NCBI GenBank assembly: GCA_040954595.2
Contig: CM082582.2
Coordinates: forward strand, 124,001-188,000
Reading direction: 5' to 3'
DNA from: Balanoglossus misakiensis
Taxonomy: Eukaryota > Animalia > Hemichordata
Length of the DNA stretch: 64,000 bases
Positions 1-64,000 of this stretch are shown in pieces. The position numbers and the translations under genes are program-made. Position 1 is the stretch's first letter; each line of letters opens with the position of its first letter. The notes below the pieces were generated by a model. It had not been told where the DNA came from and made no database searches. It saw nothing but the letters and a program-made list of their open reading frames with translations.

Positions 1-19
1 AATTTTCACTAATGTATAG

Positions 20-1025
20 GAATACATGAGAAGTCAGCCAGATTAGAAGTCGGCCAGTACGTGCGTATGAGAAGTCGGCCTGTACGAGAAGTCAGCCAGT
101 TGTTGAACTTGTACCCGAATAGTGCAGTGATGACCCAGATTACTTATAACAACACTTAATAAAATATAATTGCACTAAATATTTTCATTTGGATGGATTT
201 CCCAAATTCTTGACAACACAATGGCGTCATTTCAAATAATGGCGTCTGGCATCCGTACCGGTTCCCCAGCCCCGTATCCGCGTAAGGAGCTTAGGTTGTT
301 CACCAAATTCCTGTGACATTTCTGATTAAAGGGACAAAGTCTCTCCCTCGCGAACCTTTTTCCATTAATTATGTTTGATACAAGACACCGTTCACATTAT
401 TCTACATGTGGATATATTGAGAATCCACATTCAACTACAGACAAATTCCATCCCGTTTGTAGGATATGAGTGTAAAAATCCCGCCAAAATGAATAAATGG
501 TAAACACCGATTATTCATTTTGGCAAGTTTTTCACTCTCGTGTCTACAAGTCGTATTGAAGTTGTGTGTGGTTGAACGTTGATTCACTATATATCCACAT
601 TTAGAATACATAAATGGTGTCTTGTATCAAATATTATTAATGGAAAAAGGGCAGCGAGAGAGAGACTTTGTCCCTTTAAAGGGAGTTGTTTCAAAGCCTA
701 CTAAAATACATAGAAGATGTATGTGTATATTCATACTTTGAGACAACACCAAACAAACAAACGTGACGAGGAACAGACTACTGGCGTAGCGCAAGAAGTG
801 CAGGTGACTGATGTTGACGTACCCCGGTGACGTACATGAAAAGTGAACAGACAGTTTTAAAATTCATCGGCTATTTGTACAAATATCTCAGCTCCTGTAC
901 ATCAAGGAAACATTTCGTAGTGAAACAGTTATATATAACACAAAGTACCAGGGTTCTCTCCCACAGGCCGACTTCTCGTACTGGCCGATACCGACTTCTC
1001 ATACTGGTCGACTTCTCAGGACACC
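20..1025. mobile_element. Non-autonomous DNA transposon with 8-bp TSD and inverted subterminal GAGAAGTCGGCCAGTA repeats
   Basis: ATGTATAG at 12-19 and 1026-1033. GAGAAGTCGGCC motifs on the left appear inverted (ggccgacttctc) on the right. Superfamily not determinable. Confidence 0.8.
330..675. mobile_element. Kolobok-type MITE (TTAA TSD), copy A only, nested in the 20-1025 element
   Basis: TTAA-AGGGACAAAGTCTCTC...GAGAGACTTTGTCCCT-TTAA; the empty site in copy B is ctgattaaaggggagttg (~26650). Purine-starting termini with TTAA fit Kolobok rather than piggyBac. Confidence 0.85.
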
Positions 1026-1137
1026 ATGTATAGCATAGCTGTTGAACTCAAAAAATATGTAAAACTACAAGTGATGTAAACAACTTGTGGAACCATGTTC
1101 AAATCGAGACCAGAAGAAAAGAGATTTCAAGACTTAC

Positions 1138-3939
1138 CTCCTTCAACACTTTACTGCCCTGTAGCGCACTGTGTGACACTTGTAGTTGTGCATTCATAAC
1201 CAGAAGGACGTGGCCGAACCTAGCGAGTATGAACCTATCACAGAAAAAATTCAAAGAACGATTGGTTTGAGAGATGTCCGTAATCACAGATGTTACTGTA
1301 CAATACCTCTTCAGTGGAATCTTTGTGTTTTTCAAAGTGCGTCACAATATCAACTCCAATGAGCATAACAGTTTAATTTTCTGTGTATGTCATGCTATAA
1401 CACAGGGAAGTCACAAGAGTGATTTGCAGCCCAACTTACCAGTAACTGTTGAACAATCAACTACGGGTGACATGGTTGGACACTTGGATCCTGCTGGACA
1501 AGGCGTGCATGTTCCGTCGCCTTCCATAGCATATTCACCATTGCCACAGTCAAGCGGATCTTACATTGGATCTAAACACGATTGTCCGGCAGGGCACAGA
1601 AGACGGGATGTGCGTGCAGGCTCCTCACTTATTTCATCTGATTAAATAAAATGAGGTTTTTAGTGAAGTATTTGTGATACAGTGTCATTTAAAATAACAA
1701 ATTACTTGAGATGATTCACTTCATAATTCTGAGACAAGTATACAGGCATGTAGAAAATTCTTTGGAGGACATTAAACGTCATTTCTAATCAACCATTTTC
1801 TGAATATCATAAGACTCTGCGAGATCTCACATGGCTAACCGGGTCTCGCAAGATCTCGCACTGAGTTGATAATCTGTTGTAAACACATACATACATACAC
1901 ACACACACACACATAACCCCAGTCGCACTGACTTGAAAATCTGTTGTAAACACATACATGCATACACACACACACCCCTCAGTTTCATCACACAGCAAAC
2001 TGAACAAGTACCACGATCTTACCATTTGTACATCTGGTACAGTTTGTTGCACCAGCCAATGACACGTAACCCTTGGTACACTTGAATTGCGATGCACTGG
2101 GATCTGTGCAGGCGTACCCTTGCTCACAAATAGTACACTGTTCAGCACCGGCTGATCTGTAAATCAAACAAAGAATTTACACACCAAGTTAAGGTGCCAT
2201 TGCATGAAACCGTCGAGACTTTTTCAGAGGCCTATTTCTCATGAAAGACAACGTTAAAACCCACACAAACCATATATATTCTGGAAGCTGAGTTTTTGAA
2301 CTTTTGTTTGCTTTGCAAATATTATTGATCCCCGGAACTGGTGGCGATTTTGGGTTAAAAAACCCATTTTTTGATATTATGTCATAAAATTTAAAATAGG
2401 TAAAAAAGTTGACCATGCATCATGCATCTTAATATGTCATTCAAAACTAGAGTACACGTGCAAAAAACGGTAATTCCGTTTTGCGTTATCTGCTTCCATT
2501 GAGGAGTAACAGCATTTGAAAGTTAGATTTTTAGTAAAATTTGATCAAATTCACGGTGAGTTGTATTGAATCAGAGTTTATTCCCGCCAGGGACACTTTA
2601 TCAACTAACAAAAATACCGTTTTGTTGGCTGGGTCATACAAAATCCCCAGTTAAAGTTTGAGCAAATTCGGCCAACGCAGAGCGAAGCTATTTTCGTCTG
2701 AAGTTGTCAAGAACAGCGAAAATGCAAACTGAGAAAAACGGCCATTTGCATTGTTGACACCTATTTGTTAAGCTGTGAACTCATTCAGAAAAGTGCTATT
2801 TGGGGGTGATTGTGCACCATTTCCGCCAAGACGTATTAGTCAGGATGTGGGTCAGTATTAGGCCTACCGATTTATGTAAAAAAGTAAAATTTGGCAAAAA
2901 TCACAACTTTTCATGCAATGCCACCTTAACCTTTGAATACCACTGTAAAAAATTGGCGCAAATTTTAATTATTTTCATAAATAGAGGTCTATTCAAATTT
3001 GGAAAAATTGTCATTTTTTCATTCATATATTATATCAGTAAATTTTAAATACAGAAATGGAAAATGTTCCCATCCTATTTTTCAGTTAGTAAATTACCTG
3101 ACCTAATATTATGCGAGAGGTACAGCGAGACATCCTTTGTCCAAGGCCGAACTGTAATAACCAGCCGAGCATAAAATCACAGTGTTACCATTTGGACATT
3201 GGTTACCAGCTGGGCAATCACCACATGATGTTTGTGCTGAAAATAAACAGAGATTTATAGAATCTTATAGTCACAGTCATACCTTCAAAGACGTGGGATT
3301 CTCACGCGGGTTGGGGAGACAAAAATCCCTGGCAAAAGATTGGGGACAAGAAAATGCCAAACCAGAGATATTGGTAACAGAAACTGTATACAGTCAATGC
3401 CATATGGCAGTGTGCTGTTCTAACAACAGACAAGAATGTGACGATCATAGTCTGTGTCGGAGATTTGGAAAAGAGCAAATTCGGTGAAAAGACGGGACAA
3501 AACAAAAGTCTACTTATACGATGCACATGAAAACTGGATGAAAGCGAAGCAGTCCACTATTTGAATGCATTGGATGTAAAATTGGCAGAATATTTGGACT
3601 GGACATAATGTTTGTACGCACAGAATTACGCACATGCACATAAGATGATCGTCCGCCTTAAGTGAAAGATTACACAGTAATGCCCAAATTTTAAGTGCTG
3701 GCTCACCCTCTATATTAGTGTAGTATCCATCTTCACACACCTCTGGCTCCGACATACCATCATATTGGCACTTATACCCAGGGCAGGACAAGGCGTACAG
3801 TCTATACTTCCATTGTTGGCAAAATATCCCTGTCCGCATTGTGTTGGTGATGAGAGGCTGGCTGTTCCACACATGAAACCCTTGGACACAGCGTGCATGC
3901 TTCAGAACATGCTGAACTGTAACTTCCAACTGCGCAGTC
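1138..3939 (-). pseudogene. Cys-rich CPxGxxC-repeat (ephrin-receptor-like/GCC2-GCC3) protein pseudogene fragment, copy A
   Basis: AG/GT-bounded exons at 3707-3939, 3098-3236, 2023-2156, 1440-1637 and 1138-1234 encode e.g. CGQGYFANNGSIDCTPCP, CGDCPAGNQCP, CTICEQGYACTD, CTPCPAGSKCP. In-frame stops (CLDPM*, CATGQ*) and frameshifts are present. Confidence 0.8.
2193..2925. mobile_element. Kolobok-type non-autonomous DNA transposon, copy A only
   Basis: TTAA TSD at 2189-2192 and 2926-2929; TIR GGTGCCATTGCATGAAA / TTTCATGCAATGCCACC; empty site ccaagttaacctttg at ~51383. Confidence 0.88.
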
Positions 3940-4819
3940 CTGTAGGAGTAAAGACGTCAAATATTAGGGAGGTTTAGGAGCCCTCTAGCCAGCAAACTTC
4001 ATCAAGGATGTACGCGCAGAACATAAACTGGAAACACTGCGCGCCCGGTCTTTTTCCCGAAGGATTACATTGATAATCGCCAGAAAACAAACTTCTACTA
4101 TTGTCATTTTCACGAAATTTTACACATAGCTCAGTCCAGAAAATATAAATTCATTGGTCAAATAAAATATAGGGGTCACCGCGCTCTTTTTTGAGATAAA
4201 TTGCGTTAAGAATTTTGCCCATAGACAAACCATTGGTGAAAAATGCTGAGTCAGCAGATTTCTTCTATTATCGACCAAATTCATGGCTCTGTATTTCAAA
4301 GACAAGCCAGGTGACCCTAAATTTTATTACGGATTTTCATTATACATACAAAGGAGAATAAAAAAATCCACAATTAAAAAAAATGACAATACTTTCAATT
4401 TTACTGAACGTACATCCTTAATGTTACTTATGTAGTGGAGCACCAAAACCAAATTTTCATATCGATTGTGTATTTTGTGATAAAAGCACCAAACTTGGCT
4501 CAGATGCGTGTTAATGTGTACTGAACAAATTCAGATAGCGAGTCACTAAATATCTGTTGAAGAGTTTCCATGGCAACCAATTTTTTTTTCAAAATGGCCG
4601 CCAATACAGATAATCACACCTGTTAAACACCAAAATAAATTCAGATTACAATATTTGAAACAAGAAACTACGGAAAGAATGGTTTGCAATAGAACTATGG
4701 TTATTAAACTACAAATGTACTTATAAGGGTAACTAAGGGATCAAAACACAGGTGCAACTTTCAATCCCTGGTTCTCGCATTAGTATAGGTGCTCCCCCTA
4801 GTCAAACATTATGGCTAGT

Positions 4820-5680
4820 TGCGATATTTAACTGGAAAGGGCAGTTCACGAAATAAAAACCTGGATGACACATAATAAACTTCAACTCAATGGTGGCAAA
4901 ACCGAGGTACTCCTGATAAGGTCTCAGTTCAACCGCTCGCCTCGTCCCATAAACCACATGAGCATTGGATCATGTTGTGTTCAAATAGTGAATTCTGCAC
5001 GGAATATAGGTGTGACATTCGACGACAATTACACTTTCAATAAGCACATTAATGCAATTTACAAGTAAATTTTCTTCCATCTGCGTCAAATCAGCCACAT
5101 TCGCCGTTACCTCACTAAGGAAGTTTGCCAGATGCTGGTTCATGCTCTAATCACACTACTGTAATGCACTACTCTGTGGTTTACCATCATCATGCATGCT
5201 ACAGCATGCCCTGAATTCTGCAGCCATGATCGTTTCTCGTACCCGTAAAAGGGATCATATTACTCCTGTTCTCATGGATTTACATTGGTTGCCTGTACAC
5301 TATAGAATCCAATACAAGATCTTGCTTATGACATATAAGGCATTAAACAACACAGCACCAGCTTACATCTCTGACTTAATCCATCTGAAAACTTCAACAA
5401 GACTTCTTCGTTCAAATGACAAATTTCTACTTCATGTACCATGGAGTAAGAAGAAAATGTACGTCGATCGTGCTTTTTCGTATATCGCCCCACTCATTTG
5501 GAACAGTGTCCCAATAGAAGTATGCCAGTCACCTAGCCTTGACAGTTTCAAGAAACACATCAAGACTTATCTGTTTAACAGAGCGTATTAACAGTAACTT
5601 TACATTGTAAAGCGCTATTGAACACTATTACAGTGGAGTTTGGTGCTCTATAAGTCTTTTTGATTGATTGATTGATTGAT
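4820..5680 (+). mobile_element. 5'-truncated L2/Crack-like LINE (RT C-terminus), degenerate
   Basis: ORF pieces WMTHNKLQLNGGKTEVLL, ARNIGVTFD, HITPVLMDLHWLPV, DRAFSYIAPLIWN, with stops and frameshifts; (TTGA)n tail at ~5660-5680. Confidence 0.88.
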
Positions 5681-6136
5681 GAACAGTTTACCACCTTAGC
5701 TAAACACATAAACAGATCACCGATACGTCCGAATAGCGCGTGTATGAGGGCTTGGTTAACTTGTGACCTGTTTGGTCGGGCATTGATTCTTGTCGGCAAA
5801 AACTGCCATAGGAAATTATAAACTTAAGTCAAATTGCTGAAACAATAAATAATAGTCCATGTGTCTTGATACTTCAGATCATGCATCCGTTCGACTCTGT
5901 CTGTAGTCGGTTACCCAAATTTATTGGGAAGTTCGGCCTTTTACACATTAATACGTGTGGTTTTCGATCATATCCTACCGGTCTTATTGGTTGACATTAA
6001 TTTGGCAGTGTGCTATAAGCATATTACATCCTACATCAAACCAAAATAAAGCTTGTGATACTTTGACCATCAGTTTTTGTTTACTTTTAGTCGCTAGTGA
6101 AATTCAAGCTCAGTAATAACTTTACAACTAACTTAT

Positions 6137-7809
6137 TAGGGGCCCAAGCCCCTATGGGCAGGGCCCCTATTGTTATTACTGGGGTTTTTAGGGGCCCAAG
6201 CCCCTATGGGCGGGGCCCCTATTGGTATTGCTGGCATTTTTCTTCTTCTTTGGCACTTTCATCGGACACTAGGATCTTGAAAACGGCTAAACCTACAATT
6301 CTCAAATTTGGCACAATAATGCAGGCCAATGAGATCTGGTGCAGTACGTCCGTGAATGTTAAATTAGTCAAGTGACCTGATGACCATATAAGGGATGGTG
6401 ATCTTTGACCTTAATAATATTGATGATGCCCGAGCCGCAGGGAAGGGCATCATCAATATGTTTCGATGTGTGACGTTACCAGCACATTCCAGAAGACAGC
6501 ATGGCATGGTCTGTACAAGTTGAGTGAAATACTTAGAAAGATATCGCAGTGACCGATCTGCCTGGGCTGCATTCATGTTTTTCTCTTGAAATCATGGACA
6601 GTGTTATACACCTCTGTATCAATGCTGTTTTAGTGACTTTTTCACACCCGTTCTTTTTGTTTTGAGTGAATAGGATAGTCAACTAACTACTGCTGGACAA
6701 TGGGTGTGAGTTTCATGGCTCTCACATGATGGGGTAATCTGGGGTAACATTTTGAAAATACCATGTCATTTTCAGAACGCAGTTATGGTGTATGTACATG
6801 TGAACAGTGATACATGTACATGTGTAGGTCGGAAATTTAGATCGGGTATACACGTCTGCATCTAACACTCAAACTGCAATATTGCCAAACGTGTGTATTA
6901 TACACGATATACTACATGTAGTAATTGTATTAGATTTAGTCTGCATTGGTCAATATAATATACGGAAACTAAATATGTCGATCGGATTTGATCTATCACA
7001 GGTCCAGCTGTGGTTGCACAGAACACGTCTCCATTTATGGTGTGAACAGGGACTGCTGTACGCATGTGCACATCTGAGTTCACGAGGTTACACGTACTGC
7101 AGTTGCGCAGAACACGTCTCCATTTATGGAGTGAACAGGGACTGACCAAGGGGCCGAAATGAGAAGCCAAATTTCGGGTGACTCCTTGACCTTTGACCCA
7201 CCTTGAAAAACACATATCTACTTCTACGCTAACTAATACACCTAGGGAGCTGATTTTTGGTGGACAGGTACAACTATTGGACCAAATCATTTCGCCGCAA
7301 TGTCACGTGACCTCGGTGACCTTTGAACTATATATAACATAAATGCTCATAAGTACGTAACTATTAGACCGACAGACTTCATATTTGGTGGGATGAAGCA
7401 TACACATGTACTTGTTACCCCTTGACCTTTGACCTAATTAATTATGTGCATACCTAATTCTAGGCTTACTAATAGGCTAGAGGTTTTGTTTCTGTTGGAC
7501 ATGGACAAGTGTGGCGTCCAATTTTTTCCATAAAATATTGGGTGACCTCAGGTGATCTACTTTCTCATATCTCAGCCTCCAGAGCAGGTACAGCCTTAGC
7601 ATTTCGAGGGATGGGACTAAAATGAAAAGCCGAATTTTGAGGTCACCTGTACAACTGCTTAACTCATGAATTATGTGTATACCTAATTCCAGGCGAACCA
7701 ATAGGGCTGAAGGTTTGGTTTCTGATGGACCTGGACCAGTATGGGGTCAAAAATTTTTGCCCAAATTTCGGGTAACCTCAGATGACCATTTTGGCTTGCA
7801 GCTATATTT
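6137..7809. mobile_element. HINE (non-autonomous Helentron) remnants: two stacked GGGGCCC hairpin ends and a distal gcttgcagctatattt end
   Basis: Hairpins at 6137-6169 and 6189-6221. gacctttgacc and ccaatagggct motifs (7140-7800) are shared with the 27.7-50.8 kb family. The interior is composite, so boundaries are approximate. Confidence 0.65.
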
Positions 7810-8255
7810 TAACCCTAATACTACTAGGTGTCATACCTGTTTAGAGTGTCAAGTCCCTTAAAATATGTGTTTGCCATTTTTTCTTCCTAAACGTATTTTG
7901 ACTGTCTTGCCATGGCTCTCATATACACACTTGGCAGTCTAAGCCCCCTTAAATGTACTAAATCGTATTGGTTTGCCTGGTTTGGTTTGAGGGTCTTGTA
8001 TAGGCCCTACTGCGTAACACGCCCTTGGCAGCCTAACAGGCCTGGGAGCCAGGATTCTAGGCACCCTGGATATCAAACTGACTTGGCAGCGTTATAGGGT
8101 TAAAACTATGTATAATCACATACTAGATGTTTGAAAAATGGCAATGTCTTCTCTAAAGGTTATCCATCCAAAGGGATCTGACAAGGGTGTCCCCCTTCAT
8201 TTTTTGTTTGTCATAGCAATTTTCGCGACTATTATATTAGATTTAGAGTTGACTA

Positions 8256-9098
8256 TCTGATATAGACAAACTAGCAGCGTGGGCCAACAAATGGAAAATG
8301 TCTTTTCATCCACACAAATGCTCTGTTCTGTCAGTAACAAGGAAACGTTCAATGATAATTAACCAGTACAGTTTAAACGGGAAGATAATCAAACACAGCT
8401 CATCCGAAAAGTATCTAGGGTGCGCACTGACAGCTGATCTTGATTGGCACCAACATATTACTTTAATATGCAACAAAGCAAACAAAACACTTGGTTTCCT
8501 CCGTAGAAATCTCAACATAGGATCAACATCGGTGAAAGAGAAGGCATACACAACACTTGTAAGACCACTAGTTGAATACGCCTCCACTGTTTGGGACCCA
8601 TATGAACAGACCGACATAGCTTTGTTAGAAAAAACACAAAGACGCGCTGCACGCTACGTGACTGGCAGATTTCCAAATCGCTCTAGTGTTGACAACATGA
8701 TAAATACCTTACATTGGACATCATTAGAACAACGTAGAAAAGAAGCCAGACTATCGATGCCATATAAAATTTCAACAGGAACTGTTGCCATGAACAATCT
8801 TCAGCATCTCCAACCCCCGCTAAGACTCACTAGACACATGCATATAGTAAACGTTATAAAATTCCCAAATTCAAAACAGACTACAGAAAATATTCCTTCT
8901 TTCCAAGAACAATCCAAGACTGGAATAGTATACCACCAGACATCATATCTGCAGGGTCACACGAATCCTTCAAATCTTCTTTGGCACTATACTTCACCAA
9001 ACCAGAAAACTGACATTTTTGATGTCCTGTACTAGGGTGCACTCACTGGCAAAGCCTTCAATATGTTGAAGTTGGCCAGTAAGGTAGATAGATAGATA
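8256..9098 (+). mobile_element. 5'-truncated CR1-clade LINE, copy A only
   Basis: ORF 8298-9035 (KYLG, KANKTLGFLRRNL, LVRPLVEYASTVWDP); SFFPRTIQDWN in a shifted frame; (AGAT)n tail; flanked by GACTA repeats; empty site gagttgactaaaag at ~57270. Confidence 0.9.
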
Positions 9099-10506
9099 GA
9101 CTAAAAGATAAATGGTGTCTACGATTCCAAACACATAAAAATTACACCAGTTGTGGACGACACAACATTATTTTATTTGATGAGAGTAGTGTTCATCATG
9201 CCATTAATATTGTCAAAAAATGTGTTAGTTTTAGAAACCCAACTAAATACACGAAAAGTTGGGCTTTAGATTGGTTAACTGAAAATCAGGCCAATTGCAA
9301 TTTTTCGGGTTTAAGTGGCCCGATGCTCCCAACAAGTCACTTGGAATGTACTTTCATTCTAATAATTTATTAGCATGGAGTAATCTTACTTTTTACCATA
9401 AGGGTGGAACCATGATTCATTCTCAAGAGGGGTCTTGTACCAATACTCATAATGGTCTTCGATACCGGCAGGCATGTATAGCCTATGGCTACGCCCAGCA
9501 TGAGGTGGTGATTCATACTGTTGGTTGTATGGACTAGCTGGGTTCGGTGTGGGCCTCATTGAATATGGGGGTGCAGGTGGCGTAAAATATCTGGTAAACC
9601 CTTCCAGTTCATATTGATGGAACGTCCCTGCAAACTCTCCAGGATAATGGTTCTGATCGCATCCCCTCTGTACTGCACGTGGCAAAAGTGTCGAAATTGT
9701 CCCTATCCCATGCCTCCCCATAACTGAAAACATCCTGTCCCCAAGGCCCTCCTTCACCCAGACTTGGATCATACCTTGATCGGAAAGTGTTTCGGGGCAT
9801 GGGTTCAAGGGCATCATTTTCCCAACACCAATAAGAAAGTGTGGGTTGAATCCCCTCCTTCCCACGAATGCTATGTGATCTGTTGTTGTCATATTCGCCT
9901 GCCCTAGGACAAGGAGGGCAACTTCTTTTGGAATTTACCCCCATAGCTCCTATTGTTACTACTCATAAAACTGTCTGATGAATAGTCAGTACGGGGGAAT
10001 TTTCCGTTTTTGTGTCATACACAACTTTCTTGTGAAACTCTGGTGTCAACCTAAGGTGGGGCATGTCCCGGGGGCACATCTTTCAACATGCCAGGTGTAA
10101 CCTTACCAAATTTGTTTCTAAGGGCTACCTTTTCCCTTACCCCTGGTTAGTTCTCAGAGTCCTAGTGTCACATGTACTGATATACACTTTGTGATTGGAG
10201 GTCATCCTGATCGAATCGAAGGTGGCTCGCCAATCAACTCAAGAATTGAAGGGACTAAGTCTCTCTCTCGCTACCATTTTCCCATTAATTATGTTTGTTA
10301 TCACATGAACTGGCCCGTATAGCCACGTGTGTGACATAGAACATGGGATTTAATGCTTAATTACTTCCGGTATTGCTATTTTCATGTATAAACAAAAAAT
10401 CAAATGGCTCCATCAATAGAAATTATATTCCGTGGTCAGATAAAATCATATGGTCACCATGTTTAATTTCATTGAATGGCTCAGCTCATAGAACAGCCTC
10501 ATAATT

Positions 10507-11279
10507 GGCTAGTTATACTTTGCGAAACAGCGAAACAGCGAAACATGGCGATACCATTATTAAAATAGGGGCCAGTCATCAAGACGGTGGCGTATGATTT
10601 TTTTAAAAGTTTCCAAATTAAAACGTAAGCGAGCCAAGAAAACTACAGGTCAGATAAATTGTTTTCTCGGAAATTCAACATTAGAATCAAATTTGGCGTT
10701 GGAAACAAACGGCGGGTCGCCAGTTCCTGGTCTGCGGCCTGGTACTATGTAGTGGAAGAGTCGACGTCGTGTGCGCGCAAACGATTCATGCCAAACTGCT
10801 ACATATACACAGTGAATATACGCGCGCGCACAACGAAACCACAAAAGATCGAAACCTCAAAATGCGGCAGCAACTGTCACTATTTCCTTAAATACCACAA
10901 GGCGGGGAGGCATGAATTGCAATTAAGATAATAAAGAAATTTCGACAATGATACTGTGTTGTGTGAGTTACATGTGTTTCTATATATAACTACTACTCTT
11001 ACCCCCCATCAGTGTTTGACCCTCGAAAGCTTACGGACACTACTGCTTTGTTTCAACTAATCCTTAGCCCTGTGAATATACTCGTACATTGACCTTTTGG
11101 GGCGGGATTCTTTTTTGGCGCGCAACCACTAGTACCAGGCCGCAGACCAGGAACTTATTTGGAAACTTTTAAAAAAATCATACGCCACCGTCTTGATGAC
11201 TGGCCCCTATTTTAATAATGGTTTCGTCGTTTCGCTGTTTCGTTTCGCTGTTTCGTTGTTTCGCAAAGTATAACTAGCC
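10507..11279. mobile_element. MITE with ~110-bp TIRs and 8-bp TSD (Merlin/MULE-like, superfamily uncertain)
   Basis: TIR GGCTAGTTATACTTTGCGAAAC...GTTTCGCAAAGTATAACTAGCC; TCATAATT at 10499-10506 and 11280-11287. Confidence 0.88.
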
Positions 11280-11798
11280 TCATAATTCATAAACTAGAAC
11301 AGCGACACAAATTTTCATGCAGATCTTGATTACACTTGTAGAGAAAAACAAAAAAATCTACATATTGAAAGAAATGGTGATACTTTGAACTGTATAAATT
11401 GATAACCCAAGACAATAAATCAAAACTTACTTTGTTCACAAAGGTCACCAGTGAAAACAATTCTGACAGAAACATGTGTACAGTTCACATGATCCTGATG
11501 TCCTCTGGCAGAAACCACTGTTCAAGCACGGATTGGGATCGCATTGGTTGATTCCTGGTTTTCAATACACAAGAAAGTTGGGACGATGAGCAATGGGGCA
11601 GAGACTGATCATCAAAAATTTGAGACAGGGAATTCCAACAAATGAGATCATTAAGTTATATATGCAAAGCAAATCATAAAAGAGAATCAGAAGATTTTCT
11701 CCGAAGGACACCTTGCAAATTCATGATTGGAAAGACACTGCAGTCACATGTATATTGTAGTGTCCAAACACTGGTGAGCATCTATACTTTATACATTC

Positions 11799-13320
11799 TG
11801 TAAAATGACGTAATGCAACATTCGGGTCATTATGAATAAAGTGCGTGAACGAGGCTAGGCACTCTCACTCTTACATGCTGGACTTGGTGTCTCGTGTTGT
11901 CATTATTGCCCACCCACGATTCTATATTTGGCGACGAGGACGCATTCTCGCAAGCCAGAGCCGACCGTGTTTCCGCTCCGCGGAGCTACGCAAAAAACGG
12001 GCTCTGGCAGATTACAGTAGGGAACCCCGGAATTTAGGACGTAGACTAATGAATTATTCATGAGAAACGACATTGGAATTAGCCAATCAGTAGTCGTTTT
12101 ATCGCGAGCTCTTCGGCTGCTGTCAGCTTTAAATCCGCCATTTTGCACTGTCATTTAAATAAGTTATGCAGTTTTATGAGACGGGCTCTCTGATTGGTTC
12201 CTTTGTCTGGCTGCTGGAACTGACGCTGGGATCCGCGAAAACCTTCCAAATCCACCACGGCCTGTTGGCGGTAGCGCGTAGCAGTTGCCGTAAACAGGTC
12301 GTGGTTTTACGACGATGCGAGGACGGAGAACATGGAGAATCAGCTAGCCGTCAATGCGGAGTTTTCCTGTTCATTCAGACCCGACAACCACCAGTACGAG
12401 ATGGAAAAAGTACATGGCTAGAGTAGAAAACGCATTTGTCGCATTCAACATTACAGATGACAAGCGACAACGTGCACTGCTATTGCACTGGGCAGGTGAG
12501 GAAGTTTCCAACTTCTTTGATACTCTACCAGATACAGGAACGAGCTGTGAAACAGCCAAATTAAAGCTTGCGTCGTACTTCTCACCCAAACGGAACATTG
12601 AATACGAACGATTCATCTTCAGAGACACCATACAAAACAACGGCGAATCGATTGATGCCTATCACACTTGTTTGCAACGCCTAGCAGAAACATATGTGAC
12701 TTCACCAATAAGGATCAAGAGGTCAAATCACAAATCATACGAGGATTCACATCAGCCCGTCTCAGACGTCGTGCTCTTTGGGAGGAGACGACACTAGAGA
12801 ATCTACTGAGTACAGCCCGTTCATTTGAGGTATCAGAGGTTCAGGCTAGTGGGATTGAGGAGAAACCCCATAATAATGGTGCAGACACGGCATCTGTGAA
12901 TGCGGTCAGAAAACAGCGCCATCAACGCCCGAAACCCAATAAACAAAAGAGAGCTCATCAGCAGCCAGCGAAAGGACCGTCCACTTGTTATGATTGTGGT
13001 GGCACCTATCCACATGACTCAGTATGTCCAGCTAAAGGCAAGTCATGCAGGAAGTGTGGCAAACCTAACCATTTTGCCAAATGCTACCGATCAAAAGGCA
13101 AGGCAAATAGGGTAGACAAGGATGAAACTGTCAAAGCTGTGCATAAAGTGGAAGACAGCTCGGGAGATGAATACTGCTTCACTCTACAACAATCAAATGG
13201 TAGGAGGCCTCGAGTAACAGTGCAGATAGAACAAACAGCAGTTGCCTCACTGATCGACCCTGGTTCTACAATAAACATGATGAGTGTAAACACATACAAC
13301 AACCTAAAGAACAAACCCAT
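11799..13320 (+). mobile_element. Truncated Ty3/Gypsy (Mag-like) remnant: short LTR, PBS, frameshifted gag, start of protease
   Basis: Putative LTR 11799-11926 with AATAAA; PBS TGGCGACGAGGA 11929-11940 (tRNA-Ser-like); gag ORFs 12354-12797 and 12668-13432 with CYDCGGTYPHDSVCPAKGKSCRKCGKPNHFAKC; IDPGS protease-like motif. Confidence 0.85.
11942..12318. mobile_element. MITE with 6-bp TSD inserted at the Gypsy PBS, copy A only
   Basis: GAGGAC at 11936-11941 and 12319-12324; imperfect TIR GCATTCTCGCAAGCCA / TGGTTTTACGACGATGC; empty site gcgacgaggacagagaac at ~58350. Confidence 0.8.
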
Positions 13321-16300
13321 GTGGCAAACAGAAAGCCCGTTTTACCACTGCCAGCAGTGCATTATTGAGTATTTTAGCATCGCTGGATTTAGCTCTCGTC
13401 CAATCAGAATTGCGGACGGTAGCATGATATAATATAATTGAGAATAAATCTCACGACAAGTGTACAGTTTGACAATGTACACAGATAATCCGTTTCAACA
13501 ATGTTTCCTTTGTAGTGTGAATAAAACTGCACACTTTGCAAGTTTTCAACTTCAAAACACTATGGCTATTGCAGAGACAAAGCTGCTAATATACAGTGTA
13601 TACCCTTCATTTTTGTTTGTGGTGAGATTTTCATTGGCACAGTTGCACAGAGCTCACACAAGAGGAAATTACACTTTCTGTTGAATTCACTGCATCCTGC
13701 TAACTTTAAGTCATATATCCAGTGAAACATTAAGTTATAGAATTTTCCATCGCAGTATTCTGTTTTATATACATGTATAGCAGTCCCACACATATTGATT
13801 AATTTGACAAAAGAAACTGACTGACAATTTTCACAGCGCTCCCAGTATAGCATCCTTGGCAGGTGCACGTCAATGCCACACACGAGGTTAGGGTTGGCAA
13901 GTGCTGCCATTTTGACATGGGTTGTTAGCACTGATCAATTCCTACGCATGACAGAAAAATGAAGAATTAGGCTATGGGCGGGACCTGCCTATCGTTTCAA
14001 AATGCACTCTGTATATTAGGGTCTATTTCTTTTACATAAAAAACAAGTCTTCTAGCTCTAATATGATAAAAGAAAAACTTCAACTTAAATATTGCGTCCT
14101 CAGAGGTAATATCGAGCCCTAAAAATCAGGTATGCTAATGCGGTTAAAGGTTGTGCAGTTCTCCTTATAACAAGCGTTCGATTGGTGGGTACGTGACTGC
14201 ACCAATCACAGAATGCGTTATGTCACTCAGAATTTTTGGTAAGGAAAGTTTGAGCAGACTAGTCCATTCAATGTAAAAAATGGTGCTGATTCCAAAAAAG
14301 TCAGCCATTTTTGCCACTTTTAACCCAAAAGGTCATTTAAAAAAACACTCAAAACACACTGTTTTCATCACATTCGGAGATCTGATGACATTTGAGGATT
14401 ATGCGGAAACAGTGACACACCAGAATAAAAATTACAGGTGACATTTGCAAGCACATGATCTGACCATATAGAAATATGGAATGTAAAAACATTAACAAGG
14501 AACATGCCCAATAAACTGTCATGTGTCTTGGCAGTCTTACAAGTGGTGCTAGAAAAAAAAAATGACCAAAAATTGTCTGTACAAACACATATGCGAAGCA
14601 ACTTCTTTCAGTCAGCCCTGGAACAGACACACACTGACCTGCCACTGGTAATTAAAATTTGATAGCTGGTGGTCTCTGTAACAGCTAGCCTATTTAAGTT
14701 ATGTAAACATGTCTTTGTTCGAGGTAACAACTCCTTGTAAATAGTAACTTTAAAAACAACTGGACAATTTGTTTAGGAGAAGATTTGCTAACCAAAAACA
14801 AAGAAACTTACCAAAAAAACTCGCTAAATATTTAATCTTTCTGATCTCAGAATTGAATAAAAGTTGCACATATACAGGTATGTGTTATGAAATTATATCC
14901 TAAATTTCAAAGCAATCAGAGAAAAAACTAATTTCAAAGCAATCCAACAAGCAGTTTCACAGAAAATATTTGTTCAAAAGTGGCAAAAACACAAATATGC
15001 AAATATCACCAAAATTGTACAATATCTTACTTCAATCACTACAAGGAACATGCTGCCTAAGTTCAATGCAATAGGACAAGCGGTTTCAGAGAAAACAATT
15101 TTTGACAAAAATTGCAAAAGCTTCCCCGATAACACATTTATGCAAAGATCACATTTTTTACAACATATTATTTAGGTTACCCCTACGAACATGCCTACCA
15201 AATTGCAAAGCAATCTGGCATGAGGTTTTAAAGAAAAACATTTTTTGACCAAAAATGGCAAATATTGCTCAAAATTATAGATATGCAAATTTTGCAACAA
15301 TTTGAACAAAACTATGGTTACTTAGACAACATTAGGAGGCTTCATACTAAATTTCAAAGACTTTTACCAATAACAAAAATAGTGATAACATTAAGCTAGC
15401 CCAAAGTTTGAGTTACCAGGGCTTTAATATGTGTACCGTACTTATATTATATAATACATAACAAGTGTTTTGCATTGAATAATATAATATTGGTTTGTAC
15501 TTACGCATTGTACATGTGGCACCAGTGAAGCATTCGGTACACATACAGTCAAACAGGAAACAGCCGTCTCGCGCAACGCAAATGCCACCATTTTGACAAG
15601 GCATAGAGTATAACTGATCAATGGCTGCCAAAACAAAAATGAAAGTATCAATTACCTGCTTGTCAAAAACTTGTACATGTACTTGTGATGTTCATTTCGT
15701 TTAAATATGTGAGCAATGTCTTCATTCCTTGTTTCAAACCTGTACATTTAAAATAACATAATGATGCTATTGCTAGGATTTTTCTGTAAGAATCTTGAAA
15801 AATTAAAAAATGTGCCATCAACATGATACAGAAGGCTTTCCTTTTTAACGTGCACCTCACACTCAATTTTGACCCTACATCAGCAAATTTTGAAAGGATG
15901 AAACTTAGTAATGCTTCCACCCCATTTATTGGTGTATGGGTCCATCTATCACATTGAGAATACCAAAAATGAGGGTTTATATACCACGCTGTGTCATAAA
16001 ACAGTAATTCGACACACCTACGGCACAGATGGCCCCAGTCCAACACTACTGGCAGTAACAGGTGTAGTCAGTATAAGAATTTGGTGTTTGGGAACAATAG
16101 CCTCCATTTTGACACGGATTCTGATCACATGGGTTAATGACTATCAGAAAAAAAATAGTTTAAAAAACATGAAATGCAGATGGCTACACCTCAACCAAAG
16201 ATGATTCCTGCACCACAACAAAATCCTTTGACACAAGCATTATACTGGAACCATACCCAGAACACGCATGAAGGGACAATGTCTCTATTTTGGGTAATGC

Positions 16301-19300
16301 AGTAAAACCTGTCTTTATGGACACCTCTCTAATCAGAACACCTAGTATGATTGATTTTTCAAGCCAAATAGTAAGGATAATTAAGGACGTCTCTTTTACT
16401 TAATACTCAGATGTGTGCACCACCTTAGGAGAGATTACCTCATATGCACAATTATCTCTACAGACACTAGTCTTCAAGAGGCAACTCTTGTATATTTGAG
16501 TGATGAAAACATCCAGCTTCGTACACTTCCTCACAAGTTCGTGCCTATCCTAAATTGCACGGACATACAAATGAAATTTCTGTTTTCTTTTCCTTTCTTT
16601 TCTCTTGTGGAAATTTTAGAAATGAGAAGTTACCACACAATTCAATTGCCATGAAGAGAAAGTGCCCAAAAGATTGTCATTTACGGTACGTCAGAAACTT
16701 ACATATTTCACAACAGTTACCCTCATAGCAACCAGTACAGGCACAGGTATATGCCGTGCAGGAGTTGGCCACTGCATTACATACAGCCCCGTTGAGACAG
16801 CTGTTTCGCTGGCATGGATCTTGGACTGCAATAAAAAGTGCAACCTAATGTTATCTCAGCAATATTTACTTTCAAAATCTGTTTGATAAAAACATCATCA
16901 TTACCATTACTGTAAATACTGAACGGAACTTCACTTCTAAAAACAACTTGCTCATTCTGGGACGCACTTGTGGGGCTATGAAAATCTCTGTATATGTATC
17001 TTGTGTAGGGAAAATTTTCATGAACGATCAACATTTTTTTCTTCAAATAAACATGTTTTCTTTCAGCTGTACATCATTTTTGAGGTGACCGATTCCCAAG
17101 GCCCAAGGTGTGATGCTGAAGATGAAAATATAAAGTATGACCAACAGACAATGTATTGAGACATGATTGTAAATGTTAGTTCCTGCATGACAAATGTTTG
17201 TTTTAATGAGTTTTACACTGGCTGCAGTGTGTGCCGATGAAACATCCTGCACAAGTACACTCATAAGTTGTACACGACAGCTGAGTACACTGCCCATTGT
17301 TCAGGCATGGACTTGGCCTACATGGAGTTTGTTCTGTTTCAATGGCATTAAAAAAAATAGCAGTGACATAAGTTTTTAGGGTATGACCATTTCCCTAATT
17401 CCTACAGCTGTGGTTCTATCGGGTTCTCCTATAACTGAGCCTCCTAAATGTATAACTGAACAATAAGAATTACTTATTATACTTTTGGGAGTTTAGGACT
17501 TTGGTAATTGAAAAAAGACTCAATTCCTGAAAGTGCCTATTTGGTTTGTCACATCCTAAATATACAGGTAATTTCATAGCTGCCAGCTATGACAAATATA
17601 CCGGTATGATGGGGGATAAACAGATCCTCGTCTGATAAATTTACCTTGGTCACAGGTGATTCCAATGAAACAGCCTTGACAGCGACAGGTAAACGAACTG
17701 CACGATCTACTGATTGGCTCACAGATACCGTTGTTCATGCACAGATTGGGAGAACATTGACCGAGTCCTGGAGATGCATGTAAATCAACCAACAATTGCA
17801 TATTAACATCACAAGTCATTTCACTATTTTTTCATTCAAAACTAAAAAGATTGCTTGTAACTTGCTGAAGAAATATTCATATGGACAGACCATTCTAGCT
17901 TGGAACAGGCAATGTCAAGGGTGCCCTGACGCCCAACTTTTAAGAGCAGTTCATTTACTGAAACTGCCAGCACCCAATATTATCACACATGTAATCCATA
18001 TGTGGAAATCAAATACACCTGTAACAGTTTTAATTTACCATGTGGGTATTTGCATAGCGCACACATGAAAATCCACCCAGTTTGTTTACAAATTGTTTTC
18101 GTGAAATCTGTTTTACTGTTAACGCACTGCGAAATAAAATGCCCCTAAACCACAATTTTTGTTTCAATGCTTCACGCAAACATAAAATTATTACGAAAAG
18201 TGTCAGCGTTACCAAGAAATATGAGTGCCCAGTCGGACATGCAAAAAACATGGATGATTTGTTTACAATTTTTAAATGAAGCTTGTGGCACTAGAAATGA
18301 CCGTTCAACCGACAGACGAACACCAAACCATAATAATTAGCACAGACATCGTAATACTTTTAGAATTTTAGAAAAAAACGCAGTGGCTGCTGAAATGCAG
18401 GAGTGCCAGTTTGGTGGCAAGTTTTCACATCACTGGTGGGGTCGACATGTGCCGAAGTAAGGAAGTCATTGTCCAACTGTCCTGGGTGTTAATTATATGC
18501 AAAAGAACATCATCATACAGATAATCCCCAAACCCTTTGATCTTTGCCGCAGTTGCTCGTCCTTCTTTCTCTAGGGTCTATGGTTTGACAGATGTCACCT
18601 GTGTAAGAGTTCACACACTGGCATGAATAGAAATTGCACGATGTTTGCTGGCAAAATCCACCATTCATACATGGGTTGGGATCACAGGGGTTTTGCACTG
18701 GAAATTAAGAAAGGACGCCATTTTATTCCTTGCTACTCATTCTACAAACTTGGCAAAAACCTTGCAGAATTATGGCAAGGGTGTGTGGAGTGATTGTGCC
18801 TACAACTTATATTAGGCTGGTATCAAGTTGTTCACACCTCCATAGATCATGTGGCAGTGACTGTAAGGCAAAGGCTTCCCTTCATGAAATCAAAGACCTG
18901 TGTACTGGAGGAGGGTTCCTTGCAAATGCTTGACTTGACTTCAGGCATACCTGTAGACTCATATGCAAATTTACACTATCTGGCCTGGAGTGAGAATTTC
19001 CATAGTGGATGTGTGTTGACAAAAGGCAGTAAAATTGGCCAGTCGCGCATAATGTTTCTTGAACTAAGACAATCAAGACATTATGCGCTACGAAAGTGAT
19101 TTTGATTGGGAAGAGTGTAATCTTGCATTCGATGTCAAGAACGCTCCAAGCTCTGCTGTGGTGATGGCTACACCTATGCTCAGGAAACATGCAGTATTTG
19201 AATGCATCAGAGACAAAAGGTAAAAGAGACTGCGCTGTATACTTACATATCTCACACCTATCACCTTTGTAGCAACCAGTACATATGCAGGTGAGATCAA

Positions 19301-19599
19301 AGCAGGAATTTCGAGCCGGTTGACAGAAGCCACCATTCTGGCACGGATTTGGTGGACACTGGTTGAGTCCTACAAGGAAAAGGGTCAAATTTTCCATGAT
19401 CATCAATGTCATGTGATTATGAATGTATGTAAGTGGCTGAAAAAAATTCCCAGGGGTGAGTTTCCTACAAAAATTGTGATGTGACAAACCGACAAATTAG
19501 CATATTAGCATAATCAGAATAAAAAAAAAATGCACAGGTAGTTTAAAAGAACAAACACTTTGGAAACGGAATAGATCTAAGCTGCTGTCCCTTTCTAAT

Positions 19600-20060
19600 T
19601 GTTACTCGTTCAAAAATCACCTGTCACATCACTCCAATTTAGTATCAGTTGCACTGGCTACCTGTTACAGAGCGTATTGTTTTTAAGATGTTAGTTCTCA
19701 TTTTTAAATCCATTCATAAACTTGGTCCAATCTATCTTTCTAGCATGACTAATCTATATGTTCCGTGTCGCAATTTAAGGTCAGCTGATCAGTACAAACT
19801 CTGCCCTGTTCGATCACGCACCAAGAGTTATGGTGATCGTGCTTTTACTGTTGCTGCTCCAATTCTTTGGAATAATCTTCCACTCACCATTCGCCAGGCA
19901 CCAGACTTATCTGTTTTTAAATCAAATGTTAAAACTTTACTTTTTAAATCTGTTTTTTAGCCATTTGTTGTATTGTACTTTTGCTTTAAGCGTCATTGAT
20001 CACATTTTTTGTGGATACTGACGCTATACAAATAAATTATTATTATTATTATTATTATTA
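19600..20060 (+). mobile_element. L2-like LINE 3' fragment
   Basis: LHWLPVTERIVFK...SYGDRAFTVAAPILWNNLP (19649-19960), followed by AATAAA and a (TTA)n tail. Confidence 0.85.
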
Positions 20061-20901
20061 TTTCTATTTTTGTGTTTGTACAACATCAGTGAAGTTTAAA
20101 TCATAATAAAAAAATGATAATTATCATTATTAACTGCTATAGATTCAAACTTACTTGTCTCACACCTGGTTCCCTAGTAACACTCTGTGCACATGCCAAT
20201 GGTGGCAGTACAAGAATTTGCCTGTTGTTGGCAGGTACCTCCATTGAGACAAGGACTAGTGAAGCATGGATTAGGAACTGGAAGACAGGAATTCAAAATT
20301 TTATACAACACTTACCTATGGTAACACCAGTACACGTTCATTATTTCTCTGTTATGTTTTTATACTGGTGATTTTACTGTTTTTATTACCGATCATACTG
20401 ACTGACTTAAAGATGATGATGATGATGATTATAATGACTACACCTGCTATTATTACTACAATGTACCTCAGCACTTAGATTTTTTAATAAATGACAAAGT
20501 ACTGTACTCACGTGTTTCACATGTGAAGCCCAGGTAGCAGCCAGCACATTGACATGTGACGCCTGTACAAGATCCCTGGATTGCTTGGCAAGTACCAGCA
20601 TTCCGGCATGGGTTAAGGTTTGTGTTCGCACGGATTCATTGCTGCAAATGTACACAATATTTACAAAATAAAACAGTATACAACTGTAAGTATTTATAAT
20701 CATCAATTGTGAATATCACACCAATCAAGGCCTTTCAATGCACCCTGATTGCTGAGAGCTGAAATACGTGAACCAACGTGTATTTGTTTTCACTACTATA
20801 TCACATGACATTCTGCATCTCTTTTCCAAAGTTGTAGTCTGCACCCAACATTGTATTCCGGGGTAGCACTACACGGAACCCCGAAACTTTTTTGTCATCA
20901 T

Positions 20902-21104
20902 TGTAGTATTCTGATAACTACGATCAATATAGCGCCCTCTAGTGTTGCATTGTTGGTGTTCCACTTGTGTATGAATTGCTGTACGACGTCCCTTCCGCCC
21001 AGATTAGGCGAAGCACATTGTTGAGTCTTTTCAGCCGATCAATAAATAGGTTGTTGTTATACCTAAGATCGCATTATTATTCCCATGTTGATGGAAACAT
21101 AACA
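20902..21104 (+). repeat. 5' LTR
   Basis: 203 bp; differs from the 3' LTR by 3 substitutions and 1 indel (counted by eye). Confidence 0.95.
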
Positions 21105-21214
21105 TGGTGGCAGCGGTGAACGTGAGTGATCAGATGTAAGCAGACTTTACACAGTATCGACTACACAAGACACCAAAACTACAGAAGAAAAGACCATCGA
21201 ACTGACCTGACAAG

Positions 21215-24200
21215 ATGGCGGCCGCACTACAAACGCCCTTCACAGCCCCAAAGATGGAATGGGACGCGCCAGATCTAGCAATAGCCTTCAGTCGTTTTCG
21301 TCAAAAATGTGAGTTAACATTTAAGACAGCACTTAAAGATGCTAACGATGAAGAGAAAGCTAGCTACATACTTCTATGGTCCGGTGAACCAGGTCTTGAC
21401 AAATACAACAGTTGGTCGTTTGAAAATGAAGACCAGCGGAAAGATCCCACAGTACTATTCGACAAATTTTCCGAACACTTAGAGCCGAAGTCGAATCATC
21501 GCATACATAGATACCAATTCCAAGATATGAGACAAGACACTGGAGAACCAGTTGATGATTTCTTTTCGAAATTGAAAAATGAAGCCGCCAAATGCAAATT
21601 TGGAGATACAAAAGAACAGGAAGCGAGACTCGTAGATCAGTTGATATGGGGGATCTGTCACCAAGAAATACAGAAGAAACTTATTGGGCGTGATGAGAAC
21701 CTGACCTTGAAGGAGGCACTTGATATAGCTAGAGGTCAAGAAGCCACAACAAAACACATGAAAACGCTCACAGATTGCCAAATTGCTAGTCCCGTGGATA
21801 GCAAAGCTGTCAACGCAGTAAAAAGGCAACCCAACAAAACACACCCCAAACAATGTACGCATTGTGGAAAAAAGCATGTTGACACCTCAGTGAAAAGTAA
21901 CTGCCCAGCATATGGCTCGAAATGCCGAATTTGTGGGAAACCTAATCACTGGCAGGCGGTATGCCGTTCCAAAACCAGCTCAAGCGAACCGAAGTCACAG
22001 CAGAGACGAGGTGGAAAACCAATCCATAATGTGACACGCTCGAACAGCAACATGCATCAAATAGATGATGAATTCCTAGATGTTGGAACTATCAAAATAA
22101 ATGCATTGGACAACATCAACAGACAAGAAGAAATATACACGAAACTGACAATCACACAGAGCGAAAAGAAAAGGAAAGTAGCACTGAAATGCAAGATTGA
22201 TACCGGTGCACAGAGCAATATACTGCCCCTCCGCCATTTCAAGATCATATTTCCAGAGAAACTGGATAAACACGGAAATCCAAAACGCGGGCACTTGAAG
22301 GAAAATAAAATAATCCTTACCGCATATGGAGGTTCCAGAATCAAACAGCTTGGCACCATCGTCATTCCATGTGAACATAGAGAGAGGAAAATCAGATGCC
22401 TCTTCTATGTAACTGACGCCGCAGGCCCAGCCATTTTAGGGTTAAAGGCAAGCAGAGCCTTAAACCTGATACAAATAAACTGTTCAGTAGAAGCCATACA
22501 AGTGCAGGCGAGCCCAGAGTGCAAGACAGCACAGCCTGGAAGAAATGTTGAAGTGGAAAAAAGAAAGATGAACGAACAGAAGCCAGCAGGAAGAAACAGA
22601 AACCCTACAGATGACTACATAGACAGTAATACACCCATCAGGGACCGCCCTCCCATAAAGAGCAAAGAACAGTTGCTGAGGATGTACCCTGATTGCTTTG
22701 ACGACGTGGTCGGATGTTTTGAAAACTACACATACCACATCACTCTTGATCCAGAAGTACAACCAGTAGTACACCCTGCCCGCAGAGTTCCATTAGAACT
22801 AATGGATAGACTCAAAACCGAGCTACAGGAGATGGAAGATAAGCAAATCATCGCCAAAGTGAACCAGCCTACGAACTGGGTCAATTCTCTTGTTGTCCGG
22901 GAGAAAGACAATGGAAGACTTCGCATTTGTCTGGACCCGAAGGACTTGAACAAAGCCATTAAAAGGGATCATTACCCTACACCCACATTGGAGGAGATTA
23001 CCCCAAAGTTGGCAGGCGCAACACTTTTCAGCAAGCTAGACGCGCGGAACGGATACTGGAATGTAAAGATCGATGAAGAATTATCCTTCCTGACGACCTT
23101 TAACACACCATATGGCCGTTACAGATTCCTACGAATGCCATTTGGGCTAAGGATGAGCCAAGATGTGTTTCAATTCAAAATTGATGAAACATACAGAGAG
23201 TGTGAAGGTGCAGTCGGCATTGCAGACGATATACAAGTCTTCGGATCAGGGGAGCGACACCATGACCTGCATCTACACGAAGCCATGGAACGAACCAGGA
23301 AAGCAGGCATTAAACTGAACAAAGAGAAATGCTACATCAAGACAAAAGAATGTAGTTTCTTTGGCATGTTATACACAGAAGACGGAGTTAAACCCAACCC
23401 AGAAAAGGTCAAGGCGATAGAGATGATGCATCCGCCTAGAGACAAAACCGAACAGCGCACATTCCTCGGAATGTTGAACTACATGGGTTCATTCATACCC
23501 AGATTAGCTGAACACACAGCACCACTGAGAGAGCTCATCAGAGACGACACTGAGTTTGAGTGGTCTCCGACACACACAAAGTCTTTCAATATGATCAAGG
23601 ACCTGATCAGCACAAAGACTACACTTGCTTACTACGACCGTAAGAAGCCTGCCACTCTACAAGTCGACGCATCGGAAAAGGGAATCGGAGCGGTGCTCAT
23701 ACAGGAACAGAGACCTATAGCATTTGCGTCCAAGGCCCTGACACCAGCGGAAACCCGATACACCAATATAGAAAGAGAACTACTCGCGGTAGTCTACGGA
23801 TGCGAGAAGTTTCGCACATATCTCTACGGCAGAAGTTTCATAGTAGAGAGTGATCATCGACCGTTGGAGCAAATTCAGAGGAAGAATTTGACCAAGGCAC
23901 CACCCCGATTACAGAGAATGCTGTTGCGCATACAGCCGTATGATTTCACCATACACTACAAGCCAGGCAAACAGATGATACTCGCCGACGCACTATCTAG
24001 ACTGTCACCGCAAGATCAGAACGAAATCAGTGACATGAAAGTCCAGATACACCACCTGGTGAAGATCACACCAATGAGACAGATGGAGATCAAAGAAGAA
24101 ACTACCAAAGATGAAATTCTTCAATTATTGATCCAGCAAGTCCTGAAAGGATGGCCAGATAGCATCAAGGACATTCACGCTGATATTCGACCCTATTGGT

Positions 24201-25369
24201 CTATTCGAGACGATATCGCTATCGAAGATGGTATTGTCCTGATAGGCAGCCGACTCCTCATACCAGCAGTAATGAGAGATGAAATGCTACAACGCATTCA
24301 TAGCAGTCACCTGGGGATCGAGAAATGCAAGCTGAGAGCCAGATCCAGCGTGTACTGGCCAGGAATTTATAAAGATATAGAGAGACTAGTAACAGGATGC
24401 AACGCGTGCCAGAAATTCCAGAATTCCCAGCAGAAGGAACCGATGATTCCAATGGAAATTCCACCACGACCGTGGCACACAATTGGAGCAGACCTATTCT
24501 ACGTGAACCAAACATGGTACATGATAGTTGCTGACTACTACTCCAAGTTCCCCTTTATTAGGAAACTTGAAGACCTCAGAGCCAGTACCATTATGAGAGC
24601 CCTCCGAGTTCTATTTGCAGAGCAAGGAATACCCGAGAAACTAGTTTGTGACAACGGATCTCAGTTTACAGCTAGAGACTTCCACAGCCTAACTGAGAAA
24701 TATGGTTTTGCGATAGTCACATCATCACCATACTATCCCAAAGGGCACGGTTTTATCGAGCGACATGTACAGACCGTGAAGAACATCCTGATGAAGTGCA
24801 AAGAGTCCGGAGATGATCCGAATCTAGCATTGTTGGCACTTCGCGCGACTCCATTGAAGTCCAACATACCATCACCAGCTGAGTTGCTGAACAGCAGAGC
24901 ATGCAAGACAACTCTCCCAGCCAAAATTCACCCAGCAAGAAACGGGGAGGAAGTTCGTCAATACCTGACATCTCAACAGCAGGCCCAGACTTCCAGCCAC
25001 GACCAGCACTCCAGACAACTACCAGAATTGCTGACAGGTCAACAAGTCCATATACAAAACCCAATCAGCAAAACATGGAGTCCAGCGAGAGTTGTAGCCC
25101 CAGCAAACACACCTAGGTCCTACACCGTGAAGTTAGACAACGGGAAACAAATGCGACGCAACAGGATCCACCTGAAACCAGTCAGCGCAGAACTGAAACC
25201 AGCACAGACAGGGATGGATCAACACAATATTGCACCAGCAGTCACAGAGGGAACACCGCCTCAACAACCCGCAACGCCAGCGTCACCAGCCCAAGAATCG
25301 TTGAGATCAACACGAACCAGAACAAACATACAAAAGCCGTCTCGATACAAAGACTATGTGACTGATTGA
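21215..25369 (+). CDS. gag-pol: Gag-Pol polyprotein (Gag zinc knuckles, protease, RT, RNase H, integrase), 1384 aa, uninterrupted
   Basis: CRICGKPNHWQAVC; IDTGAQ protease; RMPFGL and IADDI RT; VDAS...IERELLA RNase H; HSSHLG...CNAC and DLF/CDNG/IER integrase, in Gypsy domain order. Confidence 0.97.
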   Translation: MAAALQTPFTAPKMEWDAPDLAIAFSRFRQKCELTFKTALKDANDEEKASYILLWSGEPGLDKYNSWSFENEDQRKDPTVLFDKFSEHLEPKSNHRIHRYQFQDMRQDTGEPVDDFFSKLKNEAAKCKFGDTKEQEARLVDQLIWGICHQEIQKKLIGRDENLTLKEALDIARGQEATTKHMKTLTDCQIASPVDSKAVNAVKRQPNKTHPKQCTHCGKKHVDTSVKSNCPAYGSKCRICGKPNHWQAVCRSKTSSSEPKSQQRRGGKPIHNVTRSNSNMHQIDDEFLDVGTIKINALDNINRQEEIYTKLTITQSEKKRKVALKCKIDTGAQSNILPLRHFKIIFPEKLDKHGNPKRGHLKENKIILTAYGGSRIKQLGTIVIPCEHRERKIRCLFYVTDAAGPAILGLKASRALNLIQINCSVEAIQVQASPECKTAQPGRNVEVEKRKMNEQKPAGRNRNPTDDYIDSNTPIRDRPPIKSKEQLLRMYPDCFDDVVGCFENYTYHITLDPEVQPVVHPARRVPLELMDRLKTELQEMEDKQIIAKVNQPTNWVNSLVVREKDNGRLRICLDPKDLNKAIKRDHYPTPTLEEITPKLAGATLFSKLDARNGYWNVKIDEELSFLTTFNTPYGRYRFLRMPFGLRMSQDVFQFKIDETYRECEGAVGIADDIQVFGSGERHHDLHLHEAMERTRKAGIKLNKEKCYIKTKECSFFGMLYTEDGVKPNPEKVKAIEMMHPPRDKTEQRTFLGMLNYMGSFIPRLAEHTAPLRELIRDDTEFEWSPTHTKSFNMIKDLISTKTTLAYYDRKKPATLQVDASEKGIGAVLIQEQRPIAFASKALTPAETRYTNIERELLAVVYGCEKFRTYLYGRSFIVESDHRPLEQIQRKNLTKAPPRLQRMLLRIQPYDFTIHYKPGKQMILADALSRLSPQDQNEISDMKVQIHHLVKITPMRQMEIKEETTKDEILQLLIQQVLKGWPDSIKDIHADIRPYWSIRDDIAIEDGIVLIGSRLLIPAVMRDEMLQRIHSSHLGIEKCKLRARSSVYWPGIYKDIERLVTGCNACQKFQNSQQKEPMIPMEIPPRPWHTIGADLFYVNQTWYMIVADYYSKFPFIRKLEDLRASTIMRALRVLFAEQGIPEKLVCDNGSQFTARDFHSLTEKYGFAIVTSSPYYPKGHGFIERHVQTVKNILMKCKESGDDPNLALLALRATPLKSNIPSPAELLNSRACKTTLPAKIHPARNGEEVRQYLTSQQQAQTSSHDQHSRQLPELLTGQQVHIQNPISKTWSPARVVAPANTPRSYTVKLDNGKQMRRNRIHLKPVSAELKPAQTGMDQHNIAPAVTEGTPPQQPATPASPAQESLRSTRTRTNIQKPSRYKDYVTD

Positions 25370-25589
25370 TAGCTTTTTCTGATATTGAGATACGCCATTT
25401 GTTCCACAGAAAGTTGAGTTAAAAAGAGGAAAATTTATCACATTTTTCCCAGAGTATTTTTCATGTTCGTTGCGTTTGATTTTGACAAAGACTGATTCAA
25501 GATGAATGCAGAGTTTGCACAGGACAATTCACAGTGACATTCGTATTCAAAAAAGAGTTTTGAAACAATTTATCTTAAAGAAGAGGGGA

Positions 25590-25793
25590 TGTAGTATTCT
25601 GATAACTACGATCAATATAGCGCCCTCTAGTGTTGCATTGTTGGTATTCCACTTGTTTATGAATTGCTGTACGACGTCACTTCCGCCCAGATTAGGCGAA
25701 GCACATTGTTGAGTCTTTTCAGCCGATCAATAAATAGGTTGTTGTTATACCTAAAGATCGCATTATTATTCCCATGTTGATGGAAACATAACA
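25590..25793 (+). repeat. 3' LTR
   Basis: 204 bp; follows the PPT and is followed by the ATCAT TSD. Confidence 0.95.
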
Positions 25794-26346
25794 ATCATCC
25801 GAGTACTTTTCCCAGCATGCAGTTGCCAAGAAGGCTGCACAGGGAGTTTTTAATTTTGCACTGGTATACAATTTTTTTATTCGTCAATTTCACAGACACG
25901 TGCATTGCACATCAAAATTTTGCGTCAAAAGTGAGGACAACTTAACTAGGTACCAATGCAATGTGGTTTTAGGCGGATTTGAACTTTTCCTTTAATGTAA
26001 CAGTTGTATTGACATGCGATTATCATACTGAACATGAATCAATCTCAAAATTGCTAAAAATAAAATAATTCAGAACATTTAGATTCTACAATGGTGAAAA
26101 AATATGACAAACCTCCCAAAATTCTTATTTTTGAGGCCATTTTACAAAAATCTACGAGCCTGGCAAAATCTGACAGAGGTGCTAGATAAAGGGCACTTTT
26201 TCAAAACTCTAGATGGTTGACCCCAAGTATGCTTATTTGGTTAAATTTTAAAAGGAAATCACCCGCTGTTTTAGAGTTAATATTGCGAAAGGGACTTCAT
26301 AAGTTGTCTGAAAACACCAGTTTCCCCAATTTTCACTAATGTATAG

Positions 26347-27002
26347 GAATACTTGAGAAGTCGGCCAGATTAGAAGTCGGCCAGTACGCGCGTATGAGAA
26401 GTCGGCCAGTACGAGAAGTCGGCCAGTTGTTGAACTTGTACCCGAATAGTGCAGTGATGACCCAGATTACTTATAACAACACTTAATAAAATATAATTGC
26501 ACTAAATATTTTCATTTGGACGGATTTCCCAAATTCTTGACAACACAATGGCGTCATTTCAAATAATGGCGTCTGGCATCCGTACCGGTTCGCCAGCCCC
26601 GTATCCGCGTAAGGAGCTTAGGTTGTTCGCCAAATTCCTGTGACATTTCTGATTAAAGGGAGTTGTTTCAAAGCCTACTAAAATACATAGAAGATGTATG
26701 TGTATATTCATACTTTGAGACAAAACCAAACAAACAAACGTGACGAGGAACAGACTACTGGCGCAGCGCAAGAAGTGCAGGTGACTGATGTTGACGTACC
26801 CCGTTGACGTACATGAAAAGTGAACAGACAGTTTTAAAATTCATCGGCTATTTGTACAAATATCTCAGCTCCTGTACATCAAGGAAACATCTCGTAGTGA
26901 AACAGTTATATATAACACAAAGTACCAGGGTTCTCTCCCACAGGCCGACTTCTCGTACTGGCCGATACCGACTTCTCATACTGGTCGACTTCTCAGGACA
27001 CC
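26347..27002. mobile_element. Copy B of the 8-bp-TSD DNA transposon (lacks the nested Kolobok MITE)
   Basis: ATGTATAG at 26339-26346 and 27003-27010; same subterminal repeats as 20-1025. Confidence 0.8.
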
Positions 27003-28799
27003 ATGTATAGCATAGCTGTTGAACTCAAAAAATATGTAAAACTACAAGTGATGTAAACAACTTGTGGAACCATGTTCAAATCGAGACCAGAAGAAAAGAG
27101 ATTTCAAGACTTACCTCCTTCAACACTTTACTGCCCTGTAGCGCACTGTGTGACATTTGTAGTTGTGCATTCATAACCAGAAGGACGTGGCCGAACCTAG
27201 CGAGTATGAACCTATCGCAGAAAAAATTCAAAGAACGATTGGTTTGGTCCAACGATCCCTTATTAGAGAGATGTCCGTAATCACAGGTGTTACTGTACTA
27301 TACCTCTTCAGTGGAATCATTGTGTTTTTCAAAGCGCATCACAATATCAACTCCAATGAGCATAACAGTTTAATTTTCTGTGTATGTCATGCTATAACAC
27401 AGGGAAGTCACAAGAGTGATTTGCAGCCCAACTTACCAGTAACTGTTGAACAATCAACTACGGGTGACATGGTTGGACACTTGGATCCTGCTGGACAAGG
27501 CGTGCATGTGCCGTCGCCTTCCATTGCATATTCACCATTGCCACAGTCAAGCGGATCTTACATTGAATCTGTACACGATTGTCCAGCAGGGCACAGAAGA
27601 CGGGATGTGCGTGCAGGCTCCGCACTTATTTCATCTGATTAAAGAAAATGAGGTTTTTAGGGGCACAAGCCTATCGGGCTTGTGCCCCTATTGGTATTGT
27701 TGGAATATTTCTTCTTTATTATTAGGGCCCAAGCGCAAGCAAGCGCTTGGGCCCTATTGGTTTCGTTGGGGTTTTTACGGGCCCAAGCCAAGCCAGGCTT
27801 GGGCCCGTATTGGTTTCGTTGGGGTTTTTAGGGCCCAAGCGCATACCAGCGCTTGGGCCCTATTGGTTTCGTTGGGGTTTTTCTGTCTTTCTTTCTTTCT
27901 TCTTTCTTTATTCTTCTGTCATTTCTTTGTCGCTCTAGATCTCAGACACCACTGCAGGTACAGTTCTCAAACTTGCTACAGTGGTCAAGGTCAATGAGTA
28001 GTCGTGCATTGAACCCATGATTTTTTAATTAGTCACATGACCTGGCGGCCATCTTGGATTTTCTGAAAAAATGCAAATCTCAGATCTCAGAAACTACAAG
28101 TCAGATCGACTTCAAATTTGGCGTGCAGGTAGACTACCTTCTGTCAAACATTTTTGTAATTGGAAATTATGCTGTCAATGTTGCAGTTTTTTTGCTACAA
28201 TTTTTTTTCTGAAATCTGGCTTAAATTTCAAAAATCTTCTTCTCTAGAACCGGTGATAACCGAGACACGGGGTTTGGGGTATGTGGTCACCTAACTGAGG
28301 TCTATCAAGTTTGCGAAGATCATTGTGATTGGTCGAGGATTATGGCGGCCATATTGGATTTTCGAAAAACCCTAGTAAAATTTCAAAAATCTTCTTCTCG
28401 AGAACCGGCGATAACCGAGTCACAAGATTTTGTGTGTGTGGTCATTCACCAGATGTCTATCAAGTTTGCGAAGAGGAATGTGATTGGTCGAAGATTATGG
28501 CGGCCATATTGGATTTTGTGAAAAACGATTAAAAAGTAAAAATTCCCTTTCTAGCCTAAAAATTGATAGCACAGAAATTCTTTTTATGGATATGAATCAT
28601 CATATAACAAGAATAAGCTATAAATATTTTGGTAATTTTGGCAATGACCTTTGACCTACTTTTGACGCATCAATTTTCTGCATATCTAATTCCAGGCTAA
28701 CCAATAGGGCTATAAGTTTGGTTTTTGATGTATGTGGATTTGTATGTGATCAAAAAATTTTGCTACTTTTCATGACCCCTTTGACCTCTGCTGACCTCA

Positions 28800-29650
28800 T
28801 TAAATATGCGCATACCTAATTACAGTTGAACCAATAGACCTAGAGGTTTTGTTTTTGTTGGACAGGACAAGTATGGGGTCAAAATTTTTTACCCAAATTT
28901 TGGGTGACCTCTGGTGACCTTTGACCTACTTTCGCATATCTCGACATCCATAGCAGATACAGCCTTGGCGTTTGGAGGTATGGGGCCATAATGAAAAGCC
29001 AAAGTTTTGGCTCACCTGTGACACCTGCTTCACTCATTATTTATGTGCATACCTAATTCTGGGCTAACCAAAAGGGCTAGAGGTTTTGTTTTTGTTATAC
29101 ATGGACCAGTATGGGGTCAAAATATTTTGCCCAAATGTTGGGTGACCTCGGGTGACTTTTGACCTACTTTTGCATAACTTGACATCCACAGCAGATACAG
29201 CCTTGGCGTTTGGAGGTATGGGGCCATAATGAAAAGCCAAAGTTTTGTGTCACCTGCGACACCTGCTTTACTCATTATTTATGTGCATACCTTATTCCGG
29301 GCTAACCAAAAGGGCTAGAGGTCTGGTTTTTGTTGGACATGGACCACTCTGGGTCAAAATTTTCTGCCCAAATTTTGGGTGACCTCAGATGACCTTTGAC
29401 CTACTTTTGCATATCTCGACATCCACAGCAGATACAGCCTTGGCGTTTGGAGGTATGGGGCCATAATGAAAAGCCAAAGTTTTGGGTCACCTATGACACC
29501 TGCTTTACGCATTAATTATGTGCTTACATAATTACAGGTTTACCAACACGGCTACAGGTCTGGCGTTTGTTCGACATGGACATAGTATGGGGTCAAACTA
29601 TTTTGTCCGAATATCGGTGTGGCCTTAGGTGACCTTTGATTTACTTTCGT
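28800..29650. repeat. Internal ~238-bp tandem subrepeats of the HINE body (about 3.5 copies)
   Basis: gcagatacagccttggcgtttggaggtatggggccataatgaaaagcc recurs at ~28953, ~29191 and ~29429. Confidence 0.85.
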
Positions 29651-32600
29651 ATATATCAGCATCCATAGTAGGTTCATTCTTGTCCCTGGGGTGACCTTGT
29701 CTTATTTTTCCATATCTCGTCTTTCAGAGCAGATAAAGTATTTGTATTTAGTATGTTGAAACACTTTACGGGTTGTTATACTTAAGCAAATTGTATGCCT
29801 AATAATAAGAGGGCCATAGATGTTTTGTGTTTTGGATATGTACTAGTATGTGACAAAATTAAATGACAAAAGTTTGTATGGCCATTGGGTGATATATCAG
29901 CCAAACCAGATATATTGTACAGAGTAAAGATAGATAAGAAAATCAGACATAGAAGTTATGTTTTAAGTGGTCAGAGACCTATAATGTACATTAAAATAAA
30001 GAGATAACTACAATAAAGGCTGCTTTCAAACAAGCACTGATTCAACTGAAAGGTTTATCTTAAATAAATAAAAGGTTGATAACAGTAGAGGTTTGTGTTT
30101 GTTATTGCAAGAATAAGACATCAAATCAGGTCGAATAATCAATATCATTCAAGGTAAGCTAATTACCAGGTCCATATAATAAATAAGAGAAAAATGACAA
30201 TTTCTACAGGATCATTTTGAACCACTGCTAAGCTCTTGTACCAGGTGTCCGGAATGGGTAAGTGTGCCCTCCTAGTATGTTACACCCGTCAATACTGACC
30301 ACAAGTGACAAATTGTAGTAAAATTTGACTTAACTACAAAATTACTGATGCAAGTTAAATCCAGGAATGCTGTCACTCATCATTTGAGTAACATACAGCA
30401 TTTTTGGAAACAACATCATTTATCTACCATAGAACTACTTAAATGACCTAACTGTTCTGCTTTTGCAGAATCCTTATCTTACAAGCTTGAACATTAATAA
30501 GCTGTGTCTTACTCTAAAATCCTCATATGAATCACATGCTCTACAGTATCTTAGGCACTGTTTTTGGCTATTATGTGATGATGCACACTTTGCCATTTAT
30601 AATTCATATGTTACCCAGTAGTTTTATATTGAAGCAAACCAAGCTGGCTTTAATCTAATGACTATGGCCAAGTGTAGTAACAGACAATATTTAATTCTTC
30701 CACCAAGAGAATTGGTGTACTTATGTTACCATCTATCTTAATCATTTGAATATCCAGTTTCCTTTCAGTGCATGTTGACATATCAAATACTTAAAAACAT
30801 ATATATTAAGAGGACATATCTAATAGAACACTTATTAAGTGTGGAAATCTGACCCTGGCAAATGTCTACTAGAATTTCAAAATGCAGTTTTTGGCCCTTT
30901 TGTGATATCATTCAAGAATACAGGGAATACTTGCATAATGTTTCTCACTGTGCAATATAACTTCAGTGCATAAACAAAAAAACGGGGTCAGAAATTACCC
31001 CTTTGCTATATAAAAAGTGGTGATTATATGTATGACATTCAGATTAAATAAACTACATTGTTTCTCTTGGATACATAACATATTGCCATCATGGTACTGT
31101 ACATGACAGCTAGAGTAATTCATACTCTATAATCTCATTGTAAGCTCGATGTGGTCTAAACAGTTTGCAACTATACAGTCAAATACATGGATCGAAGTTT
31201 AACCAACAGTCAAAAACAGGATGGACATCATAAATTATTTTACTGAATCATTGAATGTTCTATCTTGTACATGTATGTGTACCGTATGTGCATAGTGCAG
31301 ATTGAGTACAGTTCACCAATATTTCAGCATGTTTCAACTATTAAAACAACAGAAACAGTTTTTAATATTGAAGAAAACTCTTAACAATTGCTGAATAAGA
31401 GTTTTTCTCTTAAGAGCATTCATCTATATATGAAATGAACAATTTGTAGATGTGTCACTGTTTTAAAGCAAGCTAGGCACAGGCTAATCTTTTACAATAC
31501 AATGTTCCTTGATGACTTCTGCAGGGTTCAATGAACACAAATAGCTTAATCCACACATGGTAGTGATATGAACAAAGTTAAATAATTAACACATATATAT
31601 TAAATACAGATATTTCTGTTTGTAAATATTTCCATTTTTTCTATTTATGCCGATTACTCCATAGGATATGAAAACCCTTTCCATACAGATCGAAACATCA
31701 TCTTTCTATTATATCCGTCATGCAACAGACTACAGTTCATTAACAGCATAGCATTCCTAATAATGTTTCTGGGTAATTATGGAGCTTGCTCAAAAGCACA
31801 CATTGTTGCTATGTATATGTGTGACACTTTAATAATGAGACAAACTCTCAGACCCACTATCTTGTGACAGTGTTCTATTTGCTTTTTCCCTTCGACCAAA
31901 TTCACATCTACAGTTCACTTGTATTAAAATGCATTGATTTCTGTGCTGTATATTCACATGTGCTATCTACACTGAAATGCCATACAGCTTCTGTGGCAAC
32001 AGCTCAACAAATACCATTCGAAGAAATTAATTATTAACCCCTGTTTCTCCAGGTCAATGTACCATATTTTTACTTTTATAATACAATCTTCTATTCTTCA
32101 CACTACATTTGATGATAAAATTTACAATTTCCAACATCAATTTATATTAGAATTAATGTTCTAATCCAACCAACATGACTTTTAACTATCATAAAATATT
32201 CAACAGACAGAATGATGTGTGATGATAAACTTTAGAATGTCAAACCATTCAGTAAATGCTCAAATAAAGCCAACTATGCTGATCAAAATGTTTATAATTG
32301 TAAAATATCCAACACACACAATCTTTTTTTGATAACAAAATATAATTGTAAAGATTTCAATTACTTTTCAAACAAAATGTAACAACACTGATTCTAAATA
32401 ATTAATCACCCTTAAATAATCAATGAACACAACCATGTTTAATAATAAATCTGACAATTTCAAAGATGTTACTTAGTGTTGTAATGAAAATGAAAATTTC
32501 ATGTATGTCATGTTGACACAAACTTTAAAAACATAAAATCTCCAACACAGTATTTCATTTGAGAAAAAGAATACAAGTTCAAACATTTCAAGCCACATTG

Positions 32601-33139
32601 TTTCCAAATAAATAGTTATCAAATTCACAGAACCATGTTTGATAATAACAATGACAATTTAAACATTTCAATTAATGTTGTAAAATAACTATCCTGAGTC
32701 AAATTCGGCTATTTACAAGGTATACCAAACACTAGTAAACTTTTTCCATAATTAAATGTACAATTTCAAACATTACTTTTACTCTCATAATAAAAGCAAA
32801 TATCTTTACTACAATTATTAATTATCCAGTATTACAGTATACAATAAGATGTTCAAAATACAGCATCTGACTATCTTTTGACAAAATGCAATAAATACAC
32901 TATACCACACAGAATTGAAGGCAGAGAAATTATATATATATACTCAATATTGAGTCTGCACACAAAGATGATTATCCCATGATGTTACTGTAATATTTAA
33001 CATTGTAATTACATCCTCCGGAGCTTCCAAATTGAACGATAACACTTTCCATGAAATGGATTAATTGCTGTAAAATACTTAACATATTTAAGAATAATGT
33101 TGTATATTAATAGAAAATGCCTCCACATCATACTGGTAC

Positions 33140-33214
33140 ACATGCACGCACATACATGCCGGTACATACATACATAGATACATACATACATACATACATA
33201 TACATGCATGCATG

Positions 33215-33253
<39 letters not shown>

Positions 33254-33270
33254 GCATATACACATGTACA
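33140..33270. repeat. (TACA)n/(CA)n microsatellite
   Basis: Seen directly. Confidence 0.9.
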
Positions 33271-33885
33271 TATGTTACAAATGTACATATGCCAGTGCAT
33301 ACATAACACAGACATACAGACAGATAAAACATTATGACAGCCAGGCAGCCTGTCTTAAATTACTAAATCCTTCGCCTGAGTTTATCTTCTTCTGAAAGTT
33401 AAATCATTTCAAATTTGTACCAAAATATATTTTAATTCTTCTCTATATTAAACACATTTATACTACATCACATCACCTAATCGGCCTTGAAGTCTGGATA
33501 TCCACATATCCTTTTCACCTTAACAGCATTCTCCTCGCTCTAAAAAGGCAGCTAGAGTTGTAACCTTTCGCGACTTCACAGCACACTTGGCTGTTTTATT
33601 TAAATATTTGAATATTCTTGATATCTTCAAACCACACAAACTTCAATTGTGTACCTTTTTGTATGACCTGTGGTCAATGACAATTTACCTCTCTGTTTCA
33701 CTAACTATTGTTCATTAGCGCCTCACCAATACAGTACATGACATAAAAATCAAGGAAATCTTTTTGTTCCAACTGTCAATACATCCATATGTAAATTTGC
33801 AATATCCTATGCTGGTACTGTATTATGGGGAACTTTGCCGCATCAGATCAAAAACGTCATCAAAAAATAGAAATTATAAACTAGA

Positions 33886-33887
33886 AT

Positions 33888-33926
<39 letters not shown>

Positions 33927-33991
33927 TACATTTATTTATTTATTTATTTATGTATTTATTTATTTATTTATTTATTTATTCATTTGTTTGT

Positions 33992-34035
<44 letters not shown>

Positions 34036-34090
34036 TTATCAGTACATTTATTTATCAGTATATTTATTTATTAGTCTATTTTCATACATT
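33886..34090. repeat. (ATTT)n microsatellite
   Basis: Seen directly. Confidence 0.95.
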
Positions 34091-34460
34091 GTATTAATTG
34101 ATTGATGATTTATTTTTGAACATTTTAGTATCTGTAGCACCTTTACAAAGTTGATTAATTGTATTTTCTGTTATAATTTATTTTAACCCTGTAAACAGTT
34201 CTCCTATTTTCTGTTTTCTTTCACCCTCAGTTTCATCCTTTCTCAGTTTTATCCTTAGCTGCATGCAGATGTGGTTGTCATCATATTGGAATTGTGTTGA
34301 TGTATGTATAAATTTTATCACAATGCTCTTTATCCTGTATTTGTAACTTGATTAGTGAGACTGAAGACATTTTTTACATTTGTTGTTGACAATAAACTAT
34401 TTGAATTGAACATAATTGATTTATCCTAGCAGGCAGTATAAGTACTTTCACTAGTTTTGC

Positions 34461-34624
34461 TCCCAGACCTCATCGCTATGCATCCTAGTGCACTACTGGC
34501 AGTATGATTAGGCAAGGAGAATAGCAACTAGCAAGAGTCGCTCCGCCAGCACAGGATACTTGCCCGGTCATGTCCTACCACCAGAGGCACATGTTTTGCC
34601 TTGGCGAAGCAACAAGGTCTGGAA
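34461..34624 (-). ncRNA. Candidate structured RNA element (five-way junction), family unknown
   Basis: 17-bp closing stem plus four abutting hairpins, with about 10 G-U pairs valid only on the minus strand. GC-richer island in AT-rich DNA. Folded by eye; no expression evidence. Confidence 0.55.
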
Positions 34625-34756
34625 CCATCTGTCACCAATCTTTTTGTTTACAAAGGCCATTTTTGAAGCATGTACCTGAATGAGGTTTTTCCTTGTCATG
34701 TTTTTTTTCTTTATTTTTCTATTTACTTATTTTATTTCAAATACAAGTGTAAATTA

Positions 34757-35134
34757 CTATATTTTGATGCTTATTGCTTCATGAAAGCTGAAGTATTTTG
34801 GTATAACATTTACTGTCACATCTTTTATTCCTTTCACATACACATGATCAATCAGTGTATTAGCTTCTGTAGTTGGTTGGCTTACAGATTGTCTGAAACC
34901 ATGATCTTCCATGAACTTTACAAGTGATAACCGAGTCAATATATCTTCATTGAAATCACCCATGATCAGTTTGCCTCCTGGGTATTTTTCCATTGCTTTC
35001 ACCAAAGAAACCATGCTATTTTTGAATACCTCTGCTTTGTATGATGGTGGTCTGTAAACTACAGCTACTGTAACATTGATTTTAGCAACATAAAATGAAA
35101 TACATTCCAAATTACACACACCCAAATGCAACAT
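34757..35134 (-). pseudogene. C-terminal half of the Helentron AP-like (EEP) endonuclease
   Basis: VVYRPP, IMGDFNED, TLIDHVYV and YFSFHEAI motifs; N-terminal half missing; out of frame with the Rep ORF. Confidence 0.88.
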
Positions 35135-38100
35135 TCAAAAAACAATGAAATCTATGATCAAACATTCTTGCTGCTGTTACGGGATTTCGTCTCAAGATAC
35201 CACATTTCTCAGACCAATCGAGATCCTCAGCATTACGTACATCACCTTCTTCAAGTAGGATAGTCTCAATTACTTCTTTCCACCTTAAGTCAGCAGCAGA
35301 AAATGAGCAGAACCATGTTGGTATACCTAACTGTCTAATCATTGCAAACAAATCTTTCTGTGTAGCTTGCCAATAAGGAGGAGTTCCTCGTACTGGTTTT
35401 AAAAACTTGTAGCCTTCATCACATTTCAATATCTCTCTCAAAGAATCCCCATCAGTCAGAACATCAGATGTCACCTTTTTGCCACAAGCATTGGCAGTGC
35501 CTTTTCTCAAAGCGATTGACACATTTGATACAACCTGGTCAAGTTCTGAACGATATTGTGCATAGAATATATAGTCTGTGCTTCTGGCAAACCTGTTACT
35601 TGCATTCATTAGACGACTCTGCAGGTATCGCCCTATTGTTATCTTAACCTCTCGGTCATCGTGAAATGTTGGTGACCCAGTTGGGAATATCACAGGAAAG
35701 CACTTCGCTTCATTGAACTTTTCCATCAACACTCTAACAGGTTTATTATCCTCACCAGGAGCAACACAAGCGATATCGTCAAAGTGATAATCCAGAATAT
35801 CCTGACCAATGTCAACTGGTTGAAAGCATGTGTCCATGAATATTCCATTTGTATCTCTATCAGGTTCATTTCCATCTTCTGTGTCTGATGCTACATCATT
35901 GCCTTCAGTATCTAACAATTTTTCCTCAGTGTTTCCATTACTTTCACCATCAGATTTTTCTTCAGTCTTTTCAAGAGTATTTTCCCAAGTGAGATTGAAA
36001 TTTACATCATTATACCACATGTTACTCTTCTTTAGGTATTCCAGTGCATTTTGAATGTGTCCTTTGTTTACAAATTGATACTCATAACAACCTTTATAAC
36101 TTAATTTCCGCTTTAATTTCACCTTTATCATCTGGTCATCCAATTCACCTCTAGGCAAAATACTTGTGGCTTTTTCTATATTAGATGGGACACACACAAC
36201 AGGTCCATGAACACCATTTTGTCCACCTCTTGGCAGAGCCATCATTTTCATGAAAGGAATATGCAGTGCAATTAAATGTTGCTCTAAAGAATTCAGACAT
36301 TTTAATTCATCAGGGATTGGTTTCACATCAAGATTGTTTGCAGCAGCTTGAACAGGCATCTCTGCACGCAAGAGTTTGCTATGGCATGTGTGACACATCC
36401 ATAATTTACTAGCTGCACTGCTCTTAAGGGGACAATCAACAATACATAATTCACTACAGTTGTGTACATACTCTTGTGTTATGCATTTGTTGGCATTCAT
36501 TTCACAAAGACCTCCCTTAGAGACATAGTTATCCATCTTACAAACAAGGACCTGCCTTCTAAAAAGTCGCCGATGACAAACTGAACATACACAATTTGGC
36601 CCAACTGAAATCTGATTCTGGAAATCAATTATAACACGCTCTATATTTCCCTTTTCAATCTTTGTCACTTTCCTCTCAGTACGTCTTCTCTCCAGTACAG
36701 TTTGTTTATAAACGTGATCCTGTTGGTAACGTTCCAAACATTTTTTTGGGGTCCGGTTTTGAAACTCTTCGTCTCTGTTATACTTGTCAAGAAATTGTGC
36801 TGCATTCTGACTTTTTTTGTGTTCTCGGAACTTCTGATCGTTTTGGAACTTGTTAGCAAATACTGCTGCAGTCTGTCTCTTCTGATGTTCTCGAAACTCC
36901 AGATCTTTTTTGTACTTGTCAACACATTGTGCTGCACTCTGTCTCTTCTTTTGTTCTCGGAATGCCTGATCTTTTTTGTACTTGTCAACACATTGTGCTG
37001 CACTCTGTCTCTTCTTTTGTTCTCGGAATGTCTGATCTTTTTTGTACTTGTCAACACATTGTCTCTTCTTTTGTTCTCGGAACGTCTGATCTTTTTTGTA
37101 CTTGTCAACACATTGTGCTGCACTCTCACTCTTCTTGTGCTCTCTGTATAGTGGAACTTTTTCATATTTTGCCAAACATTGTTCTGCACATACAGTTTTC
37201 TGTACTTCACGAAATACTAGGTCATGATCGTATCTTCCTGCAAGTCTACGTTTTTTGTTCTCTCTGTACAGTACATCTTCATGATATCTCTTTCTTCTAA
37301 CCGATTTTATATTGTCTCTATATTCACAATTAGTCTGATAGCGTTCATATTGTTTAGCTGCTTTAGAGCTCTTCAGACTACTGGGTACATTTAATTGATT
37401 CAATTTACCTCTTTCACTTTCATACTTTTCACGCCTGAGTTTCTTTTTCAGCCGTTCACCCATGGCTCTTCCACGTTTCTCACCTCTTACTGGTGCAAGA
37501 CACGGAAGTTCTTCATGTGTTGCAAATACTTCATCCAAATGGAACTCTTGTTTCAAACCAATCTGTTTTGAACACTCATTGTCTGTCACATCCATGCATT
37601 CTCCAATAGGGACAACTACATTGCAATCAATGTGTGTACAATGACAGGTTTCCAACTGTGGTGTCTTCACACACTCAACTACTTCATAATGGTTTCTATT
37701 GCGATGGTTCAGGTATATACCAACACCTCTATCAACATTATTTTTATTGATTAAATTACAAGAATGTTTCCACCAACTATCAAAACTGTACACAAAAATA
37801 TTCACATTGAAGAGATTTGTAGTGGCAAGGATTTCAGTTTCTGTAGCCCATGTTCCAAGACGATCCATTCTGGACTTCTCAATATAATCAGCAACTGATG
37901 TATATCCATCTAACCTTACCCAGCCTGAATATACTTCCTCATTGGCTTTCAAGTGATTCACAATAGCCGTTCGAATTACTCCATGATTTCGCTCAGTCCC
38001 ACTTATACAATATGACAAGGACCTAAAAAAACAGTTACCATCACCAATTATTGACTTGTAATTACATGGGTCTCCAATTGTAACACTTCCAAGTTTATTT

Positions 38101-38912
38101 AAAATATCAATTTTATTTTTATCTACAATATCAAATTTGCAACACAGCTGTTCACATACATCAGAAGTAAGTGGAGAGAATGAATAAACACTGTCCTCTG
38201 TTCCACTACCAATATATAGGTCGTCCGATGAATCATTGTCAAGACTATGTTGTTGCAGAATTTCATTACTTCCTTCAGTCTTATCAACACTTTGATTTTC
38301 AGTCTCAAATATCTCATTGTTGACTTTTGAACTTTCATTTTCTCTGTCACTTTTTCTGATTTTATCCATATTCCTGTTTTTAGAGAGGGCAGGCCCCTCT
38401 TTGAATTCATTTCTATTCCTGTTTTTAGAGAGGGCAGGCCCCTCTTTGAATTCATTTCTATTCCTGTTTTTAGAGAGGGCAGGCCCCTCTTTGAATTCAT
38501 TATTATTCCTGTTTTTAGAGAGGGCAGGCCCCTCTTTGTATTCATTTCTATTCCTGTTTTTAGAGAGGGCAGGCCCCTCTTTGGATTCATTTCTATTCCT
38601 GTTTTTAGAGAGGGCAGGCCCCTCTTTGATTTCATTTCTATTCCTGTTTTTAGAGAGGGCAGGCCCCTCTTTGGATTCATTTCTATTCCTGTTTTTAGAG
38701 AGGGCAGGCCCCTCTTTGATTTCATTTCTATTCCTGTTTTTAGAGAGGGCAGGCCCCTCTTTGGATTCATTTCTATTCCTGTTTTTAGAGAGGGCAGGCC
38801 CCTCTTTGTGCTCTATAGCTATCCTGTTTTTCAAGAGGACAGGATCCTCAGACACAACAGCATCTTCATTCTTCTGACTCCTCTTCTTCCTCCAGTATCT
38901 ACTGCGTGGCAT
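35112..38912 (-). CDS. Helentron Rep protein, C-terminally truncated (repeats - OTU protease - Cys-rich/DUF6570-like - Helitron_like_N)
   Basis: GDGNCFFRS...WATETE...NHYE (OTU, ~37680-38055); CSVC...CHTC...IPDELKCLNSLEQHLI...GQNGVHGPVVCVP; CFPVIFPTG, RGTPPYW, MIRQLGIPTWFCSFSAAD, NPVTAARMF. Stops before the HUH and Pif1 motifs. The first ATG (38912) directly follows a ttgctttgttccag acceptor. Confidence 0.92.
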   Translation of the reverse strand: MPRSRYWRKKRSQKNEDAVVSEDPVLLKNRIAIEHKEGPALSKNRNRNESKEGPALSKNRNRNEIKEGPALSKNRNRNESKEGPALSKNRNRNEIKEGPALSKNRNRNESKEGPALSKNRNRNEYKEGPALSKNRNNNEFKEGPALSKNRNRNEFKEGPALSKNRNRNEFKEGPALSKNRNMDKIRKSDRENESSKVNNEIFETENQSVDKTEGSNEILQQHSLDNDSSDDLYIGSGTEDSVYSFSPLTSDVCEQLCCKFDIVDKNKIDILNKLGSVTIGDPCNYKSIIGDGNCFFRSLSYCISGTERNHGVIRTAIVNHLKANEEVYSGWVRLDGYTSVADYIEKSRMDRLGTWATETEILATTNLFNVNIFVYSFDSWWKHSCNLINKNNVDRGVGIYLNHRNRNHYEVVECVKTPQLETCHCTHIDCNVVVPIGECMDVTDNECSKQIGLKQEFHLDEVFATHEELPCLAPVRGEKRGRAMGERLKKKLRREKYESERGKLNQLNVPSSLKSSKAAKQYERYQTNCEYRDNIKSVRRKRYHEDVLYRENKKRRLAGRYDHDLVFREVQKTVCAEQCLAKYEKVPLYREHKKSESAAQCVDKYKKDQTFREQKKRQCVDKYKKDQTFREQKKRQSAAQCVDKYKKDQAFREQKKRQSAAQCVDKYKKDLEFREHQKRQTAAVFANKFQNDQKFREHKKSQNAAQFLDKYNRDEEFQNRTPKKCLERYQQDHVYKQTVLERRRTERKVTKIEKGNIERVIIDFQNQISVGPNCVCSVCHRRLFRRQVLVCKMDNYVSKGGLCEMNANKCITQEYVHNCSELCIVDCPLKSSAASKLWMCHTCHSKLLRAEMPVQAAANNLDVKPIPDELKCLNSLEQHLIALHIPFMKMMALPRGGQNGVHGPVVCVPSNIEKATSILPRGELDDQMIKVKLKRKLSYKGCYEYQFVNKGHIQNALEYLKKSNMWYNDVNFNLTWENTLEKTEEKSDGESNGNTEEKLLDTEGNDVASDTEDGNEPDRDTNGIFMDTCFQPVDIGQDILDYHFDDIACVAPGEDNKPVRVLMEKFNEAKCFPVIFPTGSPTFHDDREVKITIGRYLQSRLMNASNRFARSTDYIFYAQYRSELDQVVSNVSIALRKGTANACGKKVTSDVLTDGDSLREILKCDEGYKFLKPVRGTPPYWQATQKDLFAMIRQLGIPTWFCSFSAADLRWKEVIETILLEEGDVRNAEDLDWSEKCGILRRNPVTAARMFDHRFHCFLNVAFGCV
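36760..37260 (-). repeat. Coding ~66-bp (22-aa) repeat, QCVDKYKKDQxFREQKKRQSAA
   Basis: Four close copies plus diverged flanking copies in the Rep ORF. Confidence 0.9.
38368..38850 (-). repeat. Coding 45-bp (15-aa) minisatellite, KEGPALSKNRNRNEx x10
   Basis: Ten near-identical copies plus one degenerate copy (EDPVLLKNRIAIEHK). Confidence 0.95.
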
Positions 38913-39189
38913 CTGGAACAAAGCAAATATACTGTCTAGTTAGGTTTTTACTATCCTTTCACCACCAGACTTCAGATAACCTTCTCATCAAATCACATCA
39001 CTAGTGATTATAACCAGTAAAAAGTAGTGGAACTTTTAACAGACAGAAGTGATTTATAGAAACTAAGTCCGAACAAAGTTGTAATTCAACAGCAACACAT
39101 AATACAAGCATATCCCCATGCCTTTATACAAATAGACACATATACACACAAAGTATCACAGACACACTTTTTTACTGCTGGAAAACAGG

Positions 39190-42185
39190 ATAAGGCTTAA
39201 ATCCTGACCCCTGTATGACCTAACATTCTGGCATTCACATTGGAATGTGCTCAGACAAATCTCAGATATGAGTGAAATTTTCTTTAAAAATCATTTCCGC
39301 TATTTATTAGCAATATCAAGTCCAAGTACGATAGATAGGCATACATGTATGAATTTGCACAGACATAAACAAATACACGGACACCCCAACATCCACCGTG
39401 TTCAACCAAATAAGGCTTCAGATCTGATTCTGAATGACCCGACATTTTCCCATTTACGTTGCAATGTACTCAGCCAAATCTGAATAAAATTTCACTTCAA
39501 AATCATTTCCACCAGTTAGCAATATCAAGTCCAAGTACGATAGGCATACATGTATGAATTTGCACAGACATAAACAAATACACGGACACCCCAACATCCA
39601 CCGTGTACAACCAAATAAGGCTTCAGACCTGATTCTGAATGACCCGACATTTTCCCATTTACGTTGCAATGTACTCAGCCAAATCTGAATAAAATTTCAC
39701 TTCAAAATCATTTCCACCAGTTAGCAATATCAAGTCCAAGTACGATAGGCATACATGTATGAATTTGCACAGACATAAACAAATACACGGACACCCCAAC
39801 ATCCACCGTGTACAACCAAATAAGGCTTCAGACCTGATTCTGAATGACCCGACATTTTCCCATTTACGTTGCAATGTACTCAGCCAAATCTGAATAAAAT
39901 TTCAATTCAAAATCATTTCCAACAGTTAGCAATATCAAGTCCAAGTACACTGATAGGCATACATGTATGAATTTGCACAGACATAAACAAATACACGGAC
40001 ACCCCAACATCCACCGTGTACAACCAAATAAGGCTTCAGACCTGATTCTGAATGACCCGACATTTTCCCATTTACGTTGCAATGTACTCAGCCAAAATCT
40101 GAATGAAATTTCACTTCAAAATCATTTCCACCAGTTAGCAATATCAAGTCCAAGTACACTGATAGGCATACATGTATGAATTTGCACAGACATAAACAAA
40201 TACACGGACACCCCAACATCCACCGTGTACAACCAAATAAGGCTTCAGACCTGACCCTAAATGACCCAACATTTTCCCATTTACGTTGCAATGTACTCAG
40301 CCAAATCTGAATAAAATTTCACTTCAAAATCATTTCCACCAGTTAGCAATATCAAGTCCAAGTACGATAGGCATACATGTATGAATTTGCACAGACATAA
40401 ACAAATACACGGACACCCCAACATCCACCGTGTACAACCAAATAAGGCTTCAGACCCGACCCTGTATGACCCGACATTTTCCCATTTACGTTGCAATGAA
40501 CTCAGCCAAATCTGAATAAAATTTCACTTCAAAATCATTTCCACCAGTTAGCAATATCAAGTCCAAGTACACTGATAGGCATACATGTATGAATTTGCAC
40601 AGACATAAACAAATACACGGACACCCCAACATCCACCGTGTACAACCAAATAAGGCTTCAGACCTGATTCTGAATGACCCGACATTTTCCCATTTACGTT
40701 GCAATGTACTCAGCCAAATCTGAATAAAATTTCACTTCAAAATCATTTCCACCAGTTAGCAATATCAAGTCCAAGTACGATAGGCATACATGTATGAATT
40801 TGCACAGACATAAACAAATACACGGACACCCCAACATCCACCGTGTACAACCAAATAAGGCTTCAGACCTGATTCTGAATGACCCGACATTTTCCCATTT
40901 ACGTTGCAATGTACTCAGCCAAATCTGAATAAAATTTCAATTCAAAATCATTTCCAACAGTTAGCAATATCAAGTCCAAGTACACTGATAGGCATACATG
41001 TATGAATTTGCACAGACATAAACAAATACACGGACACCCCAACATCCACCGTGTACAACCAAATAAGGCTTCAGACCTGATTCTGAATGACCCGACATTT
41101 TCCCATTTACGTTGCAATGTACTCAGCCAAAATCTGAATGAAATTTCACTTCAAAATCATTTCCACCAGTTAGCAATATCAAGTCCAAGTACACTGATAG
41201 GCATACATGTATGAATTTGCACAGACATAAACAAATACACGGACACCCCAACATCCACCGTGTACAACCAAATAAGGCTTCAGACCTGACCCTAAATGAC
41301 CCAACATTTTCCCATTTACGTTGCAATGTACTCAGCCAAATCTGAATAAAATTTCACTTCAAAATCATTTCCACCAGTTAGCAATATCAAGTCCAAGTAC
41401 GATAGGCATACATGTATGAATTTGCACAGACATAAACAAATACACGGACACCCCAACATCCACCGTGTACAACCAAATAAGGCTTCAGACCCGACCCTGT
41501 ATGACCCGACATTTTCCCATTTACGTTGCAATGAACTCAGCCAAATCTGAATAAAATTTCACTTCAAAATCATTTCCACCAGTTAGCAATATCAAGTCCA
41601 AGTACACTGATAGGCATACATGTATGAATTTGCACAGACATAAACAAATACACGGACACCCCAACATCCACCGTGTACAACCAAATAAGGCTTCAGACCT
41701 GATTCTGAATGACCCGACATTTTCCCATTTACGTTGCAATGTACTCAGCCAAATCTGAATAAAATTTCACTTCAAAATCATTTCCACCAGTTAGCAATAT
41801 CAAGTCCAAGTACGATAGGCATACATGTATGAATTTGCACAGACATAAACAAATACACGGACACCCCAACATCCACCGTGTACAACCAAATAAGGCTTCA
41901 GACCTGATTCTGAATGACCCGACATTTTCCCATTTACGTTGCAATGTACTCAGCCAAATCTGAATGAAATTTCACTTCAAAACCATTTCCACCAGTCAGC
42001 AATATCAAGTCCAAGTACAATGAGAGGCATACATGTATGAATTTGCACAGACACACACACGGACAAATACACACACAGTATTCACTGACACCGCATTTCC
42101 CTCCTGAAGAACCTGGCAAGGCTTGAATCTTGACCCCTGTATGACCTTACATCCTGGCATTTTCATTATGTACTCATACAAATCA
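39190..42185. repeat. ~207-bp tandem satellite (about 13 conserved units, degenerate edges) with 1035-bp higher-order repeat
   Basis: Units of 205-209 bp; diagnostic variants recur exactly 1035 bp apart (39864/40899, 40088/41123, 40281/41316, 40486/41521, 40694/41729). Confidence 0.95.
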
Positions 42186-43859
42186 TAACATGATTGTTTT
42201 ATACCTGATTTACACTTAGTAATTTAATATACAAGTTCAATGACAGGACAAGGATATCAAGAAACATACATCATACCAATGTTTTTTTGAAGCCATTGTT
42301 GTAAGTAATGGCACTATCCAATGGTTTTAACACCACATAACACAATGATTGTTCTGCACAAACAAGTCCCTTCCTTTCTGATGTATTCAATAAACACCAT
42401 TTCTATGAACTATTACAATGTTTTTCTTCCGTCACCCCTGAATAACAAACTCAAAGAAATGGGCTAGTGCTTTTACATGTTAACAGACGGTGCATGGAAG
42501 TGTACAATCATCCTATCTGATATTAAACCACAGTGTGACTGATAGTAGAACTAAGCAATTCCTCCGCAAATGATTTAAAAGGCTAATTTACATTTGACAC
42601 AATGCACACCTGAGTGTGTTAATCTATGATACTATGCACTGTTGTGCACCAACACTCACCTTGAAAACTCTTTGGTAGCCAAAATCTGTCAAGAAAATAA
42701 AAAAACCTGTTTAATTAACTAATTAACTATAAATTTATATTTAAACTAGTACATGAAAATATACAATTGCCTACAAACAGGATAACAATTAACAATAAAT
42801 TCACTGCCAAGCTTGTGATATTCAGAAATTCATATCTTGATCACAGTTTCCATACAAATGGCACATACAGGTTACCACAGATTGATAACATAAATTGTCT
42901 TGCCCACAACATAGTTTCATGGCATCAAAATATGTTAACAAGTCAACTGTTCTTTTCATGCTCCTGCCAGATTCCATTGTCCATGTGTTGGCACACCTGT
43001 CACCACCAGAAAGCATACACACTAAAGACAGTGGTCACCAAAAATATTTGGCCAATTCTCCGCTTGTCCCCACATTTTTACAAACAACCAAAATGTCAAA
43101 TAATCCAGCAATGTTTCTGTTTTGTACTCACACAGATCGTTCAATATTTGAAGCAAAATTCCTTTCAATTATCAAAAAACAAATCAATTTAACTGATAAA
43201 AATTACAATGATTACCCCTGGGCTTTTGATCACATAAACATACAATATTCACAGAAATAAATGCAGTATTTACGTATTTGGAAAAGCCAATCCATAAATA
43301 CCACACAGTTTATTATTTTTTACAAATACACATCCCAGAAATAATACTTTACCAACGCTTGTACGTAACATACGCATGACACACCGATCGCCCGAATTCA
43401 ACACGTCCGGTCACGAGATTCGCTTGCCTAAACCCTTTCCAGTCTAAATAATCATTTGTACATTGACTGCAAAAAGAAGCTTATCTCGTAATTTCAACTT
43501 AAATGGAACGCACTAGAAACTCTGATTTACCCAGCCTCTAATTGTTCTATTTAATCCAGCAAACTCCACCATCTCAACATATATAACATTTGCCAAAACA
43601 TGCATGCTTACGGTACCATGGATTCTTTACATACAATAAGCAATATCGACATGTTACGATAGCCGCCATATTGGAATTCGCTCGAGACGAAAATACAAAA
43701 CATCTTACAAAACTGCCATCGTCTCACAAACAAACAAAATCACACTACCATTGGTTAAACAACAACTTCATAACCAACACCACCAAGTATTATACGTTCA
43801 AACCACCGATTCTCTCATTCGTACCACATTTAAAAACTGCATTTGATTGTATACGTGTT

Positions 43860-44000
43860 ACTCACCGGATTCAGGTCAACGCCTCTGCTGGAGTCAGATT
43901 CGTTTTCGGATTCAAGTGCGTAGGATGAAGTTGCTTTCAGATTCATACCCCATAGACGTGTTCGGTTAACACTCCTTTTATACAGCTCAATATATTGGTA
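43860..44000 (-). promoter_or_regulatory. Putative Helentron promoter and non-coding first exon
   Basis: CCAAT at 43998-43994, TATAAAAG starting at 43982, donor CCG/GTGAGT at 43865; correctly oriented upstream of the Rep ORF. Confidence 0.5.
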
Positions 44001-47000
44001 TATCCATACTACATCCTCTTCACAGTTAACGAATGTAATATACAGATCTGTTCACTTAAATAAAGATATGTTTATAGCCAAACAAATACATCTGTCAAAA
44101 CTTTCACTGATTCAGATGAAAATTTTCAACAATTTACAACCAATCCACACATCACTAGTGACTATTAACCAATCACATAATGTGTCCATTCTAACTTTGT
44201 ATTTCGCCCTCAACTACTGCATGTGTAATGATGCATGTGGATTAGTGTGTAATCACAATATTTTGTAGTCTACCTTCTGCCCATCATTTTTGTAATTGGA
44301 CATTATGCTGTCCATGTTCCATTTTTTTGCCACAATTTTTACTATGTTTGCCAAGAACATTGTCATTGGTCGAAGATTATGGCGGCCATATTGGATGTTC
44401 GAAAAACCATACTAAAACTCCAACAATCTTCTCCAGAACCAGCGATAACTGAGTCGCAAGATTCGGGGAGTATGGTCACTACACTGATGTCTATCAAGTA
44501 TGCAAAGAGCATTGTGATTGGTCGAAAAATATGGCGGCCATATTGGATTTTGTAAAAAGCAGTGAAAAATTGAAATTCCTTTTTCTAGTCTAGAAATTGA
44601 TAGCATTCAAATTCTTTTTATGGATATCAATCATCATATGACTAAAATATGTTACAAATTGTTGGTGATTTTTCACATGACCTTTGACCTACTTTTCACA
44701 CATTATTATTTCTGCATATCTCTTTCCAGGCTAACCTATAGGGTTGCATATATAGCTCATACTACCTGTTCTAAATGTACCAGAGTTCTGATTTTTGTGC
44801 ACATTGGTATCGCCACTGCCAGGACCTACCCCAAATATTTTGGTAATTTTGGCAATGACCTTTGACCTACTTTTGACACATCGTTTTTTCTGCATATCTA
44901 ATTCCAGGCTAACCTATAGGGCTATCATTTTGGTTTTTGATGTATGTGGATTTGTATGTGATCAAAAATTTTTGCTACTTTTCATGACCCCTTTGACCTC
45001 TGGTGACCTCATTAAATATGCGCATACCTAATTACAGATGAACCAATAGACCTAGAGGTTTGGTCTTTTTTGGACATTGATCAGTATGGGGTCAAAATAA
45101 TTTGCCCAAATTTTGGGTGACCTCAGGTGACCTTTGACCTACTTTCGCATTTCTCGGTATCCAAAGCAGATACAGCCTTGGCGTTTTGAGGTATGGGGCA
45201 ATAATGAAAAGCCAAATTTTTGGATCACCAGTGACACCTGCTGACCTCATTCAATATGCACATACCTAATTACACGCAAACAAATAGAGCTAGAGTTTTG
45301 GTTTTTGTTGGACATGGACCACTATGGGTCAAAATTTTCTGCCCAAATTGTGGGTGACCTCTGGGTGACCTTTGACCTGCTTAACACTATATCAACACCA
45401 AACATAGATATAACCTTGATATTTCATGGGATAAAACACAGCATTATGTTTCAACTCATTAATTATGTGCATATCTAATAATCAGATCAGATAATAGAGC
45501 TTGGGCCCGGACAATGCTGCTTGCAGCTTTAATTCTTTCTTTCTTTCTTTATTCTTGGTTCATTTCTTTCGCGCTCTAGATCTCAGACACCGCTGCAGGT
45601 ACAGTTCTCAAACTTGCTACAGTGGTCAAGGTCAATGAGTAGATGTGCAGTGACTTGTGAATACTTAATTAGTCACGTGACATGGCGGCCATATTGGATT
45701 TTCTGAAAAAATGCAAATCTCAGATCTCAGAAACTACAAGTCAGATCGACTTCAGATTTGGCGTGCTGGTAGTATACCTTCTGCCCATCATTTTTGTAAT
45801 TGGATATTTTGCTGTCAATGTTGCAGTTTTTTTGCTACAGTTGTTTTTCTGAAATCTGGTCAAAATTTCAAAAATCTTCTTCTCCAGAACCGGCAATAAC
45901 CGAGTCACGCCGTTTGGGTTATGTGGTCACCTAACTGATGTCTATCAAGTTTGCGAAGATCATTGTGATTGGTCAAAGATTATGGCGGCCATATTGAATT
46001 TTCGAAAAACTATAGTAAAACTTCAAAAATCTTCTCCTCCAGAACGGGCGATAACCGAGTCACAAGATTTGGTGTGTGTGGTCATTAAACGGATGTCTAT
46101 CAAGTTTGCGAAGGGGAATGTGATTGGTTGAAGATTATGGCAGCCATATTGGATTTTGTGAAAAACGATTAAAAAGTAAAAATTCCTTTTCTAGCCTAAA
46201 AATTGATAGCACAGAAATTCTTTTTATGGATATGAATCATCATACGACAAGAATAAGCTATAAATATTTTTGTAATTTTGGCAATGACCTTTGACCTACT
46301 TTTGACGAATCATTTTTCTGCATATCTAATTCCAGGCTAACCAATAGGGCTATAAGTTTGGTTTTTGATGTATGTGGATTTGTATGTGATCAAAACATTT
46401 TGCTACTTTTCATGACCCCTTTGACCTCTGGTGACCTCATTAAATATGCGCATACCTAATTAATGATGAACCAATAGACCTAGAGGTTTTGTTTTTGTTA
46501 TACATGGACCAGTATGGGGTCAAAATATTTTGCCCAAATGTTGGGTGACCTCGGGTGACCTTTGACCTACTTTTGCATAACTTGACATCCACCGCAGATA
46601 CAGCCTTGGCGTTTGGAGGTATAGGGCCATAATGAAAAGCCAAAGTTTTGGGTCACCTATGACACCTGCTTAACCCATTATTTATGTGCATATCTAATTT
46701 CGGGCTTACCAAAAGGGCTAGAGGTCTGGTTTTTGTTGGACATGCACCACTATGGGTCAAAATTTTCTGCCCAAATGTTGGGTGACCTAAGATGACCTTT
46801 GACCTACTTAACCCAATATCAGCACCAAACATAGATATAACCTTGATATGTCATGGGATAAAACACAGCATTATGTTTCTACTCATTAATTATGTGCAGA
46901 TCAGATAATAGAGCTTGGGCCCGGACAATGCTGCTTGCAGCTTTAATTCTGTCTTTCTTTCTTCTTTCTTTCTTTATTCTTGTGTCAATTCTTTGTCGCT

Positions 47001-48381
47001 CTAGATCTCAGAGACCACTGCAGGTACACTTCTGAAACTTGCTACAGTGGTCAAGGTCAATGAGTAGTCGTGCATTGAACCCTTGAATTTTTAATTAGTC
47101 ACATGACCTGGCGGCCATCTTGGATTTTCTGAAAAAATGCAAATCTCAGATCTCAGAAACTACAAGTCAGATCGACTTCAAATTTGGCGTGCAGGTAGAC
47201 TACCTTCTGCCCATCATTTTTGTAATTGGAAATTATGCTGTCAATGTTGCAGTTTTTTTGCCACAATTTTTTTTCTTAAATCTGGTCAAAATTTCAAAAA
47301 TCTTCTTCTCCAGAACCGGTGATAACCGAGACACGGGGTTTGGTGTATGTGGTCACCTAACTGATGTCTATCAAGTTTGCGAAGATCATTGTGATTGGTC
47401 GAAGATTATGGCGGCCATATTGGATTTTCGAAAAACCATAGTAAAACTCAAAAAATCTTCTACTCCAGAACCGGCGATAACTGAGTCGCAAGATTTGGGG
47501 AGTATGGTCACTACACTGATGTCTATCAAGTTTGCAAAGAGCATTGTGATTGGTTGAAAAATATGGCAGCCATATTGGATTTTGTAAAAAGCAGTAAAAA
47601 ATTGAAATTTCTTTTTCTAGTCTAAAAATTGATAGCATAGAAATTCCTTTTATGGATATCAATCGTCATGTGACTAAAATATGCTACAAATTTTTGTCGA
47701 TTTTTCACATGACCTTTGACCTACTTTTCACACATTATTTCTGCATATCTATTTCCAGGCTAACCTATAGGGCTAGACATTTGGTTTTTCATGCATGTGG
47801 ATTTGTGTGTGATCAAAATATTTTGCTACTTTTCATGACCCCTTTGACCTCTGCTGACCTCATTAATTATGTGCATAGCTAATTACAGGCGAACCAATAG
47901 AGCTAGAGGTTTGGTTTTTGTTGGACATGGACCAATATGGGGTCAAAATTTGTTGCCCAAATATTGGGTGACCTCTGGTGACCTTTGACCTACTTTCGCA
48001 TATCTCAGCATCCAGCGCAGATACAGCCTTGGCATTTGGCAGGATGGGACCAAAATGTAAAGCCACATTTTTAAGTCACCTGTGACACCTGCTGACCTCA
48101 TTAAATATGCACGTACCTAATTAAAGGCGAACCAATAGAACTAGAGTTTTGGTTTTTGTTGGACATGGAACAGTATGGGTCAAAAAATTTTGCCCAAATG
48201 TTGGGTGACGTCAGGTGACCTTTGACCTACTTTACTCTATTTCAGTAGGAAAAATACATACGTCCTTGTTACGTCATGAGATAAAACACCCGATAGAGCA
48301 TTCTGTTTCTTCTCATTCATACTGTGCATATATAATACCGGATCAGCGCTTGGGCCCGACAATGCTGCTTGCAGCTTTAAT

Positions 48382-49637
48382 TGGGGGCACAAGCGCCCTC
48401 AGGCGGCTTGTGCCCCCATTGTTATTGTTGGAATTTTTCTTTATTATTATTATTCTTCTTCTTCCGAGAAATTCGGCCAGGTAGATCTGGAAAACCGCAG
48501 CACCTAGGGGGCTGAAACTTGTTAGGGTGATAGGGGCCAATGAGTAGACGTGCAGTGGCCCGTGAATATTTAATTAGTCATGTGACCTGGCGGCCATATT
48601 GGATTTCCTGAAAACCGTTAAATGAGTCCTTCTCAAAAACTACAAGGCCGATCGAGTTCAAATTTGGTGTGCAGGTAGCCTACCTTCTGTCCATCATTTT
48701 ACCCCATTGAAATCATGACGTCACACATAAAGTTTTTTTGCTACAATTGTTTTTCTTAAAAAATACTTAAAACTTTAAAAATCTTCTTCTCCAGAACCAG
48801 CGGTTACCGATTCTCGGGATTTGGGATATGTGGTCACCTAACCTATGTCTATCAAGTTTGCGAAGCGCACTGTGATTGGTCGATCATTATGGCGGCCATG
48901 TTGGATTTTCGGAAAACCATTGAAAAATGAAAATTCTGTTTTGTAGCCAAAATGTTGACAGCACGGAAATTCTTTTTTTGGATATGAGTCATCATATGAC
49001 CGGAAGTTGTCACAATTTTTCGTAGCAATTTTCACATGACCTTTGACCCAGTTTTAAAACAACTAATTATATATGCATATTCCCCATACCTCCTCTTGTA
49101 AAAGCACCACAGTCATGAATTTTGTGGACATGGGTACCAATGCTGCCAGGACATGACACAAATATTTTGGTAATTTTGGCAATGACCTTTGACCTATTTC
49201 TGCATATCTAATTCCATGCTACCCAATAGGGCTAGAGGTCTGGTATTGGTTGGACATGGCCCAGTCTGGGGTCAAAATTTTATGCCCTAATTTTGGGTGA
49301 CCTTGGGTGACCTTTGATCTACTTTCCCATATCTCAGCATCCAGAGCAGTTAGAGCCCTGGCTTTTATGGGTATTGAGCACATAATGGAGTCTTACACAA
49401 GACCTCATTAATTATGTGCATACCTAATTGCAGGCGAACCAATAGGGCTAGGGGTCTGGTTTTTTGTTGGATCTAGACTAGTATGGGGTCCAATTTTTTT
49501 GCCCAAATTTGGGGTGACCTCAGGTGACCTTTGACCTACTTTCCCATGTCTCGGTATTCCCAGCAGATACAGCCGTGGAATTTGCTGGTCACCATGGGAA
49601 CCGCTTGTGCCCCCCCAACGCTGCTTGCAGCTTTAAT
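48382..49637. mobile_element. Complete HINE H5 (GGGGCACAAGC family), ~1.26 kb
   Basis: Hairpin 48382-48418, (TTA)/(CTT) microsatellite, end gcttgtgcccc...gctgcttgcagctttaat; near-identical to the H1 body at 49638-50846. Confidence 0.92.
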
Positions 49638-51074
49638 TATTATTATTCTTCTTCTTCCGAGAAATTCGGCCAGGTAGATCTGGAAAACCGCAGCACCTAG
49701 GGGGCTGAAACTTGGTAGGGTGATAGGGGCCAATGAGTAGACGTGCAGTGGCTCGTGAATATTTAATTAGTCACGTGACCTGGCGGCCATATTGGATTTC
49801 CTGAAAATCGTTAAACGAGTCCTTCTCAAAAACTACTGGGCCGATCGAGTTCAAATTTGGTGTGCAGGTAGCCTACCTTCTGTCCATCATTTTACCCCAT
49901 TGAAATCATGACGTCACACATAAAGTTTTTTTGCTACAATTGTTTTTCTGAAAAACTACTTAAAACTTTAAAAATCTTCTTCTCCAGAACCAGCGATTGC
50001 CGAGTCACGGGATTTGGGGCATGTGGTCACCTAACCTATGTCTATCAAGTTTGCGAAGCGCACTGTGATGGGTCGATCATTATGGCGGCCATGTTGGATT
50101 TTCGGAAAACCATTGAAAAATGAAAATTCCGTTTTGTAGCCAAAATATTGACAGCACGGAAATTCTATTTTTGGATATGAGTCATCATATGACCGGAAGT
50201 TGTCACAATTTTTCGGGGCAATTTTCACATGACCTTTGACCCAGTTTTAAAACAACTAATTATATATGCATATTCCCCATACCTCCTCTTGTAAAAGCAC
50301 CACAGTCATGAATTTTGTAGACATGGGTACCAATGCTGCCAGGACATGACACAAATATTTTGGTAATTTTGGCAATGACCTTTGACCTATTTCTGAAACA
50401 TCATTTTTCTGCATATCTAATTCCATGCTACCCAATAGGGCAAGAGGTCTGGTATTGGTTGGACATGGACCAGTATAGGGTCAAAATTTTATGCTCTAAT
50501 TTTGGGTGACCTTGGGTGACCTTTGATCTACTTTCCCATATTTCAGCCTCCAGAGCAGTTAGAGCCCTGGCTTGTATGGGTATTGAGCACATAATGGAGT
50601 CTTACACAAGACCTCATTAATTATGTGCATACCTAATTGCAGGCGAACCAATAGGGCTAGGGGTCTGGTTTTTTTTTGGATCTAGACTAGTATGGGGTCC
50701 AATTTTTTTGCCCAAATTTGGGGTGACCTCAGGTGACCTTTGACCTACTTTCCCATATCTTGGTATCCCAAGCAGATACAGCCGTGGCATTTGCTGGTCA
50801 CCATGGGAACCGCTTGTGCCCCGCCAACGCTGCTTGCAGCTTTAATTAGTGATGTATTTGTGATACAGTGTCATTTAAAATAACAAATTACTTGAGATGA
50901 TTCACTTCATAATTCTGAGACAAGTATACAGGCATGTAGAAAATTCTTTGGAGGACATTAAATGTCATTTCTAATCAACCATTTTCTGAATATCATAAGA
51001 CTCTGCGAGATCTCACATGGCTAACCGGGTCTCGCAAGATCTCGCACTGAGTTGATAATCTGTTGTAAACACAT

Positions 51075-51105
<31 letters not shown>

Positions 51106-52948
51106 AACATAACCCCAGTCGCACTGACTTGAAAATCTGTTGTAAACACATACATGCATACACACATACCCCTCAGTTTCATCACACAGCAAACTGAACA
51201 AGTACCACAATCTTACCATTTGTACATCTGGTACAGTTTGTTGCACCAGCCAATGACACGTAACCCTTGGTACACTTGAATTGCGATGCACTGGGATCTG
51301 TGCAGGCGTACCCTTGCTCACAAATAGTACACTGTTCAGCACCGGCTGATCTGTAAATCAAACAAAGAATTTACACACCAAGTTAACCTTTGAATACCAC
51401 TGTAAAAAATTGGCGCAAATTTTAATTATTTTCATAAATAGAGGTCTATTCAAATTTGATGTTGGAAATAAAGGTGGGTGGGTAGAAGTTTACCTGTTAT
51501 GCAAGAGGTACAGCGAGACATCCTTTGTCCAAGGCCGAACTGTAATAACCAGCCGAGCATAAAATCACAGTGTTACCATTTGGACAATGGTTACCAGCTT
51601 GGCAATCAGCACATGATGTTTGTGCTGAAAATAAACAGAGATTTATAGAATCTTATAGTCACAGTCATACCTTCAAAGACGTGGGATTCTCACGCGGGTT
51701 GGGGAGACATAAATCCCTGGCAAAAGATTGAGGACAGGAAAATGCCAAACCAGAGATATTGGTAACAGAAACTGTATACAGTCAATGCCATATGGCAGTG
51801 TGCTGTTCTAACAACCGACAAGAATGTGACGATCATAGTCTGTGTCGGAGATTTGGAAAAGAGCAAATTCGGTGAAAAGACGGGACAAAACAAAAGTCTA
51901 CTTATACGATGCACATGAAAACTGGATGAAAGCGAAGCAGTCCACTATTTGAATGCATTGGATGTAAAATTGGCAGAATATTTGGACTGGACATAATGTT
52001 TGTACGCACAGAATTAGGCACATGCACATAAGATGATCGTCCGCCTAAGTGAAAGATTACACAGTAATGCCCAAACTTTAAGTGCTGACTCACCATTTAT
52101 ATTAGTGTAGTATCCATCTTCACACACCTCTGGCTCCGACATACCATCATATTGGCACTTATACCCAGGGCAGGACAAGGCGTACAGTCTATACTTCCAT
52201 TGTTGGCAAAATATCCCTGTCCGCATTGTGTTGGTGATGAGAGGCTGGCTGTTCCACACATGAAACCCTTGGACACAGCGTGCATGCTTCAGAACATGCT
52301 GAACGGTAACTTCCAACTGCGCAGTCCTGTAGGAGTAAAGACATCAAATATTAGGGAGGTTTAAGAGCCCTCTAGCCAGCAAACTTCATCAAGGATGTAC
52401 GCGCAGAACATAAACTGGAAACACTGCGCGCCCGGTCCTTTTCCCATAGGATTACATTGATAATCGCCAGAAAACAAACTTCTACTATTGTCATTTTCAC
52501 GAAATTTTACACATAGCTCAGTCCAGCAAATATAAATTCATTGGTCAAATAAAATATAGGCGTCACCGCGCTCTTTTTTGAGATAAATTGCGTTAAGAAT
52601 TTTGCCCATAGACAAACCATTGGTGAAAAATGCTGAGTCAGCAGATTTCTTCTATTATCGACCAAATTCATGGCTCTGTATTTCAAAAACAAGCCCAGTG
52701 ACCCCTATATTTTATTACGGATTTTCATTATACATACAAAGGAGAATAAAAAAATCCACAATTAAAAAAAATGACAATACTTTCAATTTTACTGAACGTA
52801 CATCCTTAATGTTACTTAATATGTAGTGGAGCACCAAAACCCAAATTTTCATATCGATTGTGTATTTTGTGATAAAAGCACCAAACTTGGCTCAGATGTG
52901 TGTTAATGTGTACTGAACGAATTCAGATAGCGAGTCACTAAATATCTG

Positions 52949-53375
52949 TAGTCTCGGTTACCCAGAGCCCTCTGCTTCTTCCGTTAGGCACTCCAGAAAG
53001 AGGGTCTGGGGAAACCCGGTAGACACATTGCCGGGCGGAATCGGGACAGCTGCGATGCATGACGGGAGCTTAATATTCGGTACGATATTATGATATGACG
53101 ATATTAGAAAACTATTAACCAAACTTCTCTCTCTCTTTTCAATTTGTAGACAGTTTTAGCAGGTCTAGCACTACTCAGCATGTTTTCTTTATCGTATGAC
53201 ATACATGTCGGCCGTGAGGTTCGCGCGCAGGACGTTGCCATTTTGGAATATTAAGCTCCCGTCATGCATCGCAGCTGTCCTGATTCCGCCCGGCGATTTG
53301 TCTACCGGGTTTCCCCAGACCCTCTTTCTGGAGTGCCTAACGGAAGAAGCAGAGGGCTCTGGGTAACCGAGACTA
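52949..53375. mobile_element. MITE with ~130-bp TIRs and 10-bp TSD (AcademH-like), copy B only
   Basis: TAGTCTCGGTTACCCAGAG...CTCTGGGTAACCGAGACTA; TAAATATCTG at 52939-52948 and 53376-53385; empty site at ~4547-4556. Confidence 0.88.
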
Positions 53376-53649
53376 TAAATATCTGTTGAAGAGTTTCCAT
53401 GTCAACCATTTTTTTTCAAAATGGCCGCCAATACAGATAATCACACCTGTTAAACACCAAAATAAATTCAGATTACAATATTTGAAACAAGAAACTACGG
53501 AAAGAATGGTTTGCAATAGAACTATGGTTATTAAACTACAAATGTACTTATAAGGGTAACTAAGGGATCAAAACACAGGTGAAACTTTCAATCCCTGGTT
53601 CTCGCATTAGTATAGGTGCTCCCCCCAGTCAAACATTATGGCTAGTTGC

Positions 53650-54510
53650 GATATTTAACTGGAAAGTGCAGTTCACGAAATAAAAACCTGGATGACACAT
53701 AATAAACTTCAACTCAATGGTGGCAAAACCGAGGTACTCCTGATAAGGTCTCAGTTCAACCGCTCGCCTCGTCCCATAAACCACATGAGCATTGGATCAT
53801 GTTATGTTCAAATTGTGAATTCTGCACGGAATATAGGTGTGACATTCGACGACAATTACACTTTCAATAAGCACATTAATGCAATTTGCAAGTCAATTTT
53901 CTTCCATCTGCGTCAAATCAGCCACATCGCCGTTACCTCACTAAGGAAGTTTGCCAGATGCTGGTTCATGCTCTAATCACATCAAAACTGAACTACTGTA
54001 ATGCACTACTCTGTGGTTTACCATCATCATGCATGCTACAGCATGCCCTGAATTCTGCAGCCAGGATCGTTTCTCGTACCCGTAAAACGGATCATATTAC
54101 TCCTGTTCTCATGGATTTACATTGGTTGCCTGTACACTATAGAATCCAATACAAGATCTTGCTTATGACATATAAGGCATTAAACAACACAGCACCAGCT
54201 TACATCTCTGACTTAATCCATCTGAAAACTTCAACAAGACTTCTTCGTTCAAATGACAAATTTCTACTTCATGTACCATGGAGTAAGAAGAAAACGTACG
54301 GCGATCGTGCTTTTTCGTATATCGCCCCACTCATCTGGAACAGTGTCCCAATAGAGGTATGCTAGTCACCTAGCCTTGACAGTTTCAAGAAACACATCAA
54401 GACTTATCTGTTTAACAGAGCCTATTAACAGTAACTTTACATTGTAAAGCACTATTGAACACTATTGCAGTGGAGTTTGGTGCTCTATAAGTCCTTTTGA
54501 TTGATTGATG
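53650..54510 (+). mobile_element. L2/Crack-like LINE fragment, copy B
   Basis: Paralogue of 4820-5680 (ORFs 53692-53976 and 53886-54365). Confidence 0.88.
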
Positions 54511-54995
54511 AACAGTTTACCACCTTAGCTAAACACATAAACAGATCACCGATACGTCCGAATAGCGTGTGTATGAGGGCTTGGCTAACTTGTGACCTCA
54601 GTAAAGATCATGTGAAAATGTCCATTTTGTTTGGTCGGGCATTCATTCTTGTCGGCAAAAACTGCCATAGGAAATTATAAACTTAAGTCAAATTGTTGAA
54701 ACAATAAATAATAGTCCATGTGTCTTGATACTTCAGATCATGCATCGGTTCGACTCTGTCTGTAGTCGGCTACCCAAATTTATTGGGAAGTTCGGCCTTT
54801 TACACATTAATACGTGTGGTTTTCGATCATATCCTACCGGTCTTATTGGTTGGCATTAATTTGGCAGTGTGCTATAAGCATATTACATCCTACATCAAAC
54901 CAAAATAAAGCTTGTGATACTTTGACCATCAGTATTTGTTTACTTTTAGTCGCTAGTGAAATTCAAGCTCAGTAATAACTTTACAACTAACTTAT

Positions 54996-56816
54996 TAGGG
55001 GCCCAAGCCCCTATGGGTGGGGCCCCTATTGGTATTGCTGGCATTTTTCTTCTTCTTTGGCACTTTCATCGGCCACTAGGATCTTGAAAACGGCTAAACC
55101 TACAATTCTCAAATATGGCACAATGATGCAGGCCAATGAGATCTGGTGCAGTACGTCCGTGAATGTTAAATTAGTCAAGTGACCTGATGACCATATAAGG
55201 GCGAAATTTTCAAATTAGGGTATGTCGATTTTGAGAAGAAGATTTTTGATCATTATATTTCATTTTTTTTCATTGACCATGGGGGGTCTGGACCAAGGCA
55301 TAGGCTTTACTATACCCGCATAGCAAAGCTATGACAACATCGTATTTAAATAATAACACATGTTAGCGAGGGCAATATCATGATCTTTTGCCTGCACAAG
55401 GGATGGTGATCTTTGACCTTAATAATATTGATGATGCCCGAGCCGCAGGGAAGGGCATCATCAATATGTTTCGATGTGTGACGTTACCAGCACATTCCAG
55501 AAGACAGCATGGCATCGTCTGTACAAGTTGAGTGAAATACTTAGAAAGATATCGCCACATACAGTGACTGGGCTGTGTTCATGTTTTTCTCTTGAAATCA
55601 TGAACAGTGTTATACACCTCTGTATCAATGCTGTTTTAGTGACTTTTTCACACCCGTTCTTTTTGTTTTGAGTGAATAGGATAGTCAACTAACTACTGCT
55701 GGACAATGGGTGTGAGTTTCATGGCTCTCACATGATGGGGTAATCTGGGGTAACATTTTGAAAATACCATGTCATTTTCAGAACGCAGTTACGGTGTATG
55801 TACATGTGAACAGTGATACATGTACATGTGTAGGTCGGAAATTTAGATCGGGTATACACGTCTGCATCTAACACTCAAACTGCAATATTGCCAAACGTGT
55901 GTATTATACACGATATACTACATGTAGTAATTCTATTAGACTTAGTCTGCATTGGTCAATATAATATACGGAAACTAAATATGTCGATCGGATTTAATCT
56001 TTCACAGGTCCAGCTGTGGTTGCGCAGAACACGTCTCCATTTATGGTGTGAACAGGGACTGCTGTACGCATGTGCACATCTGAGTTCACGAGGTTACACC
56101 TACTGCGGTTGCGCAGAACACGTCTCCATTTATGGAGTGAACAGGGACTGACCAAGGGGCCGAAATGAGAAGCCAAATTTCGGGTGACCCCTTGACCTTT
56201 GACCCACCTTGAAAAACACATATCTACTTCTACGCTAACTAATACACCTAGGGAGCTGATTTTTGGTGGACAGGTACAACTATTGGACCAAATCATTTCG
56301 CCGCAATGTCACGTGACCTCGGTGACCTTTGAACTATTTATAACATAAATGCTCATAAGTACGTAACTATTAGACCGACAGACTTCATATTTGGTGGGAT
56401 GAAGCATACACATGTACTTGTTACCCCTTGACCTTTGACCTAATTAATTATGTGCATACCTAATTCTAGGCTTACCAATAGGGCTAGAGGTTTTGTTTCT
56501 GTTGGACATGGACAAGTGTGGGGTCCAATTTTTTCCATAATATTTTGGGTGACCTCAGGTGATCTACTTTCTCATATCTCGGCCTCCAGAGCAGGTACAG
56601 CCTTAGCATTTCGAGGGATGAGACTAAAATGAAAAGCGGAATTTTGAGGTCACCTGTACAACTGCTTAACTCATTAATTATGTGCATACCTAATTCCAGG
56701 CGAACCAATAGGGCTGAAGGTTTGGTTTCTGATTGACCTGGACCAGTATGGGGTCAAAAAATTTTGCCCAAATTTCGGGTGACCTCAGATGACCATTTTG
56801 GCTTGCAGCTATATTT
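54996..56816. mobile_element. HINE remnants, copy B (single hairpin)
   Basis: Paralogue of 6137-7809, with one GGGGCCC hairpin and ~200 extra bp at 55200-55400. Confidence 0.62.
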
Positions 56817-58219
56817 TAACCCTAATGCTACTAGGTGTCATACCTGTTTAGAGTGTCAAGTCCCTTAAAATATGTATTTGCCATTTTTTCTTCCTAAACG
56901 TATTTTGACTGTCTTGCCATGGCTCTCATATGTTAGACACACTTGGCAGTCTAAACCCCCCTTAAATGTACTAAATCGTACTGGTTTGCTCTGGTTTGGT
57001 TTGAGGGTCTTGTATAGGCCCTACTGCGTAACACGCCCTTGGCAGCCTAACAGGCCTGGGAGCCAGGATTCTAGGCACCCTGGATATCAAACTGACTTGG
57101 CAGCGTTAGGGTTAAAACTATGTATAATCACATACTAGATGTTTGAAAAATGGCAATGTCTTCTCTAAATGTTCTCCATCCAAAGGGATCTGACAAGGGT
57201 GTCCCCTGTCAGCACTTCATTTTTTGTTTGTCATAGCAATTTTCGCGACTGTTATATTAGATTTAGAGTTGACTAAAAGATAAATGGTGTCTACGATTCC
57301 AAACACATAAAAATTACACCAGTTGTGGACGACACAACATTATTTTATTTGATGAGAGTAGTGTTCATCATGCCATAAATATAGTCAAAAAATTTGTTAG
57401 TTTTAGAAACCCAACTAAATACACGAAAAGTTGGGCTTTAGATTGGTTAACTGAAAATCAGGCTGATTGCAATTTTTCGGGTGGCCCGATACTCCCAACA
57501 AGTCACTTGGAATGTACTTTCATTCTAATATTGTCATTTATTAGCATGGAGTAATCTTACTTTTTACCATAAGGGTGGAACCATGATTCATTCTCAAGAG
57601 GGGTCTGGTACCAATACTCATAATGGCCTTCGATACCGGCAGGCATGTATAGCCTATGGCTACGCCCAGCATGAGGTGGTGATTCATACTGTTGGTTGTA
57701 TGGACTAGATGGGTTCGGTGACAGCGACACAAATTTTCATGCAGATCTTGATTACACTTGTAGAGAAAAACAAAAAATCTACATATTGAAAGAAATGGTG
57801 ATACTTTAAACTGTATAAATTATTATCCCAAGACAATAAATCAAAACTTACTTTGTTCACAAAGGTCACCAGTGAAAACAATTCTGACAGAAACATGTGT
57901 ACAGTTCACATGATCCAGATGTCATCTTGCAGAAACCACTGTTCAAGCACGGATTGGGATCGCATTGGTTGATTCCTGGTTTTCAATACACAAGAAAGTT
58001 GGGACGATGAGCAATGGGGCAGAGACTGATCATCAAAAATTTGGGACAGGGAATTCCAACAAATGAGATCATTAAGTCATATATGCAAAGCAAATCAGAA
58101 AAGAGAATCAGAAGATTTTCTCCGAAGGACACCTTGCAAATTCATGATTGGAAAGACACTGCAGTCACATGTATATTGTAGTGTCCAAACACCGGTGAGC
58201 ATCTATACTTTATACATTC

Positions 58220-58990
58220 TGTAAAATGACGTAAACATTCGGGTCATTATGAATAAAGTGCGTGAACGAGGCTAGGCACTCTCACTCTTACATGCCGGAC
58301 TTGGTGTCTCGTGTTGTCATTATTGCCCACCCACGATTCTATATTTTGCGACGAGGACAGAGAACATGGAGAATCAGCTAGCCGGATCAAGAGGTCAAAT
58401 CACAAATCATACGAGGATTCACATCAGCCCGTCTCAGACATCGTGCTCTTCGGGAGGAGACGACACTAGAGAATCTACTGAGTACAGCCTGTTCATTTGA
58501 GGTATCAGAGGTTCAGGCTAGTGGGATTGAGGAGAAAACCCAAAATAATGGTGCAGATACGGCATCTGTGAAAGCGGTCAGAAAACAGCGCCATCAACGC
58601 TCTAAACCAAATAAACAAAAGAGAGCTCATCAGCAGCCAGCGAAAGGACCGTCCACTTGTTATTATTGTGGTGGCACCTATCCACATGACTCAGTATGTC
58701 CAGCTAAAGGCAAGTCATGCAGGAAGTGTGGCAAACCTAACCATTTAGCCAAATGCTACCATTCAAAAGGCAAGGCAAATAGGGTAGACAAGGATAAAAC
58801 TGTCAAAGCTGTGCATAAAGTGGAAGACAGCTCGGGAGATGAATACTGCTTCACTGTACAACAATCAAATGGCAGGAGGCCTCGAGTAACAGTGCAGATA
58901 GAACAAACAGCAGTTGCCTCACTGATCGACCCTGGTTCTACAATAAACATGATGGGTGTAAACACACACAACAACCTAAAGAACAAACCC
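58220..58990 (+). mobile_element. Gypsy gag remnant, copy B
   Basis: Paralogue of 11799-13320; lacks the 6-bp-TSD MITE and about 360 bp of gag (12351-12712). Confidence 0.85.
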
Positions 58991-60519
58991 ATGTGGCAAA
59001 CAGAAAGCCCTTTTTACCACTGCCAGCAGTGCATTATTGAGTATTTTAGCATCGCTGGATTTAGCTCTCGTCCAATCAGAGTTGCGGACGGTAGCATGAT
59101 ATAATATAGTAATATAATTGAGAATAAATCTCACGACAAGTGTACAGTTTGACAATGTACACAGATAATCCGTTTCAACAATGTTTCCTTTGTAGTGTGA
59201 ATAAAACTGCACACTTTGCAAGTTTTCAACTTCAAAACACTATGGCTATTACAGAGACAAAGCTGCTAATATACAGTGTATACCTGTCATTTTTGTTTGT
59301 GGTGAGATTTTCATTGGCACAGTCGCACAGAGCTCACACTTTCTGTTGAATTCCCTGCATACTGCTAACTTTAAGTCATATATCCACTGAAACATTAAGT
59401 TATAGAATTTTCCATCGCAGTATTCTGTTTTATATACATGTATAGCAGTCCCACACATATTGATTAATTTGACAAAAGAAACTGACTGACAATTTTCACA
59501 GCGCTCCCAGTAAAGCATCCTTGGCAGGTGCACGTCAATGCCACACACGAGGTTAGGGTTGGCAAGTGCTGCCATTTTGACATGGGTTGTTAGCACTAAT
59601 CAATTCCTACGCATGACAGAAAAATGAAGAATTAGGCTATGGGCCGGACCTGCCTATCGTTTCAAAATGCACTCTGTATATTAGGGTCTATTTTTTTTAC
59701 ATAAAAGACAAGTCTTCTTGCTCTAATATGATAAAATAAAAAAACTTCAACTTAAATATTGCGTCCTCAGAGGTAATATCGAGCCCTAAAAATCAGGTAT
59801 GCTAATGCGGTTAAAGGTCATGCAGTTCTCCTTATAACAATCGTTCGATTGGTGGTTACGTGACTGCATCAATCACAGAATGCGTTATGTCACTCAGCAA
59901 TTACACACACAGGGCAAACTATCAGGCAGCTACATGTACACTAGTATACATGTTACAGAAGATTAAACAGAATTTTTGGTAAGGAAAGTTTGAGCAAACT
60001 AGTCCATTCAATGTAAAAAATGGTGCTGATTCCAAAAAAGTCAGTCTTATTGACCCCTTTGAAGACAAAATTGCCATTTTTGCCACTTTTAACCCAAAAG
60101 GTCATTAAAAAACCCACTCAAAACACACTGTTTTCATCACATTCGGAGATCTGATGACATTTGAGGATTATGCGGAAACAGTGACACAGCAGAATAAAAA
60201 TTACAGGTGACATTTGCAAGCAGATATGATCTGACCATATAGAAATATGCAATGTAAAAACATTAACAAGGAACATGCCCAATAAACTGTCATGTGTCAT
60301 GGCAGTCTTACAAGTGGTGCTAGAAAAAAAAATTGACCAAAAATTGTCTGTACACAAACACATATGCGAAGCAACTTCTTTCAGTCAGCCCTGGAACAGA
60401 CACACACTGACCTGCCACTGGTAATTAAAATGTGATAGCTGGTGGTCTCTGTAACAGCTGGCCTATTTAAGTTATGTAAACATGTCTTTGTTCGAGGTAA
60501 CAACTCCTTGTAAATAGTA

Positions 60520-61532
60520 ACTTTAAAAACAACTGGACAATTTGTTTAGGAGAAGATTTGCTAACCAAAAACAAAGAAACTTACCAAAAAAACTCGCTAA
60601 ATATTTAATCTTTCTGATCTCAGAATTGAATAAAAGTTGCACATATACAGGTATGTGTTATGAAATTATATCCTAAATTTCAAAGCAATCAGAGAAAAAA
60701 CTAATTTCAAAGCAATCCAACAAGCAGTTTCACAGAAAATATTTGTTCAAAAGTGGCAAAAACACAAATATGCAAATATCACCAAAATTGTACAATATCT
60801 TACTTCAATCACTACAAGGAACATGCTGCCTAAGTTCAATGCAATAGGACAAGCGGTTTCAGTGAAAACAATTTTTGACAAAAATTGCAAAAGTTTCCCC
60901 GATAACACATTTATGCAAATATCTCATTTTTTACAACATATTATTTAGGTTACCCCTACGAACATGCCTACCAAATTGCAAAGCAATCTGGCATGAGGTT
61001 TTAAAGAAAAACATTTTTTGACCAAAAATGGCAAATAATGCTCAAAATTATAGATATGCAAATTTTGCAACAATTTGAACAAAACTATGGTTACTTAGAC
61101 AACATTAGGAGGCTTCATACTAAATTTCAAAGACTTTTACCAATAACATGGAAAAATACAAAAAAATGCAAAAAAAATAGGAAATCGATAATATTAGCTC
61201 AAAACATACAGGATTGTATGAGGTTGATATAAGGTACATGCATACCATTTTTCAAATCAATATGACCAGTGGTTGTCCAGTTTTTGAGTTTTGACCAATT
61301 TCACATTTTCCCAGCTAATTTGCATATTTTTGGCAATGACATCTTCATTTGAACAAACTCCCATCTACAGCCCTGCCTGCATCTACACGCCAAATATCGA
61401 GATCATACGCGCTGCGGTTTTCAAGTTTTTCATGTGGACGGACATACAGACATACATCCATCCATCCATCCATACATACAGACGTAACCAATCCCATAAG
61501 TTCCCATGGTACATACCAATGGGACCTAAAAA
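60520..61532. mobile_element. HINE-like repeat of another family (microsatellite plus terminal hairpin)
   Basis: (ACAT/CCAT)n at 61440-61480, then hairpin gttcccatggtacataccaatgggacc and an A-run; left boundary uncertain; the copy A counterpart (~14770-15374) has lost this end. Confidence 0.5.
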
Positions 61533-64000
61533 CTTGTGACTTACATGTAACACATGTTTGCCCAGTGTAGCAGGTTGGACAGTTGCAGGTGTAGATTGAG
61601 CAGGAGCCTTGAAGTGGCTGATACACTCCGTTATTCAGACATGGGTTTAGAAGACACTGGTTGATCGCTAAGGGTGAGAGAAATGAAAAGTATCACATTA
61701 GGGTCTTACACACTTGAGTGGGAAGTGAAATCTGTAGCAGACTGTCAGAAGATTGCACATCCGTGTGATCATGTTCATGTGTGAAGGATAATAAAGACCA
61801 CTTTATCCAAGCTTGGTGCTACCATCTCTATCATAATTACAGCATCTTATAATATTTACTAGTTGGGGGTGGGTGGGGTGGGGGTGGGGGTAGTTGATGT
61901 CATAACTTTCTGATGTTTCAATTTACGGTTGGAAAAATAGCAACATCTACGCTGATGAGCATTTGAGTCAATGAAAGTATTCATCATGGCTACCGTAGTG
62001 CATATAAGTCTCTTGGTTAGCTGCACAATCACAGGCAACTTTATTGAGACAATATCAATGACAAAGCCCAGCGATTTCTACTTTGTGCGGCAAATCTGAC
62101 ACTGGTTTGCTTACGTTCAGCGCACGTGGTTCCGATGAAACAGCGCGGACTCTGGCATCTGAACTCGGTGCAGGACACTTGCTGGCAGAATCCACTGTTT
62201 AGACAAGGGTTGGGCTGACACGGATTCAAATCTGTGCACAGAAGAGAAAGTGATATAAATTGTGTACAGTTAACATTTACTACATATACTTTAAACAGAT
62301 TTGTGCAGTCAGGGTTGAGTGGTAAAAATCTCAGTTGGTCAACAGAACATCACTGTGAAAAATTTCTTCCATGTTCAACAAAAGAAACGTAATGAAATTT
62401 TGACACAGGTGTAATAGTGTCTTAGTGTACCATACGGTGCAGGTTGTTGTTTGGTCAAATACACAATCCCCTTTTATGGCACACACATTCTTAATAAATT
62501 TCCCCAAAATTGTGTCGTTATTCACTGTTTGATACAGGTTGGAAGAAACCAACTGCAAGCCGATTATGTGTTATGTTATTATGTTCCTCTTCATCTGAAA
62601 TTTAAAATCACTCACATGTCTGACATAAATCGCCGGAGTAACAGCTTGTACAGGAGCATGTGAATTCAGTACACCAATTGGGCGTCAGCACACAGTTTCC
62701 ACCATTCCGACACTGGATGGGTTGACACTGGTTGACAGCTGTGGGATGTGCAGTCAAGATATTGTCAAAATTACAGAATCTACAAACTACACTCCACAGT
62801 CATGTACATGTATACATGACAACAACCAAAGGGCTGTTTTGAAAAACCAAATGCTGTGAATCCTTTAGAGAGTGACAAGAAACCACAGTTGCAACCGAAA
62901 ACAAAAATAGTGATAACATTAAGCTAGCCCAAAGTTTGAGTTACCAGGGCTTTAATATGTGTACCGTACTTATATTATATAATACATAACAAGTGTTTTG
63001 CATTGAATAAAATAATATTGGTTTGTACTTACGCATTGTACATGTGGCACCAGTGAAGCATTCGGTACACATACAGTCAAACAGGAAACAGCCGTCTCAC
63101 GCAACGCATGTGCCACCATTTTGACAAGGCATAGGGTATAACTGATCAATGGCTGCCAAAACAAAAATGAAAGTATCAATTACCTGCTTGTCAAAAACTT
63201 GTACATGTACTTGTGATGTTCATTTCGTTTAAATATGTGAGCAATGTCTTCATTCCTTGTTTCAAACCTTTACATTTAAAATAACATAATGATGCTATTG
63301 CTAGGATTTTTCTGTAAGAATCTTGAAAAATTAAAAAAATGTGCCATCAACATGATACAGAAGGCTTTCCTTTTTAACATGCACCTCACACTCAATTTTG
63401 ACCCTACATCAGCAAATTTTGAAAGGATGAAACTTAGTAATGCTTCCACCCCATTTATTGGTGTATGGGTCCATCTATCACATTGAGAATACCAAAAATG
63501 AGGGTTTATATACCACGCTGTGTCATAAAACAGTAATTCGACACACCTACAGCACAGATGGCCCCAGTCCAACACTACTGGCAGTAACAGGTGTAGTCAG
63601 TATAAGAATTTGGTGTTTGGGAACAATAGCCTCCATTTTGACACGGATTCTGATCACAAGGGTTAATGACAATCAGAAAAAAAATAGTTTAAAAAACATG
63701 AAATGCAGATGGCTACACCTCAACCAAAGATGATTCCTGCACCACAACAAAATCCTTTGACACAAGCATTATACTGGAACCATACCCAGAACACGCATTA
63801 AGTATATGATGAAGGGACAATGTCTCTATTTTGGGTAATACAGTAAAACCTGTCTTTATGGACACCTCTCTAATCAGAACACCTAGTAAGATTGATTTTT
63901 CAAGCCAAATAGTAAGGATAATTAAGGACGTCTCTTTTACTTAATACTCAGAGGTGTGCACCACCTTAGGAGAGATTACCTCACATGCACAATTATCTCT

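What the first reader, a model, noticed from the sequence alone, without database searches (positions are those of the whole stretch)
34426..34626. Strand-specific five-way-junction fold carried by a Helentron just downstream of its endonuclease
Seen: on the minus strand, 34624-34461 folds almost completely. P1 is UUCCAGACCUUGUUGCU/AGCGAUGAGGUCUGGGA (17 contiguous pairs, 4 G-U). It encloses P2 UCGCCA-AGGCA/UGCCU-C-UGGUGG, P3 UAGGA/UCCUG, P4 GCUGGCG-GAG/CUC-U-UGCUAGU and a bulged P5 (UGC/GCA, UCCU/AGGA, UGC/GCA, UACU/AGUA), joined by 0-1 nt linkers. A further hairpin, CUAGU..AGUA/UACU..GCUAG, follows to 34426. About 10 wobble pairs would be A-C mismatches on the plus strand, unlike the perfect DNA palindromes of the MITEs here. 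The fold is a GC-richer island ~130 nt past the EN stop, in the same sense as Rep, with two AATAAA (34736-34731, 34715-34710) in between. Inference: a selected RNA (or ssDNA) structure of the Helentron, such as a 3'UTR element, an IRES-like element, a separate ncRNA or a Rep/EN-binding scaffold. I do not recognise it as any known RNA family.
Basis: partly seen in the sequence, partly recalled or inferred. Interest (0 to 1): 0.82.

Follow-up and report, generated by a model that had tools for sequence, protein, structure and literature searches.

The report
Four-way RNA fold in Helentron tail
Just past the last gene of an animal rolling-circle transposon lies a non-random 168-base stretch predicted to fold into a four-armed (not five-armed) shape that matches no catalogued RNA; its stems persist across diverged copies, so it likely protects or marks the end of the transposon's message, though a decayed DNA palindrome is not excluded.

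Summary
The fold is non-random and favours the coding (minus) strand: RNA z -4.0 versus -2.0, DNA z only -1.7. It is predicted as a four-way junction or a rod. It lies 131 nt past the endonuclease stop of a Helentron that has lost about 1,120 codons. In one sample, diverged subfamilies keep both halves of the fold but not its arm tip or downstream flank; 13 of 15 visible changes spare it. No two-sided compensation could be read, no RNA run was listed, and no homologue was found in Rfam or 38 related loci. Best reading (0.5): a selected 3' RNA element of the transposase mRNA. Main rival (0.3): a relic of a TAG...CTA palindromic DNA transposon end, whose G-U bias may come from strand-biased mutation. 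Side result: 5 of 38 related loci carry a MALAT1-like triplex plus tRNA-like module in the same slot.

The parts
34459..34626 (-). Core fold, predicted four-way junction (168 nt, 60 pairs, 12 G-U)
   Evidence: RNA -71.2 kcal/mol, z -4.02
34608..34624 (-). P1 5' strand of the 17-bp closing helix
   Evidence: mean pair probability 0.985
34461..34477 (-). P1 3' strand
   Evidence: recruited by abundant subfamilies from 34460
34580..34605 (-). P2 hairpin; its 7-nt loop (34590-34596) varies among copies
   Evidence: 4 of 7 loop positions vs 2 of 23 neighbouring positions changed in one variant read, Fisher P 0.016
34498..34579 (-).
   Evidence: pair probabilities 0.88-0.98; changes at 34508-34510 in a variant restore three Watson-Crick pairs
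34478..34493 (-). P4 small hairpin after a 4-nt linker (34494-34497); most relatives add a sixth pair through 34483 T>C
   Evidence: pair probability 0.66
34426..34454 (-). Trailing hairpin; stable here but not conserved
   Evidence: 6 substitutions and a 13-nt insertion in the nearest relative, not recruited by abundant subfamilies
34710..34736 (-). Two AATAAA hexamers in a 50%-A spacer; not more than chance
   Evidence: P 0.20 of 2 or more
34757..35134 (-). C-terminal 125 aa of the Helentron AP-type endonuclease (P0002)
   Evidence: weak Pfam Exo_endo_phos hits below cut-off; 46-48% identical to the ends of Rep-helicase-endonuclease proteins P0006 and P0007
35120..35140 (-). Junction of an internal deletion of about 1,120 codons (rest of Rep, helicase, start of endonuclease)
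   Evidence: P0001 ends at residue 395 of P0007 and P0002 starts at 1513; a loose end at 35135 in run X2 shows copies that continue otherwise
35112..38939 (-). ORF P0001: OTU protease, DUF6570, Helitron_like_N, truncated
   Evidence: Pfam PF02338, PF20209, PF14214 above cut-off
39307..42053 (.). 205-bp tandem array upstream of the ORF, used to measure strand bias of mutation
52949..53375 (.). Comparison only: TAG...CTA MITE with long inverted repeats and a 10-bp target duplication; its end resembles the ends of P1

Best explanation
The 168-nt stretch is likely a selected cis-acting RNA structure in the 3' untranslated part of the Helentron transposase mRNA, predicted to fold as a four-way junction that would shield or define the message's 3' end. 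Shown: it lies on the coding strand 131 nt past the stop and folds better than shuffles as RNA; it is shared by diverged subfamilies whose visible changes mostly spare the stems. Inferred: transcription runs past the chance-level AATAAA pair. The 17-bp closing helix with G-U-broken arms then binds a host double-stranded-RNA protein or stalls 3'-5' decay, which raises the level of a long single-ORF mRNA. It may descend from a captured palindromic DNA-transposon end. In this deleted copy it is partly decayed.
For: RNA z -4.02 on the sense strand vs -2.02 antisense; DNA z -1.69 and -0.54. In the one relative that spans the whole stretch, 3 of 3 core changes are at unpaired positions (48 of 168 positions are unpaired; P about 0.02, hand calculation). 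Of 15 visible substitutions 2 cost over 1 kcal/mol, against 41% of all 504 single changes (P 0.02); one of the two keeps a U-G pair. A 2-nt deletion falls at a bulge. Summed contig depth at 80% identity in run X1 is 7,200-14,300 over both halves vs 600-1,000 in the flanks and arm tip. One diverged contig joins P1 to the endonuclease gene (34595-34874). Two other Helentron groups hold different conserved modules in the same slot: MALAT1-like in 5 of 38 loci, a long hairpin in 4 of 38.
Against: No two-sided compensatory change was seen; the tool hides differences near piece ends, so about 4 changes in each half of the abundant subfamilies are unread, and the listed ones are biased to the P2 loop. 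One minor variant breaks a P2 pair unless its unseen partner changed, and one loose end differs at 5 of 15 positions of the P1 5' strand with its partner unseen. All variants come from one sample. No homologue in 38 loci of related Helentrons, and many of them show no strong fold in the slot. G-U bias is compatible with the element's own mutation bias. The window's lineage carries three pair-weakening changes in P3. No known 3'-end signature (U-rich loop, tRNA-like fold) is present.
Confidence: 0.5

Rival explanations
1. The fold is a passive relic of a palindromic DNA transposon end or small MITE (TAG...CTA, Academ-like) captured by an ancestral Helentron. Template switching between arms keeps the stems, and strand-biased C>T and A>G mutation turns pairs into G-U on the minus strand.
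For: On the plus strand the fold begins with TAG and resembles the first 24 nt of the MITE at 52949, and its other P1 arm resembles the MITE's inner repeat in the right order; each match is in the top 5-8% of 646 control windows. An abundant variant matches the MITE end at one more position (loose end). Wobble-making vs mismatch-making changes in the 205-bp array are 7:2, and non-coding parts are G-rich on the minus strand. A variant P3 is a perfect 13-bp inverted repeat.
Against: The outer repeat and a target duplication are missing at the other end. The two matches are weak and not independent. The 7:2 bias has P 0.09, and two related groups show little or none (65:75 and 25:20); at 50:50, 12 G-U to 2 A-C has P 0.006. 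Stems diverge about as little as coding DNA (10-15% vs 13-17% in listed pieces; subfamilies not matched across pieces) while tip and flanks fall out of alignment.
Confidence: 0.3
2. The fold works as single-stranded DNA on the strand displaced during rolling-circle transposition, as a second-strand priming site or a docking site for the Rep-helicase-endonuclease.
For: Strand specificity and retention in subfamilies fit. Helitron transposases excise one strand and need a double-stranded circle (PMC13565253, passages).
Against: With DNA energies the fold is hardly better than shuffles (z -1.69, 14 of 200 as good; centroid mostly open). It is not terminal: the element continues at least 1 kb further, whereas Helentron terminal palindromes lie 8-35 bp from the end (PMC4067079, passages).
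Confidence: 0.12
3. It is a separate small RNA or an unknown self-cleaving ribozyme that cuts the transcript's 3' end.
For: Compact, GC-rich, closed by one helix, with linkers of 2, 0, 4 and 0 nt like a cloverleaf.
Against: No Rfam family even at E 10 beyond two chance hits; no tRNA; no properly spaced internal promoter boxes by eye; loops vary, which is unlike a catalytic core.
Confidence: 0.05
4. A chance fold in a GC-richer patch.
For: 10 of 1,276 scanned windows fold better for their GC content.
Against: Those 10 lie in palindromic repeats, a microsatellite or a tandem array; 0 of 200 shuffles match it; variants spare the stems.
Confidence: 0.03

Closest known systems
Helentrons (Thomas et al. 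2014, PMC4067079; abstract and passages seen)
   Same: OTU protease, Rep and AP-endonuclease parts in one element; deletion derivatives are common.
   Different: The passages seen describe only terminal repeats and a 5-10 bp end palindrome; this is a 168-nt internal multi-stem fold at least 1 kb from any end.
RNA stability elements of transposon mRNAs and MALAT1/MEN-beta 3' ends (PMC7583470, passages seen)
   Same: A structured element near the 3' end of a transposase message is proposed to do the same job; a sister Helentron group carries a MALAT1-like module in this slot.
   Different: The window's fold has no U-rich internal loop, no matching A-rich tract and no tRNA-like domain. It may work like them but is not a member.
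Academ/AcademH-type TAG...CTA MITE (9-10 bp duplication for AcademH from PMC10045372, passage; the TAG...CTA termini are recalled, the primary paper was not held)
   Same: One end of the fold and both P1 arms resemble the terminal hairpin module of the MITE at 52949-53375.
   Different: No second end, no target duplication, 130 nt of nested stems instead of a 25-nt loop, folds well on one strand only (the MITE: z -34 and -31).
omega-RNA of Fanzor-bearing Helitrons (PMC13565253, passages seen)
   Same: A structured RNA behind a nuclease gene in a rolling-circle element.
   Different: The nuclease here is an AP endonuclease, not TnpB/Fanzor, and the fold does not abut the element's end, so there is no guide slot.

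Membership tests
Helentron (the host element) | AP endonuclease fused behind Rep/helicase, often with an OTU protease | tested here: met
   Both pieces align to one protein, P0007; the window copy lacks about 1,120 codons between them.
Helentron (the host element) | Subterminal inverted repeats and a 3' palindrome | tested here: inconclusive
   Only chance-length inverted repeats of 11-13 bp and no GC-rich perfect hairpin in the flanks scanned; the ends may lie in the flanking 1.4-kb repeats.
Helentron terminal hairpin | Short palindrome within about 35 bp of the 3' end | tested here: not met
   Multi-copy sequence continues at least 1 kb beyond the fold.
Any Rfam 15 family (ribozymes, IRES, SECIS, snoRNA) | Covariance-model score at the gathering threshold | tested here: not met
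   0 hits in the window; 2 chance hits, E 4.9 and 5.5, in 34200-34900.
MALAT1/MEN-beta 3' module (window fold) | Two U-rich motifs, A-rich tract, tRNA-like domain | tested here: not met
   No RF01684 hit, no tRNA, upstream spacer A-rich not U-rich.
MALAT1/MEN-beta 3' module (loci L005, L006, L008, L010, L014) | Two U-rich motifs, A-rich tract, tRNA-like domain | tested here: inconclusive
   All four motifs in order in 5 of 38 loci. RF01684 hit on L005 at E 0.011, 24.1 bits, below the 42.5 cut-off; none at gathering in 20 loci. Cleavage untested.
ENE stability element | U-rich internal loop that binds poly(A) | tested here: not met
   The only large internal loop (6 by 7 nt) is mixed U/C and lies in the part that diverges.
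Academ-type MITE | Inverted repeats at both ends, TAG...CTA | tested here: not met
   One end only; the scan for such elements lists 52949-53375 but not this fold.
Academ-type MITE | Target-site duplication | tested here: not met
   None seen around the fold.
Academ-type MITE | Match to a catalogued family or free copies elsewhere in the host genome | not testable with these tools
   No host genome held; no second copy in the window.
Functional structured RNA | Significant two-sided covariation | not testable with these tools
   Whole variant sequences are not returned; no other homologues.

The most novel reading that the evidence does not exclude
Helentrons keep a swappable RNA slot behind the transposase stop, filled in each lineage by a different captured 3'-end device: here a four-way junction co-opted from a DNA-transposon end, in a sister group a MALAT1-type triple helix with a tRNA-like RNase P site, in a third a long hairpin. 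Rolling-circle transposons would then make protected, possibly poly(A)-free mRNA ends, and would be a vehicle for the unexplained dispersal of MALAT1-like 3' modules in fish genomes.
Probability: 0.35. Interest if true: 0.78.

Novelty: new variant of a known kind. Interest (0 to 1): 0.52.

Why it matters
No internal RNA element of Helentrons turned up in the searches made. If the fold is a selected 3' element, it gives a first handle on how these transposons stabilise or end their long message. MALAT1-like triplex and tRNA-like modules are known to be scattered in lizards and some fish without a stated mechanism (PMC10869381, passage). Finding one behind an apparently intact Helentron ORF (L008) suggests a testable carrier. 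If the fold is only a palindrome relic, it still shows how strand-biased mutation can imitate an RNA-only structure.

Tried and rejected
Five-way model rejected (a first constrained run placed one P5 strand wrongly and is superseded). Rfam on the window and 20 loci: none. tRNA scans: none in the window and 26 loci. Exact DNA patterns of the fold: 0 in viral contigs and 0 in metagenome contigs. Phage blastn: none. Protein-led locus scans of viral contigs: 0, 0 and 1 doubtful locus. blastn, nhmmer and a single-sequence covariance model over 38 loci and two contaminated MAGs: only the fold itself; such a model is weak for distant relatives. No RNA holder listed, which is no evidence on expression. 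No host genome held. Termini not found. AATAAA pair rejected as evidence. Strand asymmetry alone rejected as evidence. Hammerhead, HDV-like, SECIS and polymerase III box motifs were checked by eye from recalled consensus, none convincing. Two key papers were not held (Zhang 2017 on MALAT1-like loci; Kojima 2020 on AcademH); they or their supplements may already note a Helitron link or list this MITE family. Earlier scan notes had nothing on this fold.

Full report
What was checked. As RNA the minus strand folds at -78.4 kcal/mol, z -3.86, and the plus strand at -59.5, z -1.02. The 168-nt core 34459-34626 gives z -4.02 and -2.02. With DNA energies it gives only -1.69 and -0.54. In a scan of 1,276 windows, 10 folded better for their GC content, all in palindromic repeats, a microsatellite or a tandem array. 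The same scan shows that a strand gap as large occurs in 50 of 638 places, so strand asymmetry alone proves little.

Topology. The five-way structure is -61.8 kcal/mol as written and -65.4 at best, and appears in 0 of 5,000 samples. A rod is the second shape (1,005 of 5,000) and is the minimum at 15 C.

The host element. ORF 38939-35112 carries OTU, DUF6570 and Helitron_like_N domains, and ORF 35134-34757 is an endonuclease tail. They align to residues 6-395 and 1513-1630 of one Helentron protein, so about 1,120 codons are deleted and this copy cannot be autonomous. Named relatives come from fish, a hemichordate and molluscs; the host is an animal, not further identified. No genome is held, and I did not find the termini. 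The fold is not terminal, since multi-copy sequence continues at least 1 kb further. The two AATAAA are chance-level in a spacer that is half A (P 0.20).

Variation among copies. Three runs of one sample were listed, two holding about 40% of the words, none RNA. Their contigs show a multi-copy family with several subfamilies. In run X1, summed depth at 80% identity is 7,200-14,300 over 34460-34519 and 34560-34629, but 600-1,000 in both flanks and the arm tip; one search shows intermediate depth in the upstream spacer. One diverged contig links P1 to the endonuclease gene. The one contig that spans everything differs at 3 core positions, all unpaired, and at 6 positions plus a 13-nt insertion in the trailing hairpin, which is therefore not part of the conserved unit. 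Of 15 visible substitutions, 13 cost 0.3 kcal/mol or less and 2 cost more than 1, against 41% of all 504 single changes. Three restore Watson-Crick pairs in the arm, one adds a pair to the small hairpin, one turns G-U into A-U, one turns C-G into U-G. Limits: the tool hides differences near piece ends, so about four changes per half are unread and no two-sided change can be seen; the listed ones are biased to the P2 loop. One minor variant breaks a P2 pair, and one loose end differs at 5 of 15 P1 positions, both with partners unseen.

Wider relatives. Rfam has no match. Exact patterns found nothing in viral or metagenome contigs. A profile of the endonuclease fetched 38 loci; none holds the fold by blastn, nhmmer or a single-sequence covariance model. 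So the fold is, on present data, specific to this family. Other groups fill the same slot differently. Five of 38 loci carry two U-rich motifs, an A-rich tract and a tRNA-like domain 350-700 nt past the stop, conserved while the spacer between the motifs drifts. The tRNA-like part of L005 hits Rfam mascRNA-menRNA at E 0.011, below the curated cut-off, and L008 has a continuous Rep-helicase-endonuclease alignment. This is the layout described for MALAT1 (PMC7583470, passages). Four of 38 loci have a 16-18 bp hairpin module just past the stop, with no two-sided change among four close sequences. Many other loci among the 22 scanned show no strong fold there.

The main rival. A MITE at 52949-53375 has TAG...CTA ends, long inverted repeats and a 10-bp duplication, the duplication length given for AcademH (PMC10045372, passage; the termini rule is recalled). 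The plus-strand start of the fold and its other P1 arm resemble this MITE's terminal hairpin, each in the top 5-8% of 646 controls; the second end and the duplication are missing. The G-U excess (12 G-U pairs, against 2 A-C oppositions counted by eye) has P 0.006 under even mutation but 0.37 under the 7:2 bias seen in this element's 205-bp array. That bias rests on 9 changes (P 0.09) and is weak or absent in two related groups (65:75, 25:20). A relic kept by template switching therefore remains possible, and the two readings can be combined as capture followed by co-option.

Mechanism. I put 0.5 on a selected 3' RNA element of the transposase mRNA. Shown: position, strand, RNA folding, retention in subfamilies, loop-biased change. 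Inferred: that it is transcribed, that it folds so in cells, and that the closing helix binds a host protein or blocks 3'-5' decay. Rivals: passive relic 0.3, single-stranded DNA signal 0.12, separate RNA or ribozyme 0.05, chance 0.03.

Literature. Four searches (Helentron + endonuclease + secondary structure; Helitron + ribozyme; Helitron + mascRNA; Helitron + untranslated region + conserved RNA structure + fish) listed no paper on an internal Helentron RNA element; I saw listings and abstract starts only. Passages were read in PMC4067079, PMC13565253, PMC7583470, PMC10045372, PMC8788227 and PMC10869381; no supplements were read. The 2017 survey of MALAT1-like loci and the AcademH paper were not held and could bear on novelty.

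Verdict. A non-random, family-conserved, uncatalogued four-way fold, less proven and simpler than first described. It works like a 3' stability element on the best reading but is not a member of any such family. Interest 0.52; the side result on MALAT1-like modules in Helentrons deserves its own follow-up.

Noticed in passing
L005:789-1125, L006:1111-1435, L008:4794-5110, L010:887-1220, L014:702-1025 (+): MALAT1-like 3' module (two U-rich motifs, A-rich tract, tRNA-like domain) 350-700 nt past the Helentron endonuclease stop; RF01684 at E 0.011 on L005; L008 is an apparently intact Helentron. A further 12-bp helix can pair across the tRNA-like part. No paper found with Helitron + mascRNA.
   Followed up: partly
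L001:1427-1510, L002, L018, L026 (+): 16-18 bp hairpin just past the stop, followed by a box-C-like hexamer; by eye it could form a kink-turn with the upstream purine run. No two-sided covariation in four close sequences.
   Followed up: partly
window 52949-53375: 427-bp TAG...CTA MITE with about 130-bp inverted repeats, nested terminal hairpins and a 10-bp target duplication (AcademH-like).
   Followed up: partly
window 34558 and 34617 (variants): In abundant subfamilies the sequence entering the arm tip looks complementary to the P1 5' strand (4-6 nt), which the window copy lacks: either a template-switch product or an alternative helix.
   Followed up: no
window 33600-33850: A second block recruited at high depth by diverged subfamilies, non-coding by ORF scan; unexplained.
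   Followed up: no
window 39307-42053: 13 copies of a 205-209-bp unit with higher-order structure upstream of the Helentron ORF; 7:2 excess of A>G and C>T changes on the coding strand.
   Followed up: partly
window 27722-29750 and 44230-48000: Repeats of about 1.43 kb (155-bp and 237-bp subunits) flank the Helentron interior on both sides, as in the nests reported elsewhere in this genome.
   Followed up: no
window 21206-25369 (+): Uninterrupted 1,387-codon reading frame with RT, RNase H and integrase domains, an LTR retrotransposon pol.
   Followed up: no
window about 3300-16400 and 52700-64000: Short matches at offsets of about 47.5-49 kb suggest a segmental duplication within the window.
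   Followed up: no
L035 (= L011), L036: Bacterial MAG records that hold animal-type Helentron contigs, probably host contamination.
   Followed up: no
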